Source: Acidobacteriota bacterium
Lineage (GTDB): Bacteria; Acidobacteriota; UBA890; WLXD01
Length of the DNA stretch: 64,000 bases
Direction: 5' to 3'
Assembly: GCA_965248695.1 (NCBI GenBank)
Contig: CBDFKD010000002.1
Coordinates: 3,232,001 to 3,296,000, forward strand
Shown here: one piece after another, positions 1 through 64,000 of the stretch
Position numbering within the stretch: position 1 is the stretch's first letter
How the letters are laid out: every line of letters starts with the position of its first letter
Position numbers and translations under genes: made by a program
The notes under the pieces: model-generated
Told to the model about the DNA's origin: nothing
Databases searched by the model: none
Seen by the model: the letters and a program-made list of their open reading frames with translations, nothing else

Positions 1-36
1 ACCTGCGTCCGAGCTTCGTCCGGCTCGCCGGGGGCG

Positions 37-540
37 TCAGCCGAACAGGGTAGGCTGGGCTCCGGCCACCGCCAGTGAGCCTTCCAACTCCAGCAGGACG
101 CGCTTACGCTCGATACCGCCGCCGTATCCGGTCAGGCTGCCATCGGCGCCGATGACGCGATGGCACGGGATGATGATGGCGATGGGGTTGGCGCCGTTGG
201 CCAGCCCCACGGCTCGAGCGGCATTCGGATCGCCGACTCGACATGCAAGCTCTCCGTAGGAGATCGTGTTGCCGTACTCGATCCGGCGCAGTTGCTCCCA
301 GACTCGTTGCTGAAACGAGCTGCCAGACGGGGCCAGCGGCAAATCGAAGGACCGCCGTTCGCCGGCGAAGTATTCGCCAAGCTGCTCGGTTACGGCGGCG
401 AGCGCGTCAGCGTCCTCGACCCAATCCTCGCCAATCTCCCCGCACCTAGGTCCCTCGAACTCCAGCATCCGCAAGCCCGCCGGATCGATCACTCCCAGTA
501 GCCGGCCAACGGCGGATCCCATCCAGCTGTAATAGGTCAT
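37..540 (-). CDS. ogt: Methylated-DNA--protein-cysteine methyltransferase
   Basis: Active-site motif IIPCHRV, plus FQQRVW..L..I.YG.T.SY and ARAVG.ANG.NP; 167 aa. Confidence 0.95.
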   Translation of the reverse strand: MTYYSWMGSAVGRLLGVIDPAGLRMLEFEGPRCGEIGEDWVEDADALAAVTEQLGEYFAGERRSFDLPLAPSGSSFQQRVWEQLRRIEYGNTISYGELACRVGDPNAARAVGLANGANPIAIIIPCHRVIGADGSLTGYGGGIERKRVLLELEGSLAVAGAQPTLFG

Positions 541-567
541 GAGGCAAATCTCAACGATGACTCCGGA

Positions 568-1972
568 TCAGCGTCCGACCGCGAACAGGCTGTGCTCGCC
601 GCGCACGTACATCATGCCTTCAGACAGCGCCGGCGTGGCCATCAAGAGCTCGCCCATCGAGTTAGTGGCGATGTGCTCGTAGCTGCCGCCCGCCCGCAGC
701 ACCAGCATCTCGCCGTCCTCGCTGCAGATGTATATGCGGCCGTCGGCGGCGACCGGCGACGAGCTGAAGCCGGAACCCAGGTGCGGCAGTCGCACGCGAT
801 AGATCTCGCGGCCGGAGGACAGCTCGTAGGCATCGAAAACGCCGTTGTTGCCCAGAACGTAGAGCTCGTCGCCATAGATGAGGGGCGTTGGCATGTACGG
901 CCCCCTGCCCTGTGAGCTCCAGACGACATCGTCGTTCGAGGTCTGCCCCCCAGTGGGCGTGATGTCACCGCGGGCGCCGGGCCTCACGACGAAGATCGGG
1001 CGCTCGGGCCGACGACCACTGGCAACGACGATGAAGTCATCGTTGAACACCGGGGTCGGCGCGGTGATCTGGGAGCTACCGGCCAGACGCCAGAGCTCCT
1101 CGCCGGTCTCAGGGTCGTATCCGCAGACGTGATTTGACGAGTTGGTGATCAGCTCCGCAGCGACGGATCCGTCGTACACCGTCGGTGTACCCCATGACGG
1201 GAGCTCGTCTCGCGCGGCGCGCCAGATCGTCACGCCCGTCTGGGCGTCGAGGGCAACCAGGAAGTCATCGCCCTGAGTGTCGTATTGGACGAATACCCGG
1301 TCGTTCCAGAGAATCGGCGAGCTCGCCGGACCCCATTCATAGTCCGGAGCGTCGTAGGCGCCGATGTTCCACGCGGCCCGGGTCGAAGCTCCAGCGCGGC
1401 GTGCCATCCATGTCGAAGGCGAACAGACCTTGCGATCCGAACGAGGCCACCAGCGTGCGGCCATCGGTGGCCGGGGTCGAGCTCGCGTAGGTCGACTTGA
1501 CGTGGCGCGTGTCGATCGGCTCCCCCTCGTAGGCGACCCGTTCCCAGACAGTTTGGCCGTCGTGCTTGTCGATCGCGAACAGCATCCAGCGCTGCACCGA
1601 GCGATCGGCGGAGGCGTCGCCATCGCCGTAGAGCCCGGGTCGGAAGCTGACATCGTCGCGGCTGCTCAACGCCGAGGTGACGTACACCCGGTCGCCCCAG
1701 ACCACCGGGCTGGAATGAGCCAGCCCGGGAACGGAGATCCGCCAGCGGATATTGGCACCCGTCTCCCCATCCCAGGTATCGGGCAGGTCTTGCCCGTCGG
1801 CAACGCCGGAAGCGCTCGGACCACGGAACGTCGGCCAGTTGCCGTCGGCGACAGGCGCGGCAGGCGAACCCGTCGCCAGCAGGACCGCCAAAGCGACCGT
1901 TGCCGGGACGCCAACTACTCGGAGTGCTCGGATTCGGTACAGATCGCCCGCACCGCTGGCCGGTCGGTCCAT
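568..1972 (-). pseudogene. PQQ-like beta-propeller repeat protein, frameshifted (real or a sequencing error)
   Basis: N-half (signal peptide, [19 protein letters not shown]) is in ORF 1337..2020 and C-half ([30 protein letters not shown]) in ORF 568..1653; removing one base at 1369-1370 joins them as ...FDPGRV-NIGAYD...; start codon uncertain. Confidence 0.85.
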
Positions 1973-2069
1973 TGACAGAAGTTTGACGGAACCAAGCGCA
2001 CGCCACATGCGTCCAATCAAAGGAAGCTGCTCCCCTGCGATGCCATCCCCGATCGCAGGTCAGATTGAC

Positions 2070-2324
2070 ATGCCTTCTAGAATGCTAACTGTACCCGTGC
2101 TGGGGGGTCTCTTCCTCATGGTAGTCATTGCCGGCGCCGCTGCATTGACGGCTCCGGAGCCAGAGTTCGCCGGTCCGATGACATCCGCAACGGAGCCGAT
2201 CGGCAACGAATGCGCCGACAACGCGGCGATAGCACCGAGCAGCGTCGCCGACGAGGCCCCACCCAATGTGAACGGTTTCATCGACTGTCTGCGGGTCAGC
2301 GGCCACGGCAAAATCGAATCGTGA
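2070..2324 (+). CDS. Small hypothetical exported protein (84 aa)
   Basis: ATG at 2070, hydrophobic N-terminus ([18 protein letters not shown]), two Cys, fills the gap before lepB. Confidence 0.4.
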
Positions 2325-2428
2325 TGTCACCCGCTACGGATCACCCTCGCCGGCGCTACAAAGTCCGCGGGGGTGATCCGCGGGCCGGCTAGCACTCGGT
2401 GTGGGCGAACGTGCAGAATCCCAGGACA

Positions 2429-3028
2429 ATGGATAGTCGGGTTCGCTCCATCGGCAGAGAGATCGTCGCCATCGCCGCACTGGCATTGGTGCTGTTCTCC
2501 GGACGGTCGTCGCTTGCCGACCACTACGTCGTGCCGACCAGCTCGATGGAGTACACGCTGATGCCCGGGGATCGCGTGCTGGTCAACAAAACCGCCTACG
2601 GCATCCGCGTGCCGTTTGTCGGCTGGCAGCTGACCGAGGGGAACACCCCGCACGCCGGTGAGGTGGTGGTGTTCGATTCCCCCGAGAGCGGCAAGCGGCT
2701 GATCAAGCGTGTGGTAGCGGTGGACGGCGACGAGGTCGAGATCCGGCGCGGCGAGCTGCTGGTCAACGGTGAGAGCAGAAAGATCGACGAGGACGCCTGG
2801 ATCGAGGGCTTCGGTGATCGACGGGCCGAGCTCAACCTGTCGAACGGCGGCGGCGGGCCCTATGGTCCGGTGATCATCGAGGCGGGCCATGTGCTGGTGA
2901 TGGGCGACTATCGCGGCAACAGCCACGACGGCCGCATGTTCGGCCGTATCTCCGAGGCGAATATCTACGGTCGCGCGATCGCCGTATTTCTGCGACGGGG
3001 CGAGGGGTTCGTCTGGCGACGTCTCTGA
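2429..3028 (+). CDS. lepB: Signal peptidase I (S26)
   Basis: TM anchor, catalytic Ser in VPTSSMEYTL..GD, Lys in LIKRVVA, MGDYRGNSHDGR.FG box. Confidence 0.93.
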   Translation: MDSRVRSIGREIVAIAALALVLFSGRSSLADHYVVPTSSMEYTLMPGDRVLVNKTAYGIRVPFVGWQLTEGNTPHAGEVVVFDSPESGKRLIKRVVAVDGDEVEIRRGELLVNGESRKIDEDAWIEGFGDRRAELNLSNGGGGPYGPVIIEAGHVLVMGDYRGNSHDGRMFGRISEANIYGRAIAVFLRRGEGFVWRRL

Positions 3029-3143
3029 GCCGTCGTTCGCTGCCTCCCGACGGACCAAGCGCCAGACGCCGCGATATAGTGCGCGCCAACGCTATCTGCT
3101 ACCGGCGATCGGGCGCCGATCTCACCTATCGAGGAGCCGTCGA

Positions 3144-3629
3144 ATGAGCCTGTTCAGTTTCGTCAAGGAAGCCGGCGAGAAGCTTCTCGGTCTCGACGAC
3201 GACGAGCCCGAGGCAGCCGATGTTCCGGAGGTCAAGCCGGCGGGCGCCAACACATCGGCGGCGACGCTGCACCTGATGCTGACCAAGTACGAGCTGGCAC
3301 CGGACGACCTCAGCATCGGATACGCCGAAGGCGTGGTGACCGTGCAGGGAACCGCGACCTCCGCCGAGCAGCGCGAGAAGATCATCCTGGCGGTCGGCAA
3401 CGTCCACGGCGTGTCGCAAGTCGACGACCAGATGAGCCTCGAAGGCGACGCCCCCGATCCGACGTTCTACACCGTCGAGCGTGGCGACACCCTGTCGGGC
3501 ATCGCCAAGGCGCAGTACGGCAACGCAATGAAGTACATGGTGATCTTCGAGGCCAACCGCCCGCTGCTCGACGACCCCGACCGTATCTACCCGGGTCAGA
3601 TGCTGCGCATTCCGCCGCTGGAGGATTAG
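3144..3629 (+). CDS. BON-LysM protein (YgaU/Kbp-like)
   Basis: MSLFSFVKEAGEKL N-terminus, BON (EKIILAVGNVHGVSQVDD), LysM (YTVERGDTLSGIAK..YG, IYPGQMLRIP); GAGGAG RBS. Confidence 0.93.
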   Translation: MSLFSFVKEAGEKLLGLDDDEPEAADVPEVKPAGANTSAATLHLMLTKYELAPDDLSIGYAEGVVTVQGTATSAEQREKIILAVGNVHGVSQVDDQMSLEGDAPDPTFYTVERGDTLSGIAKAQYGNAMKYMVIFEANRPLLDDPDRIYPGQMLRIPPLED

Positions 3630-5098
3630 TCGAGCTGCTGCCGGCCGGCTGCGAAGTCGATGATCCGCTCCGCGGTGTCGCCGACGCCGAGAGTGATCTC
3701 GAAACGCCGTTCGCGACGCTCGCCGCCGACCTCGCGAACGGTCGCGGTGAATATCCCCGGTAACAGCACCCAGTCATTCGGGTTCGAGCTGTCGGACGTG
3801 TAGGTGCGTCCCCGCGCCACCTCCTGTCCACTGGCATCGCGCACATTGACCACCGCGTCGACGAGATCGGCGCCGTCGCGGGCGCCGATTCGGAGTACGC
3901 CCGAGTCCCAGCTGACCCGCTGCGCGGTGCGCTCGCCAGGCTGCACGACGATGCTCTCGATCCGTTCGCTCGGCCGCCCTGAGATCTCGACCGAGCCGAC
4001 GGCGATGTCGTAGACGCCGGGGGTGAGCCGATAGACGGCCGGGTTGCTCGCTTCCCTCGTGTAGGAGCGGCCCCCCGCAACGCGGTCGGTAGTACCGGCC
4101 GAATAGACGTTGACGGTCGCATCCGACAGCTCGCCGTTGCGGAGCACCTCGATAGCGATCTCGCCGGAGCTGAAGTCGACCTCGCGCTGGACGATACCGC
4201 CGTCGGTGATCGTGAGCTGGAATGCCTGCTCGGTGTTGCCGCGCAGCTCGAGCGCGCGCACACGCACGTCGTAGGTCCCGTCCTCCAGCGGCACGGTCCG
4301 CGGGTTGGTCGCGGGCGAACGGTACGTGCGGCTGAACGAGACGTCGGCACCGGTGGCTGCGTCGAGAATGCTGACACCCACATCGGTGAGCTCGCCATCG
4401 GCCACCGCCTTGAGCACCAGGCCGCCGTCGGGAATCTCGGCCGGTGCCGCCACCGCACTCTCTAGTGCGGCGCCGAGCGCGTCGGCGCTGTTGACATCGA
4501 AGTACTGACCGCCGCCAGCCTGCGCCATGCACTCCAGCTGCGCCAGCTCCTGCTCCTCTCCCTCGACGCCGAAGCCGACGACGTGCATGACAAAATCGAT
4601 GCCGGATGCGCGCGCCTCTCGTACGGCGGCGCACGGATCACCACCACACGTCTCCAGCCCGTCGCTGACCAGGATCACCAAGGCCGGGTCGGGATGCTGG
4701 CGTAGCCCTTCGAACGCCTCGTTGACCGCCCTGGTTATCGGCGTGCGACCCTTCGGGTTGAGGCCCTCCACGCTGGTACGCATTGCCGCCTTGTCGAGCG
4801 GGCCGAGCGGCAGAATCGTCTCGATGTCCTCGCAGTCGCCCTCGCGTCGGTGACCATAGGCCACCAGACCGCCTTCGCTGTCGGCAGACAGACCGTCGAT
4901 GAGATCGCCGAGCACACGCCGCGCGATGACGATCTTGTTCTCCCCGTCGATCTGCCCCCACATCGAGCCGGAGGCGTCGAGGATCAGCAGCAAGTCAACG
5001 TCTGCCGCTTGTGCCGCGGCGCCGTCCCCGGGCTGGATTACGAGCGCGCTGAGCGCGGCCAAAAGCGTGATCGTCAGGATCGCCGTCGATCGTCGCAT
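3626..5098 (-). CDS. Secreted VWA-domain protein with three C-terminal beta-sandwich repeats
   Basis: Signal peptide; MIDAS LDASGSM, G.TP, SDGLETCGGDPC; three repeats of R(T/S)Y....(T/S)NP....L..G.(Y/F). Confidence 0.85.
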   Translation of the reverse strand: MRRSTAILTITLLAALSALVIQPGDGAAAQAADVDLLLILDASGSMWGQIDGENKIVIARRVLGDLIDGLSADSEGGLVAYGHRREGDCEDIETILPLGPLDKAAMRTSVEGLNPKGRTPITRAVNEAFEGLRQHPDPALVILVSDGLETCGGDPCAAVREARASGIDFVMHVVGFGVEGEEQELAQLECMAQAGGGQYFDVNSADALGAALESAVAAPAEIPDGGLVLKAVADGELTDVGVSILDAATGADVSFSRTYRSPATNPRTVPLEDGTYDVRVRALELRGNTEQAFQLTITDGGIVQREVDFSSGEIAIEVLRNGELSDATVNVYSAGTTDRVAGGRSYTREASNPAVYRLTPGVYDIAVGSVEISGRPSERIESIVVQPGERTAQRVSWDSGVLRIGARDGADLVDAVVNVRDASGQEVARGRTYTSDSSNPNDWVLLPGIFTATVREVGGERRERRFEITLGVGDTAERIIDFAAGRQQLD

Positions 5099-5185
5099 CG
5101 CACTCTCCAGGTTCCGTCGCGTATTGAGGCCGCAACGGTAGCAGGAGTCGGGCGCACACTGAGCTTGCGAGCGGCGGCGATGCCT

Positions 5186-6685
5186 CTAGTAGCGATACTC
5201 GTCGGGCTTGTACGGACCGTCGATATCGACGCCCAAATAGTCCGCCTGCTGCTGAGTCAGGCGCGTGAGATCAACGCTCAGGTGCTCCAGGTGTAGCCGG
5301 GCGACCTCCTCGTCGAGCTTCTTGGGGAGCACGTAGACGTGCTTGCCAAAGCCCTCGTCGTTCTTCCAGAGCGCCATCTGGGCGAGCACCTGGTTGGTGA
5401 ACGACGCCGACATCACGAAGCTCGGGTGGCCGGTAGCGCAGCCCAGGTTCATCAGGCGCCCCTCGGCCAACACGAGCACGCTGTGGCCATCGGCAAAGGT
5501 CCACTCGTCGTACTGCGGCTTGACGTTGACCTTCTCGATCCCGGGCATGCGAGCAAGACCCGCCATGTCGATCTCGTTATCGAAGTGGCCGATGTTGGCG
5601 ACGATGGCCTTGTCCTTCATCGACGCCATGTCGTCGGCGGTGATGATGTCGAAGTTCCCGGTCGTGGTTACGAATATGTCGGCCGACTCGACGACGCTCT
5701 CGAGCGTACGGACCTCGTAGCCTTCCATTGCCGCTTGCAGGGCGCAGATCGGATCGATCTCGGTGACGATCACCCGGGCTCCCTGACCGCGTAGCGCCTG
5801 AGCGCACCCCTTGCCGACCTCTCCGAAGCCGCACACGACGGCCACCTTGCCGCCGATCATGACGTCGGTGGCCCGGTTCAGCCCGTCCACCACAGAGTGG
5901 CGGCAGCCGTAGATGTTGTCGAACTTCGACTTGGTGACCGAGTCGTTGACGTTCATCGCCGGCACCAACAGCGTGCCGGCCTTCTCCATCTGACGCAGCC
6001 GGTTGACACCCGTGGTGGTCTCTTCCGAGACGCCACGCAGCGACTCGGCGATCGTGCGCCAGCGCTGCGGATCGCGCTCCAGCTCACGGCGGAGCAGGTC
6101 GAGGATCACGCCCCACTCCTCCGGATCGGAGTCGGGATCGAAGTCCGGCACTGCGCCGGCCGCCTCGAACTCGACACCCTTGTGGATCGCCAGCGTGGCG
6201 TCGCCGCCGTCGTCGACGATCAGGTCCGGACCCGAGCCGTCGGGCCACATGAGCGCCTCCGACGTGCACCACCAGTACTGCTCGAGGCTCTCCCCCTTCC
6301 ATGCGAACACCGGCACGCCGCGAGGACTCTCGACCGTGCCACCCGTTTCGGGGCGCCCAACCGCAACGGCGGCCGCGGCCGGGTCCTGGGTGGAAAAGAT
6401 GTTGCAGGAAACCCAGCGCAGGTCAGCGCCCAGGTCGGCCAGGGTCTCGATCAGCACTGCCGTCTGCACTGTCATATGCAGGCTGCCCATGATCTTGGCG
6501 CCGGCCAGCGGCTGCTCTTCACTGTAGCGGCGGCGAACCTCCATCAGGCCGGGCATCTCGTGCTCTGCGAGGGTGATCTCCTTGCGGCCGAGCTCGGCCA
6601 GCGACAGATCCGCGACCTTGAAAGGCTCGCGCTCGGCTGCGCTGGCGGCGTCGAAGGCATGCATCTGTTCGGCAACGGTTTCCAT
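5186..6685 (-). CDS. ahcY: Adenosylhomocysteinase
   Basis: [66 protein letters not shown]; start set at the ATG after an AAGGGAG RBS. Confidence 0.98.
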
Positions 6686-6739
6686 GGTTCTGGCTCCCTT
6701 GTGCGGCGGACCGATCCGTTCGCCACGTTGGATCATCGA

Positions 6740-7711
6740 CTATTCGTTGATCGCCGCTCGACGTGCCGAGGCGACGAAGATGGCCGGGCCCGAGGCATCG
6801 GGATCCGGTGACAACTCTTGGTAGGTCATCGATTCGAGCCCGGCCTGCGCCAGCCACTCGGCGATCTGGTGGCGCTGGAATCCGAGCCAGGCGTGACCCA
6901 TGTCGTGCCGGTATGCGCGCCGGTCGTGCGGCGTCATATCGGCGAGCAGCAGGCGGCCGCCGGGGCGCACCGAACGTGCGGCTTCCGCCAGAGCGACCTC
7001 GGGCTGAGCGACGTAGTGCAACACCAGAAACATGACGGCGATGTCGAGCTCACCGTCGGCCAGCGGCAAGGCCTCCAGCCGACCTTCTCGGACATCGACG
7101 TTGTCGAGCTCACGAAGGCGGTCGCGGGCGGCGAGCAGCATCTCGCGCGAGCCGTCTACCGCTACGACGCTGCGAACGAACGGAGCGAGTGATTCCGACA
7201 CCCGTCCCGTCCCACAGCCCAGGTCACCGACTACCCAGTCGGGATCCGCCAGCCCGAGGAGCGCCTGCAAGTCGACACGTTCCCCGAACATGTCCCGCCG
7301 CAGCCGATCCCAGTCGCCTGCCGCAGAGGCGAAGAACTCCTGGGCGCGGCTGCGGCGATTGGTCAGCACGGTGGTCACCCGAAGGGCGTCCTGGCGTGCT
7401 GCAGGCAAACACATCGAGCGCTCTCGTACGAGCGCCCAGAGCTCTGCCGCCTCCGGATCCAGACCACGGGCGGCCATGCGGTAGCGGCGGCTGGTGCCGT
7501 CCGGCAACCCGACCAACCAGCCGTCCTCGACCAGCAGCTTCAGATGCCGGCTTACCGTCGACTGCGGCATCTGCAGCACGGTGCACAGCTCACCGACCGT
7601 GAGCTCGTGGCTCTCGAGCACCAGCAGCAAACGCGTGCGCGTCGTGTCGGCGAGATTCGCCAGCAGATCGAAGATGCGGGGCTCGTCGAACGCGGCAGTT
7701 GATCCGTTCAT
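6740..7711 (-). CDS. sahR: ArsR-HTH + SAM-binding methyltransferase-fold regulator (SahR-like)
   Basis: ELTVGEL......PQSTVSRHLK HTH, VGDLGCGTG SAM motif, immediately upstream of ahcY. Confidence 0.85.
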   Translation of the reverse strand: MNGSTAAFDEPRIFDLLANLADTTRTRLLLVLESHELTVGELCTVLQMPQSTVSRHLKLLVEDGWLVGLPDGTSRRYRMAARGLDPEAAELWALVRERSMCLPAARQDALRVTTVLTNRRSRAQEFFASAAGDWDRLRRDMFGERVDLQALLGLADPDWVVGDLGCGTGRVSESLAPFVRSVVAVDGSREMLLAARDRLRELDNVDVREGRLEALPLADGELDIAVMFLVLHYVAQPEVALAEAARSVRPGGRLLLADMTPHDRRAYRHDMGHAWLGFQRHQIAEWLAQAGLESMTYQELSPDPDASGPAIFVASARRAAINE

Positions 7712-7742
7712 GCGGATAGACTGATGGACTTTGCCGCGCCTG

Positions 7743-8846
7743 TCAAGACCTCCAGATGCGCGCCACCCCGACGGTCAGCAAGGGCACCGCGAACAGCGCC
7801 AGGAATCCGTAGGCCATCAGCGTGTAGCCCTGTGCCACCAGGGCGATGATGCCGAGCTGGGACAGCACCGCTGCGGCCACCAGCAAACCGACGCTGATCA
7901 GGCCAGCCGCCTGCGGTCCGAGCGCCTCGCCCCCGGACTCGACGCGGTTGACAGAGATGCGATCGATCAGCGCATGGATCATGCCCACGCTGGTCTCCAC
8001 CAGGGTCCAGAGGACCACCACGGCGTAGAACGCGATCAGCCAGCTCCCTCCGGTGCGCTCGAGCATCGACAGCCAGGGAACTTCGGCGCCCAGGACATCG
8101 GGATCCGGATAGAACGCCAACACAGCCAGGAACGTGAGCACGAACGGAATCGTCGACAGCAACCCTGTGATCAGCCCGGCTCCGAGCGCCTGCCGGCGCG
8201 AGGTGTGGCGGTCGATGACGAACAGCGTGCTCGGGAGCCCCGCCAGGTTGTAACCAACATATAGAAGCCCGGTGCCGAGGATGGTGCTCAGCGAGGCCTC
8301 CGCCACGTACGACGAGTCGCCGCTGGCCAACACGCGGCCGGGTGCCGGTCCCGACCGACTCAATACGGCCCAGGCGAACGCCGCATAGCCGACGTACAGA
8401 AGCGCCGAGCCGACGGTCTTGAACGCTTCGATGGTGGCGCGGCCGCGCGCGTTGATGACGCCGACCAACACGACGACGAACCCGACACCGAGCCAATACG
8501 GCATCCCGAGCACACGCTCGCCGACGCTACCGGTGGCGGCGCTGACCACAGCGATCACGATCACGACCATGGCGACATACAACGCGTCGAACAGCGGCCA
8601 GGCGGGACCGATGAGCTCGCGCACCAGGGTCCGATAATCGAACGCGCCGGTAACCCGTGCGAACTCGTAGCAGATCGCGGACATCAGCGCGAAGCCGAGC
8701 CCGATCGCCGCAACGCTCCACAGGCCGGCGGCACCGAACTTGGCACCGTACTCGACGATCTCACGGCCGGTGGCGTATGCCCCGCCGATGAGCACTGACT
8801 GGAAGATGATGCCCGGCAGCACGTACAGCTGGTAGGCACGCTTCAT
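7743..8846 (-). CDS. YkvI-like multi-TM membrane protein / putative amino-acid transporter
   Basis: FQSVLIGGAYATGREIVEY N-terminal motif, LYVGYN, about 10 TM helices. Confidence 0.75.
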   Translation of the reverse strand: MKRAYQLYVLPGIIFQSVLIGGAYATGREIVEYGAKFGAAGLWSVAAIGLGFALMSAICYEFARVTGAFDYRTLVRELIGPAWPLFDALYVAMVVIVIAVVSAATGSVGERVLGMPYWLGVGFVVVLVGVINARGRATIEAFKTVGSALLYVGYAAFAWAVLSRSGPAPGRVLASGDSSYVAEASLSTILGTGLLYVGYNLAGLPSTLFVIDRHTSRRQALGAGLITGLLSTIPFVLTFLAVLAFYPDPDVLGAEVPWLSMLERTGGSWLIAFYAVVVLWTLVETSVGMIHALIDRISVNRVESGGEALGPQAAGLISVGLLVAAAVLSQLGIIALVAQGYTLMAYGFLALFAVPLLTVGVARIWRS

Positions 8847-10795
8847 GGCCGACCGGGGTCCGCGCCCAGGTTCAATCGCCAGAGGCTCTGTCCGGCATCG
8901 CGCGGATTACGGAACAGCAGGTTGGCGTGGCGGCGCATGAACTCCGCCAGCAACTGCCCTTCGCGCGGCGCCAGGGCGTCTGGGGAGAGGGTGAGCTCCT
9001 CGTCGATCATCAGATGGGTAATGCCCTGGTCGCGAAAATAGGTGGCAATGTCGGCCGGACCGGTGGCAGCCGCCAGCGCGCGCTCCAGACGATAGTGCTC
9101 GAAGGTGTAGTCCGAGCGCCAGCCGTTGGGGAACGGCGTCATCTCACCCCGACCGGGCAGGTCGAGCAGGTATCCCCAGGTGCGCATGTTGACCAGGTAC
9201 AGACGATCGCCGGGGCCCAGTCGCTGACTAGCCTCGCGATAGATCTGATAGGGGGGCAGCCGACGCGTCAGGTATTGCTCGCGGCTCTCGTGACCCAACC
9301 AGAACAGATACACCCGGCGCGAGTGCACCTCGTCGAGCGCCACGAAGACGTTGATCGCCACCAGCAACGCGATGGCCGCCGTCCACAGCAGCCTGAAGCG
9401 GTCCGACGCTGCCACCGTCACCAGCACCGCCGCCATCGGCAACACCGGAAGCAAGAAGCGCACCTGGGTTGTGGTCAGTGACCAGTAGAAAATGAACCCG
9501 GCCGCGAAAACGCCCAGCATGCGAACGTCGCGATGCCGGCCGCGCGCCAGGAATGCCAGCGGCGCCAACAAGAACCCGCTGCCGACAACCCCGTCATAGG
9601 CCGTGTAGTTGGCAGCGGCAGAGGTGAACACCCAGACCATCGCCATCAGCCGCTCCCAGAGGACGCGGTCGTGGCCGACCCCGTACTGCCGTTGCCAGGC
9701 GAGCGCGAGCTCTGACTGGTGCACACTCCAGTTCACCGCATCGGTGAGCTCGAACGGGCCCATACGGAAGGGAAACAGCGGCCAGCCGGTGATGCTCCAC
9801 GTACGCGCCAGGTAGGGAGCGAACATCAGCAATGCGATCGCACCGATCGCGACAGTTCCGTACGGGATCTCGCGTGCCCGGGTGCGTAGATGTTCTACGA
9901 GCACCACGAGCACGAGCAACAGAACGAGCTGCAGCGCCGTGTACTTGACCGTCCATGCCGCGCCGGCCATCAAGCCGGCAAACACCGCCCAATGGAGCGC
10001 GGCCGCCTCGCTTTCGTGCCGCTCGCTGACATAGCGCATCGTACCGATGAGAGCCAACAGGGCGTACAGCGTGAAGTTCATGTCGATGTACGCCCAGTGC
10101 CCGGTCACCATCACCGTCGGCACGGTCATGAATAGCGCAGTTCCGAGCACCGCCGCGCGGCTGGAAGCCAGGGTGCTCGCGTAGCCGTACAGCGCGCTCA
10201 TCACCAGACCGAGATAGAGCAGATGGAACATTCGTGCCGCAGTCTCGCCAGCAACCCCGAGGCCGAAGGTGAACAACATCTGGGGACCCATCGGGTAGTA
10301 GGCCAGCACGTTGTCGGTGAACACCGGCAGATAACCCACCCGGAGTAGCTGCGCCGGCACCTCGAGGTGGTAGACCATCTCGTCGAGCGACGTCGGCGGC
10401 AGCGTCGCGCCCATGAACATCCAACCGAAGTACGCCACGGCGCCGAGCGTGCCGAGCATCACCCAGCGGTCGGCACGAACCGCGCCGAGCGCCGCCCAGC
10501 CGGCGCCCGCCAGCTCGCGAGCTCCTGTCAGTGCCATCAACGCCAGCACGCCCAGCAGCGCCCACAGCAAACGCGGCGACAGGACTCCGCCGACGGGCAG
10601 CACGTAACCGACCATCGCAACGCCGTAAAGCAGATAGGAGATCAACAGCAAGCCGACGCCGGTCTCCGCCGCCAGCTGCACACCGCCGTGTCCCAGGCGC
10701 CAGCGCGCACCGATCAGCCGCCGACCGATCTGGTGCGACGCCAGCGCGGTCACCACGACCTGCAACAGTGCGAGCGTCGCCATCTCCACCCCCAA
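8843..10795 (-). CDS. Polytopic GT-C-like membrane glycosyltransferase (ArnT/PMT-like)
   Basis: PP...DEMVYHL..P loop, YP, AYID, KYTA, QVRFLLP motifs; many TM helices; 4 bp overlap with the downstream gene. Confidence 0.65.
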   Translation of the reverse strand: MGVEMATLALLQVVVTALASHQIGRRLIGARWRLGHGGVQLAAETGVGLLLISYLLYGVAMVGYVLPVGGVLSPRLLWALLGVLALMALTGARELAGAGWAALGAVRADRWVMLGTLGAVAYFGWMFMGATLPPTSLDEMVYHLEVPAQLLRVGYLPVFTDNVLAYYPMGPQMLFTFGLGVAGETAARMFHLLYLGLVMSALYGYASTLASSRAAVLGTALFMTVPTVMVTGHWAYIDMNFTLYALLALIGTMRYVSERHESEAAALHWAVFAGLMAGAAWTVKYTALQLVLLLVLVVLVEHLRTRAREIPYGTVAIGAIALLMFAPYLARTWSITGWPLFPFRMGPFELTDAVNWSVHQSELALAWQRQYGVGHDRVLWERLMAMVWVFTSAAANYTAYDGVVGSGFLLAPLAFLARGRHRDVRMLGVFAAGFIFYWSLTTTQVRFLLPVLPMAAVLVTVAASDRFRLLWTAAIALLVAINVFVALDEVHSRRVYLFWLGHESREQYLTRRLPPYQIYREASQRLGPGDRLYLVNMRTWGYLLDLPGRGEMTPFPNGWRSDYTFEHYRLERALAAATGPADIATYFRDQGITHLMIDEELTLSPDALAPREGQLLAEFMRRHANLLFRNPRDAGQSLWRLNLGADPGRP

Positions 10796-10888
10796 TTCCG
10801 CGCCAATGGGGCCACCGGCCGCTACAATGAACGAACTTGAGATTCGTTCGAACCCCCGAGATCCCCACCTCGGCCGAGGAGCCTTCCG

Positions 10889-12154
10889 TTGCGCAGAAGC
10901 CTGTCCCTAGCGTTCGTCATCGTACTTGCTTCCGTCTCCAGCAGCCAGGGAGACAACTGGCCGCAGTGGCGTGGTCCGGGCCTCAATGGGATCAGCTCGG
11001 AAACCGGGCTGCCGACCACCTGGGATGCCGACACCAACATCACCTGGAAGCTCGATCTGCCGGCCTGGAGCGGCTCCACTCCCATCGTCTGGGATGACAC
11101 CGTCTTCCTGAGCGTCGGCGACGGCACCAACATCTCGCTGTGGGCGATCGACCGGGCGACCGGGCAGGAACGCTGGGTTCGCGTGCTGAGCGACAACGAC
11201 CACCGCGAGCGCAAGCAGAACATGTCGTCGCCGTCACCAGTCACTGACGGCACCCACGTCTGGGTGATGACCGGCACCGGCATCCTCAAAGCGTTCGACT
11301 TCGACGGCAACGAGCTCTGGCACCGCGACATCCCGGCCGACTACGGCAAGTTCGGGCTCAACTGGGGCTACGCCTCCTCGCCGTTGCTGTACGACGGGGC
11401 GCTCTTCGTCCAGGTGCTGCACGGCATGAAGACCGACGACACGCCGTATGTGCTGCGCATCGATACGGTGACCGGCGAGACCGTGTGGCGCGTCGAGCGG
11501 CCTACAGACGCCATTCGGGAGTCGCCAGATTCCTACGCCACACCGGCGCTGCTGCAGTACGACGGCGTCACAGAGATCGTGCTCACCGGCGGCGACGTGG
11601 TCACCGGGCATGATCCCGACACCGGCGAGGAGCTGTGGCGCTCCGACGGCCTCAACCCGGAGAACAACGGCGCCTACCGCATCGTTGCGTCGCCCGTCGT
11701 GATGGATAGTGTGATCTACGCGCCGACGCGCGAGCGACCGCTGCTGGCGCTGCGCGCCGGCGGCCGTGGCGACATCACCGACACCCATCGTCTGTGGTCG
11801 TTCAACGACGGACCCGACGTTCCCACGCCGGTAACCGACGGGCGCTACTTCTACAGCGTCAAGGACAACGGCGTCGTCTTCTGCCTCGATGCGAAGACCG
11901 GCGAGCGTGTCTACGGTCCGGTGCGGCTGCCTGTCGGCACGTACAGCGGCTCCCCCGTGCTGGCCGACGGCAAGATCTACATCACCAACGAGGACGGCCT
12001 TACCAGCGTCATCCGCTCCGGTCCGGAGTTCGAGCTGCTGGCCGCCAACGACCTCGGTGACTACACGTTGAGCTCACCGGCGATCTCGGACGGTCAGATC
12101 TTCATCCGCACCGCCAGTGGGCTCTACGCCATCGGCGACCGACGCGCGGACTGA
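10889..12154 (+). CDS. PQQ-like beta-propeller repeat protein, secreted
   Basis: Signal peptide, NWPQWRGP, repeated S.P/D..TG..W blades, SGSPVLADGKIY, SSPAISDGQIFIRT. Confidence 0.9.
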   Translation: MRRSLSLAFVIVLASVSSSQGDNWPQWRGPGLNGISSETGLPTTWDADTNITWKLDLPAWSGSTPIVWDDTVFLSVGDGTNISLWAIDRATGQERWVRVLSDNDHRERKQNMSSPSPVTDGTHVWVMTGTGILKAFDFDGNELWHRDIPADYGKFGLNWGYASSPLLYDGALFVQVLHGMKTDDTPYVLRIDTVTGETVWRVERPTDAIRESPDSYATPALLQYDGVTEIVLTGGDVVTGHDPDTGEELWRSDGLNPENNGAYRIVASPVVMDSVIYAPTRERPLLALRAGGRGDITDTHRLWSFNDGPDVPTPVTDGRYFYSVKDNGVVFCLDAKTGERVYGPVRLPVGTYSGSPVLADGKIYITNEDGLTSVIRSGPEFELLAANDLGDYTLSSPAISDGQIFIRTASGLYAIGDRRAD

Positions 12155-12170
12155 GATCGGACGTCGAGCG

Positions 12171-14906
12171 TCAGTAGCTGCGTAGGGCAGCTACCGGATC
12201 AACGCGTGCTACTCGCCAAGCGGGTAGCAGGTTAGCCATGCCCGCCGCCAGCAGCAGTGCTACAACAGCACTCGTGTAGGCGATCGCATCGGCAGCGCCG
12301 ATCCCGTAGAGCAGCGCGCCAAGCGCACGAGTCAAGACCAGGCTGATTCCCAACCCGATGGCGGCGCCGATGGCAACGGTGCGCATACCCTGGCGGAACA
12401 CCATGCGCACGACACGGGCCCGATCGGCCCCGACGGCGATACGAATGCCGATTTCGCGGGTACGGCGCGCCACCGCGAAAGCAACAACGCCGTAGACGCC
12501 GACCGCGGCCAGCAACGCCCCGAGGCCACCGAGCACCGCCAGCGCGACGGCGGCGAAGCGCACCGGAAACAAGCTCAACGACAAGTGCTGCTCGATGGTC
12601 TTGGCCTCCATGATGGCGACGTTGGGATCGAGCTCACGAACGATGCTTCGCATGGCGGTGAGCGTCGCCGCCGGCTCCGCGTCGGTGCGTGCCAGGATGG
12701 TGCCGAACATCGCGTTGGCCGCTTGTGCGTACGGTAGGTAGAGGTGTCCGGTCGGCGCCTCGCCCAGCGTCGAGACCTTGTGCGGTGCGTTGACGCCGAT
12801 CACGACGGCGAGCGGGCCATCTTCCGCGACCACCGACAGCCGCTTGCCGATCGGGTTCTCGCCCGGCCACAGCTGCTGCGCCAGCGCCTCGTTGACGATC
12901 ACTACACCGGGTGCATCCGCAACATCCTGGGCATCGAAACGGCGCCCAGAAAGCAACGAAATCTGCATCAGCCGGAAAAACTCCGGTGTGACGGCCGTTG
13001 CCATCACGTCCGGCGCCTCGTTGCCGTCCTCCAGCAACGCGCCCTCCAGATAGACGGTGCGGTCGATTATCATCGTCGACTCGAGCGGCAACCGTTCGGT
13101 GAACGCCACCCCCGTTACCCCCGGCACGGCCTCGATCCGCTCCAGGGCGCGAAGGTGGAAGTCACGCGACTCCTCGGCGGCATATCCCTGAAACACGAGT
13201 CCCAGGTTGATGCCGACGATGGATTCCGTGGCGATCCCGGGATCGATCGACTCGGCATTGACTAGGCTCCGCACTAGCAGCGCGGCGCCGACCAGCAACA
13301 CCAGCGTCACGGCTACCTGCACCATTACGAGTGCGCCACGCAGCCGGCTACCGCGAGGGCGGCCATCGCTCGAGGCCTCGTCGGCACGCAGCGCCTGACC
13401 GAGATCGGCACGGGTAGTGCGCAATGCCGGCACCAGTCCGAACAGCATGCCGGTGGCGATGGAGACCAACGCGGTAAACAGGATCACCCGTGGTGCCATG
13501 CCAATGCTGAAGTCGATCGGAATCAGCAGCGGTGGCTGCACCGCCAGGATGGCGCGCAGCGTCAGCGTCGCCACGAGAGTCGCGAACAGACCACCGAGTA
13601 CTGACAGCACAGCGCTCTCGGTCAGCAGCTGACGGATCAGGCGACCGCGCCCAGCTCCCAACGCCAGGCGAACGGCGATTTCCTGGCGCCGCACCGAAGC
13701 GCGCGCCAGCATCATGTTGGCGATATTGGCACAGGCAATCAGCAGCACCAGCCCGACGATCGCCATCAACACCCCGGCCGCCGGTCGCATCATACGATCG
13801 GCCGCCGGGTCGATCCGCACGTCGCTGGCCGGCATGACAGCAATCGTCTGGTCGGCGTTGGTTTCCGGGTATTCAGCCTCCAGGTTTGCGCCAATGGCGC
13901 GAACCTCGTCATCCGCCTGCTGCACCGTGGTCCCGGGCCGTAGGCGCCCGATCACCTGCGTGCCGTGCGATCCGCGGCGCTCGAGACGGCTGCCGGTCGC
14001 CGGCGGCACCAGAACGTCGGTGGCCCGCGCAGGCACCCAGAAGTTCGCCCGCAGCGGCGGCGTGCCGCCGTTGTATTGCTCGGGTACGACACCGATGAGC
14101 ACGAACGGCGTGCCCCCGAAGGTCAACGGGCGACCTATGGCGCCAAGATCGGCACCGAGACGACCGCGCCAGAACGCCTCGCTGACCATGACGGTCAGTG
14201 GCTCATCGGCGTTCTCGTCCTGCGGGGAGAAGCCGCGGCCGATCACTGGGGCGAGACCCAGGACCGCGAACAGGTTCGCCGACGCCGACTCACCGAAAAC
14301 GAACACGGCGTCGCCATCGTTGTTGAATGTGGTCATCTCGCTTCGATAGGCTGCCAGGCCATCGAACGCCGCCGCCTGATCGCGCACGTCGCGGTAGTCC
14401 GGGTAGGACATCTGCATGCCGCCGATGCCCTCCCGGTCGTCGTGTAGCCGGATCAGCGCCGCCGGGTCCTCGACCGCCAACGGCTTGAACAGCACCGCGT
14501 CAATGACGGCGAACACGGTGGCGTTGAAGCCGATGCCGAGCGCCAGCGAGGTCACCGCCACGAGGGTGAAGGCCGGGCTCTTCCACAACATGCGCACGGC
14601 GAAACGAATGTCGGTTACCAGATCGCTCATGAGACTGCCTGAAACGTGGGAAAGACCGCGACGCGGAAAGCGTCCGAGCGGATCGTCGGGGCCCGCCAGC
14701 TTGGCGGCACAGCCCTGGCGGACGAGATCGTCGACATCGCCGAAGCGCGATTCGGCATCGTGCCGCGCGGTGTCCGCAGACATACCGCTCGCAAGGTTGT
14801 CGGCGGCGCGCAGTTCGATGTGAGCCAGCATCTCGTCGCGCACCTCCCGCTCGACGCCCGCAGCGCTAGCGTGCGGCCGTCTCCAGCGCCTCCAGAAGGA
14901 GAGCAT
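12171..14906 (-). CDS. ADOP-family duplicated ABC permease (MacB/FtsX x2)
   Basis: N-terminal prefix (EM..HIE......G.S...AR..A..RFG), ALGIG.N..VF, LLIACAN.AN, RLALGAGR.RL.RQLLTES, R.REIGIR.A.GA, RVDP..ALR. Confidence 0.93.
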   Translation of the reverse strand: MLSFWRRWRRPHASAAGVEREVRDEMLAHIELRAADNLASGMSADTARHDAESRFGDVDDLVRQGCAAKLAGPDDPLGRFPRRGLSHVSGSLMSDLVTDIRFAVRMLWKSPAFTLVAVTSLALGIGFNATVFAVIDAVLFKPLAVEDPAALIRLHDDREGIGGMQMSYPDYRDVRDQAAAFDGLAAYRSEMTTFNNDGDAVFVFGESASANLFAVLGLAPVIGRGFSPQDENADEPLTVMVSEAFWRGRLGADLGAIGRPLTFGGTPFVLIGVVPEQYNGGTPPLRANFWVPARATDVLVPPATGSRLERRGSHGTQVIGRLRPGTTVQQADDEVRAIGANLEAEYPETNADQTIAVMPASDVRIDPAADRMMRPAAGVLMAIVGLVLLIACANIANMMLARASVRRQEIAVRLALGAGRGRLIRQLLTESAVLSVLGGLFATLVATLTLRAILAVQPPLLIPIDFSIGMAPRVILFTALVSIATGMLFGLVPALRTTRADLGQALRADEASSDGRPRGSRLRGALVMVQVAVTLVLLVGAALLVRSLVNAESIDPGIATESIVGINLGLVFQGYAAEESRDFHLRALERIEAVPGVTGVAFTERLPLESTMIIDRTVYLEGALLEDGNEAPDVMATAVTPEFFRLMQISLLSGRRFDAQDVADAPGVVIVNEALAQQLWPGENPIGKRLSVVAEDGPLAVVIGVNAPHKVSTLGEAPTGHLYLPYAQAANAMFGTILARTDAEPAATLTAMRSIVRELDPNVAIMEAKTIEQHLSLSLFPVRFAAVALAVLGGLGALLAAVGVYGVVAFAVARRTREIGIRIAVGADRARVVRMVFRQGMRTVAIGAAIGLGISLVLTRALGALLYGIGAADAIAYTSAVVALLLAAGMANLLPAWRVARVDPVAALRSY

Positions 14907-15239
14907 CTAGCCGGCCTCCAGGACCTTGCCGACCGCAGCGCTGAACTCATCCCAGGTGGCGCGCTCAGCAGCGAGCTGTTCACGTCCCTCCGGCGTCAGG
15001 CTGTAGAACTTGGCCCGGCGTCCCGTGTCGGTGGTGCCCCATTCCGACGCGATCCAGCCGCGCTTCTCCATGCGGTACAGGGCCGGATAGAGCGAGCCCT
15101 CCTCGACCGTAAGGGTCTCGTCGGTGGTCGACTGGATGGTTTTGGCGACGGCGTAGCCATGCAGTCGTCCGCTCTCGAGCGTTCGCAGCACCAGCAAGCC
15201 GAGGGTGCCGCGCAGCAGGTCGATCCCTTTCTTGCCCAT
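14907..15239 (-). CDS. PadR-family transcriptional regulator (acidobacterial type)
   Basis: LLRGTL.LLVL, HGYAVA, VEEGSLYPALYR.E..GWI..EWG, RRAKFY.LT..GR.QL; abuts the ADOP gene. Confidence 0.95.
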   Translation of the reverse strand: MGKKGIDLLRGTLGLLVLRTLESGRLHGYAVAKTIQSTTDETLTVEEGSLYPALYRMEKRGWIASEWGTTDTGRRAKFYSLTPEGREQLAAERATWDEFSAAVGKVLEAG

Positions 15240-15289
15240 TCGCTCTCCGTGACCGGCGACTTTCGGGTCGGCGGCGTCAGCGGGTTCCC

Positions 15290-15315
15290 TAGAAACTCTA
15301 CCCTTAGAATATCTA
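15290..15315. promoter_or_regulatory. Two tandem TAGA-N3-TCTA palindromes, probable PadR operators
   Basis: TAGAAACTCTA at 15290-15300 and TAGAATATCTA at 15305-15315, 50-75 bp upstream of padR. Confidence 0.65.
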
Positions 15316-15364
15316 TGTATTATATGGAGCGACCAGCCGGCCGCAAGTTGGCCCGTCTTTGTTC

Positions 15365-15655
15365 CTAGTGGCCTGTAACAGATGAATCGATAGTGCCGTG
15401 GTGGCGAAATGGGGTCGGATGCAAGGCGCTCCGACGAGTCGATGTTGGTGCATCTCCGAGGAGGAGCAACAGAGCAGGCGGCCCCATTTCGCCACTGTTG
15501 CTCTGGTTGGCCTGCGGACAGATAGGCAGTTGCGGGCGAACTCGGCGTTGCGACTCGTCGACGATGCGCCGCGGCATCGCCATCCTCCCCGCGCCTCGAT
15601 CTCGCCCGCAAATCCCATCTGCGGCGCTATCGATTCATCTGTTACAGGCCACTAG
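15365..15655. mobile_element. MITE-like non-autonomous element with nested inverted repeats
   Basis: Perfect 29 bp terminal inverted repeat CTAGTGGCCTGTAACAGATGAATCGATAG (15365-15393 / 15627-15655), CTAG at both ends, two internal stems, no credible ORF. Confidence 0.8.
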
Positions 15656-15694
15656 AGGCTCCGCCCGGTCCGTCACCGGACGGCGCCAGCTGGC

Positions 15695-16435
15695 TCAGTC
15701 GAACGGCGGCGGAACCGAGGTCAGACGCAGGTCCGACAGCCAGCTGCGAACCCGGGTGCCGGTGTTGTCGGTGTCCACAACGAACGCGATGCCGCCGATA
15801 CGCTCGGGCGGCTCGCTGAAGGCGCGCTCGTAGTCCGCCAGCAGATCGCGCTCCTCCACGCTCCACCGACCGACGAGATCGGCGCCGCTGCGGAGCACGA
15901 TGGTGGCCACCCGGCGGCGATAGGGGTTGGGAAAGCGCGTCCCCGGATCCAGATCGCGCGCCCACACGTAGGCGATGGCGCGTGTGTCGCGGTCCATCAC
16001 GTCGGTCCCGAACGCCACCATGATGCGGGCAGCGAAATCGTCGCCCTGGCGCGAGCGTTCGTCGACCCGGGTCTCGAGCCTGCTATCGACCCTCCACCGC
16101 CAGGACAGCCGGGCGCGGGTTGGACGGCGCAGGTCAAACCGCCGCCACAGCGCCGCCGCAGCGGCATTGCTGTCCGCCTGCAGCACCGATCGCATGTCGT
16201 CCAGCACGACGCTGAAGCTCGTACTGCTGGACGCCATACGCTGCTGCATCCAGTGAGCATCCCAGCCATCGCGCAGACCATCGAGAAGATCAATGCCGTC
16301 GCCCAATTCCTGAGCGGCGCCGGCCGAAGCGGTAGCGACGCAAACAGATAGAGCGAGCGTGAGGCACAACGCGCCAGCCTGCCCGAGCCGATCGCCCCGA
16401 GGCTGGCGCGCAAGATGTCCTGAAACCTGCCGCAT
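15695..16435 (-). CDS. DUF3047-like secreted protein
   Basis: LSWRWRV, DDFAARI.V.F, AIAYVW, W..EERDL.ADY..AF, DTDNTG motifs. Confidence 0.8.
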   Translation of the reverse strand: MRQVSGHLARQPRGDRLGQAGALCLTLALSVCVATASAGAAQELGDGIDLLDGLRDGWDAHWMQQRMASSSTSFSVVLDDMRSVLQADSNAAAAALWRRFDLRRPTRARLSWRWRVDSRLETRVDERSRQGDDFAARIMVAFGTDVMDRDTRAIAYVWARDLDPGTRFPNPYRRRVATIVLRSGADLVGRWSVEERDLLADYERAFSEPPERIGGIAFVVDTDNTGTRVRSWLSDLRLTSVPPPFD

Positions 16436-16504
16436 GCGAGCTCCCGAATTCAGAATCGATGGATCTACGAACGCGTGTGGCCTATACGATAGCGGGCACG
16501 CGCC

Positions 16505-17683
16505 ATGAGCTACCGACCTAGCCCGCAACAACCACATCTGCGCCGCCGGTTGCGTCGCCCGACGGCAATCGCCGCGTTGGCGTTCCTCGCGCTGGCAGCC
16601 GCGGCGTCGGCTGGCGCCCATAGCTTCGGTGTCACGCTCGTCACCCTGGTATTGCGCGACGACGCGACGTTCCAGGCAAGCATGCAGCTGGATCTCGACG
16701 CGCTAGCGCTCGGGGTAGCGCCCGACAGCGACGATGCGGAGCTGGTGGCGGTGCTGGCCGGAATGTCCGACGCCGAGCTGTCCGAACGCACCGATGCCCT
16801 GCGCCAGTTACTGCAGCGACGCGTCCGCGTCCTCTTCGACGGCGAACGAACGGACCTGCGGATCGAGTTCCCGGATCGTGCCGCTGGCCTGACGCGAGAC
16901 GCGACGCCGCCGACGTTCCTGGGCATACGGGCATGGCTCGCTGGCTCGGTGCCCGGTGGGGCGCACCAGGTGAGCTTCCGCGCCTCGCGCGCCTTCCTCC
17001 CGGTGCAGCTGACGGTTGTCGACGAGCGCACCGGCACGACGGTGCGAGAGCCGCTGGCGCGCGGCGACGAGAGCACGCCCTTCCCCCTTGACCCGAAGGC
17101 ACAGCCGGACACACCGGAGGGTTCGGTGGCCACCCTCCTGGACTACGTTCGGCTCGGCTTTCTGCACATCATCCCGGCCGGCGTCGACCACATGCTGTTC
17201 GTGCTCGGGCTATTCCTGCTCAGCTCTCGGCTACGTCCGTTGCTCCTGCAGGTATCGGCGTTCACCGTTGCCCACACGGTTACCCTCGCCCTTTCGGCGC
17301 TCGGGTTCATACAGCTGACGCCGGCGATCGTGGAACCACTCATCGCGCTGTCGATCGCCTACGTCGGAATCGAGAATGCGATCACCGACCAGCTGCGCGG
17401 CTGGCGCACCTTACTAGTGTTCGCCTTCGGCCTGTTGCACGGGCTGGGTTTCGCTGGCGTGCTGGGAAACATCGGCCTGCCGGCGGGCCAGGTGATGGTC
17501 GCTCTTATCGGGTTCAACATCGGCGTCGAGCTCGGTCAGCTTGCGATGATCGGCGCCGCCATCCTGATCCTCGGACGCTTCCGCACCCGGTCTTGGTATC
17601 GCCGGCGCATCGCCGTGCCAACCTCGCTCGCGATCGCTGCCACGGGGCTGTTCTGGTTCGTTACGCGAGCCCTGAGCGGCTGA
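16505..17683 (+). CDS. HupE/UreJ-family membrane protein with periplasmic N-domain
   Basis: Signal ending AGAH, LGFLHI...G.DH.LF, FTVAHTVTL, VEPLIALSI, FGLLHGLGFA, FNIGVELGQ. Confidence 0.9.
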   Translation: MSYRPSPQQPHLRRRLRRPTAIAALAFLALAAAASAGAHSFGVTLVTLVLRDDATFQASMQLDLDALALGVAPDSDDAELVAVLAGMSDAELSERTDALRQLLQRRVRVLFDGERTDLRIEFPDRAAGLTRDATPPTFLGIRAWLAGSVPGGAHQVSFRASRAFLPVQLTVVDERTGTTVREPLARGDESTPFPLDPKAQPDTPEGSVATLLDYVRLGFLHIIPAGVDHMLFVLGLFLLSSRLRPLLLQVSAFTVAHTVTLALSALGFIQLTPAIVEPLIALSIAYVGIENAITDQLRGWRTLLVFAFGLLHGLGFAGVLGNIGLPAGQVMVALIGFNIGVELGQLAMIGAAILILGRFRTRSWYRRRIAVPTSLAIAATGLFWFVTRALSG

Positions 17684-17851
17684 GCCGGCGATCAGGAGCG
17701 CAATCAACTACCAACGAGTCCGCTATCGGCGCGATACCTTGCACCCTCGGAGGCGGCAAACATACGATAATCCGCATGCCTGTCCGGTCAGCCCCGAGCG
17801 GCCGGAGCTCCACTTGCGCAGCTCGGCTACCTCTCCGTACCCGACCTCGAG

Positions 17852-20110
17852 ATGGCATCCATGCGAACGTCCCGACCCGGCAGCTGGTGTTCCCTACATT
17901 TGAGCGCCGTCGTGCTCCTGGCGGTGGTGTCGGCGGTTGTCGCCAATCCGTCTTCGGCAAGCGAGCCGCCGAACCGTGCGACCTTGGCCGCGGCCGACGA
18001 ATGGACCAGCTGGCGAGGCCCGAACCAGAACGGCGTATCTTCGGCCACCGGGCTGATCTCCGACTGGACGGTCGACGGCGACAACCAGATCTGGCGCTCC
18101 GAGCTCACTGGCCGTTCGACACCGGTGGTGTTCGACGGCCGCGTATGCGCCAACGGTCGCCGCGACGACACCATGGAGACCGTCGTCTGCTGGAGCGCCG
18201 AGTCCGGGGAGCTGCTGTGGCAGCGCGACTATCTGCTCTACAACACCACCGTGCCCTACAGCCGGGTTGGTTGGGGCAACGTCGCCGCCGACGCGGAGAC
18301 CGGCTACCTGTACGCCCATACGGTCGACGGACTGCTCACCTGCCTCGACCGCGACGGTGAGACCGTCTGGGAGATCCGACTCGGCGAGGATTTCGGCCGC
18401 GCATCAGGGTACGGCGGCCGCACCCACACGCCGGTGGTCGACGAGGACCGGGTGATCCTGACCATGATCGGCACCAGCTGGGGAGAGTTCGGTCCGCCGC
18501 GACATCGGTTCTACGCCTTCGACAAGCGCGACGGTCGGGTCGTCTGGATCTCCAACCCGAGCGAGGAGAACCCGAAGGACATGAACACGCAGGCCACACC
18601 GGTGATCGCCGAGATCGCCGGCCAGCGTCTGATGATCGGCGGCGGCGCCGACGGGTGGATCTACGCGCTCAAGGCCCGCACCGGTGAGCGTATTTGGAAG
18701 TTCCAGCTCAGCAAGCGTGGCATCAACACGGCGGTCGTCGTCGACGGCGATGTCGTATACGCCACCCACAGCGAGGAGAACCTCGAAGGCGGGCCGATGG
18801 GCCGCGTGGTGGCGATCGACGCGACCGGGAGCGGCGACGTCACTTCGACGCACGAGATGTGGCGCGCCGACGAGATCAGCGTCGGCTTCGCGTCTCCGCT
18901 GCTGCACGACAACGTCCTGTACTTGCTCGACAACTCGGCCAACCTGCTGGCGATGGATACTTCGACCGGCGAGGTGCTCTGGATCCACAACGTCGGCACG
19001 GTGGGCAAGAGCTCCCCTGTGTGGGCCGACGGCAAGATCTACGTCACCGAGGTCAACGGCAACTTCACCATCCTGGAGCCGGGCAGCGACGGAGCTGCCG
19101 TCCTGGACACCGACCGCGTCGAGATTCCCGAAGAGAACCGCCCAGCGGAGATCTACGGGTCGCCGGCGATCGCGTACGGTCGCATCTACTTCACTACCGA
19201 GAATGGTGTGTTTTGCCTCGGCGACCCGAGCCGGCAGTTCGCCGCCGCGCCCGGCGATAGCGTCGTCATGCCCGAGCTGGCACCAGACGGCGCCGTGCCC
19301 GCAGCGGTGGTGGTCGTACCTGCCGACCTTGTCGTCGGCAGCGGCCAGCAGGTCGCATTCGCGGCCCGGGTTTACGACGCCGAGGGCCGTTACATCGGCA
19401 CCCGCGCCGCCGACTGGTCGCTTCAAGGCCTCGAGGGACAGCTGAGCCCCGAAGGTGCTTTTGTTGCCGACCCCGCGGACGGCAACCAGGCCGGACACGT
19501 CGTCGGCAGCGTCGGAGAGCTCAGCGCCCGGGCGCGCGTGCGTGTCGCCGCGCCGCTTCCCTGGACGGAGGACTTCACCTCCGGACAGAAGCCACGGCAC
19601 TGGATCGGCGCCGGCCGCTACGCTACCGCCGAGCATGAGGGCGAGCCCGTCCTGCACAAGCCGCCCGCCGCCGTGGGTTTGAATCGGTCGGTTATCTATA
19701 CCGGGCCGGAGAGTACCTCTCGAGTCACGGTTCAGGTAGATCTTCTCGGCACCCGCCAGGGGCGACGGCGCCCCGACGGCGGCGTCGTCAACGGCGGATA
19801 CACGCTCGACCTCATGGGCAATCATCAGCGCATTCAGGTGCGCTCATGGGCATCCGAGCTACGCATGGCCCAGCAGGTCCCGTTCGAGTGGGACATGGAC
19901 ACCTGGTACACGGTCAAGCTACGCGTCGACCAGGCGGCCGACCGTGCCATCGTGCGTGGCAAAGTCTGGCCACGCGGCGAGAACGAGCCTCAGGCTTGGA
20001 CGATTTCCGCCGAGGATATGCAGCCGATTCGGCACGGCGCCCCGGGGATCTACGGTTACTCTCCGGTCGACCTCTACTTCGACAACTACAAAGTGACGGT
20101 GAACGAATGA
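17852..20110 (+). CDS. PQQ-like beta-propeller protein with C-terminal Ig-like and lectin-like domains
   Basis: EWTSWRGP, repeated blades, SSPVWADGKIY, GSPAIAYGRIY, followed by ~290 aa extension ending LYFDNYKV. Confidence 0.85.
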   Translation: MASMRTSRPGSWCSLHLSAVVLLAVVSAVVANPSSASEPPNRATLAAADEWTSWRGPNQNGVSSATGLISDWTVDGDNQIWRSELTGRSTPVVFDGRVCANGRRDDTMETVVCWSAESGELLWQRDYLLYNTTVPYSRVGWGNVAADAETGYLYAHTVDGLLTCLDRDGETVWEIRLGEDFGRASGYGGRTHTPVVDEDRVILTMIGTSWGEFGPPRHRFYAFDKRDGRVVWISNPSEENPKDMNTQATPVIAEIAGQRLMIGGGADGWIYALKARTGERIWKFQLSKRGINTAVVVDGDVVYATHSEENLEGGPMGRVVAIDATGSGDVTSTHEMWRADEISVGFASPLLHDNVLYLLDNSANLLAMDTSTGEVLWIHNVGTVGKSSPVWADGKIYVTEVNGNFTILEPGSDGAAVLDTDRVEIPEENRPAEIYGSPAIAYGRIYFTTENGVFCLGDPSRQFAAAPGDSVVMPELAPDGAVPAAVVVVPADLVVGSGQQVAFAARVYDAEGRYIGTRAADWSLQGLEGQLSPEGAFVADPADGNQAGHVVGSVGELSARARVRVAAPLPWTEDFTSGQKPRHWIGAGRYATAEHEGEPVLHKPPAAVGLNRSVIYTGPESTSRVTVQVDLLGTRQGRRRPDGGVVNGGYTLDLMGNHQRIQVRSWASELRMAQQVPFEWDMDTWYTVKLRVDQAADRAIVRGKVWPRGENEPQAWTISAEDMQPIRHGAPGIYGYSPVDLYFDNYKVTVNE

Positions 20111-21618
20111 TGCGTCGGAAGCTCCATCTCGGAATCCTGGCGGCAACCGTAGGCATCGGGCTCGCCAGCGGCGCGGCGATGCGCAGCGCCACTGCCGGCC
20201 CGACTCCGGTCAGCGCAACGCCGGCCGCGGCGGACGACGTCGCAATGTTCGGTGGCGGCCCGAGCCGCAACATGGTCTCCGACGAGACCGGGCTCCCCGG
20301 CGAGTGGGACACCCGCAGCGGCATGAACGTCAAATGGTCGGTGGGGGTCGGCTCGCAGAGCTATGCCGGCCCCGTGGTGGTTGGCGGCAAGGTGTTCATC
20401 GGCACCAACAACGAAGGTATGCGCAATCCCGATCTGCCCAACGACAAGGGCGTGATCATGGCGTTCGATGCCGATAGCGGCGAGTTCCTGTGGCAGATGC
20501 TGCATGACAAGCTGACCGCGGGACGGGTCAACGACTGGCCGCTACAGGGGATCTGCTCGACCCCGTTCATCGAGGGCGACCGGCTATACTACGTCTCCAA
20601 TCAGGCGCACGTTGTCTGCGTCGACACCGAGGGCCACCGCGACGGTGAGAACGACGGCCCCGACACCGACGAGCAGCACGTCTCCCCGATCGATGGCGAT
20701 CGCATCTGGTCGTTCGACATGATCGGCGAGGTCGACGCGTTCCCCCACAACCTGGCCACCAGCTCGCCGCTGGTAGTGGGCGACCTGGTGTTCGCCTCCA
20801 CCGGCAACGGCGTCGACGAGGGCCACGTGGCCATCCCGTCGCCGTTCGGCGCCAGCTTCGTGGCGGTGAACAAGCACACCGGCGAGCTGGTGTGGGACAA
20901 CGCAGATCCCGGCGAGGGCATCCTGCACGGTACCTGGACCAACCCCACCTACGCCGAGGTGGATGGAACGCCGATGGTGATCTTCCCCGGTGGTGACGGC
21001 TGGGTCCGTGCCTTCGTGCCGGAGACCGGCGAGCTGATCTGGGAGTTCGACGCCAACCCGAAGGACGCCGAATGGCGCCTCGGTGGCCGCGGTACGCGCA
21101 ACAACATTCTCTCCACCGTCGTGGTGCACGAGGGCAAGGCCTACATCGGCGTCGGGCAGGATCCGGAGCACGGTGAGGCACCGGGTCACTTCTGGTGCTT
21201 CGATCCCAGCGGCCGCGGCGACATCACCGACACCGCGGTCATCTGGCACCGTGGCGGCAGCGACTACCACCGCACCATGTCGACCGCCGCCATCGGCGAC
21301 GGCATCATCTACATTCCCGATCTGTCGGGCTTCCTGTACGCCCTCGATGCTGACACCGGCGAGCACTATTGGACCTACGACACGTTCGCGGCAGTCTGGG
21401 GCTCGGCGTTCCTCGCCGACGGCAAGGTCTACCTGGGTGATGAGGACGGCGACGTGATCGTGCTGCGCGCCGGCAAGGAGATGGAGGAGATCGCCGAGAT
21501 GAACCTCGGCGCCTCGGTCTATACCACGCCATATGCCAAGGACGGGGTGCTGTACATCCTGTCGCGCAATCGCCTGTTCGCGCTCGAGGATGGTGCACAG
21601 TCGGAGCCGATGAACTGA
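20107..21618 (+). CDS. PQQ-like beta-propeller repeat protein
   Basis: ATGA overlap with the upstream gene, signal peptide, MFGGGPSRNMV, GICSTP, SSPLVVGDLV, DGKVYLGDEDG. Confidence 0.88.
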   Translation: MMRRKLHLGILAATVGIGLASGAAMRSATAGPTPVSATPAAADDVAMFGGGPSRNMVSDETGLPGEWDTRSGMNVKWSVGVGSQSYAGPVVVGGKVFIGTNNEGMRNPDLPNDKGVIMAFDADSGEFLWQMLHDKLTAGRVNDWPLQGICSTPFIEGDRLYYVSNQAHVVCVDTEGHRDGENDGPDTDEQHVSPIDGDRIWSFDMIGEVDAFPHNLATSSPLVVGDLVFASTGNGVDEGHVAIPSPFGASFVAVNKHTGELVWDNADPGEGILHGTWTNPTYAEVDGTPMVIFPGGDGWVRAFVPETGELIWEFDANPKDAEWRLGGRGTRNNILSTVVVHEGKAYIGVGQDPEHGEAPGHFWCFDPSGRGDITDTAVIWHRGGSDYHRTMSTAAIGDGIIYIPDLSGFLYALDADTGEHYWTYDTFAAVWGSAFLADGKVYLGDEDGDVIVLRAGKEMEEIAEMNLGASVYTTPYAKDGVLYILSRNRLFALEDGAQSEPMN

Positions 21619-21683
21619 ACGAGCTGCACGGCGAGGAGTCGAGCCCGATCTCAGACGCGGAACATTTCCGCCGGCTCGAGCGC

Positions 21684-22082
21684 ATGTACCTCGGCGCCCC
21701 GGCGAACATGCCGTTCGACCCGCAGATTCATATCGGCGAGGGCACCGCGGAGGTGCGTTTCGCGGTGCGACCGGACTACTTCATCGCCACCGGCTCGATC
21801 CACGGTGCGGTGTACTTCAAGGCCCTCGACGACGCGGCGTTCTTTGCCTGCAACTCGCTGGTTCGCGGCAACTTCCTGCTCACCGCCTCGTTCAACATCC
21901 ACCTTCTGCGGCCGGTATCGGAGGGTGAGCTCGTAGCCGTCGGCACGGCCGTGCACGGGTCACGCTCGCTGTTGCTCGGCGAGGCGGTGCTTCACGACCG
22001 CGAGGGTCGACAGGTAGCGCGCGGCAGCGGCAGCTTCATGCGTGGTCGCGCCACGTTGACCGCGCAGATCGGCTACGCCTGA
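21684..22082 (+). CDS. PaaI-family hotdog thioesterase
   Basis: HGAVYFKALDDAAFFA, FNIHLLRPV..G, VARGSGSF; true start may lie upstream. Confidence 0.85.
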   Translation: MYLGAPANMPFDPQIHIGEGTAEVRFAVRPDYFIATGSIHGAVYFKALDDAAFFACNSLVRGNFLLTASFNIHLLRPVSEGELVAVGTAVHGSRSLLLGEAVLHDREGRQVARGSGSFMRGRATLTAQIGYA

Positions 22083-22096
22083 CCGGCGGACACAGC

Positions 22097-24142
22097 TCAG
22101 CTACGCCGCCATTCCCGAACTCGGACCGCGTAGACGCGTGGCGTCGCGGGCGGCAGCTTGGCCGGATCGAGCAGATCGGTATCGAACTCCCAGTCGCGAC
22201 TCGGCGCCTCGTAGACGGGGCTGCCGTAGACCCACGCGCCGGGGGCGTTGGTCGAGTACCACAGGTCGATCAGGCTGCCGCGATAGGTGAACGTGCGGCC
22301 GCTCCAGCTCTCCAGGAAACGCGGCAGGTTCTCGACACCGCCGTTGTACGCACCCGGCAAGGTCTCGGTGTTGCCGAGCAGGAAGGCGGCGTTGATCGTC
22401 GTGGTCGAGGCCCGCCTGTCGCCCAGCGCCTGCTGGCTGTAAGCAAGGTCATCGTCGCCCCACGCATTCGACAGGATGGTGATGGCGTCAGCGAGCACGG
22501 CCGCCGGCTTCTTGTTGGCGGAGTTGTAGTTCCCCTGCACGTAGGCCGGGTTCCCGGTGACCACCGTCAGCGCGTCGGGCAACAGCTGGCCGTTCTCGAG
22601 CTTCACGGCGAACTCGGTGTTGCCGCCGTCGTAGGGAGCGACGTAGCCGTCCCAGAGCTCCGGCCAGCTGACCGTGGTGCCCATGCTTGCGGGATCGCAC
22701 ACGGCGATGGGTGCGATGACGGCCTTGATCTGGTCCGCCTCATCTTCGGTCAGCTCCCCGTCGCGTTCACCCTGATCGAGCTCCAGCTCCGCAACCCGAA
22801 TCTGGGCGGCCGCCTCCCTCACCTGCGGTATCAGACAGGCATCCATGGCCAGATAGGTCGCCCCCAGCGCCACCTGCACGTTCGGTCCACAGCTCCCGGG
22901 CGGCCCCGGGGTCCCGTTCGGAACGCATCCGGCCGGGAACAGATCGGCGACCCAGTCGTCGATAGCCTGTTGCTGCTCCTCGAAGGCGCTCTGAATGGCC
23001 CAGTCCGGCACACCGTTGCCGGGCTCGAACGAGCCGATGTAGACGACGGCGGGCCCTGCCGGATAGGAGGCCAGGTTCGACAAGGCGACCATGTCGAGCT
23101 CCACCACCAGCATGGTCTTCTGCTCGCGCTGGTCGAACAGCAGGTCGAAATCGATCGCGCTGCCGAGGTTGAGCGGGTTGCCGTCGATGTCGAAGCCCTG
23201 GCCGTTGATGATGTTGATGCTCATCTCGGCGGAATAGGCGATCTTGGTGGTGCGGTCGGCCGGGGTGTCGGAGTCGTAGGCCGGCTCGATGATCTTGTGC
23301 GGGTTGCTGGGGTCGGCGATCGCCAGGTTCAGCCGCGTGATGCCATGATCCGCGGTGCGAACGTTGCCGTTCCAGCGCGCCAGCGACTCGTCGACCCAGC
23401 CGGTATGCGTGGAGTCGAGCCCGTTCATGCCCGGGAAGCTGCCCAGACCGTCGCGAATGTTCACCGCGCCGCCCGGCGTCGTGCCGGTGTCCTTGCGGCG
23501 ATGGAAGGCGTCGCCGGCGCTGGTAACGTTGGAGTCGATGGTCAGGCTGTTGCCGGCGCCGAGATACAGGTCGGCGTTGCTGTGCACCCGGCCTGACAGC
23601 GTCATCTCGGGGCCCGGAAGCAGCTCCAGGTCGAACTCGTAGAAGATCGCGAACTGGAAGATCGGGATGATGTCGAAGAAGGCGGCCATGGTTACCGACG
23701 AGGTTGCCGGCGGGTAGTCGGAGGTCTCGGCGCGCAACTCGACCGCGTAGGGGCGTGTCAGGGCAGTGAGGCCGTGGTAATAGCCCGAGGTCAACGGCCC
23801 CTCGGTCTGAGCTGCCGTCGGCACCAGCGAGTAGTTGCCGATGGCGATATCGGTCATCGCCGGCGGCGTGATCGCCGACAGCTCGCTGGTATCCGGGAAG
23901 CGGCCCAGCTGACGACCGAGATCGATGAGCTCGTTGAAGCTCGCCTGGGCGAGCCCGTCGGCCGCGTAGAAGGCTCTCCAGGACGATTCGTAGTTGGCGG
24001 CTACCTCGACCTCCGTGCTGGCCGTCTTGCTCGCCGAGGCGCCGAGAACGCTGACCACTAGAAGTATCAGAATGGTCATCAGCAGCGCGCTGCCGCGCTC
24101 CTCGCCAGCCGAACGAAGCGGTCTAGCCAACGACGTCTTCAT
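22097..24142 (-). CDS. Large PilX-like type IV pilus minor pilin
   Basis: EERG|SALL prepilin-like site, hydrophobic helix, AFYAADG, PIFQFAIFY..DLE..PG, GRVHSN, GGVENLPRFLE.W, PP.TP. Confidence 0.75.
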   Translation of the reverse strand: MKTSLARPLRSAGEERGSALLMTILILLVVSVLGASASKTASTEVEVAANYESSWRAFYAADGLAQASFNELIDLGRQLGRFPDTSELSAITPPAMTDIAIGNYSLVPTAAQTEGPLTSGYYHGLTALTRPYAVELRAETSDYPPATSSVTMAAFFDIIPIFQFAIFYEFDLELLPGPEMTLSGRVHSNADLYLGAGNSLTIDSNVTSAGDAFHRRKDTGTTPGGAVNIRDGLGSFPGMNGLDSTHTGWVDESLARWNGNVRTADHGITRLNLAIADPSNPHKIIEPAYDSDTPADRTTKIAYSAEMSINIINGQGFDIDGNPLNLGSAIDFDLLFDQREQKTMLVVELDMVALSNLASYPAGPAVVYIGSFEPGNGVPDWAIQSAFEEQQQAIDDWVADLFPAGCVPNGTPGPPGSCGPNVQVALGATYLAMDACLIPQVREAAAQIRVAELELDQGERDGELTEDEADQIKAVIAPIAVCDPASMGTTVSWPELWDGYVAPYDGGNTEFAVKLENGQLLPDALTVVTGNPAYVQGNYNSANKKPAAVLADAITILSNAWGDDDLAYSQQALGDRRASTTTINAAFLLGNTETLPGAYNGGVENLPRFLESWSGRTFTYRGSLIDLWYSTNAPGAWVYGSPVYEAPSRDWEFDTDLLDPAKLPPATPRVYAVRVREWRRS

Positions 24143-24146
24143 GACC

Positions 24147-24962
24147 TCAACCCCGGACGATGGAAAGGGCGCGCGGCACGACGCGCGCGCGCAGGGTGAA
24201 GGAGGCGCGATCGCCGGACTGGATTCGATCGTCCGCCGTCTCCGCGCTCAGCTCGATGTGGATCGTGCGGATCCTCAGCTGGCGCTCGGGCGTGTCGGGG
24301 ATAAACTCCACTGGCGGTAGGGAGTCGTCGAAATAACGAAACCGGAAATCGAGGACGTTCGACGCGATCGGCTGCGGTGTACGCGCGTCCACCTGCCGCA
24401 TGAGCACCTGGATGCCACCCTGCGTCTCCAGGTAGTACGAAGTCTGCGAGAGTTTGGCAACGGCAGCCGTGTCGGCGACCTCGTAGTTCTTCGACAGCGG
24501 CGCTACGAGCTGGAAACGGTCCGGCCAGAGCTGCTCGACCTCACCGAGCTCGATCGCGCCCCGGGCGTCATAGACCGCCACCCATTCGCCTGGCTGAAAC
24601 ATCGCCCCTTGTGGCACGAACACGTTCTCGAGTCCGGTCATGTCGGCGTCGAGCAGGACAGTGGCGCTCTGCGGGTTGGCGCGCAAATCGATACCGCCGT
24701 CGACTCGCGGAACCACGAGCGGGAACACGGGCAACATCGGCGTCAGGCCGACACCGGTCAACATGACGTCGCGCTGAATTCGGTCGAGCGCCATGCGCGC
24801 CGCCTGCTGCACGTTGCCACGGGCCGCGGTGTCCTGGTAAACGAACTGGGTGCTGGTAAGCATCATTCCCAGACCACCGACGATCATCATCGTCAGCGCC
24901 GTGCTGACCAGCAGCTCGATCAGCGTGCTGCCCCGGTCAGAGGCGACGGGTGCGACGATCAT
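24147..24962 (-). CDS. PilW-like minor pilin
   Basis: RG|STLIELL prepilin site with Glu+5, hydrophobic helix, Q.AR.A.D.I.RD...G, F.FRYFD. Confidence 0.75.
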   Translation of the reverse strand: MIVAPVASDRGSTLIELLVSTALTMMIVGGLGMMLTSTQFVYQDTAARGNVQQAARMALDRIQRDVMLTGVGLTPMLPVFPLVVPRVDGGIDLRANPQSATVLLDADMTGLENVFVPQGAMFQPGEWVAVYDARGAIELGEVEQLWPDRFQLVAPLSKNYEVADTAAVAKLSQTSYYLETQGGIQVLMRQVDARTPQPIASNVLDFRFRYFDDSLPPVEFIPDTPERQLRIRTIHIELSAETADDRIQSGDRASFTLRARVVPRALSIVRG

Positions 24963-25420
24963 TGGGTAAGGATCCGGTAGGTCTCGAGAACGATCTCGCG
25001 ATCGCCGCTCGCGTTGGCATCGCGCCAGCCGGCGACGACGCGGATACGCTTGAGCGAGAAGCTCTCATCGGTGATCTGCCAGCGCACGAAGGTTGTCGAG
25101 TTCCCTTCACCCAGGTCGACCGAGTAGCCGCCGTAGCTGCTCAACAGCGAGCCTCCGGCGGTCAATCGAGTATCGGAGAACTGCAGCGAGTTGAGGAACT
25201 CCAGCTGGTCGACGCCCAGCGCGGTGAGCTCGGTGATCTCCTGTGAGGTCGCCGAGGACGCAATTGCGAGCCCCAGCGAGGACACCACTCCCATGGCGAT
25301 GAACCCCGCCAACGCCGAGGCAACGAGCGCCTCGAGCAGCGAAAAACCCGTGTCGTGGACCGGTGCTCGGGCCGAATGCATGGGCCAGGTTCCGTCCATG
25401 GATCGTGTTTCGGCAGTCAC
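24959..25420 (-). CDS. PilV-like minor pilin
   Basis: G|FSLLEAL N-methylation motif plus hydrophobic helix; start uncertain (25381-25420). Confidence 0.75.
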   Translation of the reverse strand: MTAETRSMDGTWPMHSARAPVHDTGFSLLEALVASALAGFIAMGVVSSLGLAIASSATSQEITELTALGVDQLEFLNSLQFSDTRLTAGGSLLSSYGGYSVDLGEGNSTTFVRWQITDESFSLKRIRVVAGWRDANASGDREIVLETYRILTQ

Positions 25421-25567
25421 TAGAAGACAGAATTACATACCAATAATCTGTTATATCAATTTAATGTCATCACACGAAGCTAAAACTCATCGAACGAGTA
25501 CATATCGCTCCATGAGACTCTCTGAAGGATGGTCGCGTTCCCGTCGGGATTCCAGTCACCGGAACTA

Positions 25568-27150
25568 CTAACTGGCAGCGCGAAGAGAGGCCGGCGGCAG
25601 GAGCACTCCGCCGGAATCCACCATCGCCTGGATGGTGTCCGCCCGCACTGGCTTGGAGAGGAAATAGCCCTGCACGTAGTCGCAATCGATCTGCCGGATG
25701 AACTCGAGCTGCTCCACGTTCTCCACGCCTTCGGTAATGACCTTGAGCGACAGACCGTGCGCCATCGCCATGATGGCGGAGACGAGGTTCGCGCTGCGGC
25801 GCGAGTCGGGCAATTCGGTCACGAAGCTGCGGTCGATCTTCAACGTATCCACCGGGAACCGAGTCAGGTAGGCGAGCGACGAGTAGCCGGTGCCGAAGTC
25901 GTCGAGCGACAACGAGATGCCGCGCTGGCGCAAGGCTTCCAGCGTCGGTGTGATGTGGGTGCTCGCTTCGATGAGGACGCCCTCCGTGAGCTCGTACTCG
26001 AGGTGCTCTGCAGAGAGGCCGAACTGCTCCAGAGTTCGGTCGGTGAACTCGAGAATGTCGTTGTCCCTCTCGAACTGTGTTCCCGACAGGTTGATCGCCA
26101 CCTTGATCGGGTATGGGGCGTTCCGATGCCATTCCGTCGCGTCCTGGCATGAGCGCTGCAACACAAATCGCCACATCGCACCGATCAGCCCGATCTCCTC
26201 GGCCACCGGAACGAAGCGGCCCGACGGCACGCGGCCAAACGCCGGGCTATCCCATCGGATCAACGCCTCCACCGTGTGTATCCGACCGCTCTTCAGGTCG
26301 ACGATCGGCTGGTATTCGAGGAACAGCTCCCGGCGATCGATCGCGTGGCGCAATTCGCCTTCGAGCGACATGCGCTCGGCGCTCTCCGACTCTGAGCCGG
26401 CATCGAAAAACCCGGCACCGCCGGTGACCGTATGCGACGCTGCCAGCTGGGCGCGCTGGATGAGTTGCGACGCCGTTCGGCCATCGGTCGGGATGAACAC
26501 GATCCCGGCGCGCACGGAAACCGCCACCTCCTGTTCGAGCACCTTCTGTGGTCGACGCAGCTGCGCCAGCCAGTCGGCTGCCAGTCGACCGACCGTCTCG
26601 GTGCTGGCGCCCCCCGGCACCAGAACCTGAAACGCATCCCCTTCGAGTCGGAAAGCACCACCAGCAGGAGATGCTTGCTGCGCCAGCCCATCGAGCTCGG
26701 TGCCGACTAGGGCGATGATTCGGTCGGCAACATCTAGACCGAGAGTCTCCCGAACACGCGTCAGCGACTGCAATTCGACGTGGATCAGCGTCGCCTCCTG
26801 CCGCCCTCGGCTAGAGTCCGCGTCCAACCGCTCCCGCAACGAGCGCCGATTCGGCAGACCGGTGAGGGCATCGTGATACGTCATATGTCGGATGTTGGTC
26901 TCGGCTTCGACGCGGTCGGTGACGTCGTGCAGCGTACCGACCAAGCCGACGACCTGGCCCCTTCGATCGTGCACCGGCTCGCCACGCTCCTGTACGTTGC
27001 GGATGTCGCCGTTGGGTCGCTCGAGGCGGTAATTGGTCGCATAAGGCTCGTGCGTCTCGAGCGCAGAGACTCGCGTCTGGCGCACCACGTCGCGGTCGGC
27101 AGCGTGCACCAGCCCCAGGAAGCTCTCATGCGTGCCGGGGTTCGCATCGA
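25568..27150 (-). pseudogene. 3' part of IS-interrupted REC-PAS-GGDEF(degenerate)-EAL protein
   Basis: PAS/PAC (GTLHDVT), HDALTGLPNR, EGDAF in place of GGDEF, VEALIRW, DDFGTGYSSL, LKIDRSFV, EGVE, QGYF. Confidence 0.9.
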
Positions 27151-28554
27151 GAGTTATTTGCAAATGTTGTGGATCGGTGGATTTGTTCAGGCGGCGTCTT
27201 CGCTAGCGATCAGGTGAACTCCATCGACGAATGTGGCGCCCTCGAGTACGAGGGCAGTGAGGTGAGGAGCGTTGATGCGGCGCCATCGTTGCTGTGCCAT
27301 CTCCAGGAGCTTGAATGCCATCGTCAGCGCCTTGGTGCGTGAGCCGGCGCCCTTGGTGACGCGTTGTCTCAGGCGTACGGTGGCGAACGCCGACTCGATC
27401 GGGTTGGCCGTGCGCAGATGAACCCAGTGGTCGGCGGGGAAGTCGTAGAACGTCAGCAGCTTGTCGGAGTCGCGTTGCAACGACGCCACGGCCTTGGAGT
27501 ACTTGGCGCCGTAGTCGGCTGCGAACCGCGCCATGCCCTCCTGAGCATCCTCGCGCGTTGGCGCACCGATGATCTCGTGCAGCGCGCGCTTGGCTTTGGC
27601 CTGCAGCCGCCTCGGTAGCTTGTCGAGCACGTTGCCAAGCCGATGCACCCAGCATCGTTGCTCTCGAGTCTGGGGCCATACATCCCGCACCGCCGCCCAG
27701 AACCCCAGCGCCCCATCACCCACTGCCACGAGCGGCGCCCGCATGCCTCGACGCTTCAGCTCCCGGAGCACGAACGCCCAGCTCTCGGTGCTCTCTCGAT
27801 ACCCGTCCTCGACCGCGATGAGCTCCTTGGTTCCGTCCGGCAAAACGCCCAGGATCACCAGCGTGCACAGCCGATCATCCTCGAGTCGAATGTTGAAGTG
27901 CACACCGTCCGCCCACACGTATACGTACTGCTTGGTGGACAGATCCAGCTTCCGGAATGCCTCGTACTCCGTGCTCCAGGCGTTCGTCAGCCGGCAGATC
28001 GCCGATGCCGACAGCCCGCTGGCTTCCTGTCCCAGTAAGATCGGCAGCGCCTCCTTGAAGTCGCCCGTCGACAGGCCCCGCAGGTACAGCACCGGCAGCA
28101 CCTCCGCCACCTTCGGCGAGCGCCGCATGTAGGGCGGCAGGATCCGACTGCTGAACCGCTGCCTCAGTCCCTGCTCGTCGAGCCGCTTGTCGTTGACCCG
28201 TGGCGCGGCTACTTGCACCGTCCCGCACCCCAACGTGATCTTGCGTGCGCGAGCCCGACCGTTGCGTACCACTTGCCGACGGCCGGCTTCATCCAGTTGC
28301 CCGGCGTGGCTCTGGATATACTCCTGAACCTCCCACTCCAGTGCTGTTGCCAGCATCTGCAGCGCGCCCTGCCGGGCGAGCTCATCGACGTCCAGTGTCA
28401 GCTGTCCTTCCTCCGCGTCCGATCCACCGATAATCTTGAGCACGAGTGGCGTCTCCTTCCCGGCCTCCACAGCCGGCTGCTGGTTGTTGATGATCCCAGC
28501 GAAGGTTACGCCGCCTTTCTTTTTCCTCCCATCCACAACTTCCGGTTATATCTC
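27151..28554 (-). mobile_element. IS256-family insertion sequence, 1404 bp
   Basis: Imperfect 24 bp TIRs GAGTTATTTGCAAATGTTGTGGAT / GAGATATAACCGGAAGTTGTGGAT (17/24 identical); 9 bp direct repeat TCGCATCGA at 27142-27150 and 28555-28563. Confidence 0.95.
27187..28443 (-). CDS. IS256-family (Mutator-type DDE) transposase
   Basis: VRNG, LYLRGLSTGD, YVWADG, RES..SW, GDGALGFW, QRCWVH, RTANPIES.F..VR.R; GTG start after a GGAAGGAG RBS. Confidence 0.95.
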   Translation of the reverse strand: MLKIIGGSDAEEGQLTLDVDELARQGALQMLATALEWEVQEYIQSHAGQLDEAGRRQVVRNGRARARKITLGCGTVQVAAPRVNDKRLDEQGLRQRFSSRILPPYMRRSPKVAEVLPVLYLRGLSTGDFKEALPILLGQEASGLSASAICRLTNAWSTEYEAFRKLDLSTKQYVYVWADGVHFNIRLEDDRLCTLVILGVLPDGTKELIAVEDGYRESTESWAFVLRELKRRGMRAPLVAVGDGALGFWAAVRDVWPQTREQRCWVHRLGNVLDKLPRRLQAKAKRALHEIIGAPTREDAQEGMARFAADYGAKYSKAVASLQRDSDKLLTFYDFPADHWVHLRTANPIESAFATVRLRQRVTKGAGSRTKALTMAFKLLEMAQQRWRRINAPHLTALVLEGATFVDGVHLIASEDAA

Positions 28555-29086
28555 TCGCATCGAGGATGTTCTGCAGCTCGGTCGAGCCCTTCACCTCGTC
28601 CGTATCGCACGTCCATCGCCAGCTCGCCAGGTGGGCGATGCGCTGCGCGTCGGCAAGCTCCTGCTGGTTCGAAGACAGCTGGTCCAATGCCTCGCTGGCA
28701 CGCAGGATGAACCGCGCCCGATGCTGAAGCAGCGACCAGTTGACCGGCTTGGTGATGAAATCCGTCGCGCCGACCTCGTAGGAATGATCCACCGAGACGA
28801 AGTCCTCGAGCGCCGTCATCATGATGATCGGGATGTGGGCAAACGCCGCCCGTTCCCGCAGGCTGGCGCACACCTGGAAACCGTCGATACCGGGCATCAC
28901 GACGTCGAGAAGCACGAGATGCGGTAGATGCTCGTCGGCAAGCCGCAGCGCTTCGGCACCGTCCGGGGCTTCGATCACCACGCAGCCCAACCGTTCGAGG
29001 CTGCGGCACGCCAGCAGCCGCATGTTCGCCTCATCGTCAACGACGAGCACACGCAGCCGCGCGCTGCGCTCAGCAGCCTCACCCAT
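28555..29086 (-). pseudogene. 5' part (REC domain) of the IS-interrupted c-di-GMP signalling gene
   Basis: VLVVDDE, LLDVVMPGIDG, IIMMTA, GATDFITKP, AQRIAHL.SW; reading frame continues across the target duplication into the 3' part. Confidence 0.9.
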
Positions 29087-32000
29087 TGACTACCTTCCGT
29101 GTGTGTTGCTCGAGCAACTGGAAGACCACGTCGATCTCGGCATCGAGTTCCTCGAGCAGGCCGGGCACCTTTGTGAGATCCCCGGCGCGACCCGCCTTCT
29201 CCAGTTGACGGCACAGGTTCATCAAGACCTGCGCGCCTATGTTCCCGGACGCCGACTTGAGGCTGTGGGCCAGGCTGCCGACCACATCGGCCTGCCCGGC
29301 CTGAACCGCGCGCTCCAGATCGGCGCGGAGTTGGGCCGCGTTGTCCCGGAAGCTCCGTACGACGCGCTGCACGAGGTCCGATTCTCCGGGTCGCTGCAGC
29401 GCCCGAATCTGATCCAGTTGGTCAACGTCGAGCGACGCCGTGGACTCCATCTCGGCCGGCAGCGGGCTCTCTGCCAGGGACGCCGGCGCTTCGCCGGTCG
29501 CAGTCAGCCACCGAGCCAGGACTTCGTACAGCTGCTGCGGCGTGTGCGGCTTGGCGAGGTAGCCGTTCATTCCGGCTTCGACGGAGCGAGCACGAACGTC
29601 GTTGCCCACGTTCGCGGTCATCGCCACGATCGGCACCGCAGGACGATGCTCGTCGCGCTCACGGGCGCGGATCTCGCGCGCCGCATCAAGGCCGTTCATC
29701 TCCGGCATCTCCCAGTCCATCAGCACGAGATCGAACGAGTCGGTGTCGGTGAGCTCGACGGCCTCCAGCCCAGTGCCGGCGACACGCACCGAGCACCCGA
29801 CGTGCTCGAGCATTCCGACCGCCACTTCCTGGTTCACCGGGTTGTCGTCGACCAGCAGGACGGTGCCGGAGAACATCGACGCGGTCGGATCGGCGACTCG
29901 CGAAACACCCTCGGCCGGTGCCGCCAGCGCCTCGCGGACACCGGCGTAGAAGCGTCGCAGACCGGGGGGACTGGACAGGAATGACCACCCACGCCCCGAG
30001 ACCTCCTCGACGCGCGCGAGGGAGTCGGCGGGCGGCACGAGGAGCAGCACACGGGTGTCGAGGTCGAGGTCACGAAGAGCCTTGAGCCACTTCTGTCGTT
30101 GACGATCGGCCGTCTGGACCTCCACGACCAGAAGGTCGAATCCGGACAGCCCCTCGGTGAGCGCCGCGGCATCGGTTACCTCGAAGATCTCGTCGGCGGC
30201 GCGCTTCGCCGTCGCACCCCAGCTACCGACCTGTCGCGTCAACCACCCGGAGAGCCGATCGCCGACGCCGATGAACAGAACGCCGGAACCCTCGAGTCGC
30301 TCCCGCGGCCTGAACGTCGGCTGTGCCGCGAGGCGGGCAGTGAAGCGGAAGGTGGTGCCCTCGCCCGGGGTGCTCTCGACCTCGAGCTTGCCGCCCATGG
30401 CCTCCACCAACTGCAGGCAGATGTTCAGACCGAGCCCCGTCCCACCATGCTTGCGGGTGGTCGAAGCGTCGGCCTGCTCGAAGGCCTCGAAGATGTGTCG
30501 CTGCGCCTCCTCCGGGATGCCGATTCCGGTGTCGGCGACGGCGAAACTCAGGTGCGCCGTACCTTCGCGGTCGTCGTACACGTCGACGCCCACGGTCACC
30601 GAGCCTTCCTCGGTGAACTTGATGGCGTTGTCGACCAAGTTCAGGAGCACCTGCCGCAGCCGCACCGGATCGCCGACCAGATCCGACGGTACGTACGGAT
30701 CGATCCGGCAGCGAAGGGCGACCGACTTGGAGCGTGCGCGCTCCGCAAGGATGCTCATCACGTCACCGACGGTCTCGATGAGATCGAACTCGGTGCTCTC
30801 GAGGCGGAGCTTGCCGGCCTCGATCTTCGACATGTCGAGGATGTCGTTGAGTAGATCCAGTAGCGTTTCGCCGGAACGACGGATCGTTCGCGTCAGATGC
30901 CGTTGCCTGGGGCTGAGAGGAGTGAACATCAACAGATCGGCCATGCCGAGCACGCCGTTAATCGGCGTGCGGATCTCGTGGCTGACCTTGGCAACGAACT
31001 CCGACTTCGCCTGCGCCGCTACGCGGACTCGTTCGGTCACCCTTACCTGGCTGGCGAGCTCCTCAGAGCGCTCCTCGACGATGTGTGCCAGCTTGGTGCG
31101 CTCACGACCGAGAAAACGCGTCCGACCCAGGTGCAGACCGTAGGCGCCGAGCACCGTAAAGAAGAACAACAGACCCCTGAACCACCAGCTTTGATAGGGC
31201 GACGGCAGCACTTCGAAGGCGAACGTCGCCGCAGTCTCGCTGCGCACACGATGGGCGTTCAGCGCATGGATCTCGAACACGTAGCTGCCCGGCGCCAGGC
31301 TCGCGTAGGTGACCTCGCGATCGGCGGTCTCGGTCCAATCGTCTGTGTGCCCGCGCAGTCGATAGAGAAACCGGTTGCCGCGCTCGTTGAGAAAGCTGAG
31401 TCCGGTGAAGCGGAAATCCAGTGTGTTGCTGCTGTGCCGCACGACAACTTCCGGCCCGGCTTCGACCGTAACCCCGCCCGCCGCAACCGAGACAATCGCC
31501 ACGTTCGGCGGCACCACCGATCGCTGCATCAGCTCGGCGTCGAACCGGATGACACTACGTCGTGTGCCGAGCCAGATGCGCCCAGCGGGATCCTCCCAGA
31601 TCGCGCCGTCGAGCCCATCGAGAGCCGCCAGCCCGTCGGCCGAACCGAAGTGGGAGAACGTTCCGTCGCTCTCGAGCCGGTCGAGACCACGGTTGGTGAA
31701 CAGCCAGACACGCTCGTCACGGTCGACGAGGATCTGCCGGACGAAATCGTTGACCAATCCGGCATCGGAGGACCAGTGCTCGACCTGCGTACCGTCGATC
31801 CGATAGGCACCGTAGCCATCGGTTCCGAGCCAGACGCGCCCCTTCTCATCGGCGGCGAGCGCCAGCACGTCGAGATCCTGAACCGGTTCGGGTAGCGGAA
31901 CGATGCGATCCGTCGACACGTCGTAGGCGAACATCCCGTCGTCGGTGCTGCCCCACAGCCGGCCGCTCGTGTCGACCGCTAGCGCTCGAATGGTGCGCTC

Positions 32001-33377
32001 GCGCAGGTCGGCGAGCGCGCCGGGAGTCTCGGTGCGACCGTCGCGCCAGCGCACAATGCCAGGCTGCAGGCCGATCCACACCTCGCCGGCAGACCCGCTC
32101 TCCAACTCGGTAACGCGACCCGATGGCAATCCGCTGCCGCGACGCAACCAGCGTGTCACACCACCGTCATCGACCAGCACCCCGTTCGACGTGCCGACCA
32201 GCAACCGGCCCTGGCCGTCGACCGCGACGGCGTGCGTCTGCTCGCGGCGCAGCGCGGCTCGCAAGCGGCTGCTGTCGAAGCGGCCGTCGTCGAGGCGGGC
32301 GACGCCGCGTGGCGTCGCCACCCAAACGTTGCCCAGCGAATCCCCGGCGACATCGACGCCGGAGTTGCCGGGCAATCCTTGCTCGGCCGTGTAGGTCGTG
32401 AAGCTGGCGGGCACCAGCTTCGCCAGACCGTCCTGGGTGGCAATCCAGATATTGCCCTCACGGTCCGCGGCGATGCCATGCGCCGTCGGATGGGGCAAGC
32501 CGTTGACCTCGGTGAAGAACCGGGCTTCTTCGCCGTCGATGTGAATCACACCGCCCCAGCTAGCGAACCAGATCGAGCCATCCGGGGCGAGAGTGCCTGC
32601 GTTCACGAAGCGAGCCCGCTCGCCCTCCAGCGCTGGGTGCTCGAACGGGCGGAAGCCGGCCCCGGAGGCGCGGAAAACACCGGCGTTCGTTCCCAGCCAT
32701 ACGCGACCACTGGCATCCTCGAGGATGTCGTTGACGCGGACACTGGTGTGGATACCCGGCAGCGGTGCTCCCAGCCCGGCTTCACTTGCACGCCGCACGA
32801 ACCCCGCGCCCCCGATCCACAGGGTACCGTCGCTGCCGCCGTGCACCGCGAAGGCGTCGACGCGATGAAGCAACTCGGTGGCGGGCTCGGCGCCGCTGAA
32901 CTCGATCCGAACCACACCGCCCGGTGTTGCCAGCGCGACGCCGCCCGCGACCAGGGTCAGATCACGGACCCAGGGCTGCTCGGTATCCGCGTCAAGCCGG
33001 GAGGTGTGTAGCTGCCCATCTCCCAACCGCCAGGAAACGCCGTTGCGCGTCGCCGCCACGAGGACTCCCTCGGTCGACTGCAGCACGGCAGTGACGGCGT
33101 TGTCGGCGAGCCCGTCGGCCTCTGTGAGCACGTGGAACGTGGTGCCGTCATAGCGAGCCAGGCCCGATGATGTGGCCACCCAGATCATCCCGGCGGGATC
33201 CTGGTATACACCGACGACTTCCTGACCCGGGAGACCATCAGCCGTCGAATACGGGGTCACGTGCAAGCGCTGCGCCGTCGCGGCGGTAGGAATCGCTAGC
33301 GTCGACGTCACGCCGAGCACCGTGAGGCAAAGCCGCACCACACCGGCCAAGGCCCGTCTCATGGGAGAAGCAACCAT
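29079..33377 (-). CDS. Hybrid sensor histidine kinase (Reg_prop propellers, Y_Y_Y, HisKA, HATPase, pseudo-REC, REC, HPt)
   Basis: Repeated D..G.IW.AT..GL blades, [57 protein letters not shown]. Confidence 0.95.
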
Positions 33378-33479
33378 TCTTGGATCTCGTTGATTACTAA
33401 AAGACAGTAATGGTCCCTAGTACATAGAAATACACCCTTGTGTCCGCCGTTGAGAAGCAGAAAATTGCCTCTGGACCAA

Positions 33480-33564
33480 CCTGTCAGGAGGACAGCGCCA
33501 GCCTGACGGGAGGGAAGCGCACGCCTGGCGGAGGACGGAGCAAGCCTGGCAGGAGGGCAGCGCA
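33480..33564 (+). repeat. Four imperfect tandem repeats, period 22/22/21 bp, consensus CCTGDCRGGAGGRCAGCGC
   Basis: CCTG at 33480, 33502, 33524 and 33545, each followed by GGAGG. Confidence 0.8.
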
Positions 33565-34073
33565 TGGAGAAAAGACGGGGCCGACCGACGCATCCAGCGG
33601 TGGACAAGCAATGACCGGGATCGTGTCCACTGGCCAATCTTCCGATTCAGCCAACGACCCCGGCCACCGCCACCACGCGAGCGTTTCGCCGACTCGCTTC
33701 GTGGGAGCGATGGGTCGAGGAGGTTGTCGAGTCGCTCCCACTGTGGACAGGCTAGGCTCGGTCCCGGGGCGATACCTGAGGAAGTTCCGCGTTTTCTCTA
33801 AGGGTTTCCTGATGCCGCCATGTGCCGTCGAATTCGTGTCTGCCGTGCCAGCGCCGCGGCAGCGCTCTTGACGTCGCCATACCACCGGCTCGGCGACGCT
33901 CCCGACAGCACATCGACCGCGCCACCTCGGCAAGCGTTGAATCGGCGGCGTGCACCGGCTAGCGTTCGTCTACGCTACCCCGGCGATCAGCAACGGGTGT
34001 ATCGACATTCGCAACGAGAACAACCCGTGGGCGATCGGCGCTCCAGACTGAGCCCAGGTGTCCTCCGAACGGA

Positions 34074-35428
<1,355 letters not shown>

Positions 35429-35432
<4 letters not shown>

Positions 35433-35884
35433 GTCGACGCGAGGTTCGTGTCCTAGTGCGCCGGCTGCCCGGCACCGACGACCTGCCGCTGCCCAGATAC
35501 CAGACCGACGAATCGGCGGCCGTCGACCTGCACGCCGCGCTCACCGAGCCTGTGGAGCTGGATCCCGGCGCCATCGAGCTCATTCCCACCGGCTTGGCGA
35601 TTGCCCTGCCGCCCGGGTATGAAGCGCAGGTACGTCCGCGTTCCGGCCTTGCTGTGAAACACGGCGTCTCGCTGCCCAATACGCCTGCCACTATCGACGC
35701 CGACTATCGCGGCGAGATCAAAGTCCCGCTGATCAACCACGGCCACGAGGCCGTGACCGTCACGCGCGGCATGCGCATCGCGCAGATGCTGGTGGCGCCG
35801 GTACCGCGCATCGTCTGGGACGAGGTCGACCAGCTGCCCGAAACCGACCGTGGACCGGGCGGTTTCGGGCACACCGGCGATTAG
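35429..35884 (+). CDS. dut: dUTP diphosphatase
   Basis: [37 protein letters not shown]. Confidence 0.96.
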
Positions 35885-36706
35885 CTACTGGTTCGACGGG
35901 CGCTCGGGCTGCTGATCGTCCGGCTGTTGATCAGGCTGCTCGAAGCGGCCTCGCCCGCGACCGCCCATCGACTCCTGGTGCGCCTCCAGCTCCGCGCGGG
36001 TTACCTGCCCGTTGCCATCGGCGTCGGCCCTCGATAGTCGTTCCCAGAGCATCTCCGGCAGCTGCTCGGCGCTGAGGTAGCCAACACCATCAGCGTCGAA
36101 TCGGGAAAACAGGCCATCGAGCATGCGTTCACGCATGGCGTCGCGAGCCTCACCCCAATCCCCGCGTTCGGCGCCTTGCCCACCAGCCGGGCCAGCGGGC
36201 CTGGCGGCTCGACCACGACCTCCGAATCTGCCGGCTCGGAAGCCTCCGGACCAGTGGCGACCACCCCGAAATCCGGGACGGCTGGTCCAGAGGCCCCCGC
36301 CGGCGAACCCTCTCCGACCGAAACGAGCCAAGTGACGGCCACCACGACCGCCGACGAATCCGCCAAAGCCGCGCCCAGGACCGAAGCGGCGCCCGGCAGA
36401 GAATCCCCGGCCGGCGGCAACCCCCCCAACAAAGGCTCGACGTCCCATGCTCCGGCTCTGTCGCGGCATCAACTCGTCGACGCCGACGCTGCCGTCGCCG
36501 TCTGCATCAAGCGCTGTGAGTGACTCCGAGGCCGAAGCGATCTCTGCCGCCGAGATCTCACCGTCGCCATCGGTATCCAGTGCGTTCAACAGCTGCGGCG
36601 CTTGGCCCCAGCCGCCAGGCTCTTCATCAGGCGCCTGTGCCAAGGCACTCCCGGCGCAGACCAGCACAGCGACCACCGCCGCCGCGGATGTCTTGAAAGC
36701 ACTCAT
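35885..36706 (-). CDS. Secreted EF-hand protein with Gly/Arg/Phe-rich linker
   Basis: Signal peptide (ALA|Q); EF-hand loops DTDGDGEISAAE, DADGDGSVGVDE, DADGVGYLSAEQ, DADGNGQVTRAE; GAAGGAGG RBS. Confidence 0.85.
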   Translation of the reverse strand: MSAFKTSAAAVVAVLVCAGSALAQAPDEEPGGWGQAPQLLNALDTDGDGEISAAEIASASESLTALDADGDGSVGVDELMPRQSRSMGRRAFVGGVAAGRGFSAGRRFGPGRGFGGFVGGRGGRHLARFGRRGFAGGGLWTSRPGFRGGRHWSGGFRAGRFGGRGRAARPAGPAGGQGAERGDWGEARDAMRERMLDGLFSRFDADGVGYLSAEQLPEMLWERLSRADADGNGQVTRAELEAHQESMGGRGRGRFEQPDQQPDDQQPERPSNQ

Positions 36707-36816
36707 CGCGTTCCTCCTTCATCTGATGGGCAACGCGACCCGACGGGTACGCCCGCGCCTCGATCCCCTCTTGTTGGATTGGACCAGATCGACGGGCAAA
36801 TGGTCGTCGGCAACCG

Positions 36817-36841
36817 GCAAAGTTGTGTAAAGAACTGTAGT
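36817..36841. promoter_or_regulatory. CpxR/OmpR-like direct-repeat box GCAAA-N5-GTAAA-N5-GTAGT
   Basis: Three pentamers at 10 bp spacing about 110 bp upstream of the EF-hand gene. Confidence 0.4.
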
Positions 36842-37281
36842 CAGACTGGCCGGCAGGCTTGAAACACTGGAGCGCGCTCAGTCGAATCCGGGGCGAGCGA
36901 CGAAGATGCAGCCGAACTCACCGATCGCGGCAAGGCGATCTTACTGGGCGCACTCGCCGGAATTGGACGGAGTGGAGATGGTCTTTGGATCTGCGGGGAC
37001 CGGACGATATTCCCCTTGAACTTCTTGGGGCCGGTCCGAGACACCTGTTCGAAGCGGATGCTCTTGATGTCCTTCAGGGCTTGCCGCCTGACCCAACGGC
37101 AACCGATACCGCTGCCGTCGACGACCTCCACCTCCAGCGTAGCGGCGAGGCTTCGTGTTGTAGGCCAAGACCCTATAGGGGTGCCGGTTTCGCCAGGCGT
37201 CGAGTTGACGGCTCCTAGCGGTGTCTGGCCGGACTCGGCAGTTGTTGCATAGAACTGTTGAGCGAACGAGCGCGCCGGGTT

Positions 37282-37518
37282 CTAGCCGCTCTCGCGCGCC
37301 GCAGCGAATAGGACCACTACCCCGAGCAGCACGAAGACCGCGCCCCAAACCGCCTCGCTATTGTGCGGGAAGAGGTTCTGCAGGAACAAACCTCCGCCGA
37401 TCGCGATCAGCGACACCCCGCATAGCCATCCGCCCCACGGGAACGGCCAGCAGGTGTAGTAGTAGTAGTGCGTCTCGGTGGATTGTTGCCCGGTCCGTTG
37501 GATCGTGTCGTTGTCCAT
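37282..37518 (-). CDS. Small two-TM membrane protein (LiaI/LiaF-TM-like)
   Basis: AGGAGAG RBS; G..LIAIGG.LFLQNL and W.AVFVLLG pattern. Confidence 0.7.
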   Translation of the reverse strand: MDNDTIQRTGQQSTETHYYYYTCWPFPWGGWLCGVSLIAIGGGLFLQNLFPHNSEAVWGAVFVLLGVVVLFAAARESG

Positions 37519-37546
37519 TGCAGCTCTCCTATGTGTGGTTTGGGGG

Positions 37547-37780
37547 CTAACGAGAGAAGGGTGGCCGCTGTCCGCCGGCCTCGGTCAGCACCCAGATCCC
37601 CAGCGCCAGCAGGATCCCCGGGCCGATGAGATCGTGCACAACGCCGGGGAGAACATCGAGCTCGGTGAGGATCAGAACGAGGCCGACAACGACGCCGCCT
37701 CCGCCCCAGAAGAACAGCCCGCTGCGACCTGCACAGCAGAAGGGCAGATAGCGGATCTCGCGCTGTGGATGGTTCACCAT
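37547..37780 (-). CDS. Small two-TM membrane protein (LiaI/LiaF-TM-like)
   Basis: GGAGG RBS; FWG....VGLVLIL..L and P.ILLALGIW.L pattern. Confidence 0.7.
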   Translation of the reverse strand: MVNHPQREIRYLPFCCAGRSGLFFWGGGGVVVGLVLILTELDVLPGVVHDLIGPGILLALGIWVLTEAGGQRPPFSR

Positions 37781-37793
37781 CAGACCTCCACTT

Positions 37794-37807
37794 ACTACGG
37801 TTGTAGG
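37794..37807. promoter_or_regulatory. Putative second BlaI-family operator ACTACGGTTGTAGG
   Basis: Near-palindrome resembling the site upstream of the blaI-like gene. Confidence 0.6.
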
Positions 37808-37825
37808 ATTTCAGCTCAAGAAAAA

Positions 37826-38803
37826 TCACGCACTGAAGAACAAGAGAACCAACATCAGCCAAGTCACCGCAAAGCCACACCGTTGACGCATCCACCCCAA
37901 CTGAGTGTCACGCTCCATCAGATGTTCGACCCTCTCGGAGAGCATCGGACGGACGCCCAGCAACTGCGGAACGAACTGCAACCGGCGGGTCAGCTCCGTG
38001 CGGCTGGCGGCGGCGTATCGGTACGTTTTCATCAGCATTCCGGCGTAGGTCTCGGGGCCGCCCAGAACATCGACCGCGACGTCGTCGCAAGCCTTCTCCT
38101 CCTCCCGGTGCAGCTGCGCCGCTATCACCCCGGCGAACGGGTTCAGGGTCGAGAAGACGCGCACGCCCTCGGACGAGAAACAGTTTCCCGGCTGCCGCAG
38201 GTAGATATGGGCCAGTTCGTGGGCCAGGGCGCCGCGCAATTCTGCGTCCCCCAGCCGCGCCAAGAGATTCGACGGAAAGACGATCGCCGGGTCACCCTCG
38301 ACGATCACCGCCGGTGAGGCAAGATTCGTCTGCGTCAGGAGCCGCGGGCGCTGAGGCAACCCTTCGAACCGGCAGCGAGCCCGGATGCGCTCGGCGTTGG
38401 CTCGATACAACGCCATGACCTCATCGAGCGCCGCCGCCAGGCGTCCGTCCTCCGGCACCGGCGTCGCTCCCGTCAGCAGCGCCCCTTGCGCTCGCCGGGC
38501 GAGGGCCCACCGCACGAGAACCGCGATGCCGGTGAGCAGGATGAACACCGGCAGGACCGTCTGCGTCGGTACCGCTTGGCGCGCCCAATCGCCGAATACC
38601 TGCCGCGGCCACGCAACCACCAGCGCCAGCCCGAGCAACACCAGCGTCGACTTCAACAGCGGTGCCAGGTACAGGCACAGGCGCAACTTGCCATGCTGAA
38701 TACGAAAGACATGTACGGCCAGATGGACAAAGGCCCAGGTCAGGCTGCCGGCAACGAGGGCCGGCAGCACGTTGTTCAGCAGGAACTGGCTCGCGACGCT
38801 CAT
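37826..38803 (-). CDS. M56-family membrane metallopeptidase (BlaR1/MecR1-like, no sensor domain)
   Basis: N-terminal TM helices, ALAHELAHI zinc motif, NP, EEKACDD, LSERV; ATGA overlap with the repressor gene. Confidence 0.88.
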   Translation of the reverse strand: MSVASQFLLNNVLPALVAGSLTWAFVHLAVHVFRIQHGKLRLCLYLAPLLKSTLVLLGLALVVAWPRQVFGDWARQAVPTQTVLPVFILLTGIAVLVRWALARRAQGALLTGATPVPEDGRLAAALDEVMALYRANAERIRARCRFEGLPQRPRLLTQTNLASPAVIVEGDPAIVFPSNLLARLGDAELRGALAHELAHIYLRQPGNCFSSEGVRVFSTLNPFAGVIAAQLHREEEKACDDVAVDVLGGPETYAGMLMKTYRYAAASRTELTRRLQFVPQLLGVRPMLSERVEHLMERDTQLGWMRQRCGFAVTWLMLVLLFFSA

Positions 38804-39204
38804 CGCTGTCGGTCCTGGCGTTTTCGGCGGATCAGTTCCTCGAGCCGCCGCAGTTCGTCGTCGTCGACGCGCTCGTCCGACTCGATCAGGTGCGCGATGG
38901 CCCGGCTCGTCGAGCCGCCGTAGACTCGCCCAACGACCGATTGCAGCAGAGAGCCTGCGACCGCATCCTGGCTGGCCGCCGGCCTGTAGACATAGGCCCG
39001 GCCGTCCTTGTGGCGCTTCAGCAGCCCCTTGTCGGCGAGCCGAGTCATTACCGTCATGACCGTGGTGTAGGCAGCACCGCGCGTGGGCTCGAGGGCACGG
39101 CGCACATCTTCGACCGTCGCCTCCGTCGAATCCCACACGACCCGCATGATCTCCGCTTCCAGATCTCCCAGCCGATCCGGACTGCCGGGTTCCTGCCTGC
39201 TCAT
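38800..39204 (-). CDS. BlaI/MecI/CopY-family repressor
   Basis: LGDLEAEIMRVVW, AYTTVMTVM.RL..KG.L.R...GRAY.Y; no C-terminal Cys motif, so not CopY. Confidence 0.93.
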   Translation of the reverse strand: MSRQEPGSPDRLGDLEAEIMRVVWDSTEATVEDVRRALEPTRGAAYTTVMTVMTRLADKGLLKRHKDGRAYVYRPAASQDAVAGSLLQSVVGRVYGGSTSRAIAHLIESDERVDDDELRRLEELIRRKRQDRQR

Positions 39205-39215
39205 GCGAAAGTTCT

Positions 39216-39229
39216 ACTACGACCGTAGT
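39216..39229. promoter_or_regulatory. BlaI-family operator palindrome ACTACG-AC-CGTAGT
   Basis: Perfect 6-2-6 palindrome 12 bp upstream of the repressor start; resembles the TACA-N2-TGTA box. Confidence 0.75.
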
Positions 39230-39236
39230 TTCTAAA

Positions 39237-40760
39237 TCAAGTCGGCATCGCCTGACGCAGTGACCTGACCAGCGAGATGGCCATTGCGATGCCGATGAAC
39301 AGCACCGGGAACGATGCGATCAACACACCCAGCCGGATGACCTGGAGCCCACCGACGAACATCATGAACACCGGCAATACGCCGATCACCAGCGCCCAGA
39401 ACAGGCGGTGCTCGCGGCCAGGGTTCTGGTTTGCCCGCAACTCGGCAGTGACGCTGGCGGCGAGGGTGTACGAGGCCGAATCGTAGGTCGTGGCTACGGA
39501 GATGCAGCTCACCACCGCGAGGACGGCGAGCGCGAGCGCACCGTAGGGCAGCGACGCGACGATCTGCGCGGTGGCGACGTTCATGCCGCTCTCCGCCAGT
39601 ATGGCGCTCAACGGCAGGACACCCTCCAGCTCCAAGTACAGGGCGTAGTTGCCCATGATGAAGTAGAAGATCCAGCATCCCAGCGTGCCGAAGAAGATCA
39701 TCGAAACGACGACCTGTCGGATCGTGCGCCCACGGGAGATGCGGGTCACGAAGATGCCGATCACCGGGGCAAAGGCGATCCACCAGGCCCAGTAGAAGAT
39801 CGTCCAGGCCTCTACGAAGCCGGTCGACTCGACGGCGTCGGTCCAGGTCATCATGCGGACGAAGTTCTGCACCATGAAGCCGACGGTGTCGGTGGAGGTC
39901 TTGAGGATGAACAGTGTCGGCCCCACCAGCAGCATGTAGCCCAGGAAGCACAGCACCAGCACCACGTTGAGGTCGCTCAGCCGCTTGATGCCGCGCTCGA
40001 GCCCCTTGTAGACGCTGACCGCGAACAGCCCGACGCAGAAGATCACCACGCCGGCCTCGAGGCTGAACGACGACTCGATGCCGAACAGCTCGGCGAGCAC
40101 CGCGGCGATCATCGGGGCGATTAGCCCCAGCGACGTGCCGGCTCCACCGATAAGGCCGAGCATGGCGGCAAGGTTGATGAGCCGTCCGACGACGCTGCGA
40201 TGACCCTCTGGTCCGAGCAACGCATGGCACGACGTGCTGGCGCACAGGTGCGGCACGCGCTCGACGTAGAACGGGTAGGCAATCGCCACCGTGGCCAGCG
40301 CGTACAGGCTCCAGGCAGTCACTCCCCAGTGGAACGGCCCGTAGGCGCTGGCCCACGCGATCGCCTCGACGGAGCGCGGCTCGGCACCGAACGGTGGCGC
40401 ATTGTAGTAGCTGATCCACTCCACGCCTCCAAACACTAGAAGCGACGCACCGGTGCCGGCGCAGAACAGCATCCCGGCCCAGGAGAAGGTCGAGAAGTCC
40501 GGCCGCTCGCCTTCGCCCCCCAGCCGTACCTGACCATGGCGGCTCGTGGCCAGCCAGATGAGGAACAGAATCGCGCCGATGGCGCACCACTGGTACAGGA
40601 ATCCGAAGTTGTGCGTCAGGCCATCGTACAGATCAGAGACCAAGGCCCCGGCGCGATCTGGATCGACACCGAGGGGAATACTCGCGGCGGCGACCACGCC
40701 GATGACGACGGTGAACATTACCCAGTCGATCTTCGGATCTGCCGGTGCGCCGCCACGCAT
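39237..40760 (-). CDS. BCCT-family betaine/carnitine/choline transporter
   Basis: SWAGMLFCAG.G, FHWG..AW, GIKRLS..N, WTIFYWAWWIAFAP..G.F..RISRGRTIR. Confidence 0.95.
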   Translation of the reverse strand: MRGGAPADPKIDWVMFTVVIGVVAAASIPLGVDPDRAGALVSDLYDGLTHNFGFLYQWCAIGAILFLIWLATSRHGQVRLGGEGERPDFSTFSWAGMLFCAGTGASLLVFGGVEWISYYNAPPFGAEPRSVEAIAWASAYGPFHWGVTAWSLYALATVAIAYPFYVERVPHLCASTSCHALLGPEGHRSVVGRLINLAAMLGLIGGAGTSLGLIAPMIAAVLAELFGIESSFSLEAGVVIFCVGLFAVSVYKGLERGIKRLSDLNVVLVLCFLGYMLLVGPTLFILKTSTDTVGFMVQNFVRMMTWTDAVESTGFVEAWTIFYWAWWIAFAPVIGIFVTRISRGRTIRQVVVSMIFFGTLGCWIFYFIMGNYALYLELEGVLPLSAILAESGMNVATAQIVASLPYGALALAVLAVVSCISVATTYDSASYTLAASVTAELRANQNPGREHRLFWALVIGVLPVFMMFVGGLQVIRLGVLIASFPVLFIGIAMAISLVRSLRQAMPT

Positions 40761-42244
40761 CAGCGCATCACGAAGGGGTTCGCCATCGGCTCGCTGGAGG
40801 TGTTGACCCACACGGACTTGGAGCGCGTGTAGTCGTAGATCGCCTGCAGTCCGCTCTCGCGACCGTAACCGCTGTTCTTGAAGCCGCCGAACTCGGCCAC
40901 CGGGGAGACCACGCGGTAGGTGTTGACCCACACGATGCCGGCGCGGATGGCGCGGGTCATGCGTAACGCGCGGGCGCTGTCGCGGGTGAAGATGCCAGCC
41001 GCAAGGCCATACTTGGTGTCGTTGGCAGCCGCCACGACCTCCTCCTCGGTGCTGAATCGCAGCACGCTGAGCACCGGCCCGAACAGTTCGGTATCGACGA
41101 TCTGATCGCCCTGACCGGTGCACTCGATGATCGTCGGCTCGAAGAACCACCCGTCCCCCAGTCCCGACGGGCGGCCACCGCCGTGGAGGATCCTGGCACC
41201 CTGCTCCCGGGCCACCTCGATCTCCCGCTCGATCCTCTGTAGCTGGGCCTCGGTGGCCAGCGGGCCCATCTGAGTCTCATCAGCCAGCGGATCGCCGATG
41301 CGGATCTGGTCGGCTCTTTCGACCAGGCCTGCGAGGAACTGGTCGGCGATGCTCTCGTGTAGGTAGAGGCGAGATCCGGCGACACAGCTCTGACCGCTGG
41401 CGCCGAAGATGCTGGCCACGACGCCATTCGTGGCGCTCTCCATGTCGGCATCCTCGAAGACGACGACCGGAGACTTGCCGCCGAGCTCCAGCGACACCTG
41501 GGCGAGATTCTCCGCCGAGTTGCGAACCACGTGCCGCGCGGTCTCGGGACCGCCGGTGAAGCTGATGCGGGCCACGAGGGGGTGCGCGGTCAGCGCTTGC
41601 CCGCACGGTTGGCCGTGGCCGGAGATGATGTTGACCACGCCGGCAGGAAAGCCGGCCTCCTCGACGACGCGACCGAACTCCAGCAGCGGCGCCGAGGCGT
41701 CCTCGGAGGCCTTCACGACCACCGTGTTGCCGGCGGCGAGCGCCGGTCCCACCTTGACCGCCAGCAGGAACAGCTGCGAGTTCCAGGGAACCACTGCTGC
41801 GACAACACCGAGCGGCTCGCGCGTCGTGAACACCAGCAGGTCCGGCTTGTCGATGGGCAGGGTCTCGCCGTGTACCTTGTCGGCCAGACCGGCGTAGTAG
41901 TGGAAGTACTCGGCGATGTAGCCGGCCTGCCAGCGAGTCTCCTTGAGCAACTTGCCGGTATCGACGGTCTCGGTCCGCCCCAGGGCTTCCGATCGTTCGG
42001 CGAGCAGGTCACCGAGCTTGCGCAGGTACTTACCGCGCGCGGTCGGAGTGGTAGCGGCCCAGGGGCCCTCGGTGAATGCGCGGTGTGCCGCCGCCACGGC
42101 ACGGTTGACGTCCGCCTCGCTGGCATCGGGGATGCTGGCCCACGTCTCGCCGGTGGCGGGATTGACACTGTCGAAGCGGCGATCCCCCTCGGCGTCGACC
42201 CACTCGCCGTCGATCAGCATCTGGTATCGCTCGTTGCTACCCAT
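40760..42244 (-). CDS. Aldehyde dehydrogenase, TgnC-like
   Basis: PWNSQLFL, FTGGPETA, ELGGKSP, GQSCVAGSR, ELFGPV, C-terminal PFVMR. Confidence 0.9.
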   Translation of the reverse strand: MGSNERYQMLIDGEWVDAEGDRRFDSVNPATGETWASIPDASEADVNRAVAAAHRAFTEGPWAATTPTARGKYLRKLGDLLAERSEALGRTETVDTGKLLKETRWQAGYIAEYFHYYAGLADKVHGETLPIDKPDLLVFTTREPLGVVAAVVPWNSQLFLLAVKVGPALAAGNTVVVKASEDASAPLLEFGRVVEEAGFPAGVVNIISGHGQPCGQALTAHPLVARISFTGGPETARHVVRNSAENLAQVSLELGGKSPVVVFEDADMESATNGVVASIFGASGQSCVAGSRLYLHESIADQFLAGLVERADQIRIGDPLADETQMGPLATEAQLQRIEREIEVAREQGARILHGGGRPSGLGDGWFFEPTIIECTGQGDQIVDTELFGPVLSVLRFSTEEEVVAAANDTKYGLAAGIFTRDSARALRMTRAIRAGIVWVNTYRVVSPVAEFGGFKNSGYGRESGLQAIYDYTRSKSVWVNTSSEPMANPFVMR

Positions 42245-42435
42245 GCTCTCCAACCTCACTTTGGCCAGCTTCTTCGTTGTCTTTTCCCGGCGCCGCGAGC
42301 CACACGAGTCGCGTGCAGGGGGTAGTTGTGCCTTTTGGTCACCTCGACATCAAGTGACGACCGGCAACCACGCGCATAAGATGGGGGCCCCGCGGAGCGG
42401 GGGGTACGCGCAATTCGACCCATGAGGCGGGCATT

Positions 42436-42861
42436 TTGGGCACCGGACGCGAGGTAATCGGCGGCGCACTGAGCATCGGGGGGCGCAGGCTGTCCCTTTC
42501 CAGGGCGATCCGCGCCGGCGACTTCGTCTTCCTGACCGGACAGATCCCGATGCGGGATGGCGAGGTGGTAACGGAGGGGTCGGTCGAGGAGCAGACGCGT
42601 ATCGTCCTCGATCTGATCAAGGCGACGCTGGCGGAGGCGGATTGCGGCCTCGGGGACGTGGTGAAGTCGATGATCTGGCTCAGGGATCGGGCGGATTTCC
42701 CCGGCTTCAACACTGTCTATGGTGACTACTTCCCGGACGAGCCGCCCGCCAGATCGGCGATCATTAGCGAGTTATTGGTGGACGTACGGGTCGAGATCGA
42801 GGTCGTCGCCTATAAGCCGCAGGAATGCCCTGGTCCGCAAACGCCGACGGTGCCGGCGTGA
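42436..42861 (+). CDS. RidA/YjgF-family protein
   Basis: SRAIRAGDFVFLTGQIP, EEQTR, DVVK, FN.VY..YF...PPARS, VEIEVVA. Confidence 0.9.
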   Translation: MGTGREVIGGALSIGGRRLSLSRAIRAGDFVFLTGQIPMRDGEVVTEGSVEEQTRIVLDLIKATLAEADCGLGDVVKSMIWLRDRADFPGFNTVYGDYFPDEPPARSAIISELLVDVRVEIEVVAYKPQECPGPQTPTVPA

Positions 42862-43928
42862 AGTTCGACCTGGTGGTCAACCTGGAACGCATCGACGACT
42901 CCGTCGAAATGCAGGACGTCCTGTCGCATACCACCGAGATGGTGGAGATGGCCGACGCGGCCGGCTTCGCGATCGTCTGGGCCGCCGAGCATCACGCCAT
43001 CGAGATGACCATCGCGCCCTCGCCGTTCCAGCTGCTGACCCACTTCGCGGCGCGCACCTCGCAGATCCGTCTCGGTACGGCTGTGGTAGTGGCACCGTAC
43101 TGGCACCCGATCAAGCTCGCTGGCGAGGCGGCGCTCTTCGACCTGCTGTCCGGCGGCCGATTGGAGTTCGGCATCGGGCGTGGCGCCTATCAGCGCGAAT
43201 TCGACCGGCTCATGGACGGAATGCACCAGCATCTGGGCGTACCGATGATGCTCGAGATGCTGCCGGCAGTGAAGGCACTCTGGCAGGGCGACTACGAGCA
43301 CGACGGGGAGTACTGGAAGTTCCCGGCGTCGACCTCGTGCCCGAAGCCGTTGCAGAAACCGCACCCGCCGATCTGGGTGGCGGCCCGCGATCCCGGAACC
43401 TTCAACGCGTCGGTAGCCGAGGGTCACAGCATCGTGACCTGGGCTCTGACGCGACCCTTCGCCGAGGTGGAGCTCTACAAGAGCCACTTCGAGAAGGCGC
43501 TGGCCGCCAGCCCCGGGGTCGAGCGACCGCGCTTCGGGACCATGCGTCACGTTGGCGTGTACTGCAGCGCCGGCGGCGAAGCGCCGTTTATCCAGGCCAT
43601 TCAACGACAGGGACGAGCGTTCGAGAACCTCTTCCGCAACCTGGCGCCGGTCGTCGACGGCTTCCCACAGGATCCGGATCCGGAATTGCTGACGAACCAG
43701 GCGGAGTACGAACCCGACAACCTGATGGCCAACCTGATCCTGGGCACCCCGGCCGAGGTCATCGAAAAGCTGCAGCCATACGCCGACCTCGGTGTGGACC
43801 ACTTCGTGTTCAACTCCGCCTACGGGCTGGCGCCTGAACACCAGAAGAACTCGCTGCGACTGTTCATCGACGAGGTCATGCCGGCGTTCGTCGAGGGCTC
43901 CAGTCCCGACGCGACGACCGGCCACTAG
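42858..43928 (+). CDS. Luciferase-like flavin-dependent monooxygenase, TgnB-like
   Basis: W.AEHH...TIAP.PF, RLGT..VVAPYWHPIKLAGEAA, GRGAY, PKPLQKPHPPIWVAARDP; GTGA overlap with the Rid gene. Confidence 0.88.
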   Translation: MKFDLVVNLERIDDSVEMQDVLSHTTEMVEMADAAGFAIVWAAEHHAIEMTIAPSPFQLLTHFAARTSQIRLGTAVVVAPYWHPIKLAGEAALFDLLSGGRLEFGIGRGAYQREFDRLMDGMHQHLGVPMMLEMLPAVKALWQGDYEHDGEYWKFPASTSCPKPLQKPHPPIWVAARDPGTFNASVAEGHSIVTWALTRPFAEVELYKSHFEKALAASPGVERPRFGTMRHVGVYCSAGGEAPFIQAIQRQGRAFENLFRNLAPVVDGFPQDPDPELLTNQAEYEPDNLMANLILGTPAEVIEKLQPYADLGVDHFVFNSAYGLAPEHQKNSLRLFIDEVMPAFVEGSSPDATTGH

Positions 43929-43936
43929 GAACGAGC

Positions 43937-44743
43937 ATGGTCATGGACGGTCCGACGCCGGGCACCGCGTGGACCTCCGCGGGGCAAGGACCACCGATCG
44001 TCCTCGTACACGGACTCGGGCTCAACCAGGGCTTGTGGCACTGGCTGGCTCCGGCGCTGTCGCCCAGCTACCGCGTCATCACATACGACCTGATCGGGCA
44101 CGGCACGAGTCCCAGGCCGCCGACGCCGTATTCGATACAGGACTTCGTGGACCAGCTCGACGAGCTAACGGCAGGGCTCGAGCTCGACTCCTTTGTGCTG
44201 GTCGGGTTCTCCCTCGGCGGGCTGATCGCGCAGGCCTTCGCTGTCGCCTATCCGGAGCGCGTGCCAGCGCTGGCCATCCTGCATTCGGCCCACGCCCGGA
44301 CAGAAGCCGAGACCGCCGCCGTGCTCGAGCGGGCGCGCGACGCCGCCATCCACGGACCCGGAGCCATGGTACCGGCGGCGCTCGATCGCTGGTTTAGCCC
44401 CGAATTCGCCCAACGCTCCCCCGATACGCTGCGTCGCGTCGCAGGCTGGATCGAGGCCAACGATGCCGCCGCCTTCGCGGCCGCGTATCGCGTGCTGGTC
44501 GACGCGGACGCGGAACTAGTCAATGCCCTGCACCGCATCGCGTGCCCGACGCTGGTGGTCACCGGCTCGGAGGACCACGGCAACTCCCCCGAGATGGCGC
44601 AGCGAATGGCGCGCGTCATCCCGGTTGCCGAATGCCATATTCTCCCGGGCCTGCGCCACATGGCGCTGGCCGAAGACCCGCAGTCGACGCTCGACATCCT
44701 GTTGCCGTTTCTGCGTCGGACGATCGCCGATGACCACTCGTAG
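43937..44743 (+). CDS. Alpha/beta hydrolase (TgnD/PcaD-like)
   Basis: LVHGLG, YDLIGHG, GFSLGG nucleophile elbow, RWF, TGSED, LRHM. Confidence 0.85.
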   Translation: MVMDGPTPGTAWTSAGQGPPIVLVHGLGLNQGLWHWLAPALSPSYRVITYDLIGHGTSPRPPTPYSIQDFVDQLDELTAGLELDSFVLVGFSLGGLIAQAFAVAYPERVPALAILHSAHARTEAETAAVLERARDAAIHGPGAMVPAALDRWFSPEFAQRSPDTLRRVAGWIEANDAAAFAAAYRVLVDADAELVNALHRIACPTLVVTGSEDHGNSPEMAQRMARVIPVAECHILPGLRHMALAEDPQSTLDILLPFLRRTIADDHS

Positions 44744-45773
44744 CTCCGTGATCGGGATCGTCGGCACCGGGGTTATCGGCGGCGGCTGGGCGCTGCACTT
44801 CCTGGCTCAGGGGCTCGACGTGGTGGCGTTCGATCCGCACCCGCAAGCACGTGGTCGGATGGATCGTCTGACCGAGACAGCCTGGCCGGCGCTCGAGAAG
44901 CTCGGTCTGAAACCCGGCGCCTCGCTGCGGCGACTCCGCTACGCCGACACGCTCGAAGACGCCGTCGCGGATGTCGATGTCGTGCAGGAGAGCACTCCGG
45001 AGCACCTCGAATCGAAAGTCGAGGTCTTCCGTCGTATGGACGCCGCCGCGCCGCCGGACACGCTGTTGCTGTCGAGCACCTCGGGCCTCTCGATGTCGGA
45101 CATGCAGGTCGCCTGTGCGCATCCCGAACGCACCGCCGTCGGTCACCCCTTCAACCCGCCCTATCTCATTCCGCTGGTCGAGGTGGTCGGTGGGCGCCGC
45201 ACCAGCACCGCAACGGTCGACCGTGCAGCAGCGTTCTATTCTGCTCACGGCAAGCGCGTCGTGAAGCTCCGCAAGGAGCTGCCGGGATTCATCGCCGCGC
45301 GGCTCCAGGAGGCCATGTGGCGCGAGATGCTCCACATGGTTGCCAACGACGAGGCCACGGTGCAGGAGATCGACGAAGCCATCGTCGCCGGACCGGGGTT
45401 ACGGTGGGCGATCATGGGACCAGGCTTGACGTTTCATGTTGCCGGCGGTGAAGGGGGAATGGCGCACGTGCTCGATCAGTTCGGTCCGGCGCTCAAGTGG
45501 CCGTGGACGCGGCTGGAAGCACCCGAGCTCACCGACGACCTCCGCCGCCGCATGATCGAGGGCTGTGAGGAAGAGGCCGGTGGGCGCAGCATCGCCGAGC
45601 TCATCCGGGAGCGCGATGACACTCTGATCGAGATTCTGCGGACCATCGAGCGGCGCGCCACCACGCCACGCCCCGAGGTGGAACGCCCGGTTCCTGATGG
45701 CGCCGTCGCGGAAGGCGCCGATACGGAGGGCCTCCATTCAGACGGCCCCGACACGGAGAACACCGATGAGTGA
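44730..45773 (+). CDS. L-carnitine(-CoA) 3-dehydrogenase-like, 3-hydroxyacyl-CoA dehydrogenase family
   Basis: GTGVIGGGWA, QESTPE...K, SSTSG, GHPFNPPYL.PLVE, RLQEAMWRE.LHMV, GPGLRWA, QFGPALKWPWT.LEAPELT. Confidence 0.85.
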   Translation: MTTRSSVIGIVGTGVIGGGWALHFLAQGLDVVAFDPHPQARGRMDRLTETAWPALEKLGLKPGASLRRLRYADTLEDAVADVDVVQESTPEHLESKVEVFRRMDAAAPPDTLLLSSTSGLSMSDMQVACAHPERTAVGHPFNPPYLIPLVEVVGGRRTSTATVDRAAAFYSAHGKRVVKLRKELPGFIAARLQEAMWREMLHMVANDEATVQEIDEAIVAGPGLRWAIMGPGLTFHVAGGEGGMAHVLDQFGPALKWPWTRLEAPELTDDLRRRMIEGCEEEAGGRSIAELIRERDDTLIEILRTIERRATTPRPEVERPVPDGAVAEGADTEGLHSDGPDTENTDE

Positions 45774-46566
45774 CGCCGTCCAGGTCTCCACGCGAGACGG
45801 AGTGCTGGAGATCACCCTCGACCGGCCGCCGGTCAACGCCATCGACATACCCACCAGCGTGGCCCTCGGCGAGGCCTTCGTACAGCTGCGCGACGATCCC
45901 GACCTGCGCGTCGGCATCATCACCGGCGGCGGCGAGAAGACGTTCTGTGCCGGGTGGGACTTGAAGGCGCTGGATGCCGGCGACATGGCGCTGGAGCGCT
46001 GGTGGGAGGCGGACTACGGCCCGGGCGGATTCGCCGGGCTCACCGAGCTCTGGGACCTCCACAAGCCGGTGATCGCGGCGCTCAACGGCCACGCCATCGG
46101 TGGCGGAATGGAGCTCGCGCTTGCCTGCGATCTACTGCTGGCGGCGAGCCACGTGAGCTTCCGGTTGCCGGAGCTGCCGCTCGGTATGGTGCCCGACGCC
46201 GGTGCCGTGCAGCGGTTGCCGCGCCGCCTGCCGCGCAACATCGCCATGGAGATGCTCTACCTCGGTCGCTGGCTGACGGCGGAAGAGGCGGCGCACTTCG
46301 GGCTCGTCAACGCCGTCGTCGAACCGACCGCGCTGATGGACCGGGCGCGCGAATGGGCGGCTCAGATTGCCGAGGTCGCCCCGCTGGCAGTCCAGGCAAT
46401 GAAGGAAGTGACCGGCGGACTGGACGGCATGGCGCCGCAGCGCGCCTATGAGGTGCTGCGCCAGGGTAGGTTCCAGCACTACGAACGGATGATGACGTCG
46501 GAGGACGCCAAAGAGGGCGTCAGCGCCTTCGTGGAAAAACGCGACCCGACGTTCAAGAGCGAGTAG
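45766..46566 (+). CDS. Carnitinyl-CoA dehydratase/crotonobetainyl-CoA hydratase-like enoyl-CoA hydratase
   Basis: LDRP..NAID, FCAGWDLKA, DYGPGGFAGL, AIGGGMELAL, LPE..LG..PDAG, SEDAKEG..AF.EKR. Confidence 0.85.
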   Translation: MSDAVQVSTRDGVLEITLDRPPVNAIDIPTSVALGEAFVQLRDDPDLRVGIITGGGEKTFCAGWDLKALDAGDMALERWWEADYGPGGFAGLTELWDLHKPVIAALNGHAIGGGMELALACDLLLAASHVSFRLPELPLGMVPDAGAVQRLPRRLPRNIAMEMLYLGRWLTAEEAAHFGLVNAVVEPTALMDRAREWAAQIAEVAPLAVQAMKEVTGGLDGMAPQRAYEVLRQGRFQHYERMMTSEDAKEGVSAFVEKRDPTFKSE

Positions 46567-46571
46567 GCCAG

Positions 46572-48632
46572 ATGGATCTCGTGCGCCTGCTATCTCCGCG
46601 TGCCGTGGCATTCGTCGGCGGACGAATCGCCGAGATGGCCATCCGACGCTGCCAGCAGCTCGGCTATTCGGGCGAGATCATGCCGGTTCATCCGCGACGC
46701 GATTCGGTCGCCGGCCTACGGTGCTATCCGAGCCTCGAGTCGCTGCCGTGCATACCCGACGCGGCCTACGTCGGGGTCAACCGCGACCTCACGATCGACA
46801 TCGTCGGACGCCTCGCCGCCATGGGCGCAGGCGGCTGCGTCTGCTACGCCGCCGGATTCGCCGAGATGGGCGACACCGGGCAGGAGTACCAGGATCGCCT
46901 GGTCGAGGCCGCCGGCAAGATGCCCTTGGTCGGCCCCAATTGCTTCGGCTTCGTGAACCTGGTGGATGACTGCGCCCTGTGGCCCTACCTGTTCGGCGGC
47001 GAGCACGTGGAGCAGGGTGTGGCGCTGATCTCCCAGAGCGGCAACATCGCCATGAACCTGACGATGAACCGGCGCTCGGTGCGATTCACCCACGTGATCG
47101 GCACCAGGAACCAGGCGGTGCTGGGGCCCGGCGACTATCTCGATGCGCTGCTGGACGATCCTCGGGTGCGCGCCGTGGGCATGTACCTGGAAGGGCTCGA
47201 CGATGTCGCTCGTTTCGGCGCGGCGGCGACGCGGGCGCTGGATCAGAGTGTGCCGGTAGTGGTCATGAAGGTTGGACGCACGGAAGCGGCGGCCGAGCGG
47301 GCCAGCACGCACACGAGCTCGCTGACCGGCGCGGACACGGTGGTCGACGCCTTCTTCAAACGCCTGGGGGTTACGCGGGTCGAGTCGCTGAACCAGCTGC
47401 TGGAGACGCTGAAGGTATTCGACCGGGCAGGACCGTTGCCCGGCAACGACGTCGTGACGCTATCGTGCTCGGGCGGAGAAGCCGCCATTCTGGCGGATCT
47501 CACCGAGCAGCGCGGGCTGAGCACCTCGGCGTTCTCGGATCAACAGCGCCGTGATCTCGAGGCCGAATTCGCCGACTACGTCACCGTCTCCAACCCCTTC
47601 GACTACAACACCTCTATCTGGGGGGACGGAGCCGCGCAGGAGCGCTGCTTCACGACCTCGATGAGCGGCGCGCACGATGCCGCGCTGCTGATCTACGACC
47701 ATCCAACGGTCAAGGCAGACGAGGTCGACGAGTGGATCGTCGCTCTCGACGCGTTCGTGAGGGCGCACGAGGCAACCGGTATGCCGTCATTTGTGGTCAG
47801 CACGATCACCGAGCTGTTGCCCGCAGCGCTGCGCCAGCGGCTGATCGAACGTGGCGTCACGCCACTGCAGGGGCTCGAGGATGGAATCTTTGCAATCGCC
47901 GCGGCAGCCAACTACGCCCGCCGACGCGCCGCTGCACCTGCCGCGATCGCGGTTCCCGGCAACGCCCCGGCTGATGGCGTCTGGCTCGACGAGTGGGAGA
48001 GCAAGCAACAACTTGCCGCGTGCGGCCTCGACTCCCCGCTGGGGGCCGTCGGGGCTGCCGACGAGCTACCGGCGATCGCCGATCGCCTCGGCTACCCGGT
48101 GGCTGTCAAGGCCGTCGGGGCCGAGTTCGCCCACAAGACCGAGCTCGGAGCCGTGGCGCTTGGCCTCGACCGCGAAGCAGCACTCGTGGCCGCCGTCGCC
48201 GAGATCACCGAGTCGGCGGCGCGAACCGGCAACCGGCCGCGCCGCTTCCTCGTGGAGCGCATGGTCGAAGATGCGGTGGCTGAGCTCCTCATTGGTGTGA
48301 AACGAGATCCGCAGTTCGGCTTGATCCTGGTCATCGGCAGCGGCGGAGTGCTCGTGGAGCTGGCCGCCGACACCGCGCTCCTGCTACTGCCAATCGACCG
48401 GACGGCAGCCGCTGCAGCGCTCGCTTCGCTGAAGATCGATCGCTTGCTAGACGGGTACCGCGGCGCGCCAGCCGGCGATCGCGACGCGGCGATCGATGCC
48501 ATCGTCGCGGTGGCGGACCTGGCGATCGGCCATTGGGATACCCTCCAGGAGCTCGATATCAACCCCCTCATGGTTCGTCCGGTTGGCCGCGGTGCCGTAG
48601 CCGCCGACGCCCTGATCCGGATGTCACTATAG
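46572..48632 (+). CDS. ADP-forming acyl-CoA synthetase (acetate--CoA ligase family, fused alpha/beta)
   Basis: CoA-binding N-domain, AGFAE, GPNC.G, SQSGN, THT (phospho-His), SCSGG, HKTELGAV, ELDINP. Confidence 0.88.
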   Translation: MDLVRLLSPRAVAFVGGRIAEMAIRRCQQLGYSGEIMPVHPRRDSVAGLRCYPSLESLPCIPDAAYVGVNRDLTIDIVGRLAAMGAGGCVCYAAGFAEMGDTGQEYQDRLVEAAGKMPLVGPNCFGFVNLVDDCALWPYLFGGEHVEQGVALISQSGNIAMNLTMNRRSVRFTHVIGTRNQAVLGPGDYLDALLDDPRVRAVGMYLEGLDDVARFGAAATRALDQSVPVVVMKVGRTEAAAERASTHTSSLTGADTVVDAFFKRLGVTRVESLNQLLETLKVFDRAGPLPGNDVVTLSCSGGEAAILADLTEQRGLSTSAFSDQQRRDLEAEFADYVTVSNPFDYNTSIWGDGAAQERCFTTSMSGAHDAALLIYDHPTVKADEVDEWIVALDAFVRAHEATGMPSFVVSTITELLPAALRQRLIERGVTPLQGLEDGIFAIAAAANYARRRAAAPAAIAVPGNAPADGVWLDEWESKQQLAACGLDSPLGAVGAADELPAIADRLGYPVAVKAVGAEFAHKTELGAVALGLDREAALVAAVAEITESAARTGNRPRRFLVERMVEDAVAELLIGVKRDPQFGLILVIGSGGVLVELAADTALLLLPIDRTAAAAALASLKIDRLLDGYRGAPAGDRDAAIDAIVAVADLAIGHWDTLQELDINPLMVRPVGRGAVAADALIRMSL

Positions 48633-48681
48633 AACCCAACAGCTCGCGACAAGGAAAGTCGATGACCGGTGCTCCTGCATC

Positions 48682-49563
48682 ATGAGTACTAGCGGCGTCA
48701 TCATCACCTGCGCCGTCACCGGCTCGGGAGATACGCTCGACAAGCATCCGGATGTGCCGGTCACCCCGCAGCAGGTTGCGGACGCCTGTGTCGAGGCAGC
48801 GAATGCCGGCGCCGCGGTGGTCCACATTCACGTGCGCGATCCGGAGACGGGCAAGGGCAGCCGAAATGCCGATCTGTTTCGCGACACTGTCGAGCGCCTA
48901 CGGAGCCGCAACTCCGAAGTGATCGTCAACCTGACCTCGGGGATGGGCGGCGACTTCGTTCCCGGCGAGGACGACCCTTCCGTGGCCGGACCCGGAACCG
49001 ACCTCATCGGGCCACTCGAGCGACTGGTCCATGTCGAGGAGCTGCGACCCGATATCTGCAGCCTCGATTGCGGCAGCATGAACTTCGGCCTCGGTCACGA
49101 GGTCTACATCAACACCACCGCCAATCTCGAGATCATGGCGCGCCGTTGTCAGGAGATCGGCGTCAAGCCCGAGCTCGAGGTCTTCGATCTGGGGCAAATC
49201 CGTTGCGCCAAGTACCTTCGAGATAAGGGCCTGGTCGATGATCCGCCCATGTTCCAGATTTGCCTCGGCCTGGCGTGGGGGGCCGGTGCCGACGCCGAGT
49301 CGATGTTGGCGATGCGCAACGAGCTGCCAGAGGGCGCCAACTGGTTCGCCTTCGGCGTCGGGCGCCAGCAGATGCCGATGGCGGCTCAGAGCGTGCTGCT
49401 TGGAGGCCACGTTCGCGTCGGCCTCGAAGACAACCTCTACCTCAGCCGCGGCGTCCTGGCCAGCAACGGCGATCTGGTGGCGAAGGCTGTACGGATCGTC
49501 GAAGAGCTCGGTGCGCGCGTGCTCGAACCCGCTGAGGCGCGAGCGGTTCTAGGGATCGCCTGA
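48682..49563 (+). CDS. Beta-keto acid cleavage enzyme (BKACE/DUF849, CdhC-like)
   Basis: IITCAVTG, AGAAVVHIHVRDP, SLDCGSMNF, KPELEVFD, GGHVRVGLEDN. Confidence 0.93.
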   Translation: MSTSGVIITCAVTGSGDTLDKHPDVPVTPQQVADACVEAANAGAAVVHIHVRDPETGKGSRNADLFRDTVERLRSRNSEVIVNLTSGMGGDFVPGEDDPSVAGPGTDLIGPLERLVHVEELRPDICSLDCGSMNFGLGHEVYINTTANLEIMARRCQEIGVKPELEVFDLGQIRCAKYLRDKGLVDDPPMFQICLGLAWGAGADAESMLAMRNELPEGANWFAFGVGRQQMPMAAQSVLLGGHVRVGLEDNLYLSRGVLASNGDLVAKAVRIVEELGARVLEPAEARAVLGIA

Positions 49564-49815
49564 CTATCCAGGAGCTTCGCCAATAGGCGCAAAGACGACC
49601 TTGGAGTCTTGACGTTGCTGTTGTCTTTGGCCGTCGTGCCCGGGATGGTGACGGGGGCGAGGACATGCGCATCTCCTTCCTCGTCGGCGCGGACGGGGTG
49701 CTGAGCGAGGTTGTCCAGCGACCGCGGTAATCGACGCCCCGTGCAATAGGGCTTCGGACGACCGGGTTCACCGGAATACTCTCGCTGGGAGCCCCCGAGA
49801 AGCCGGAGTCCGTCG

Positions 49816-51816
49816 GTGCATCGAACCCGTAAAGCCGTCTGCAATGGACCGCTGCGAGCGCTGGTCGCGAGTGCGCTTGCGACCGCCGCGCCCTCGAGCG
49901 CCGCGGCGCAGACACCGTCCGAGGAGCTCGACCGCATCGTGTCGACCGTCGTCGCGGACATTGACACACGGTCCGTTCGCGGTGGCGAAGCGACAATCAG
50001 CTGGCACACTGACGGGCCGGTTCTGAGCGTCGACCTGAAGCTCGCCGACGAGCTGGAACTGCCCATCGTCGAGCTCGCCCATCATCCCGAGGTTGATGGC
50101 GGCTGTACGACGGTTTCGCGCTTCGAGCACAGCCGACGCAACCGGCTCGGTGGACGATTTGCTGCCGTCGGCAATGATCCGTCGCTGGCGGTTGCCGAGC
50201 TGACCGCGGACGCGAGCGGCGCGCGCCACCTGCGGTTCGCGTATCGGCAGACACCCGACGGCGAGGCTCGGCTCCGCTTGAACCTCTACGACCCCGACCC
50301 CACCGATCACACGATCCACTACCTCGACGGTCGCGCCTTCGATTCGATCCGGTTCTGGATCAGGAATCCGGGCGGCAGCCCGGCCGTGGATATCGGCATC
50401 GCCGACGCAGCCGGCGACACGCCCATACACGTGGGCACGCTCGACGAGCTTGCTACTGCACACACGGGCGTCGAGTGGCGCCTGGTCTCGCTCCCCCTGC
50501 AGGAGATGTCACAGCTTCTCGACCGTAGCCGCCTGGCGACCCTCCACCTGCAACCGTCGCGGCCGGGCAGCGGCACCATCGAGATCGACAACCTCTCCCT
50601 TTGTCGCGGCAGCGCGGAGCCCGATCGCCCCGGCCGCACGAGCGCGCCAGCCATCGCTGGGAACGGGAAATCTCTCTGGGTTTGGCATACAAGCGACCTG
50701 ATGGTCGATGGGGCCGCGCTCCAGGAGCTGACGGCGATGGTGCGCCGGCGTGGGATCGACCGCGTGTACCTGCAGCTTCCGAGCGCGCTCACGCAGGCGG
50801 GGAGTAGTGCCGCCGACAATGTCGCGCTAGAAGCCGTGGGCGGCGCCACGCTGACGGCGTTGGAAGCCGTCATCGAGGCGCTGAACAAGGCTGGAGCCGC
50901 CGTCGACGCCCTGGACGGAGCTGCCAGCTTCGCCCTGCCCGAAAACCACGCTGCGGTCGAACGCGACGTCGCGGCGGTAATCCGTTACAACGAAGCCGCT
51001 CCCTCGGGAGCGCGGTTCGCCGGCCTGCACTACGACATCGAGCCCTACCTGCTACCGGGCTTCGGCACCGAGCTGCGGGTCGAGATCGTCGCCGGGTATC
51101 TGACGATATTGGAACGCATCGCGGCACTCGCCGCTCCGGCGAACTTGCGGTTCGAGGTGGCGATCCCGTTCTGGTTCGACTCGATCCGTATGCACCGACC
51201 GAGTACGGAAGTCGACGGGGGTCTCAGCTTCCGGGTGCTCAGCGACGCAGTCATCGACGTCGTCGACTCGGTAGCGATCATGGACTACCGCACCCGGGCT
51301 GACGGCACGAATGGCACCGTGGCACTGGCTGCGAGCGAGCTCGAGTACGCCTCCGAGCGCGGCAAGCGGGTTCGTATCGGTCTGGAGACCGGGTTTCTTC
51401 CAGATCAGGACTTGCTGCGCTTCGAGGGCGAGGGCGGTCGTGGGATGCCACACGGCGACTCGTCGCGGTCTTGGATTGTCGCCGGTACCTCCGCCGAGGG
51501 GGCACGGACATACGTCGTCCCGGCAGCGCAGCTGGCCCAACTCCCGGCCACGCTGCTCAACGACGGCATCGCGGCGGCCAGCGTGCGCCACTGGCAGGCC
51601 GCCAGGCCGGTGCGCGTCGACGCCCGCCGCCTGACGTTCCACGATGTCGGCATCGAGCGTATGCGGTCCGTGATCGAGGAATCCACCGACCAGATGCGAC
51701 GCTATGCCGCATTCGAGGGCTTCGCGATTCACTACGACCGACCCTATCGTCGCCTGCTGGACAGGGCCTCGGTGCCCACCGTGGACGACGACGGCCGGCA
51801 CCGCCGCCAGCGGTAG
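49816..51816 (+). CDS. Secreted protein: carbohydrate-binding-like domain plus putative glycoside-hydrolase TIM barrel
   Basis: Signal peptide; IRFWIR..EWR.VS.PL..IEIDNL beta-sandwich; SLWVW, GLHYDIEPY, IMDYR, IGLET, GFAIH. Confidence 0.6.
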   Translation: MHRTRKAVCNGPLRALVASALATAAPSSAAAQTPSEELDRIVSTVVADIDTRSVRGGEATISWHTDGPVLSVDLKLADELELPIVELAHHPEVDGGCTTVSRFEHSRRNRLGGRFAAVGNDPSLAVAELTADASGARHLRFAYRQTPDGEARLRLNLYDPDPTDHTIHYLDGRAFDSIRFWIRNPGGSPAVDIGIADAAGDTPIHVGTLDELATAHTGVEWRLVSLPLQEMSQLLDRSRLATLHLQPSRPGSGTIEIDNLSLCRGSAEPDRPGRTSAPAIAGNGKSLWVWHTSDLMVDGAALQELTAMVRRRGIDRVYLQLPSALTQAGSSAADNVALEAVGGATLTALEAVIEALNKAGAAVDALDGAASFALPENHAAVERDVAAVIRYNEAAPSGARFAGLHYDIEPYLLPGFGTELRVEIVAGYLTILERIAALAAPANLRFEVAIPFWFDSIRMHRPSTEVDGGLSFRVLSDAVIDVVDSVAIMDYRTRADGTNGTVALAASELEYASERGKRVRIGLETGFLPDQDLLRFEGEGGRGMPHGDSSRSWIVAGTSAEGARTYVVPAAQLAQLPATLLNDGIAAASVRHWQAARPVRVDARRLTFHDVGIERMRSVIEESTDQMRRYAAFEGFAIHYDRPYRRLLDRASVPTVDDDGRHRRQR

Positions 51817-51950
51817 GGCTGGCGAGGCGTGCTTCGCGCGTCGATCCGATGCTGACCATGCGCGAGAGCTGACGCACAGCGGCATGAATCGACTTCCGGG
51901 GTTAGGATGGGCCCCTCTACTGCCCTCCAACGCACGGAAAGCGAGATCCG

Positions 51951-53063
51951 ATGTCGACCACCCCGACCTTGGAGCCGGAGCTGGAAGGCCGCGTCGCCGC
52001 GGCCCGCGCGGCGCTCGATGAGCAGGTCCGCAGCATTGTCGCCTGGCACTTCGACCCCGCCACCGGCTGCCCGTTTTGGTTGCAGTGGGCCGGCGAGCAG
52101 GACTGGGATCCGCGCGACGTCATCGGCGGCTTCGCCGACCTGGTGAAGTTCGGTCACTTTCAGGACGAATGGTTGCGCGGCGGCCCGGTGCGGCGCTGGG
52201 TGCCGAAAGCGTACGCCGATCGCCCGGTGTTCACCTTCGAGACCGGTGGCACCACGGGCACGCCGAAGAGCCGCATCAACATCGACGACTTCCGCGTCGA
52301 CTACGAGCTCTTCTCCGACACGCTCCCGGAGGAACACTTCCCGCCCGGCGCCAACTGGCTGATGCTCGGTCCCAGCGGCCCTCGTCGCCTGCGACTCGCG
52401 GTCGAGCACCTGGCACATCATCGCGGCGGCATCTGCTTCTGCGTCGATCTAGACCCGCGCTGGGTGATCAAGCTCATCAGGAAGGGTTGGGCCGAGCACC
52501 TCAAGGCCTACCAGGAGCACGTCATCGACCAGGCGGTCACCATCCTGGAGTCGAACCACGAGATCCGTTGCCTGTTCAGCACCCCGAAGCTGCTCGAAGC
52601 GCTGGCGCTGCGGCTCGAGGACAAGGGCACGACGATTCGAGAGGCGGGCATCACCGGCATCTTCTCGGGCGGCACCGAGTTCACCCCGCAGTGGAATCGC
52701 TTCGCGCACGAGGAGCTGCTCGACGGCGCCTACATGACCCCGACCTACGGCAACACGCTCATGGGTCTGGCGGCGAGCTCGCCGAGCGGACCACACAACG
52801 GCTACAAGATCACCTACTACGCGCCGCAGCCGCGCGCGGCCGTGCAGGTCGTCGATCCCGACGACGCTACCCAGCTGGTGCCCTACGGCGAGACCGGACG
52901 CGTGATGCTGACCACGCTCACCAAGGAGTTCTTCATGCCGCGCTTCCTGGAGCGCGACGAGGGCGAGCGCGAGCTGCCCTACGAGAGCTACCCCTGGGAC
53001 GGCGTCAGCGGCGTGCGACCCTTTGCGCGCATCGCCAAGTCGACCACCGTGGGCGTGTACTGA
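51951..53063 (+). CDS. ANL-superfamily adenylating enzyme, EhpF/LuxE/PaaK-like
   Basis: WHFDP.TG.PFW, P-loop FETGGTTGTPK, YGNT, VPYGETGRV..T.L, P..LERD. Confidence 0.75.
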   Translation: MSTTPTLEPELEGRVAAARAALDEQVRSIVAWHFDPATGCPFWLQWAGEQDWDPRDVIGGFADLVKFGHFQDEWLRGGPVRRWVPKAYADRPVFTFETGGTTGTPKSRINIDDFRVDYELFSDTLPEEHFPPGANWLMLGPSGPRRLRLAVEHLAHHRGGICFCVDLDPRWVIKLIRKGWAEHLKAYQEHVIDQAVTILESNHEIRCLFSTPKLLEALALRLEDKGTTIREAGITGIFSGGTEFTPQWNRFAHEELLDGAYMTPTYGNTLMGLAASSPSGPHNGYKITYYAPQPRAAVQVVDPDDATQLVPYGETGRVMLTTLTKEFFMPRFLERDEGERELPYESYPWDGVSGVRPFARIAKSTTVGVY

Positions 53064-53106
53064 TCCGCGATCAACCGACGACACCCACAACCCGAGCTGC
53101 CTGACA

Positions 53107-54525
53107 ATGATTCACTTTCCCGTCCTTCGCTGGGGCGAGCCTTACGAGAGCCTCGAGACCGAGGAGGTCGTCCACTTCGCCACCGGTGAGCCCGTTGCCC
53201 GGGTCAGCCAGGCGAGCCAGGGGATGGTGGCGCGCGACATGCGCAAGGCGCAGCGGGCGCGCAACGTTCTGCGCGAGGTGGCACCGGCCGACCTGCTGAC
53301 CATGGCCAAGAAAGCCGGCGAGCTGTTCATGACCGCCGACCTGCCGCTCGGCGACGGCACCCAGTCGCCCGACGACTTCGTGCTGCAGCAATCCGCCACC
53401 ACCGGCCTGTCCGAGCACATGTGCCGCATGAACATGGACAAGCTGCGCTTCGTACTCGACCACATGGACGAGATCCTCGAGTCGCTCACCCGCCATCTGG
53501 ATCTGGATATCCTGGCGCGCGGCTTCGGCGAGGAGGGCGGCGTCATGCGCAGCTACCAGGCGACCACCGACGCCTTGGGCATGGTGCTGCCATCGAACTC
53601 TCCCGGCGTGCACACCCTCTGGCTGCCGATCATTCCGCTGCAGATCGGACTCGTGCTCAAGCCAGGTCCGCAGGAGCCCTGGACACCGTGGCGCATGTCG
53701 CAAGCGTTCTTCGCCGCCGGCGTACCGCGCCAGGCGATCGCCGTTTACCCGGGGGGCCCCGATGTCGGCGCCGGGGTGCTCAACAACACCCAGCGCAGCC
53801 TCATCTTCGGCGGCCTGCCGACGGTCGAGCAGTACCGCGGCAACCACGGCGTGCAGGTGCACGGCCCCGGCTTCAGCAAGATCCTCTTCGGCGACGACAT
53901 GGTCGATGATTGGGAGCAGCACCTCGACCTGATGGTTGACTCGGTGCTGGTGAACTCCGGTCGCTCGTGCATCAACTGCTCGGGCATCTGGGCGTCACGT
54001 CATACACGCGAGATTGCCGCCGCCCTGGCCTCACGACTGGCCGCCGTCGAGGCCCTTCCGCCCGACAACGACGACGCCGAGCTGGCGGCGTTCACCGTCC
54101 CCGGACAGGCCAAGGCGATCTCCGAGGACATCGACGCCAATCTCGATTCCGACGGTGTGGAAGACATCACGGCGCCGTACCGCGACGCCGGCCGACTGGT
54201 GCAACAAGAGCGCTGCGACTACCTGCTACCGACGGTGGTCCACTGCGACTCGGCCGAGCGCGCCATGGCGGGCAAGGAGTACATGTTCCCCTTCGTGACC
54301 GTGGTCGAGTGTCCCCAGGAGCAGATGATCGGCGCCATCGGCGACACCCTCGTGGCCAGCGCCATCACCGAGGACGAGGCTTTCCGACAGCGCCTCCTGG
54401 ACGCCCACAACATCGATCGGCTCAACTTCGGAGCCATCCCGACGATCCAGCTCAACTGGCTGCAGCCGCACGAAGGCAACATCGTCGACTTTCTCTACCG
54501 GGCACGGGCTTTCCAAAGCGCCTGA
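53107..54525 (+). CDS. Aldehyde dehydrogenase-fold protein, LuxC/EhpG-like acyl reductase
   Basis: VLPSNSPGVH, LKPG, IFGG, VHGPGFSK in place of ELGG, NSGRSCINCS catalytic Cys, EYMFP. Confidence 0.75.
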   Translation: MIHFPVLRWGEPYESLETEEVVHFATGEPVARVSQASQGMVARDMRKAQRARNVLREVAPADLLTMAKKAGELFMTADLPLGDGTQSPDDFVLQQSATTGLSEHMCRMNMDKLRFVLDHMDEILESLTRHLDLDILARGFGEEGGVMRSYQATTDALGMVLPSNSPGVHTLWLPIIPLQIGLVLKPGPQEPWTPWRMSQAFFAAGVPRQAIAVYPGGPDVGAGVLNNTQRSLIFGGLPTVEQYRGNHGVQVHGPGFSKILFGDDMVDDWEQHLDLMVDSVLVNSGRSCINCSGIWASRHTREIAAALASRLAAVEALPPDNDDAELAAFTVPGQAKAISEDIDANLDSDGVEDITAPYRDAGRLVQQERCDYLLPTVVHCDSAERAMAGKEYMFPFVTVVECPQEQMIGAIGDTLVASAITEDEAFRQRLLDAHNIDRLNFGAIPTIQLNWLQPHEGNIVDFLYRARAFQSA

Positions 54526-54569
54526 ACACGTGGTCGCGGGTGACCATCCCGAGTACAAAGCCGAACCGT

Positions 54570-54965
54570 CTATTGACTCGCGAGCACATCCACCAGGTTC
54601 GACTCGATGATCTTCTTGTCGGCGGTGACCAGCGTCAGATCGAGCGCCCGGGCCGTAGCCACCAGGATCCGATCTCCTGGGTCGCGAGATCGGAGTTTCA
54701 GGGTCGGCATCTCTAGCGCTACGACGCGCGAAAACCTCGCGTCCCGCATGGGAGTGCGGCGTAAGGCATCTTCCATCCACTCTCTCGGCGTAGGGGGAAA
54801 CTGCATTCGCCCGCGATCGGCAAGGAGCGTTGCCTCCCAGATCGAAGCCGGCGACAGCCAGAGCTCGGTGGCAGGTGAGACTAGAGCACTGCGTACCGAC
54901 TCACCGAGCCGCTCGGGTGCCAAGTGCGCCCAGAGCCAGATGTGGGTGTCGAGCAGCAGCTTCAC
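54570..54965 (-). CDS. vapC: VapC PIN-domain toxin
   Basis: MKLLLDTHIWLW, S.ASIWE, DPGDR.LVATA, LVTAD. Confidence 0.93.
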   Translation of the reverse strand: MKLLLDTHIWLWAHLAPERLGESVRSALVSPATELWLSPASIWEATLLADRGRMQFPPTPREWMEDALRRTPMRDARFSRVVALEMPTLKLRSRDPGDRILVATARALDLTLVTADKKIIESNLVDVLASQ

Positions 54966-55231
54966 TCGCGCGCTACGTCCCAGTCGTCGAGATCGCCGAT
55001 AGGTCCGACAATGTCGCCCAGGATCCGAGCCGTTCCCCGCATGTCGCCCAACCAGTCGTCGGCTCGGCGGAATGGGTCTACCGGAACCACCTTTGCCACC
55101 GGTGCTCCGAATCGAGTCACCAGCACCGGCTGCCCCGTGTGTCGTACTTTTTCCATCACGGCAAGGCAGGTGGCTTTGAACTTCGAGATCGCGATTTCTT
55201 CGATGTGATCTTCCTTCGCGTCTTCGTACAT
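54962..55231 (-). CDS. Phd/YefM-family antitoxin
   Basis: ISKFKATCL.V...V..TG..V.VTR.G.PVAK; 4 bp overlap with vapC. Confidence 0.9.
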   Translation of the reverse strand: MYEDAKEDHIEEIAISKFKATCLAVMEKVRHTGQPVLVTRFGAPVAKVVPVDPFRRADDWLGDMRGTARILGDIVGPIGDLDDWDVARE

Positions 55232-55253
55232 CGAGTCAATGTAACATGAACTC

Positions 55254-55272
55254 ACCATAGTCTGACTATGGT
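55254..55272. promoter_or_regulatory. TA autorepression operator ACCATAGTC-T-GACTATGGT
   Basis: Perfect 9-1-9 palindrome 23 bp upstream of the antitoxin ATG. Confidence 0.75.
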
Positions 55273-55360
55273 CGATCGTTGGCCGAGAAATGAGCACGGG
55301 AATGTCTCACTGCTGCAAACCCGGGCGCCGCTCCGGTTCCGAGGGGAACGCGCGGATGCC

Positions 55361-58300
55361 TCAGTCCGGAGTCGACAGCAGCCGTTCCAATTGATCTAGA
55401 TGGCCGTCGAGCTCGGCTTTCAATTCCTCGTGGCGGGCGATCGCATCGCCGCTGGGGCGTTGATCGGCGCGATTGAGGTTGTCGTAGAGGTACTGCAGCT
55501 GGTTGACCAGCATGACCGGTGTGTAGCGACGTGGTGAATCCACTAGCGCGCACCGGATTTCCAGCAGTTCCGGCGGGATCTCGTCGCCCCGCTTCGCGAT
55601 TGCCTCCCGGAGGCGGTCGACGGCCAGGTTGGCGGCGCTGTATGTGTCGCGTACGCGCAACGACAGCCCCGCCTGGGCGCGAACGTCGGCGACCGAGATA
55701 CCCTCGGCGGCAACGCGCGGATCCATCACCACCTCCAGCTCGACACTCGCCAACCAATCCCCCTGCGACATTCGCGCGGTGTAGCTGCCGGGAGGGACCA
55801 TCGGACCGCCCTGCCCAGAGCGACGACGGCCGGCGGCGGCGTACCAGGGCCCCGGATAGCGTAGATTCCATACATACCGATGCAATCCGGCACTCTTGTC
55901 GAGCCGTGCGGTGCCGGCGCGCTCGAGTCGCCACTCGCGCATGCCAGGCTCCGCCACGACGACCGTCTCGCCGGGGTCGGCGCTCGACAGCCGGCGGATG
56001 ACCCGACCTCGAGCATCGAGGATCTCAAGTATCAGGTCGCCCTGCGGCTCGTGCGCCAGCCAGTAGTCGATGCTGGCGCCCGGGCGCGGATACTGCGGGT
56101 CGGCGGGACGCCGTTGGCGGGACGAGAACCCGCCGCCGCCGCGAAATCGGACCGCGTCACGCACGGCGAACAGATGCGCCGGCGCCCCCACCACAGCGTC
56201 GCTGATCTCGCGCAGCGGCGTGAGGTTGTACAGAATCCAGAAGCTGCGACCCATGGTCGAGAAAACCAAGTCGCCATCGAGAACCTTGATGTCGGTCACC
56301 GGCACCGCCGGCAAGTTCAGCTGCAGGGATTGCCACTGCGCTCCATCGTCGAACGACACGAACATGCCGAACTCGGTGCCGGCGTAGAGCAGCCCCTCAC
56401 GAACCGGATCCTCGCGCACGACGCGCACCGGATGATCGGCCGGAATGCCGTTGTCGCCTGTCGTGATGCGCCTCCAGCTGGCGCCGTAGTCGCCGGTGCG
56501 GAAAACGTAGGGGCCGAAATCGCCCATCTGGTACAGCAACACGGATGCGTAGGCCTTGGCAGGGTCGTGCGGTGACACCTCGATGGTCTGCACACGGCCA
56601 TAGCGCCCGAGCTCGCTGGGGGTAACGTCCTGCCAGCTGGAGCCGCCGTCACGCGTCACGTGGATCGGTCCATCGTTGGCGCCGGCCCAGATGACGCCGT
56701 ACTCGTGCGGGCTTTCCTGCACCTCGTACAACACGCTGAAGTGCTCCTCGCCGGTGACGTCGAGTGTGATCGGCGAGCCTGAGACCACCTGGGTCTCGGG
56801 ATCGAACGCGGTGAGGTCGGGCGAGATCGTCTGCCAGGTAACGCCACCGTCCTCGGTCACGTGCAGGTACTGCGAGGCGTGATAGACGCGATCCGGATCG
56901 TGCGGCGACACGTGGACCGGCACGGTGCGCTGGAATCGATACGGCAGGTCCTTGGGGTTGCGGCCATAGAGGTTCCAGTAGCCGACGTAGTAATGCTGCT
57001 CCTGGCCGGTGCGCCGATTGAACACCCCGAAGCGGCCTTTGCAGTTGGCGTAGACGATGTCGGGATCGCCCGGCTTCGGCACCGCCGGGCCGGTCTCACA
57101 ACCGCCGTGCTCCTGCCAGTACGCCTGCTGGCCGCCGGCGCGGTTGCTCAACGGCAGGCTGGGAACCGAGATCGTGCTGTTGTCCTGCTGCCCGGCGAAC
57201 AATCGGTACGGGAACTCGTCGGACACATCCACCTGGTACAGCTCGGCTGTGGGCTGATTGGTCTGCGTCGACCAGGTCGCACCGCCGTCGCGCGTGATGT
57301 TGGCGCCGCCATCGTTGCTCTGTATCCACAGGTCCGGGTCGGCAGGACTCACCCACAGGTCGTGGTTGTCGCCGTGCGGTACACGGCGGGACGTCCAGGT
57401 CTGGCCGCCGTCCTCGGATTGGTAGAAACCCTCCGCCATGCCCCACAGCCGATCGGCGTTGGTAGGGTCGGCGTGCAGGTTGCAGTAGTAGAACGGCCGG
57501 TTGCGGATGGGCTGAAAGTCAGTCACCTGTGCCCAGGTCTCACCGCGATCGTCGGACCGGTAGACGCCGCCGGCCGACTCAGGCGCCTCGATCAGCACGT
57601 AGACGCGCTCCGGGGCGGCGGCGGACACCGCGAGATCGGACTTTCCGCGCAGCCCTGTAGGCAGACCATCGGTGAGGCGACGCCAGCTATCGCCGCCGTC
57701 GTCCGATTTGAAGACCCCACCCTCCATGCCGCCCGACAGGATCGTCCAGGGCTTGCGCTCGGTCTCCCACATGCTGGCGTAGACGGTCTCGGGCTGGCCC
57801 GGCGCGAACTCCAGGTCGACTGCGCCGGTCTTGTCGGAAACGAAGAGCACATGCTCCCAGCTGCTGCCGCCGTCGCGGCTGCGGTAGATGCCACGCTCGG
57901 GGTTGGGGGCGAACGGATTGCCGATGGCGGCCACGTAGACGATGTCGGGGTTTCCGGGATGAATCAGCACCGAGCCGGTGTTGCCGGTGTCCTCGAGGCC
58001 GATATGGGTCCACGTGGCCCCGGCGTCGGTCGATTTGTAGACCCCCTTACCGATGATGACGTTGCTACGCAGGCCGTCGGAGCCGGTCGAGACGTAGAGG
58101 ATGTCGGGACTCGACTCGGCCACCGCGATCGCGCCAATGGAGCCGGTGGCAAAGACACCGTCGGAGATCGGAAACCAGTCGTGGCCGTAGTCGGTGGTTT
58201 TCCACACCCCACCGCCGCTGGCGCCCATGTAGAAGGTCCCCGGCTGCGCGCGGTGACCGGCCACCGCCGTCACTCGACCGCCGCGCGAGGGCCCGACCAT

Positions 58301-58444
58301 GTGGTACCGCAGGCCGGACAGCATCGACTCCGGAACCGGACCATCCGGAGACACCGGCGCTGACCGGGCATGGGCGCCGCTCGGCCCGGCAGTCAGCCCG
58401 GCAACTAGAAGGATGGCCAACGGAATCGCCGACTTACCGCGCAT
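55361..58444 (-). CDS. Secreted BNR/Asp-box (VPS10/sortilin-like) glycosyl hydrolase
   Basis: GPSRGGRVTAV, many S.D.G.TW Asp-boxes, HGDNHDLW, QDN, GLLYAGTE.G.F.SFD.G..WQ, C-terminal helical tail. Confidence 0.88.
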   Translation of the reverse strand: MRGKSAIPLAILLVAGLTAGPSGAHARSAPVSPDGPVPESMLSGLRYHMVGPSRGGRVTAVAGHRAQPGTFYMGASGGGVWKTTDYGHDWFPISDGVFATGSIGAIAVAESSPDILYVSTGSDGLRSNVIIGKGVYKSTDAGATWTHIGLEDTGNTGSVLIHPGNPDIVYVAAIGNPFAPNPERGIYRSRDGGSSWEHVLFVSDKTGAVDLEFAPGQPETVYASMWETERKPWTILSGGMEGGVFKSDDGGDSWRRLTDGLPTGLRGKSDLAVSAAAPERVYVLIEAPESAGGVYRSDDRGETWAQVTDFQPIRNRPFYYCNLHADPTNADRLWGMAEGFYQSEDGGQTWTSRRVPHGDNHDLWVSPADPDLWIQSNDGGANITRDGGATWSTQTNQPTAELYQVDVSDEFPYRLFAGQQDNSTISVPSLPLSNRAGGQQAYWQEHGGCETGPAVPKPGDPDIVYANCKGRFGVFNRRTGQEQHYYVGYWNLYGRNPKDLPYRFQRTVPVHVSPHDPDRVYHASQYLHVTEDGGVTWQTISPDLTAFDPETQVVSGSPITLDVTGEEHFSVLYEVQESPHEYGVIWAGANDGPIHVTRDGGSSWQDVTPSELGRYGRVQTIEVSPHDPAKAYASVLLYQMGDFGPYVFRTGDYGASWRRITTGDNGIPADHPVRVVREDPVREGLLYAGTEFGMFVSFDDGAQWQSLQLNLPAVPVTDIKVLDGDLVFSTMGRSFWILYNLTPLREISDAVVGAPAHLFAVRDAVRFRGGGGFSSRQRRPADPQYPRPGASIDYWLAHEPQGDLILEILDARGRVIRRLSSADPGETVVVAEPGMREWRLERAGTARLDKSAGLHRYVWNLRYPGPWYAAAGRRRSGQGGPMVPPGSYTARMSQGDWLASVELEVVMDPRVAAEGISVADVRAQAGLSLRVRDTYSAANLAVDRLREAIAKRGDEIPPELLEIRCALVDSPRRYTPVMLVNQLQYLYDNLNRADQRPSGDAIARHEELKAELDGHLDQLERLLSTPD

Positions 58445-58657
58445 GGGGATCTCCGCGACGCCAGGTGCGAGGCACCCTCGTCGACTGTTTGTGGTGTACG
58501 GCTGGACTCAGATGACCTCAGGCGGCCCTCATTCTGCCAGCTATGCCGCCGTGTTCGTTCACACCGTCGGTTTTCACTGTTCACCGTCTTGTATTGGTGC
58601 CACCAACCGGATTCAATACCGCTGGGCTAAATCCGTGGGGGATTGGAGCGCTACAGA

Positions 58658-59071
58658 ATGGAAATGAAGACTCAATCGCCCCCGAAGTCCGGCCCTCGCC
58701 CGGTTGATGTCGACGCCGAGCCCTGCACACTCGGCCGCGAGGTCAACTTCAAAGGGACCCTCGAGGCCACCGAAGACCTGACCATTCTCGGTCGTGTCGA
58801 AGGCAAGATCCTGGCCAAGGGTGCTCTCATCATCGGTAAGGAAGCCAACGCCACCGCTACCGTCGAGGGCAAGCGAATCCTGGTTCTCGGCCGCGTGAAG
58901 GGCAACATTCGCGGCACCGAGCGCATCGAGCTCGGTCCCACAGCGACCGTCTATGGCGACGTCGCGGCGCCGGTGATCCAGATCTCCGAAGGGGCTCAGT
59001 TCGAGGGGCGCGTGCACCGTCCCGGCAAAACCGACACGGGCCGCGTTATCGGACGTCTACTGGGACGCTGA
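58658..59071 (+). CDS. Bactofilin (polymer-forming cytoskeletal protein)
   Basis: LG..V.FKG.L...EDL.I.G.VEG.I, V.G.V.GNI...ERIEL..TA.V.GDV....I.I.EGA.FEG; start uncertain. Confidence 0.92.
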   Translation: MEMKTQSPPKSGPRPVDVDAEPCTLGREVNFKGTLEATEDLTILGRVEGKILAKGALIIGKEANATATVEGKRILVLGRVKGNIRGTERIELGPTATVYGDVAAPVIQISEGAQFEGRVHRPGKTDTGRVIGRLLGR

Positions 59072-59819
59072 GACCCGGCCGCTCCGGGACAGAGTGCTCC
59101 GGCACCGAGCCTCCCCAGCGGGCGTAGATGAGCTCTGCCAGCCGACCGAAGTCGTCGAGTGACTTCGGGTCGGCGGGGATCTCACGCCCCCAGGAAGCCT
59201 GCGCCAGCGTGGCGTTGGTCCGGATCGGCGGAGCGAGGATATGGGCGCACTCCGTCCGCAGGTCGGCCACGGCACGATCCGAGCTGGACGTGCGACGGTC
59301 ATACATCGTCGGTACGACGTAGTCGGGTTCGCGCCCGAGCGTGTCTTCAACCGCCTGCCACGTCCGCCCCAGAGCCGCCAGCGGTAAGTAGCCGCCGTCG
59401 ACCGACACCGGCACGATGATCTCCGGTCGGCCGGCGCGGAGAAACGCCTCCGAGAGACCGCTCGCACCCGCCGCGGTATCGACGATCATCATGTCGGCGG
59501 GAATCTCCTTGGCGTAGGGCGGAATCTCACTCGCTGTTCGGCGTGCGATGAGGTCCAGCATCACCGGGTCGCCAGTGGGCACCACATGCAACCCGTCGCG
59601 GATGGAAATAGCGGCGAAGCGGGGGTTGAGCGTCCCCACCGGGGTCTCGGCCAGCCCACGCCGTCCCTGGAGGCTGAACCAGCTAGTCAAGCTTCCCTGC
59701 GGATCGGCGTCGCACACCACCGCCCGATAGCCGTGACGTGCGAACGCAGCCGCCAGACCGCAGGCGAGCGTCGTCTTGCCGACCCCACCCTTGCTGTTGA
59801 AAACAACGAAACGTCGCAC
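59046..59819 (-). CDS. ParA/Soj-family ATPase
   Basis: Deviant Walker A NSKGGVGKTT, DADPQGSLT, IVDT, PTMYDRRT, IR.N..LAQA. Confidence 0.88.
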   Translation of the reverse strand: MRRFVVFNSKGGVGKTTLACGLAAAFARHGYRAVVCDADPQGSLTSWFSLQGRRGLAETPVGTLNPRFAAISIRDGLHVVPTGDPVMLDLIARRTASEIPPYAKEIPADMMIVDTAAGASGLSEAFLRAGRPEIIVPVSVDGGYLPLAALGRTWQAVEDTLGREPDYVVPTMYDRRTSSSDRAVADLRTECAHILAPPIRTNATLAQASWGREIPADPKSLDDFGRLAELIYARWGGSVPEHSVPERPGLSVPVDVR

Positions 59820-59935
59820 CAGATCCTCGCCTCGGACGCGCGGCGACGCGCTTTGGCGTCGGGCTGCCAACGGTCAGGGGGCGCCTATTGTCGGCGATCC
59901 CGGTCGGGCTTGTCGAGGGGGTCGCCGCTACGCGC

Positions 59936-61105
59936 TCACGGGCACAACGTCGCCGCGGCGATGGCGCCGTACCCGCGCCTGGCCGCCAGCAACTGCGCAA
60001 CTTCGAGGTATTCGTCGACGACGTGTGCCTGACCCTCCCGCGAGGGGCCGTAGCCGATCGTCGGAACCCCGGCATGGCCGGCGCTGTACGCGGCGTTGGT
60101 GCAGAACTGGTAGCTACGCAATCCGGGCGTCTGGTCAACTCGAGTCAGCGCCGCCATCGATCGGGTCACCAGCTCGTGCGTTTCCGGCAGCTTCCAGGGA
60201 GCAAACCACTTCGGCACCTCCCATCGAACGCCCGTATACGTCGCGTAGTCGGCGGTAGCGAGGCGGATCTCAACGTCGCCGACGCCGGCATCGGCGCAAA
60301 CCGCTCCCAACTCCTCGCGTAGCGCCTCCTCGGTCTCGCCAGGTAGCAGCCGGCGCTCGTAGGTAGCGCGGCAACCGCTCGGCACAACCGAGTGTGCCGG
60401 GTGTGGAATCGAGATGATGTCGGTGAGGCACATGACACCGTCGCCAACGAACGGGTCACTGCGCATCGGCAGTGCCTCGATCTGCTCGATCACCGCCCGC
60501 ATCGAATGCACCGCATTGACGCCCTTTTCGGGAGTCGACGCGTGCGACGGCACACCGGTGGTAGCCACGACCCACTCGGCGCGGCCGCGGCCGGCGCGCA
60601 CGATGTCGAGCTCTGAGGCTTCGCCAATGACCACGAAGTCGGCGCCGTGCCGCTGCATGACGACGCGCAAGGCCGCCCCTTCGAGAAGCTCCTCGCCGAC
60701 CGAGGCAGAGACCACCGCGCGGCCCCTTAGCTTCGATCGATCGAGCCTGCCGATACCGTGGATCATCGCCGCCAGCGCACCTTTCATGTCCGAGCTGCCA
60801 CGGCCGTATATTCGTCCGTCGACGGTTTCTCCTCCGAACGGATCGTGCGACCAGGCCGAGCGTGGGTGGACGTCGACGGTGTCCATGTGGGCGTCGAACA
60901 GAATCGTCGGACCCGCGCCGGCCCCCTGAACCACGCCGACGGCATTGCCGGAAGCGTCGATCTCGACCTCGTCGTAGCCCAGCTGTCGCATTTCGGCGAC
61001 GACGCGCTCCGCTACCGGCTTTTCGCCGCCGAGGACGCTCGGAATGCGCACCAGGTCGGCGGTCAGCGAAACCAGGGCCGCGTCGCCTTCCGGCAGATCG
61101 ATCAT
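59936..61105 (-). CDS. M20-family metallohydrolase (YgeY/ArgE/DapE-like)
   Basis: FDAHMDTV, IYGRGSSDMKG, GEE, VIGE, GRGR, FCTNA, GYGP..E..AH..DEY. Confidence 0.88.
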   Translation of the reverse strand: MIDLPEGDAALVSLTADLVRIPSVLGGEKPVAERVVAEMRQLGYDEVEIDASGNAVGVVQGAGAGPTILFDAHMDTVDVHPRSAWSHDPFGGETVDGRIYGRGSSDMKGALAAMIHGIGRLDRSKLRGRAVVSASVGEELLEGAALRVVMQRHGADFVVIGEASELDIVRAGRGRAEWVVATTGVPSHASTPEKGVNAVHSMRAVIEQIEALPMRSDPFVGDGVMCLTDIISIPHPAHSVVPSGCRATYERRLLPGETEEALREELGAVCADAGVGDVEIRLATADYATYTGVRWEVPKWFAPWKLPETHELVTRSMAALTRVDQTPGLRSYQFCTNAAYSAGHAGVPTIGYGPSREGQAHVVDEYLEVAQLLAARRGYGAIAAATLCP

Positions 61106-63849
61106 CGGTCGGCCGCGCGGCGAGCTCCCGGCTCGTCGAAGTTACGCTGGCCGTCCACGTCGCGGTCAATCCCCAGCCGAACTCCGGAACCTGACGGGAC
61201 GCAGGTGAAGGTGACCTCGCTCCCGGATGCCGCCAGGCGCTTGAGAGCCGCCAGGGTTAGCGGGTCATCGGCCGCTGAATCGGACAGGAATCGTTGGCGC
61301 GATGCGTCGTAGACCCAACCGCGCTCGACGCCGTCCTGCAATGACTTGGCGATCAGCTCGACAACGCCGGCGTCGGCCAGAGCCACGATGCTGGCTATGA
61401 GCTTCCGCTGACCGTTCGCACGACGGATCGTCGCCTGCCTGCCGACCGCCGCGTGCGTGTCGTTGCTCAGCGACCCCGGCGGCGTCGTCGCCGACGCCGG
61501 CAGGTCCGAGCCCGAGAAGGCGAGCATGAGCGCCACCAGATCAGCGACCTCCTGATCGCTCTGCACACCGAAGACCTCGGCGCTGATGAATCTCTCGACC
61601 GAGTCCACCGAGCCGTCGTGCAGAACGCCGAAGCCCGAACGGCTCAGCTTCTTGGCCGTGGTCATGCCGACCTTGTCGTAGAGCGTGCGCAGCTGCGGCA
61701 CCTTGAAGCCACGCTGCACGGAGGCGTCATTGCCGATCAGCGCCAGGTGCTGCTCGCCACGAGGACCGACCGGAATCGCTTCAAAGCTCAGATCGACGCG
61801 GCGGAATGGGGTTCCGGCGCCGGTCGGCAACGTGTGGCAGGTAGCGCAGGCAAGCCCGCCGTCGAGACCCCGCGTCAGGTCCTGGAACAACGTCAGTCCG
61901 CGGCGCGCATTGCCGGCGGGCAGTCGCTGGCCGGCACCCCCGAAGCGGCCCGTGCGGTAGTGCCCGTCCAGCACCAACCGGGGCGGCAGCGAGTTGTCGA
62001 TCTCGCGAAAGGGGTTGGGAGGGATGGAAATCGTCGCCAGGAAGTCCTCGAATTGCTGCATCTGCTTGCGGGTGAGCCGTTTGTTGTCGCCCAGCAGACC
62101 GACGAAGGCGTCGTTGAACTCCTCGATCCCGTCACGATCACCGCGCCAATGGTGCGGCTCCATGCCGATGATGTCCTGCAGGGTTTGCGTCGTCATCGGA
62201 CCCTTCATCGGATGCCAGGGCATGAACTCGTCGAGGGGGACGAGCGACGTGTTCTGGTCTTCGAGGGTCTTGAGACTACCGTCCGGAGCTCCGAGGTCCC
62301 ACGCCAGGCGGTCGGTACGGGCGTCGAGATGGCACGAGGCGCAGGCGACATGGCCGAGCCCCGATGTGGCGTGTGTGTCGTACAGGAAGGGGCGCCCCTT
62401 CTTGATCGCCGAAGGTGTCGGATCGAACAGGGCGACGCGCTGCGCCTGCCGGCCGGTCGGCGTATCGACTACCGAGATCGTTGCACTGAAGCGATTCAGC
62501 ACGTAGAGGCTCTCGCCGTCGAGATCCAGCGCCAGCCCCGTAGGCCCCTGACCGACCTCGACGGGGCTTCCGAGACGCGTACCCCCAGCATCGATACGAA
62601 CGAGGTTGTTGGAGCCCATACCGGCAACCCAGGCCTGGGTACCGTCGGCGCTCCAAACGATCGCGCGCGGGTCGCCGATGGAAAGCTCGCGCTGTCTTGT
62701 GGCAATCGTCGAAGTCGTGTAGTCGAGGTGCGGGTTGAGGTCGACGACCTGGGCAACTCGGCGGCCAGCACCGTCGATGATGGCGGCGTTGACGCGCAGG
62801 AAACGGCCATTGAGAACAGGCTCGAAACGCACCTCGTTGGTACCGTCGGTGCCCACGACGACGACATCGCCGCTCACCGGGTTGATCGCCAGCGCCATGT
62901 TGGCGTTCATCAACCGATCTACGTAGCTCACCTTCAAGCTCGTGGCGTCGATGATCGCCACGTCGCGGTCGATAACGTCCCACCCACGCGGACGGCCAGA
63001 GCGCTGCGAAAGCGACCCGCTGACCAGCTCCGTCCAGTCGCCGGCGTTGTCGTCAAGCCAGCGGCCGGTGTCGTTCTTCTTGACGATCATGGCCACCGGG
63101 GGCGGTGGCGGCAGGCCGCTGGCAATCCGCGGCTCGAAGGCACTACCGCTGTTGGGTGGTGGATTCTGCCCGTCGTAGGGACCCTCCGGGTCGCTGACCA
63201 CGTTGAGCGGGATCACACCGATACCGGACAGGTCGCCGTCGAGACCGCCGCCGAGTGACGTCGACCCGTTGCCGGACTCGAATACCGCCACATACACGGT
63301 GTCTCCATCCGGACTGACGGCCATGGCCCGAGGGTCTTCGGCATCGATCTCGATGACTCGGGGCTTGGCGTCGAGCTTCGTCGGGTTGAACACCAAGACG
63401 CGGTTCACCTGGGAACACGACACGAAAGCGCGCTCGGGGTTACCGGCAAAGACTACGTCGGTGGGCTCGTCGTCGACTTCTAGCGTCGCTCGCACGCGCA
63501 AGGTGGAGACGTCGATGATGCTGACGCTGTCCGAGATGTGGTTGACGACCCATGCTTCGTCGTCGGTTCGGAAGCGCACCGAGACCGGGTCGAGGCCGGC
63601 AAAGACGGAACCTCGAAGGACGGGCTTGCTGCCTGCCACATCGAAGATCTCGAGACGACTGGCGGCGGTATTGACTGCTGCCAGCGTGGTGCCGTCGGGG
63701 CTCAGATCGAGCGGATGGACGTGCGGCGATTCCCAGTTGACGAACGATCCCCGGTCGAGCGACCGGGCCCCTGGAGGTGCCAGCAGGATGAGCGCGAACA
63801 GCACCGCCAGCGCCAGGCCGACGGCGCCCACATGGTGGCGAGCCCGCAT
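61102..63849 (-). CDS. Secreted YVTN-type beta-propeller fused to a di-haem cytochrome c (peroxidase-like) domain
   Basis: Signal peptide; WVVNHISDSVSIID and VGQGPTGLAL blades; haem motifs CASCH and CATCH; FKVPQLR, HDGS; start uncertain (63849-63957). Confidence 0.85.
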   Translation of the reverse strand: MRARHHVGAVGLALAVLFALILLAPPGARSLDRGSFVNWESPHVHPLDLSPDGTTLAAVNTAASRLEIFDVAGSKPVLRGSVFAGLDPVSVRFRTDDEAWVVNHISDSVSIIDVSTLRVRATLEVDDEPTDVVFAGNPERAFVSCSQVNRVLVFNPTKLDAKPRVIEIDAEDPRAMAVSPDGDTVYVAVFESGNGSTSLGGGLDGDLSGIGVIPLNVVSDPEGPYDGQNPPPNSGSAFEPRIASGLPPPPPVAMIVKKNDTGRWLDDNAGDWTELVSGSLSQRSGRPRGWDVIDRDVAIIDATSLKVSYVDRLMNANMALAINPVSGDVVVVGTDGTNEVRFEPVLNGRFLRVNAAIIDGAGRRVAQVVDLNPHLDYTTSTIATRQRELSIGDPRAIVWSADGTQAWVAGMGSNNLVRIDAGGTRLGSPVEVGQGPTGLALDLDGESLYVLNRFSATISVVDTPTGRQAQRVALFDPTPSAIKKGRPFLYDTHATSGLGHVACASCHLDARTDRLAWDLGAPDGSLKTLEDQNTSLVPLDEFMPWHPMKGPMTTQTLQDIIGMEPHHWRGDRDGIEEFNDAFVGLLGDNKRLTRKQMQQFEDFLATISIPPNPFREIDNSLPPRLVLDGHYRTGRFGGAGQRLPAGNARRGLTLFQDLTRGLDGGLACATCHTLPTGAGTPFRRVDLSFEAIPVGPRGEQHLALIGNDASVQRGFKVPQLRTLYDKVGMTTAKKLSRSGFGVLHDGSVDSVERFISAEVFGVQSDQEVADLVALMLAFSGSDLPASATTPPGSLSNDTHAAVGRQATIRRANGQRKLIASIVALADAGVVELIAKSLQDGVERGWVYDASRQRFLSDSAADDPLTLAALKRLAASGSEVTFTCVPSGSGVRLGIDRDVDGQRNFDEPGARRAADR

Positions 63850-64000
63850 GGTCGTCTTCTCGAATTCGGGGGATCGGGGAGGCTCGAACTGCGGCGACGG
63901 TACCATCTCGCGCCGATGCGACGCTGGCAGCTCAGCGCCCAGCGCCGCCCCCGACAAACCGTTTGACCGGTGCGCTGGCCTGATCTACCAGAAGGTGATC

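Follow-up and report, generated by a model that had tools for sequence, protein, structure and literature searches.

An acidobacterial gene island joining trigonelline-type oxidative enzymes with a carnitine-type CoA module

Does a gene island in which enzymes resembling those of trigonelline degradation lie beside those of a carnitine-type CoA route serve one catabolic pathway or two? The question is raised by positions 39237-49563 of the window, the 64,000-nucleotide stretch of an Acidobacteriota genome analysed here. A preliminary description had placed nine genes there in two divergent, tightly packed operons, ALDH-BCCT leftward and Rid-LLM-hydrolase-CDH-like-hydratase-acyl-CoA synthetase-BKACE rightward. 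This layout was confirmed, the families by Pfam and the packing by overlaps and short gaps in the sequence.

Genes and packing of the island

The BCCT start overlaps the ALDH stop (TGATG), the likely LLM start overlaps the Rid stop (GTGA), CDH overlaps the hydrolase gene by 14 nt and the hydratase/CDH overlap is ATGAGTGA. Gaps of 8 nt separate LLM from the hydrolase, 5 nt the hydratase from the synthetase and 49 nt the synthetase from BKACE. Starts were refined to 40760 for BCCT, 42244 for ALDH, 42858 for LLM and 45766 for the enoyl-CoA hydratase (ECH). Direct reading gives a divergent intergenic region of about 190 nt (42245..42435) in which both promoters are presumed to lie; a consensus scan of this region found no sigma-70-like site. 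The G+C content of the cluster (0.65-0.68) is like that of the rest of the window.

On the reverse strand, the importer gene (39237..40760) encodes a CaiT/YeaV-like BCCT-family protein of 507 amino acids (PF02028, 462 bits), whose top NCBIfam equivalog, the L-carnitine/gamma-butyrobetaine antiporter, scores 400.5 bits, below its cut-off of 541. Orthologues occupy the same position in loci L002 and L003 (64-65% identity), and identity rises to 86-87% in related Acidobacteriota. The adjoining NAD(P)-dependent aldehyde dehydrogenase (40760..42244, reverse strand; 494 amino acids; PF00171, 559 bits) falls below every NCBIfam equivalog cut-off, the top match being BADH at 494.9 against 668.6; the 120 homologues listed share 73-97% identity with it, and almost all of them also have 494 amino acids. 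The forward operon opens with a RidA-family imine/enamine deaminase (42436..42861; 141 amino acids; PF01042, 95 bits) that scores 91.6 with TIGR00004 (cut-off 106.25) and carries a PARS motif, which we take to hold the catalytic arginine. In relative G005 a Rid gene stands at the head of a Rid-CDH-BKACE operon without LLM.

Next on the forward strand lies a TgnB-like luciferase-like (LLM) flavin-dependent monooxygenase (42858..43928; PF00296, 172 bits). Read from the GTG at 42858 it has 356 amino acids, a length that agrees with homologues of 354-356, whose alignments begin at residue 12 of the query. Of 8000 scored, 5883 counted as homologues, and identity is 65-94% in the 120 matches listed. 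It has no reductase partner in the cluster, and the genome's single PF01613 flavin reductase is some 1.7 Mb distant. The alpha/beta-fold hydrolase that follows (43937..44743, forward; 268 amino acids; PF00561, 108 bits) is PcaD/TgnD-like, with a GFSLGG nucleophile motif, weak Thioesterase matches and a PcaD score of 163.5 against a cut-off of 255.85; it could be an amidase, an esterase or a thioesterase. In many loci it lies directly downstream of LLM, and it is absent from some islands. That LLM, ALDH and hydrolase are Tgn-like, as had been suggested, held at the level of annotation: JGI gives the name 'flavin-dependent trigonelline monooxygenase, oxygenase component' to 3 of the 120 listed LLM homologues, and TgnC and TgnD activity names to 1 of 120 listed homologues each of ALDH and hydrolase. 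All seven LLM and ALDH motifs quoted in support were found in the window translations, and the same seven recur in the two corresponding proteins of the Tgn-type cluster on S. meliloti pSymA.

The remaining four forward-strand genes form the CoA module. The first (44730..45773) encodes a carnitine-dehydrogenase-like 3-hydroxyacid dehydrogenase (CDH) of 347 amino acids with 3HCDH_N and 3HCDH domains and no thioesterase domain, scoring 371.3 with L-carnitine dehydrogenase NF005471 (cut-off 414); the median length of the CDH family in LLM loci is 317 amino acids, and the 'carnitine 3-dehydrogenase' of stand-alone carnitine clusters has 484-495. The CaiD-like enoyl-CoA hydratase (45766..46566; 266 amino acids; ECH_1, 217 bits) has crotonobetainyl-CoA hydratase as its top NCBIfam match (321.3 bits, cut-off 500), the next family scoring 228; it shares 49% identity with its counterpart from the Rhizobium phaseoli carnitine cluster and 59-75% with hydratases from LLM-linked islands. 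An ADP-forming (NDP-forming) acyl-CoA synthetase (46572..48632; 686 amino acids; CoA_binding_2, Succ_CoA_lig and ATP-grasp_5) matches the 'acetate--CoA ligase family' gene in that R. phaseoli cluster at 44% identity and its LLM-linked counterparts at 41-63%. The last gene (48682..49563) encodes a beta-keto acid cleavage enzyme (BKACE) of 293 amino acids (PF05853, 338 bits), which scores 256 with the Kce equivalog (cut-off 382) and whose closest solved relative is 3c6c (333 bits). The carnitine-like character proposed for this module was thus supported, both by the top NCBIfam matches of hydratase, CDH and importer, all below equivalog cut-offs, and by the same five enzyme families in a stand-alone cluster of R. 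phaseoli.

Recurrence in other genomes

The preliminary description regarded the cluster as a composite, which would lose its footing if the two modules were never linked elsewhere. They clearly are: at least one of hydratase, CDH and BKACE is present in 42 of 79 loci with LLM homologues and all three in 32, although these counts overstate independent events because kin among the loci are not independent. In the 44 loci whose flanks each extend 8 kb or more, the numbers are 28 and 24. The full set recurs across three phyla-level groups, and in cultured strains the island lies on plasmids; cultured carriers include Parasedimentitalea marina W43, Aminobacter sp. SR38 and Aestuariivirga litoralis KCTC 52945. 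The cluster is not a local join but one example of a widespread, co-inherited island type, of which a literature search found no published description. Three gene orders were seen, given here with a slash at the break: BCCT-ALDH/Rid-LLM-ABH-(ACAD)-CDH-ECH-ACS-BKACE, ABH-Rid/ALDH-LLM-ECH-CDH-(GlxA)-BKACE-ABC-ACAD-ACS and HAL-ALDH/Rid-HisAF-ECH-CDH-BKACE-LLM. The nearest locus, also from Acidobacteriota (L001), has a 94% identical LLM and the gene order of the window.

The association extends to subtypes. An ALDH is present in 41 LLM loci, and in 32 of these it is at least 66% identical to that of the window; CoA genes accompany it in 22 of the 32 and Rid in 24, and neither occurs in any of the nine loci below 66%. 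Pairwise identities split ALDH and hydrolase in the same way as this divide. The window ALDH is a distinct subtype tied to CoA-linked islands, to which the Rid gene is likewise tied, and among 301 sampled Acidobacteriota genomes the subtype was found in the window genome and one near twin only. In quick tree searches, with SH-aLRT as the only support measure, the window BKACE falls among the LLM-linked BKACEs, which are separated from their counterparts in stand-alone carnitine clusters (SH-aLRT 89); the genome's own second BKACE copy also lies apart from the window enzyme, and the main clades of LLM-linked BKACEs mirror the LLM tree.

One pathway or two

As the combination of LLM and CoA modules is shared by many marine and soil bacteria, it is probably one uncharacterised pathway for a nitrogen-rich osmolyte. 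We propose, with confidence about evenly balanced and from gene content and context, that the nine genes may form a single integrated pathway for an N-methylated betaine. A chance neighbourhood of unrelated genes in this genome is so improbable that we reject it, since the start/stop overlaps run along both operons and the conserved linkage, with the same gene set in 32 of 79 loci and three phyla-level groups, refutes it.

A more serious competitor, which we regard as possible although rather doubtful, is an island for two substrates, in which independent routes for trigonelline and for gamma-butyrobetaine, crotonobetaine and carnitine share a promiscuous importer and a regulator. LLM, ALDH and hydrolase would then act as in A. 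baylyi, and synthetase, hydratase, CDH and BKACE would yield glycine betaine and acetoacetate as in S. meliloti. Each module does occur alone and looks self-sufficient elsewhere: flavin reductase-ALDH-LLM-hydrolase clusters without CoA genes lie on the R. leguminosarum p3 and S. meliloti pSymA plasmids, and a carnitine-type-only cluster lies on R. phaseoli pRphaN831a. The islands of P. marina and Aminobacter hold near-complete sets of both. The carnitine proteins among the family matches and the JGI Tgn names fit two routes as well. Sixteen of the 44 long-flank loci have an LLM 58-74% identical to that of the window but no CoA genes within 10 kb, genome G003 has only a CDH (45%)-BKACE (59%) pair unlinked to LLM, and three species of the window's genus keep BCCT/Rid-CDH-BKACE together as a unit that lacks LLM; about 10 kb away, beyond unrelated genes, these have a different cluster with an LLM. 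These points count against a single pathway, as does the absence from the cluster of flavin reductase, acyl-CoA dehydrogenase, thioesterase and regulator genes. Against two substrates stand the interleaving of the genes in three orders and the association of the ALDH subtype and Rid with CoA-linked islands. The hydrolase that a Tgn route requires is missing from some islands (the L048-type operon lacks it, the genome's best match being a distant gene of 40% identity, and in G010 none was found at E<=1e-25), and the window has no second ALDH for the succinate-semialdehyde step. The CDH lacks the thioesterase domain carried by its counterparts in stand-alone carnitine clusters, a family-III (CaiB-type) CoA-transferase fused to flavin reductase in P. 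marina joins both chemistries in one protein, and each annotated island has one transporter system, BCCT in the window, ABC in P. marina and Aminobacter, and NCS1 right after BKACE in L004. The linkage itself and the BKACE tree likewise favour a single pathway, as does the acetoacetate--CoA ligase that ends the Aminobacter island, which is expected if BKACE releases acetoacetate.

The oxidative module might instead follow the CoA module, with BKACE giving betainyl-CoA and LLM hydroxylating the carbon beside the quaternary nitrogen to release an amine and an aldehyde for ALDH. The carnitine-like importer, hydratase and dehydrogenase would suit this order, aldehydes arise when LLM enzymes of other families break C-N or C-S bonds, and, with no thioesterase in the CDH, the route would not stop at glycine betaine. 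We consider it unlikely, however, as LLMs sharing 41-66% identity with that of the window lie in clusters without any carnitine genes, JGI names some close homologues of the window LLM trigonelline oxygenase and Rid would have no obvious role for a quaternary amine.

In the single pathway that we favour, trigonelline-type oxidative enzymes and a RidA deaminase would be built into a carnitine/gamma-butyrobetaine-type CoA module served by one importer; the account of what it degrades, in which sequence the steps run and what each hydrolase does is our inference. An N-methylated zwitterion would be imported by the CaiT-like BCCT protein and cleaved oxygenatively to an aldehyde by LLM, with FMNH2 from a reductase encoded elsewhere. 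ALDH would oxidize the aldehyde to an acid, from which the synthetase would make a CoA ester; the hydratase would add water, a hydrolase would free the 3-hydroxy acid and the dehydrogenase would convert it to a 3-keto acid. With acetyl-CoA, BKACE would split this, giving acetoacetate plus a short N-substituted acyl-CoA, and Rid and the hydrolase may release the amine. More concretely, if an N-methylpyridinium were cleaved at C5-C6 in the manner of TgnB and then acted on by ALDH, the product would be a 4-(N-formyl-N-methylamino) C4 acid. Its shape, the same as that of crotonobetaine or dehydrocarnitine, would explain the recruitment of carnitine-type enzymes. The reverse order is possible, the CoA module shortening a side chain before ring cleavage. 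Of the two readings offered earlier, the data favour ring cleavage feeding a CoA/BKACE route; one unit for several osmolytes is the less favoured possibility.

Comparison with known systems

The trigonelline cluster tgnABCDEF of Acinetobacter baylyi ADP1, reportedly described by Perchat and colleagues in 2018, shares with the window, as compared by annotation, a grouped two-component-type LLM oxygenase, ALDH-family dehydrogenase and alpha/beta hydrolase. The window cluster differs in having neither a flavin reductase nor a second (succinate-semialdehyde) dehydrogenase and in adding Rid and the five genes of the CoA/BKACE route; relatives of the window do have a flavin reductase and an AA_synth-family protein. 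Compared with Tgn-type-only clusters, its ALDH and hydrolase are a separate subtype. One figure legend (PMC11354265) gives TgnB as an LLM-family protein. A link to homarine, also raised earlier, found no support. The operon homABCDER (Ferrer-Gonzalez et al., 2026; PMC13236597) degrades an N-methylpyridinium carboxylate, a type of substrate that the window cluster may share, and has an ALDH-like enzyme and, in one host, a betaine-type transporter, but in the available text HomA is FAD-binding, HomB its partner, HomC a peptidase and HomD ALDH-like, and on this comparison by description no LLM, BKACE or CoA enzymes appear (PMC13236597).

CaiT and CaiD are the top family matches of the window importer and hydratase, with scores below equivalog cut-offs, and window relatives have a CaiB-type family-III CoA-transferase. 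The cai operon of E. coli comprises CaiT, CaiA, CaiB, CaiC and CaiD; the window cluster, by comparison, contains CDH and BKACE, looks aerobic and catabolic, and has an ADP-forming synthetase instead of a CaiC-type ligase. The Rut pyrimidine pathway, with RutA (LLM), RutC (Rid), RutD (hydrolase) and RutF (reductase), offers the same trio of LLM, Rid and alpha/beta hydrolase and a peroxyflavin logic of N-heterocycle opening. The window proteins nevertheless score 59.8 with RutC (cut-off 169.1) and 63.7 with RutD (cut-off 238.5), RutB has no counterpart and the RutA model is absent among the best 25 of 30 NCBIfam matches of LLM. The gamma-butyrobetaine/carnitine pathway of S. meliloti (Bco and Cdh), reportedly set out by Bazire and colleagues in 2019, shares with the window an ADP-forming-type acyl-CoA synthetase, a CaiD-like hydratase, a carnitine-dehydrogenase family member and BKACE, and with window relatives an acyl-CoA dehydrogenase and a GlxA-family regulator; the window genes are 44-51% identical to those of R. 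phaseoli pRphaN831a. In contrast to this rhizobial pathway, the window cluster is without an acyl-CoA dehydrogenase and its CDH without a thioesterase domain, its BKACE groups apart from those of the stand-alone clusters, its proteins miss all NCBIfam equivalog cut-offs, and its CoA genes are interspersed with LLM, ALDH, Rid and hydrolase.

Gene content and packing of the cluster

The two divergent operons proposed in the preliminary description were confirmed gene for gene by ORF analysis and family scans. The leftward operon, on the minus strand, consists of genes for a BCCT transporter (39237-40760) and for an aldehyde dehydrogenase (ALDH; 40760-42244). The plus strand carries a RidA-family protein (Rid; 42436-42861), a luciferase-like monooxygenase (LLM; 42858-43928), an alpha/beta hydrolase (43937-44743), a 347-amino-acid protein of the 3-hydroxyacyl/carnitine dehydrogenase family with 3HCDH_N and 3HCDH domains (CDH; 44730-45773), a crotonase-family hydratase (ECH; 45766-46566), an ADP-forming acyl-CoA synthetase (46572-48632) and a beta-keto acid cleavage enzyme (BKACE; 48682-49563; 338 bits in the family scan). 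The operons are tightly packed, the junctions as read from the sequence being TGATG, GTGA, 8 nt, a 14-nt overlap, ATGAGTGA, 5 nt and 49 nt. The G+C content of the cluster is that of the rest of the window; a consensus scan of the cluster returned no sigma-70-like promoter, and a terminator scan nothing above shuffled expectation.

None of the nine proteins reached an NCBIfam equivalog cut-off. The best model for the BCCT protein was the L-carnitine/gamma-butyrobetaine antiporter (400 bits, cut-off 541), for the hydratase the CaiD model for crotonobetainyl-CoA hydratase (321 bits, next family 228, cut-off 500), for the dehydrogenase L-carnitine dehydrogenase NF005471 (371 bits, cut-off 414), for the hydrolase 3-oxoadipate enol-lactonase (164 bits, cut-off 256) and for Rid the generic RidA model (92 bits, cut-off 106). 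On the 495-amino-acid carnitine dehydrogenase model the CDH scored 318 bits against a cut-off of 592, and a Pfam scan found no thioesterase domain in it. Within the cluster no flavin reductase, acyl-CoA dehydrogenase (ACAD), thioesterase or regulator is encoded. The genome holds a single PF01613 gene (C2:1560111), approximately 1.7 Mb from the cluster, and the flavin reductase of a related gammaproteobacterial island (L004) found no match in it at E<=1e-15 and >=60% coverage. The nearest ACAD gene lies 1.6 Mb away and its product is 73% identical to that of the L004 island; because its neighbourhood is a housekeeping one (biotin carboxylase, TMP synthase and EPSP synthase genes) it could not be assigned to the pathway and was dropped as a candidate member.

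Directly after the BKACE gene is a 666-amino-acid ORF (49816-51816, plus strand) that matches no Pfam family and is 75% conserved in L001, the nearest related locus. It is followed on the same strand by an overlapping pair, 51951-53063 (370 amino acids, weak AMP-binding match, 31 bits) and 53023-54525 (500 amino acids, distant ALDH-family match, 56 bits), 95-97% conserved in L001, which may be an acyl-activating enzyme with its reductase and have no connection to the cluster. On the other side, a BlaR1/M56-M48-type membrane peptidase (37826-39136, minus strand) adjoins the BCCT gene and, farther out, 35885-36706 (minus strand) encodes a 273-amino-acid protein of EF-hand-like calcium-binding repeats.

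Distribution, linkage and origin

The LLM and ALDH rank with the best-conserved proteins encountered in this analysis. There were 5883 significant LLM relatives among 8000 scored, and among the best 120 homologues listed for each protein identities were 65-94% for the LLM and 73-97% for the ALDH. Names of Tgn activities given by JGI were few: 3 of the 120 best-listed LLM homologues are called [quoted passage not shown], and one each of the 120 listed ALDH and hydrolase homologues is named as TgnC and TgnD respectively.

Window proteins were aligned onto 79 loci, each containing an LLM homologue and taken from a species-representative genome, with ECH, CDH and BKACE called present at >=45% identity over at least half of the query. 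At least one of the three was found in 42 of the 79 loci and all three in 32; for the 44 loci with flanks of 8 kb or more to either side the figures were 28 and 24. These counts are lower bounds: G005 and G010 were scored as negative, yet G005 has a BKACE gene 14 kb from its LLM gene and G010 an ALDH gene 12 kb away, in both cases a little beyond the sequence retrieved. The joint cluster for which a synteny search had been suggested is thus present in other genomes, with both modules linked in 42 of 79 LLM loci.

Three gene orders recur. The order of the window is common to the gammaproteobacterial MAGs L002-L007, which additionally carry an acyl-CoA dehydrogenase, a CMD-family protein, a flavin reductase and an NCS1 permease. 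A second order, hydrolase-Rid|ALDH-LLM-ECH-CDH-(GlxA regulator)-BKACE-ABC transporter-ACAD-synthetase, is found by annotation on plasmids of Parasedimentitalea marina W43 and Aminobacter sp. SR38; in the latter the island is closed by an acetoacetate--CoA ligase gene, which fits release of acetoacetate by BKACE. The third, HAL-like-ALDH|Rid-HisA/F-like-ECH-CDH-BKACE-LLM, characterizes a group of alphaproteobacterial MAGs. In one of these islands (L048) a histidine/phenylalanine ammonia-lyase (HAL)-family gene occupies 2977-4428 (minus strand) and a HisA/HisF-family barrel 6375-7232 (plus strand); genes of these two families lie inside the island, between Rid and the hydratase, in 11-12 related loci. 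Beside the island on Aminobacter plasmid pSR3 (L085 1-7084) are genes annotated as MmgE/PrpD, acyl-CoA dehydrogenase, CoA transferase, MaoC dehydratase, CoA ester lyase and ETF alpha/beta, a set resembling C5-dicarboxylate routes such as those for itaconate or methylsuccinate. As cultured strains carry the island (P. marina W43 and Aminobacter sp. SR38 on plasmids, and Aestuariivirga litoralis KCTC 52945), a joint pathway is directly testable.

In the Acidobacteriota the trait looks rare and laterally acquired. Among 301 genomes of the phylum the ALDH was found at E<=1e-160 in six, and at >=66% identity only in the window's genome and in G285 (97%). Gammaproteobacterial MAGs surround the window and L001 sequences in the LLM tree (SH-aLRT 96), and L004 and L007 form the sister group of a clade of window, L001 and G005 in the BKACE tree (SH-aLRT 99). 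A mosaic origin, in which LLM and ALDH were imported beside native BCCT, CDH and BKACE genes, was set aside because BKACE has the same gammaproteobacterial sisters in its tree as the LLM does; it is therefore simplest to suppose that the genus acquired the cluster once, by lateral transfer, and that some members later lost LLM, ALDH, hydrolase, ECH and synthetase.

One pathway or two

Given the overlapping junctions and the recurrence of the gene set in 32 of 79 loci, chance adjacency is so improbable that we give it scarcely any weight. Another possibility is that the island serves two substrates and is merely co-regulated, which we regard as possible though somewhat unlikely. Each half stands alone on rhizobial plasmids, and so both modules are related to established pathways that are sufficient by themselves. 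Rhizobium leguminosarum p3 carries flavin reductase-ALDH-LLM-hydrolase-CMD with an amino-acid ABC transporter and no CoA genes, and Sinorhizobium meliloti pSymA (431-441 kb) has hydrolase-flavin reductase-LLM-ALDH with a second ALDH. The pSymA LLM and ALDH are 41-43% and 59% identical to those of the window and contain all seven motifs from which a Tgn-like character had been suggested. Rhizobium phaseoli pRphaN831a carries GlxA|BKACE-carnitine 3-dehydrogenase (495 amino acids)-ACAD-acetate--CoA ligase family-carnitinyl-CoA dehydratase-ABC transporter, which we take to be the S. meliloti butyrobetaine-to-glycine-betaine genes; window proteins are 44-51% identical to this cluster (synthetase 44%, hydratase 49%), and the window BKACE is 51-55% identical to those of stand-alone clusters. 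Of the 44 loci with long flanks, 16 have a same-family LLM with no CoA genes within 10 kb. That the window's own cluster encodes no flavin reductase, ACAD, thioesterase or regulator likewise weighs against a single joined pathway. Three congeners have CMD-ALDH(57%)-hydrolase(37%)|LLM(66%), then approximately 10 kb of unrelated genes (MFS, an FG-GAP protein and malate synthase G), and beyond these BCCT(86%)|Rid(75%)-CDH(88%)-BKACE(83%)-x-ACAD-CaiB-type transferase; to judge from this arrangement, a carnitine-like unit with Rid works in the congeners without an LLM in its own operon. In G005 malate synthase G appears as two adjoining ORFs (L091 5614-7134 and 7135-7878), which may reflect a frameshift or an assembly error. 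The window's genome also has a second, isolated pair of BKACE (58%) and CDH-like (45%) genes among TPR and DUF genes (G000:C2:4512500-4514387; L082 8495-10376), and G003 likewise has an unlinked CDH(45%)-BKACE(59%) pair alone. Whether the second pair is the "true" carnitine pair could not be discriminated by the carnitine dehydrogenase score, because the two CDHs score alike (369 and 371 bits, both below 414).

On the other side are signs that the joined form is distinct. ALDH was present in 41 of 83 loci surveyed for its subtype. Where it was >=66% identical to that of the window (32 loci), CoA genes accompanied it in 22 (all three in 20) and Rid in 24; where it was less than 66% identical (nine loci) neither CoA genes nor Rid was found in any, a tie that is an association and not a count of independent events because the loci share ancestry. 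Pairwise identities within CoA-linked islands were 68-81% for ALDH and 45-63% for the hydrolase, against 44-61% and 28-43% respectively to clusters of Tgn type only, whereas LLM identities showed no such split. The hydrolase is absent from the L048-type operon (best match in that genome 40% identical and far off) and found no match in G010 at E<=1e-25; such islands miss what a Tgn-type route needs, and we counted this in favour of a distinct pathway. P. marina pW43B encodes a 707-amino-acid fusion, annotated merely as "CoA transferase" (L083 7028-9151), of a family-III (CaiB-type) CoA-transferase (421 bits) and a flavin-reductase domain (128 bits). The BKACE and LLM trees came from quick searches with SH-aLRT support, a careful LLM search being incomplete. 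The BKACE tree places 38 LLM-linked copies, with the G005 copy and a basal G003 copy, on one side, and the copies of two stand-alone carnitine clusters with the second copy of the window's genome on the other (SH-aLRT 89); its principal clades correspond to those in the LLM tree. CDH in LLM loci has a median length of 317 amino acids, against 484-495 in stand-alone clusters, and only the latter have a thioesterase domain. Each annotated island has one transporter system.

We see about an even chance that the island encodes one integrated pathway for an N-methylated zwitterion. The CaiT-like BCCT protein would import the substrate, on which the LLM would act first with FMNH2 supplied in trans, followed by ALDH. 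Synthetase, hydratase, a hydrolase as a thioesterase and the CDH-like dehydrogenase would then act in turn, BKACE and acetyl-CoA would yield acetoacetate and a short N-substituted acyl-CoA, and Rid with the hydrolase would release the amine. Within the same reading the order may be reversed, the CoA module shortening a side chain before ring cleavage. That the LLM instead acts downstream of BKACE, on betainyl-CoA or glycine betaine, seems to us improbable. Betaines such as trigonelline, homarine and carnitine are among the main forms in which carbon and nitrogen pass between algae, plants, invertebrates and bacteria, and a single pathway would give one such plentiful osmolyte a new fate and put BKACE enzymes to a new use.

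A chemical rationale for the integrated pathway can be drawn from the Tgn route. TgnAB reportedly cleaves trigonelline between C5 and C6, which leaves an N-formyl group and, at C5, an aldehyde for TgnC to oxidize. By this logic an N-methylpyridinium would give C5OOH-C4-C3=C2-N(CH3)CHO, a 4-N-substituted C4 acid, and we infer from its structure the shape of crotonobetaine, or of dehydrocarnitine with a 3-hydroxyl. A carnitine-like product would explain the recruitment of Cai/Bco/Cdh-type enzymes and BKACE, and would account for the fusion, in one relative, of a CoA-transferase to the reductase that serves the oxygenase. A more specific version is a hybrid pyridinium-betaine route, with TgnB-like peroxyflavin opening of C5-C6 and a carnitine-type CoA/BKACE finish; we advance this tentatively and think it rather unlikely as it stands. 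ALDH would oxidize the ring-opening aldehyde to a 4-(N-formyl-N-methylamino) C4 acid, to be handled as a carnitine look-alike, that is CoA-activated, hydrated, freed and oxidized; BKACE and acetyl-CoA would then give acetoacetate and a product of the N-formylsarcosyl-CoA type, from which Rid and the hydrolase would free methylamine and formate. If true, this would be the first recruitment of carnitine-pathway enzymes to finish N-heteroaromatic ring cleavage, and would give a function to thousands of unannotated LLM, ALDH and BKACE genes in marine and soil metagenomes.

Comparison with known systems

A literature search found no published description of the joint cluster, and the evidence assembled here is entirely genomic. 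Four sequencing runs, all from one study, contain this DNA, and no RNA run containing it is listed. The best PDB match of the LLM was 7bip (95 bits), with no TgnB present there, and the ESM Atlas returned only generic LLM cluster names. The homarine hom operon is described as comprising other enzyme types, namely a HomA (FAD-binding)/HomB pair, the peptidase HomC and HomD; the available portion of its published description, by which rather than by sequence it is set apart here, names no LLM, BKACE or CoA enzyme (PMC13236597). The island is not, on its scores, a Rut system (RutC 59.8 against a cut-off of 169.1, RutD 63.7 against 238.5), and RutA was absent among the LLM matches listed.

Set against the Tgn cluster of Acinetobacter baylyi, the LLM, ALDH and hydrolase are candidate counterparts of TgnB, TgnC and TgnD by protein family and annotation, the ALDH and hydrolase being of a subtype distinct from that of clusters of Tgn type only. 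The window cluster lacks a flavin reductase in the role of TgnA, which its relatives have, and with a single ALDH it lacks a second, TgnE-like succinate-semialdehyde dehydrogenase. TgnF may be an AA_synth protein; the search of the window's 96%-complete genome for AA_synth (PF06684) gave no match, which is weak evidence as the search control also gave none. With the rhizobial Bco/Cdh route the cluster has the synthetase, hydratase and BKACE families in common, and differs in lacking a thioesterase domain and an ACAD within the cluster and in missing all equivalog cut-offs. The island resembles the Tgn and Bco/Cdh clusters joined, while by testable features it is a member of neither.
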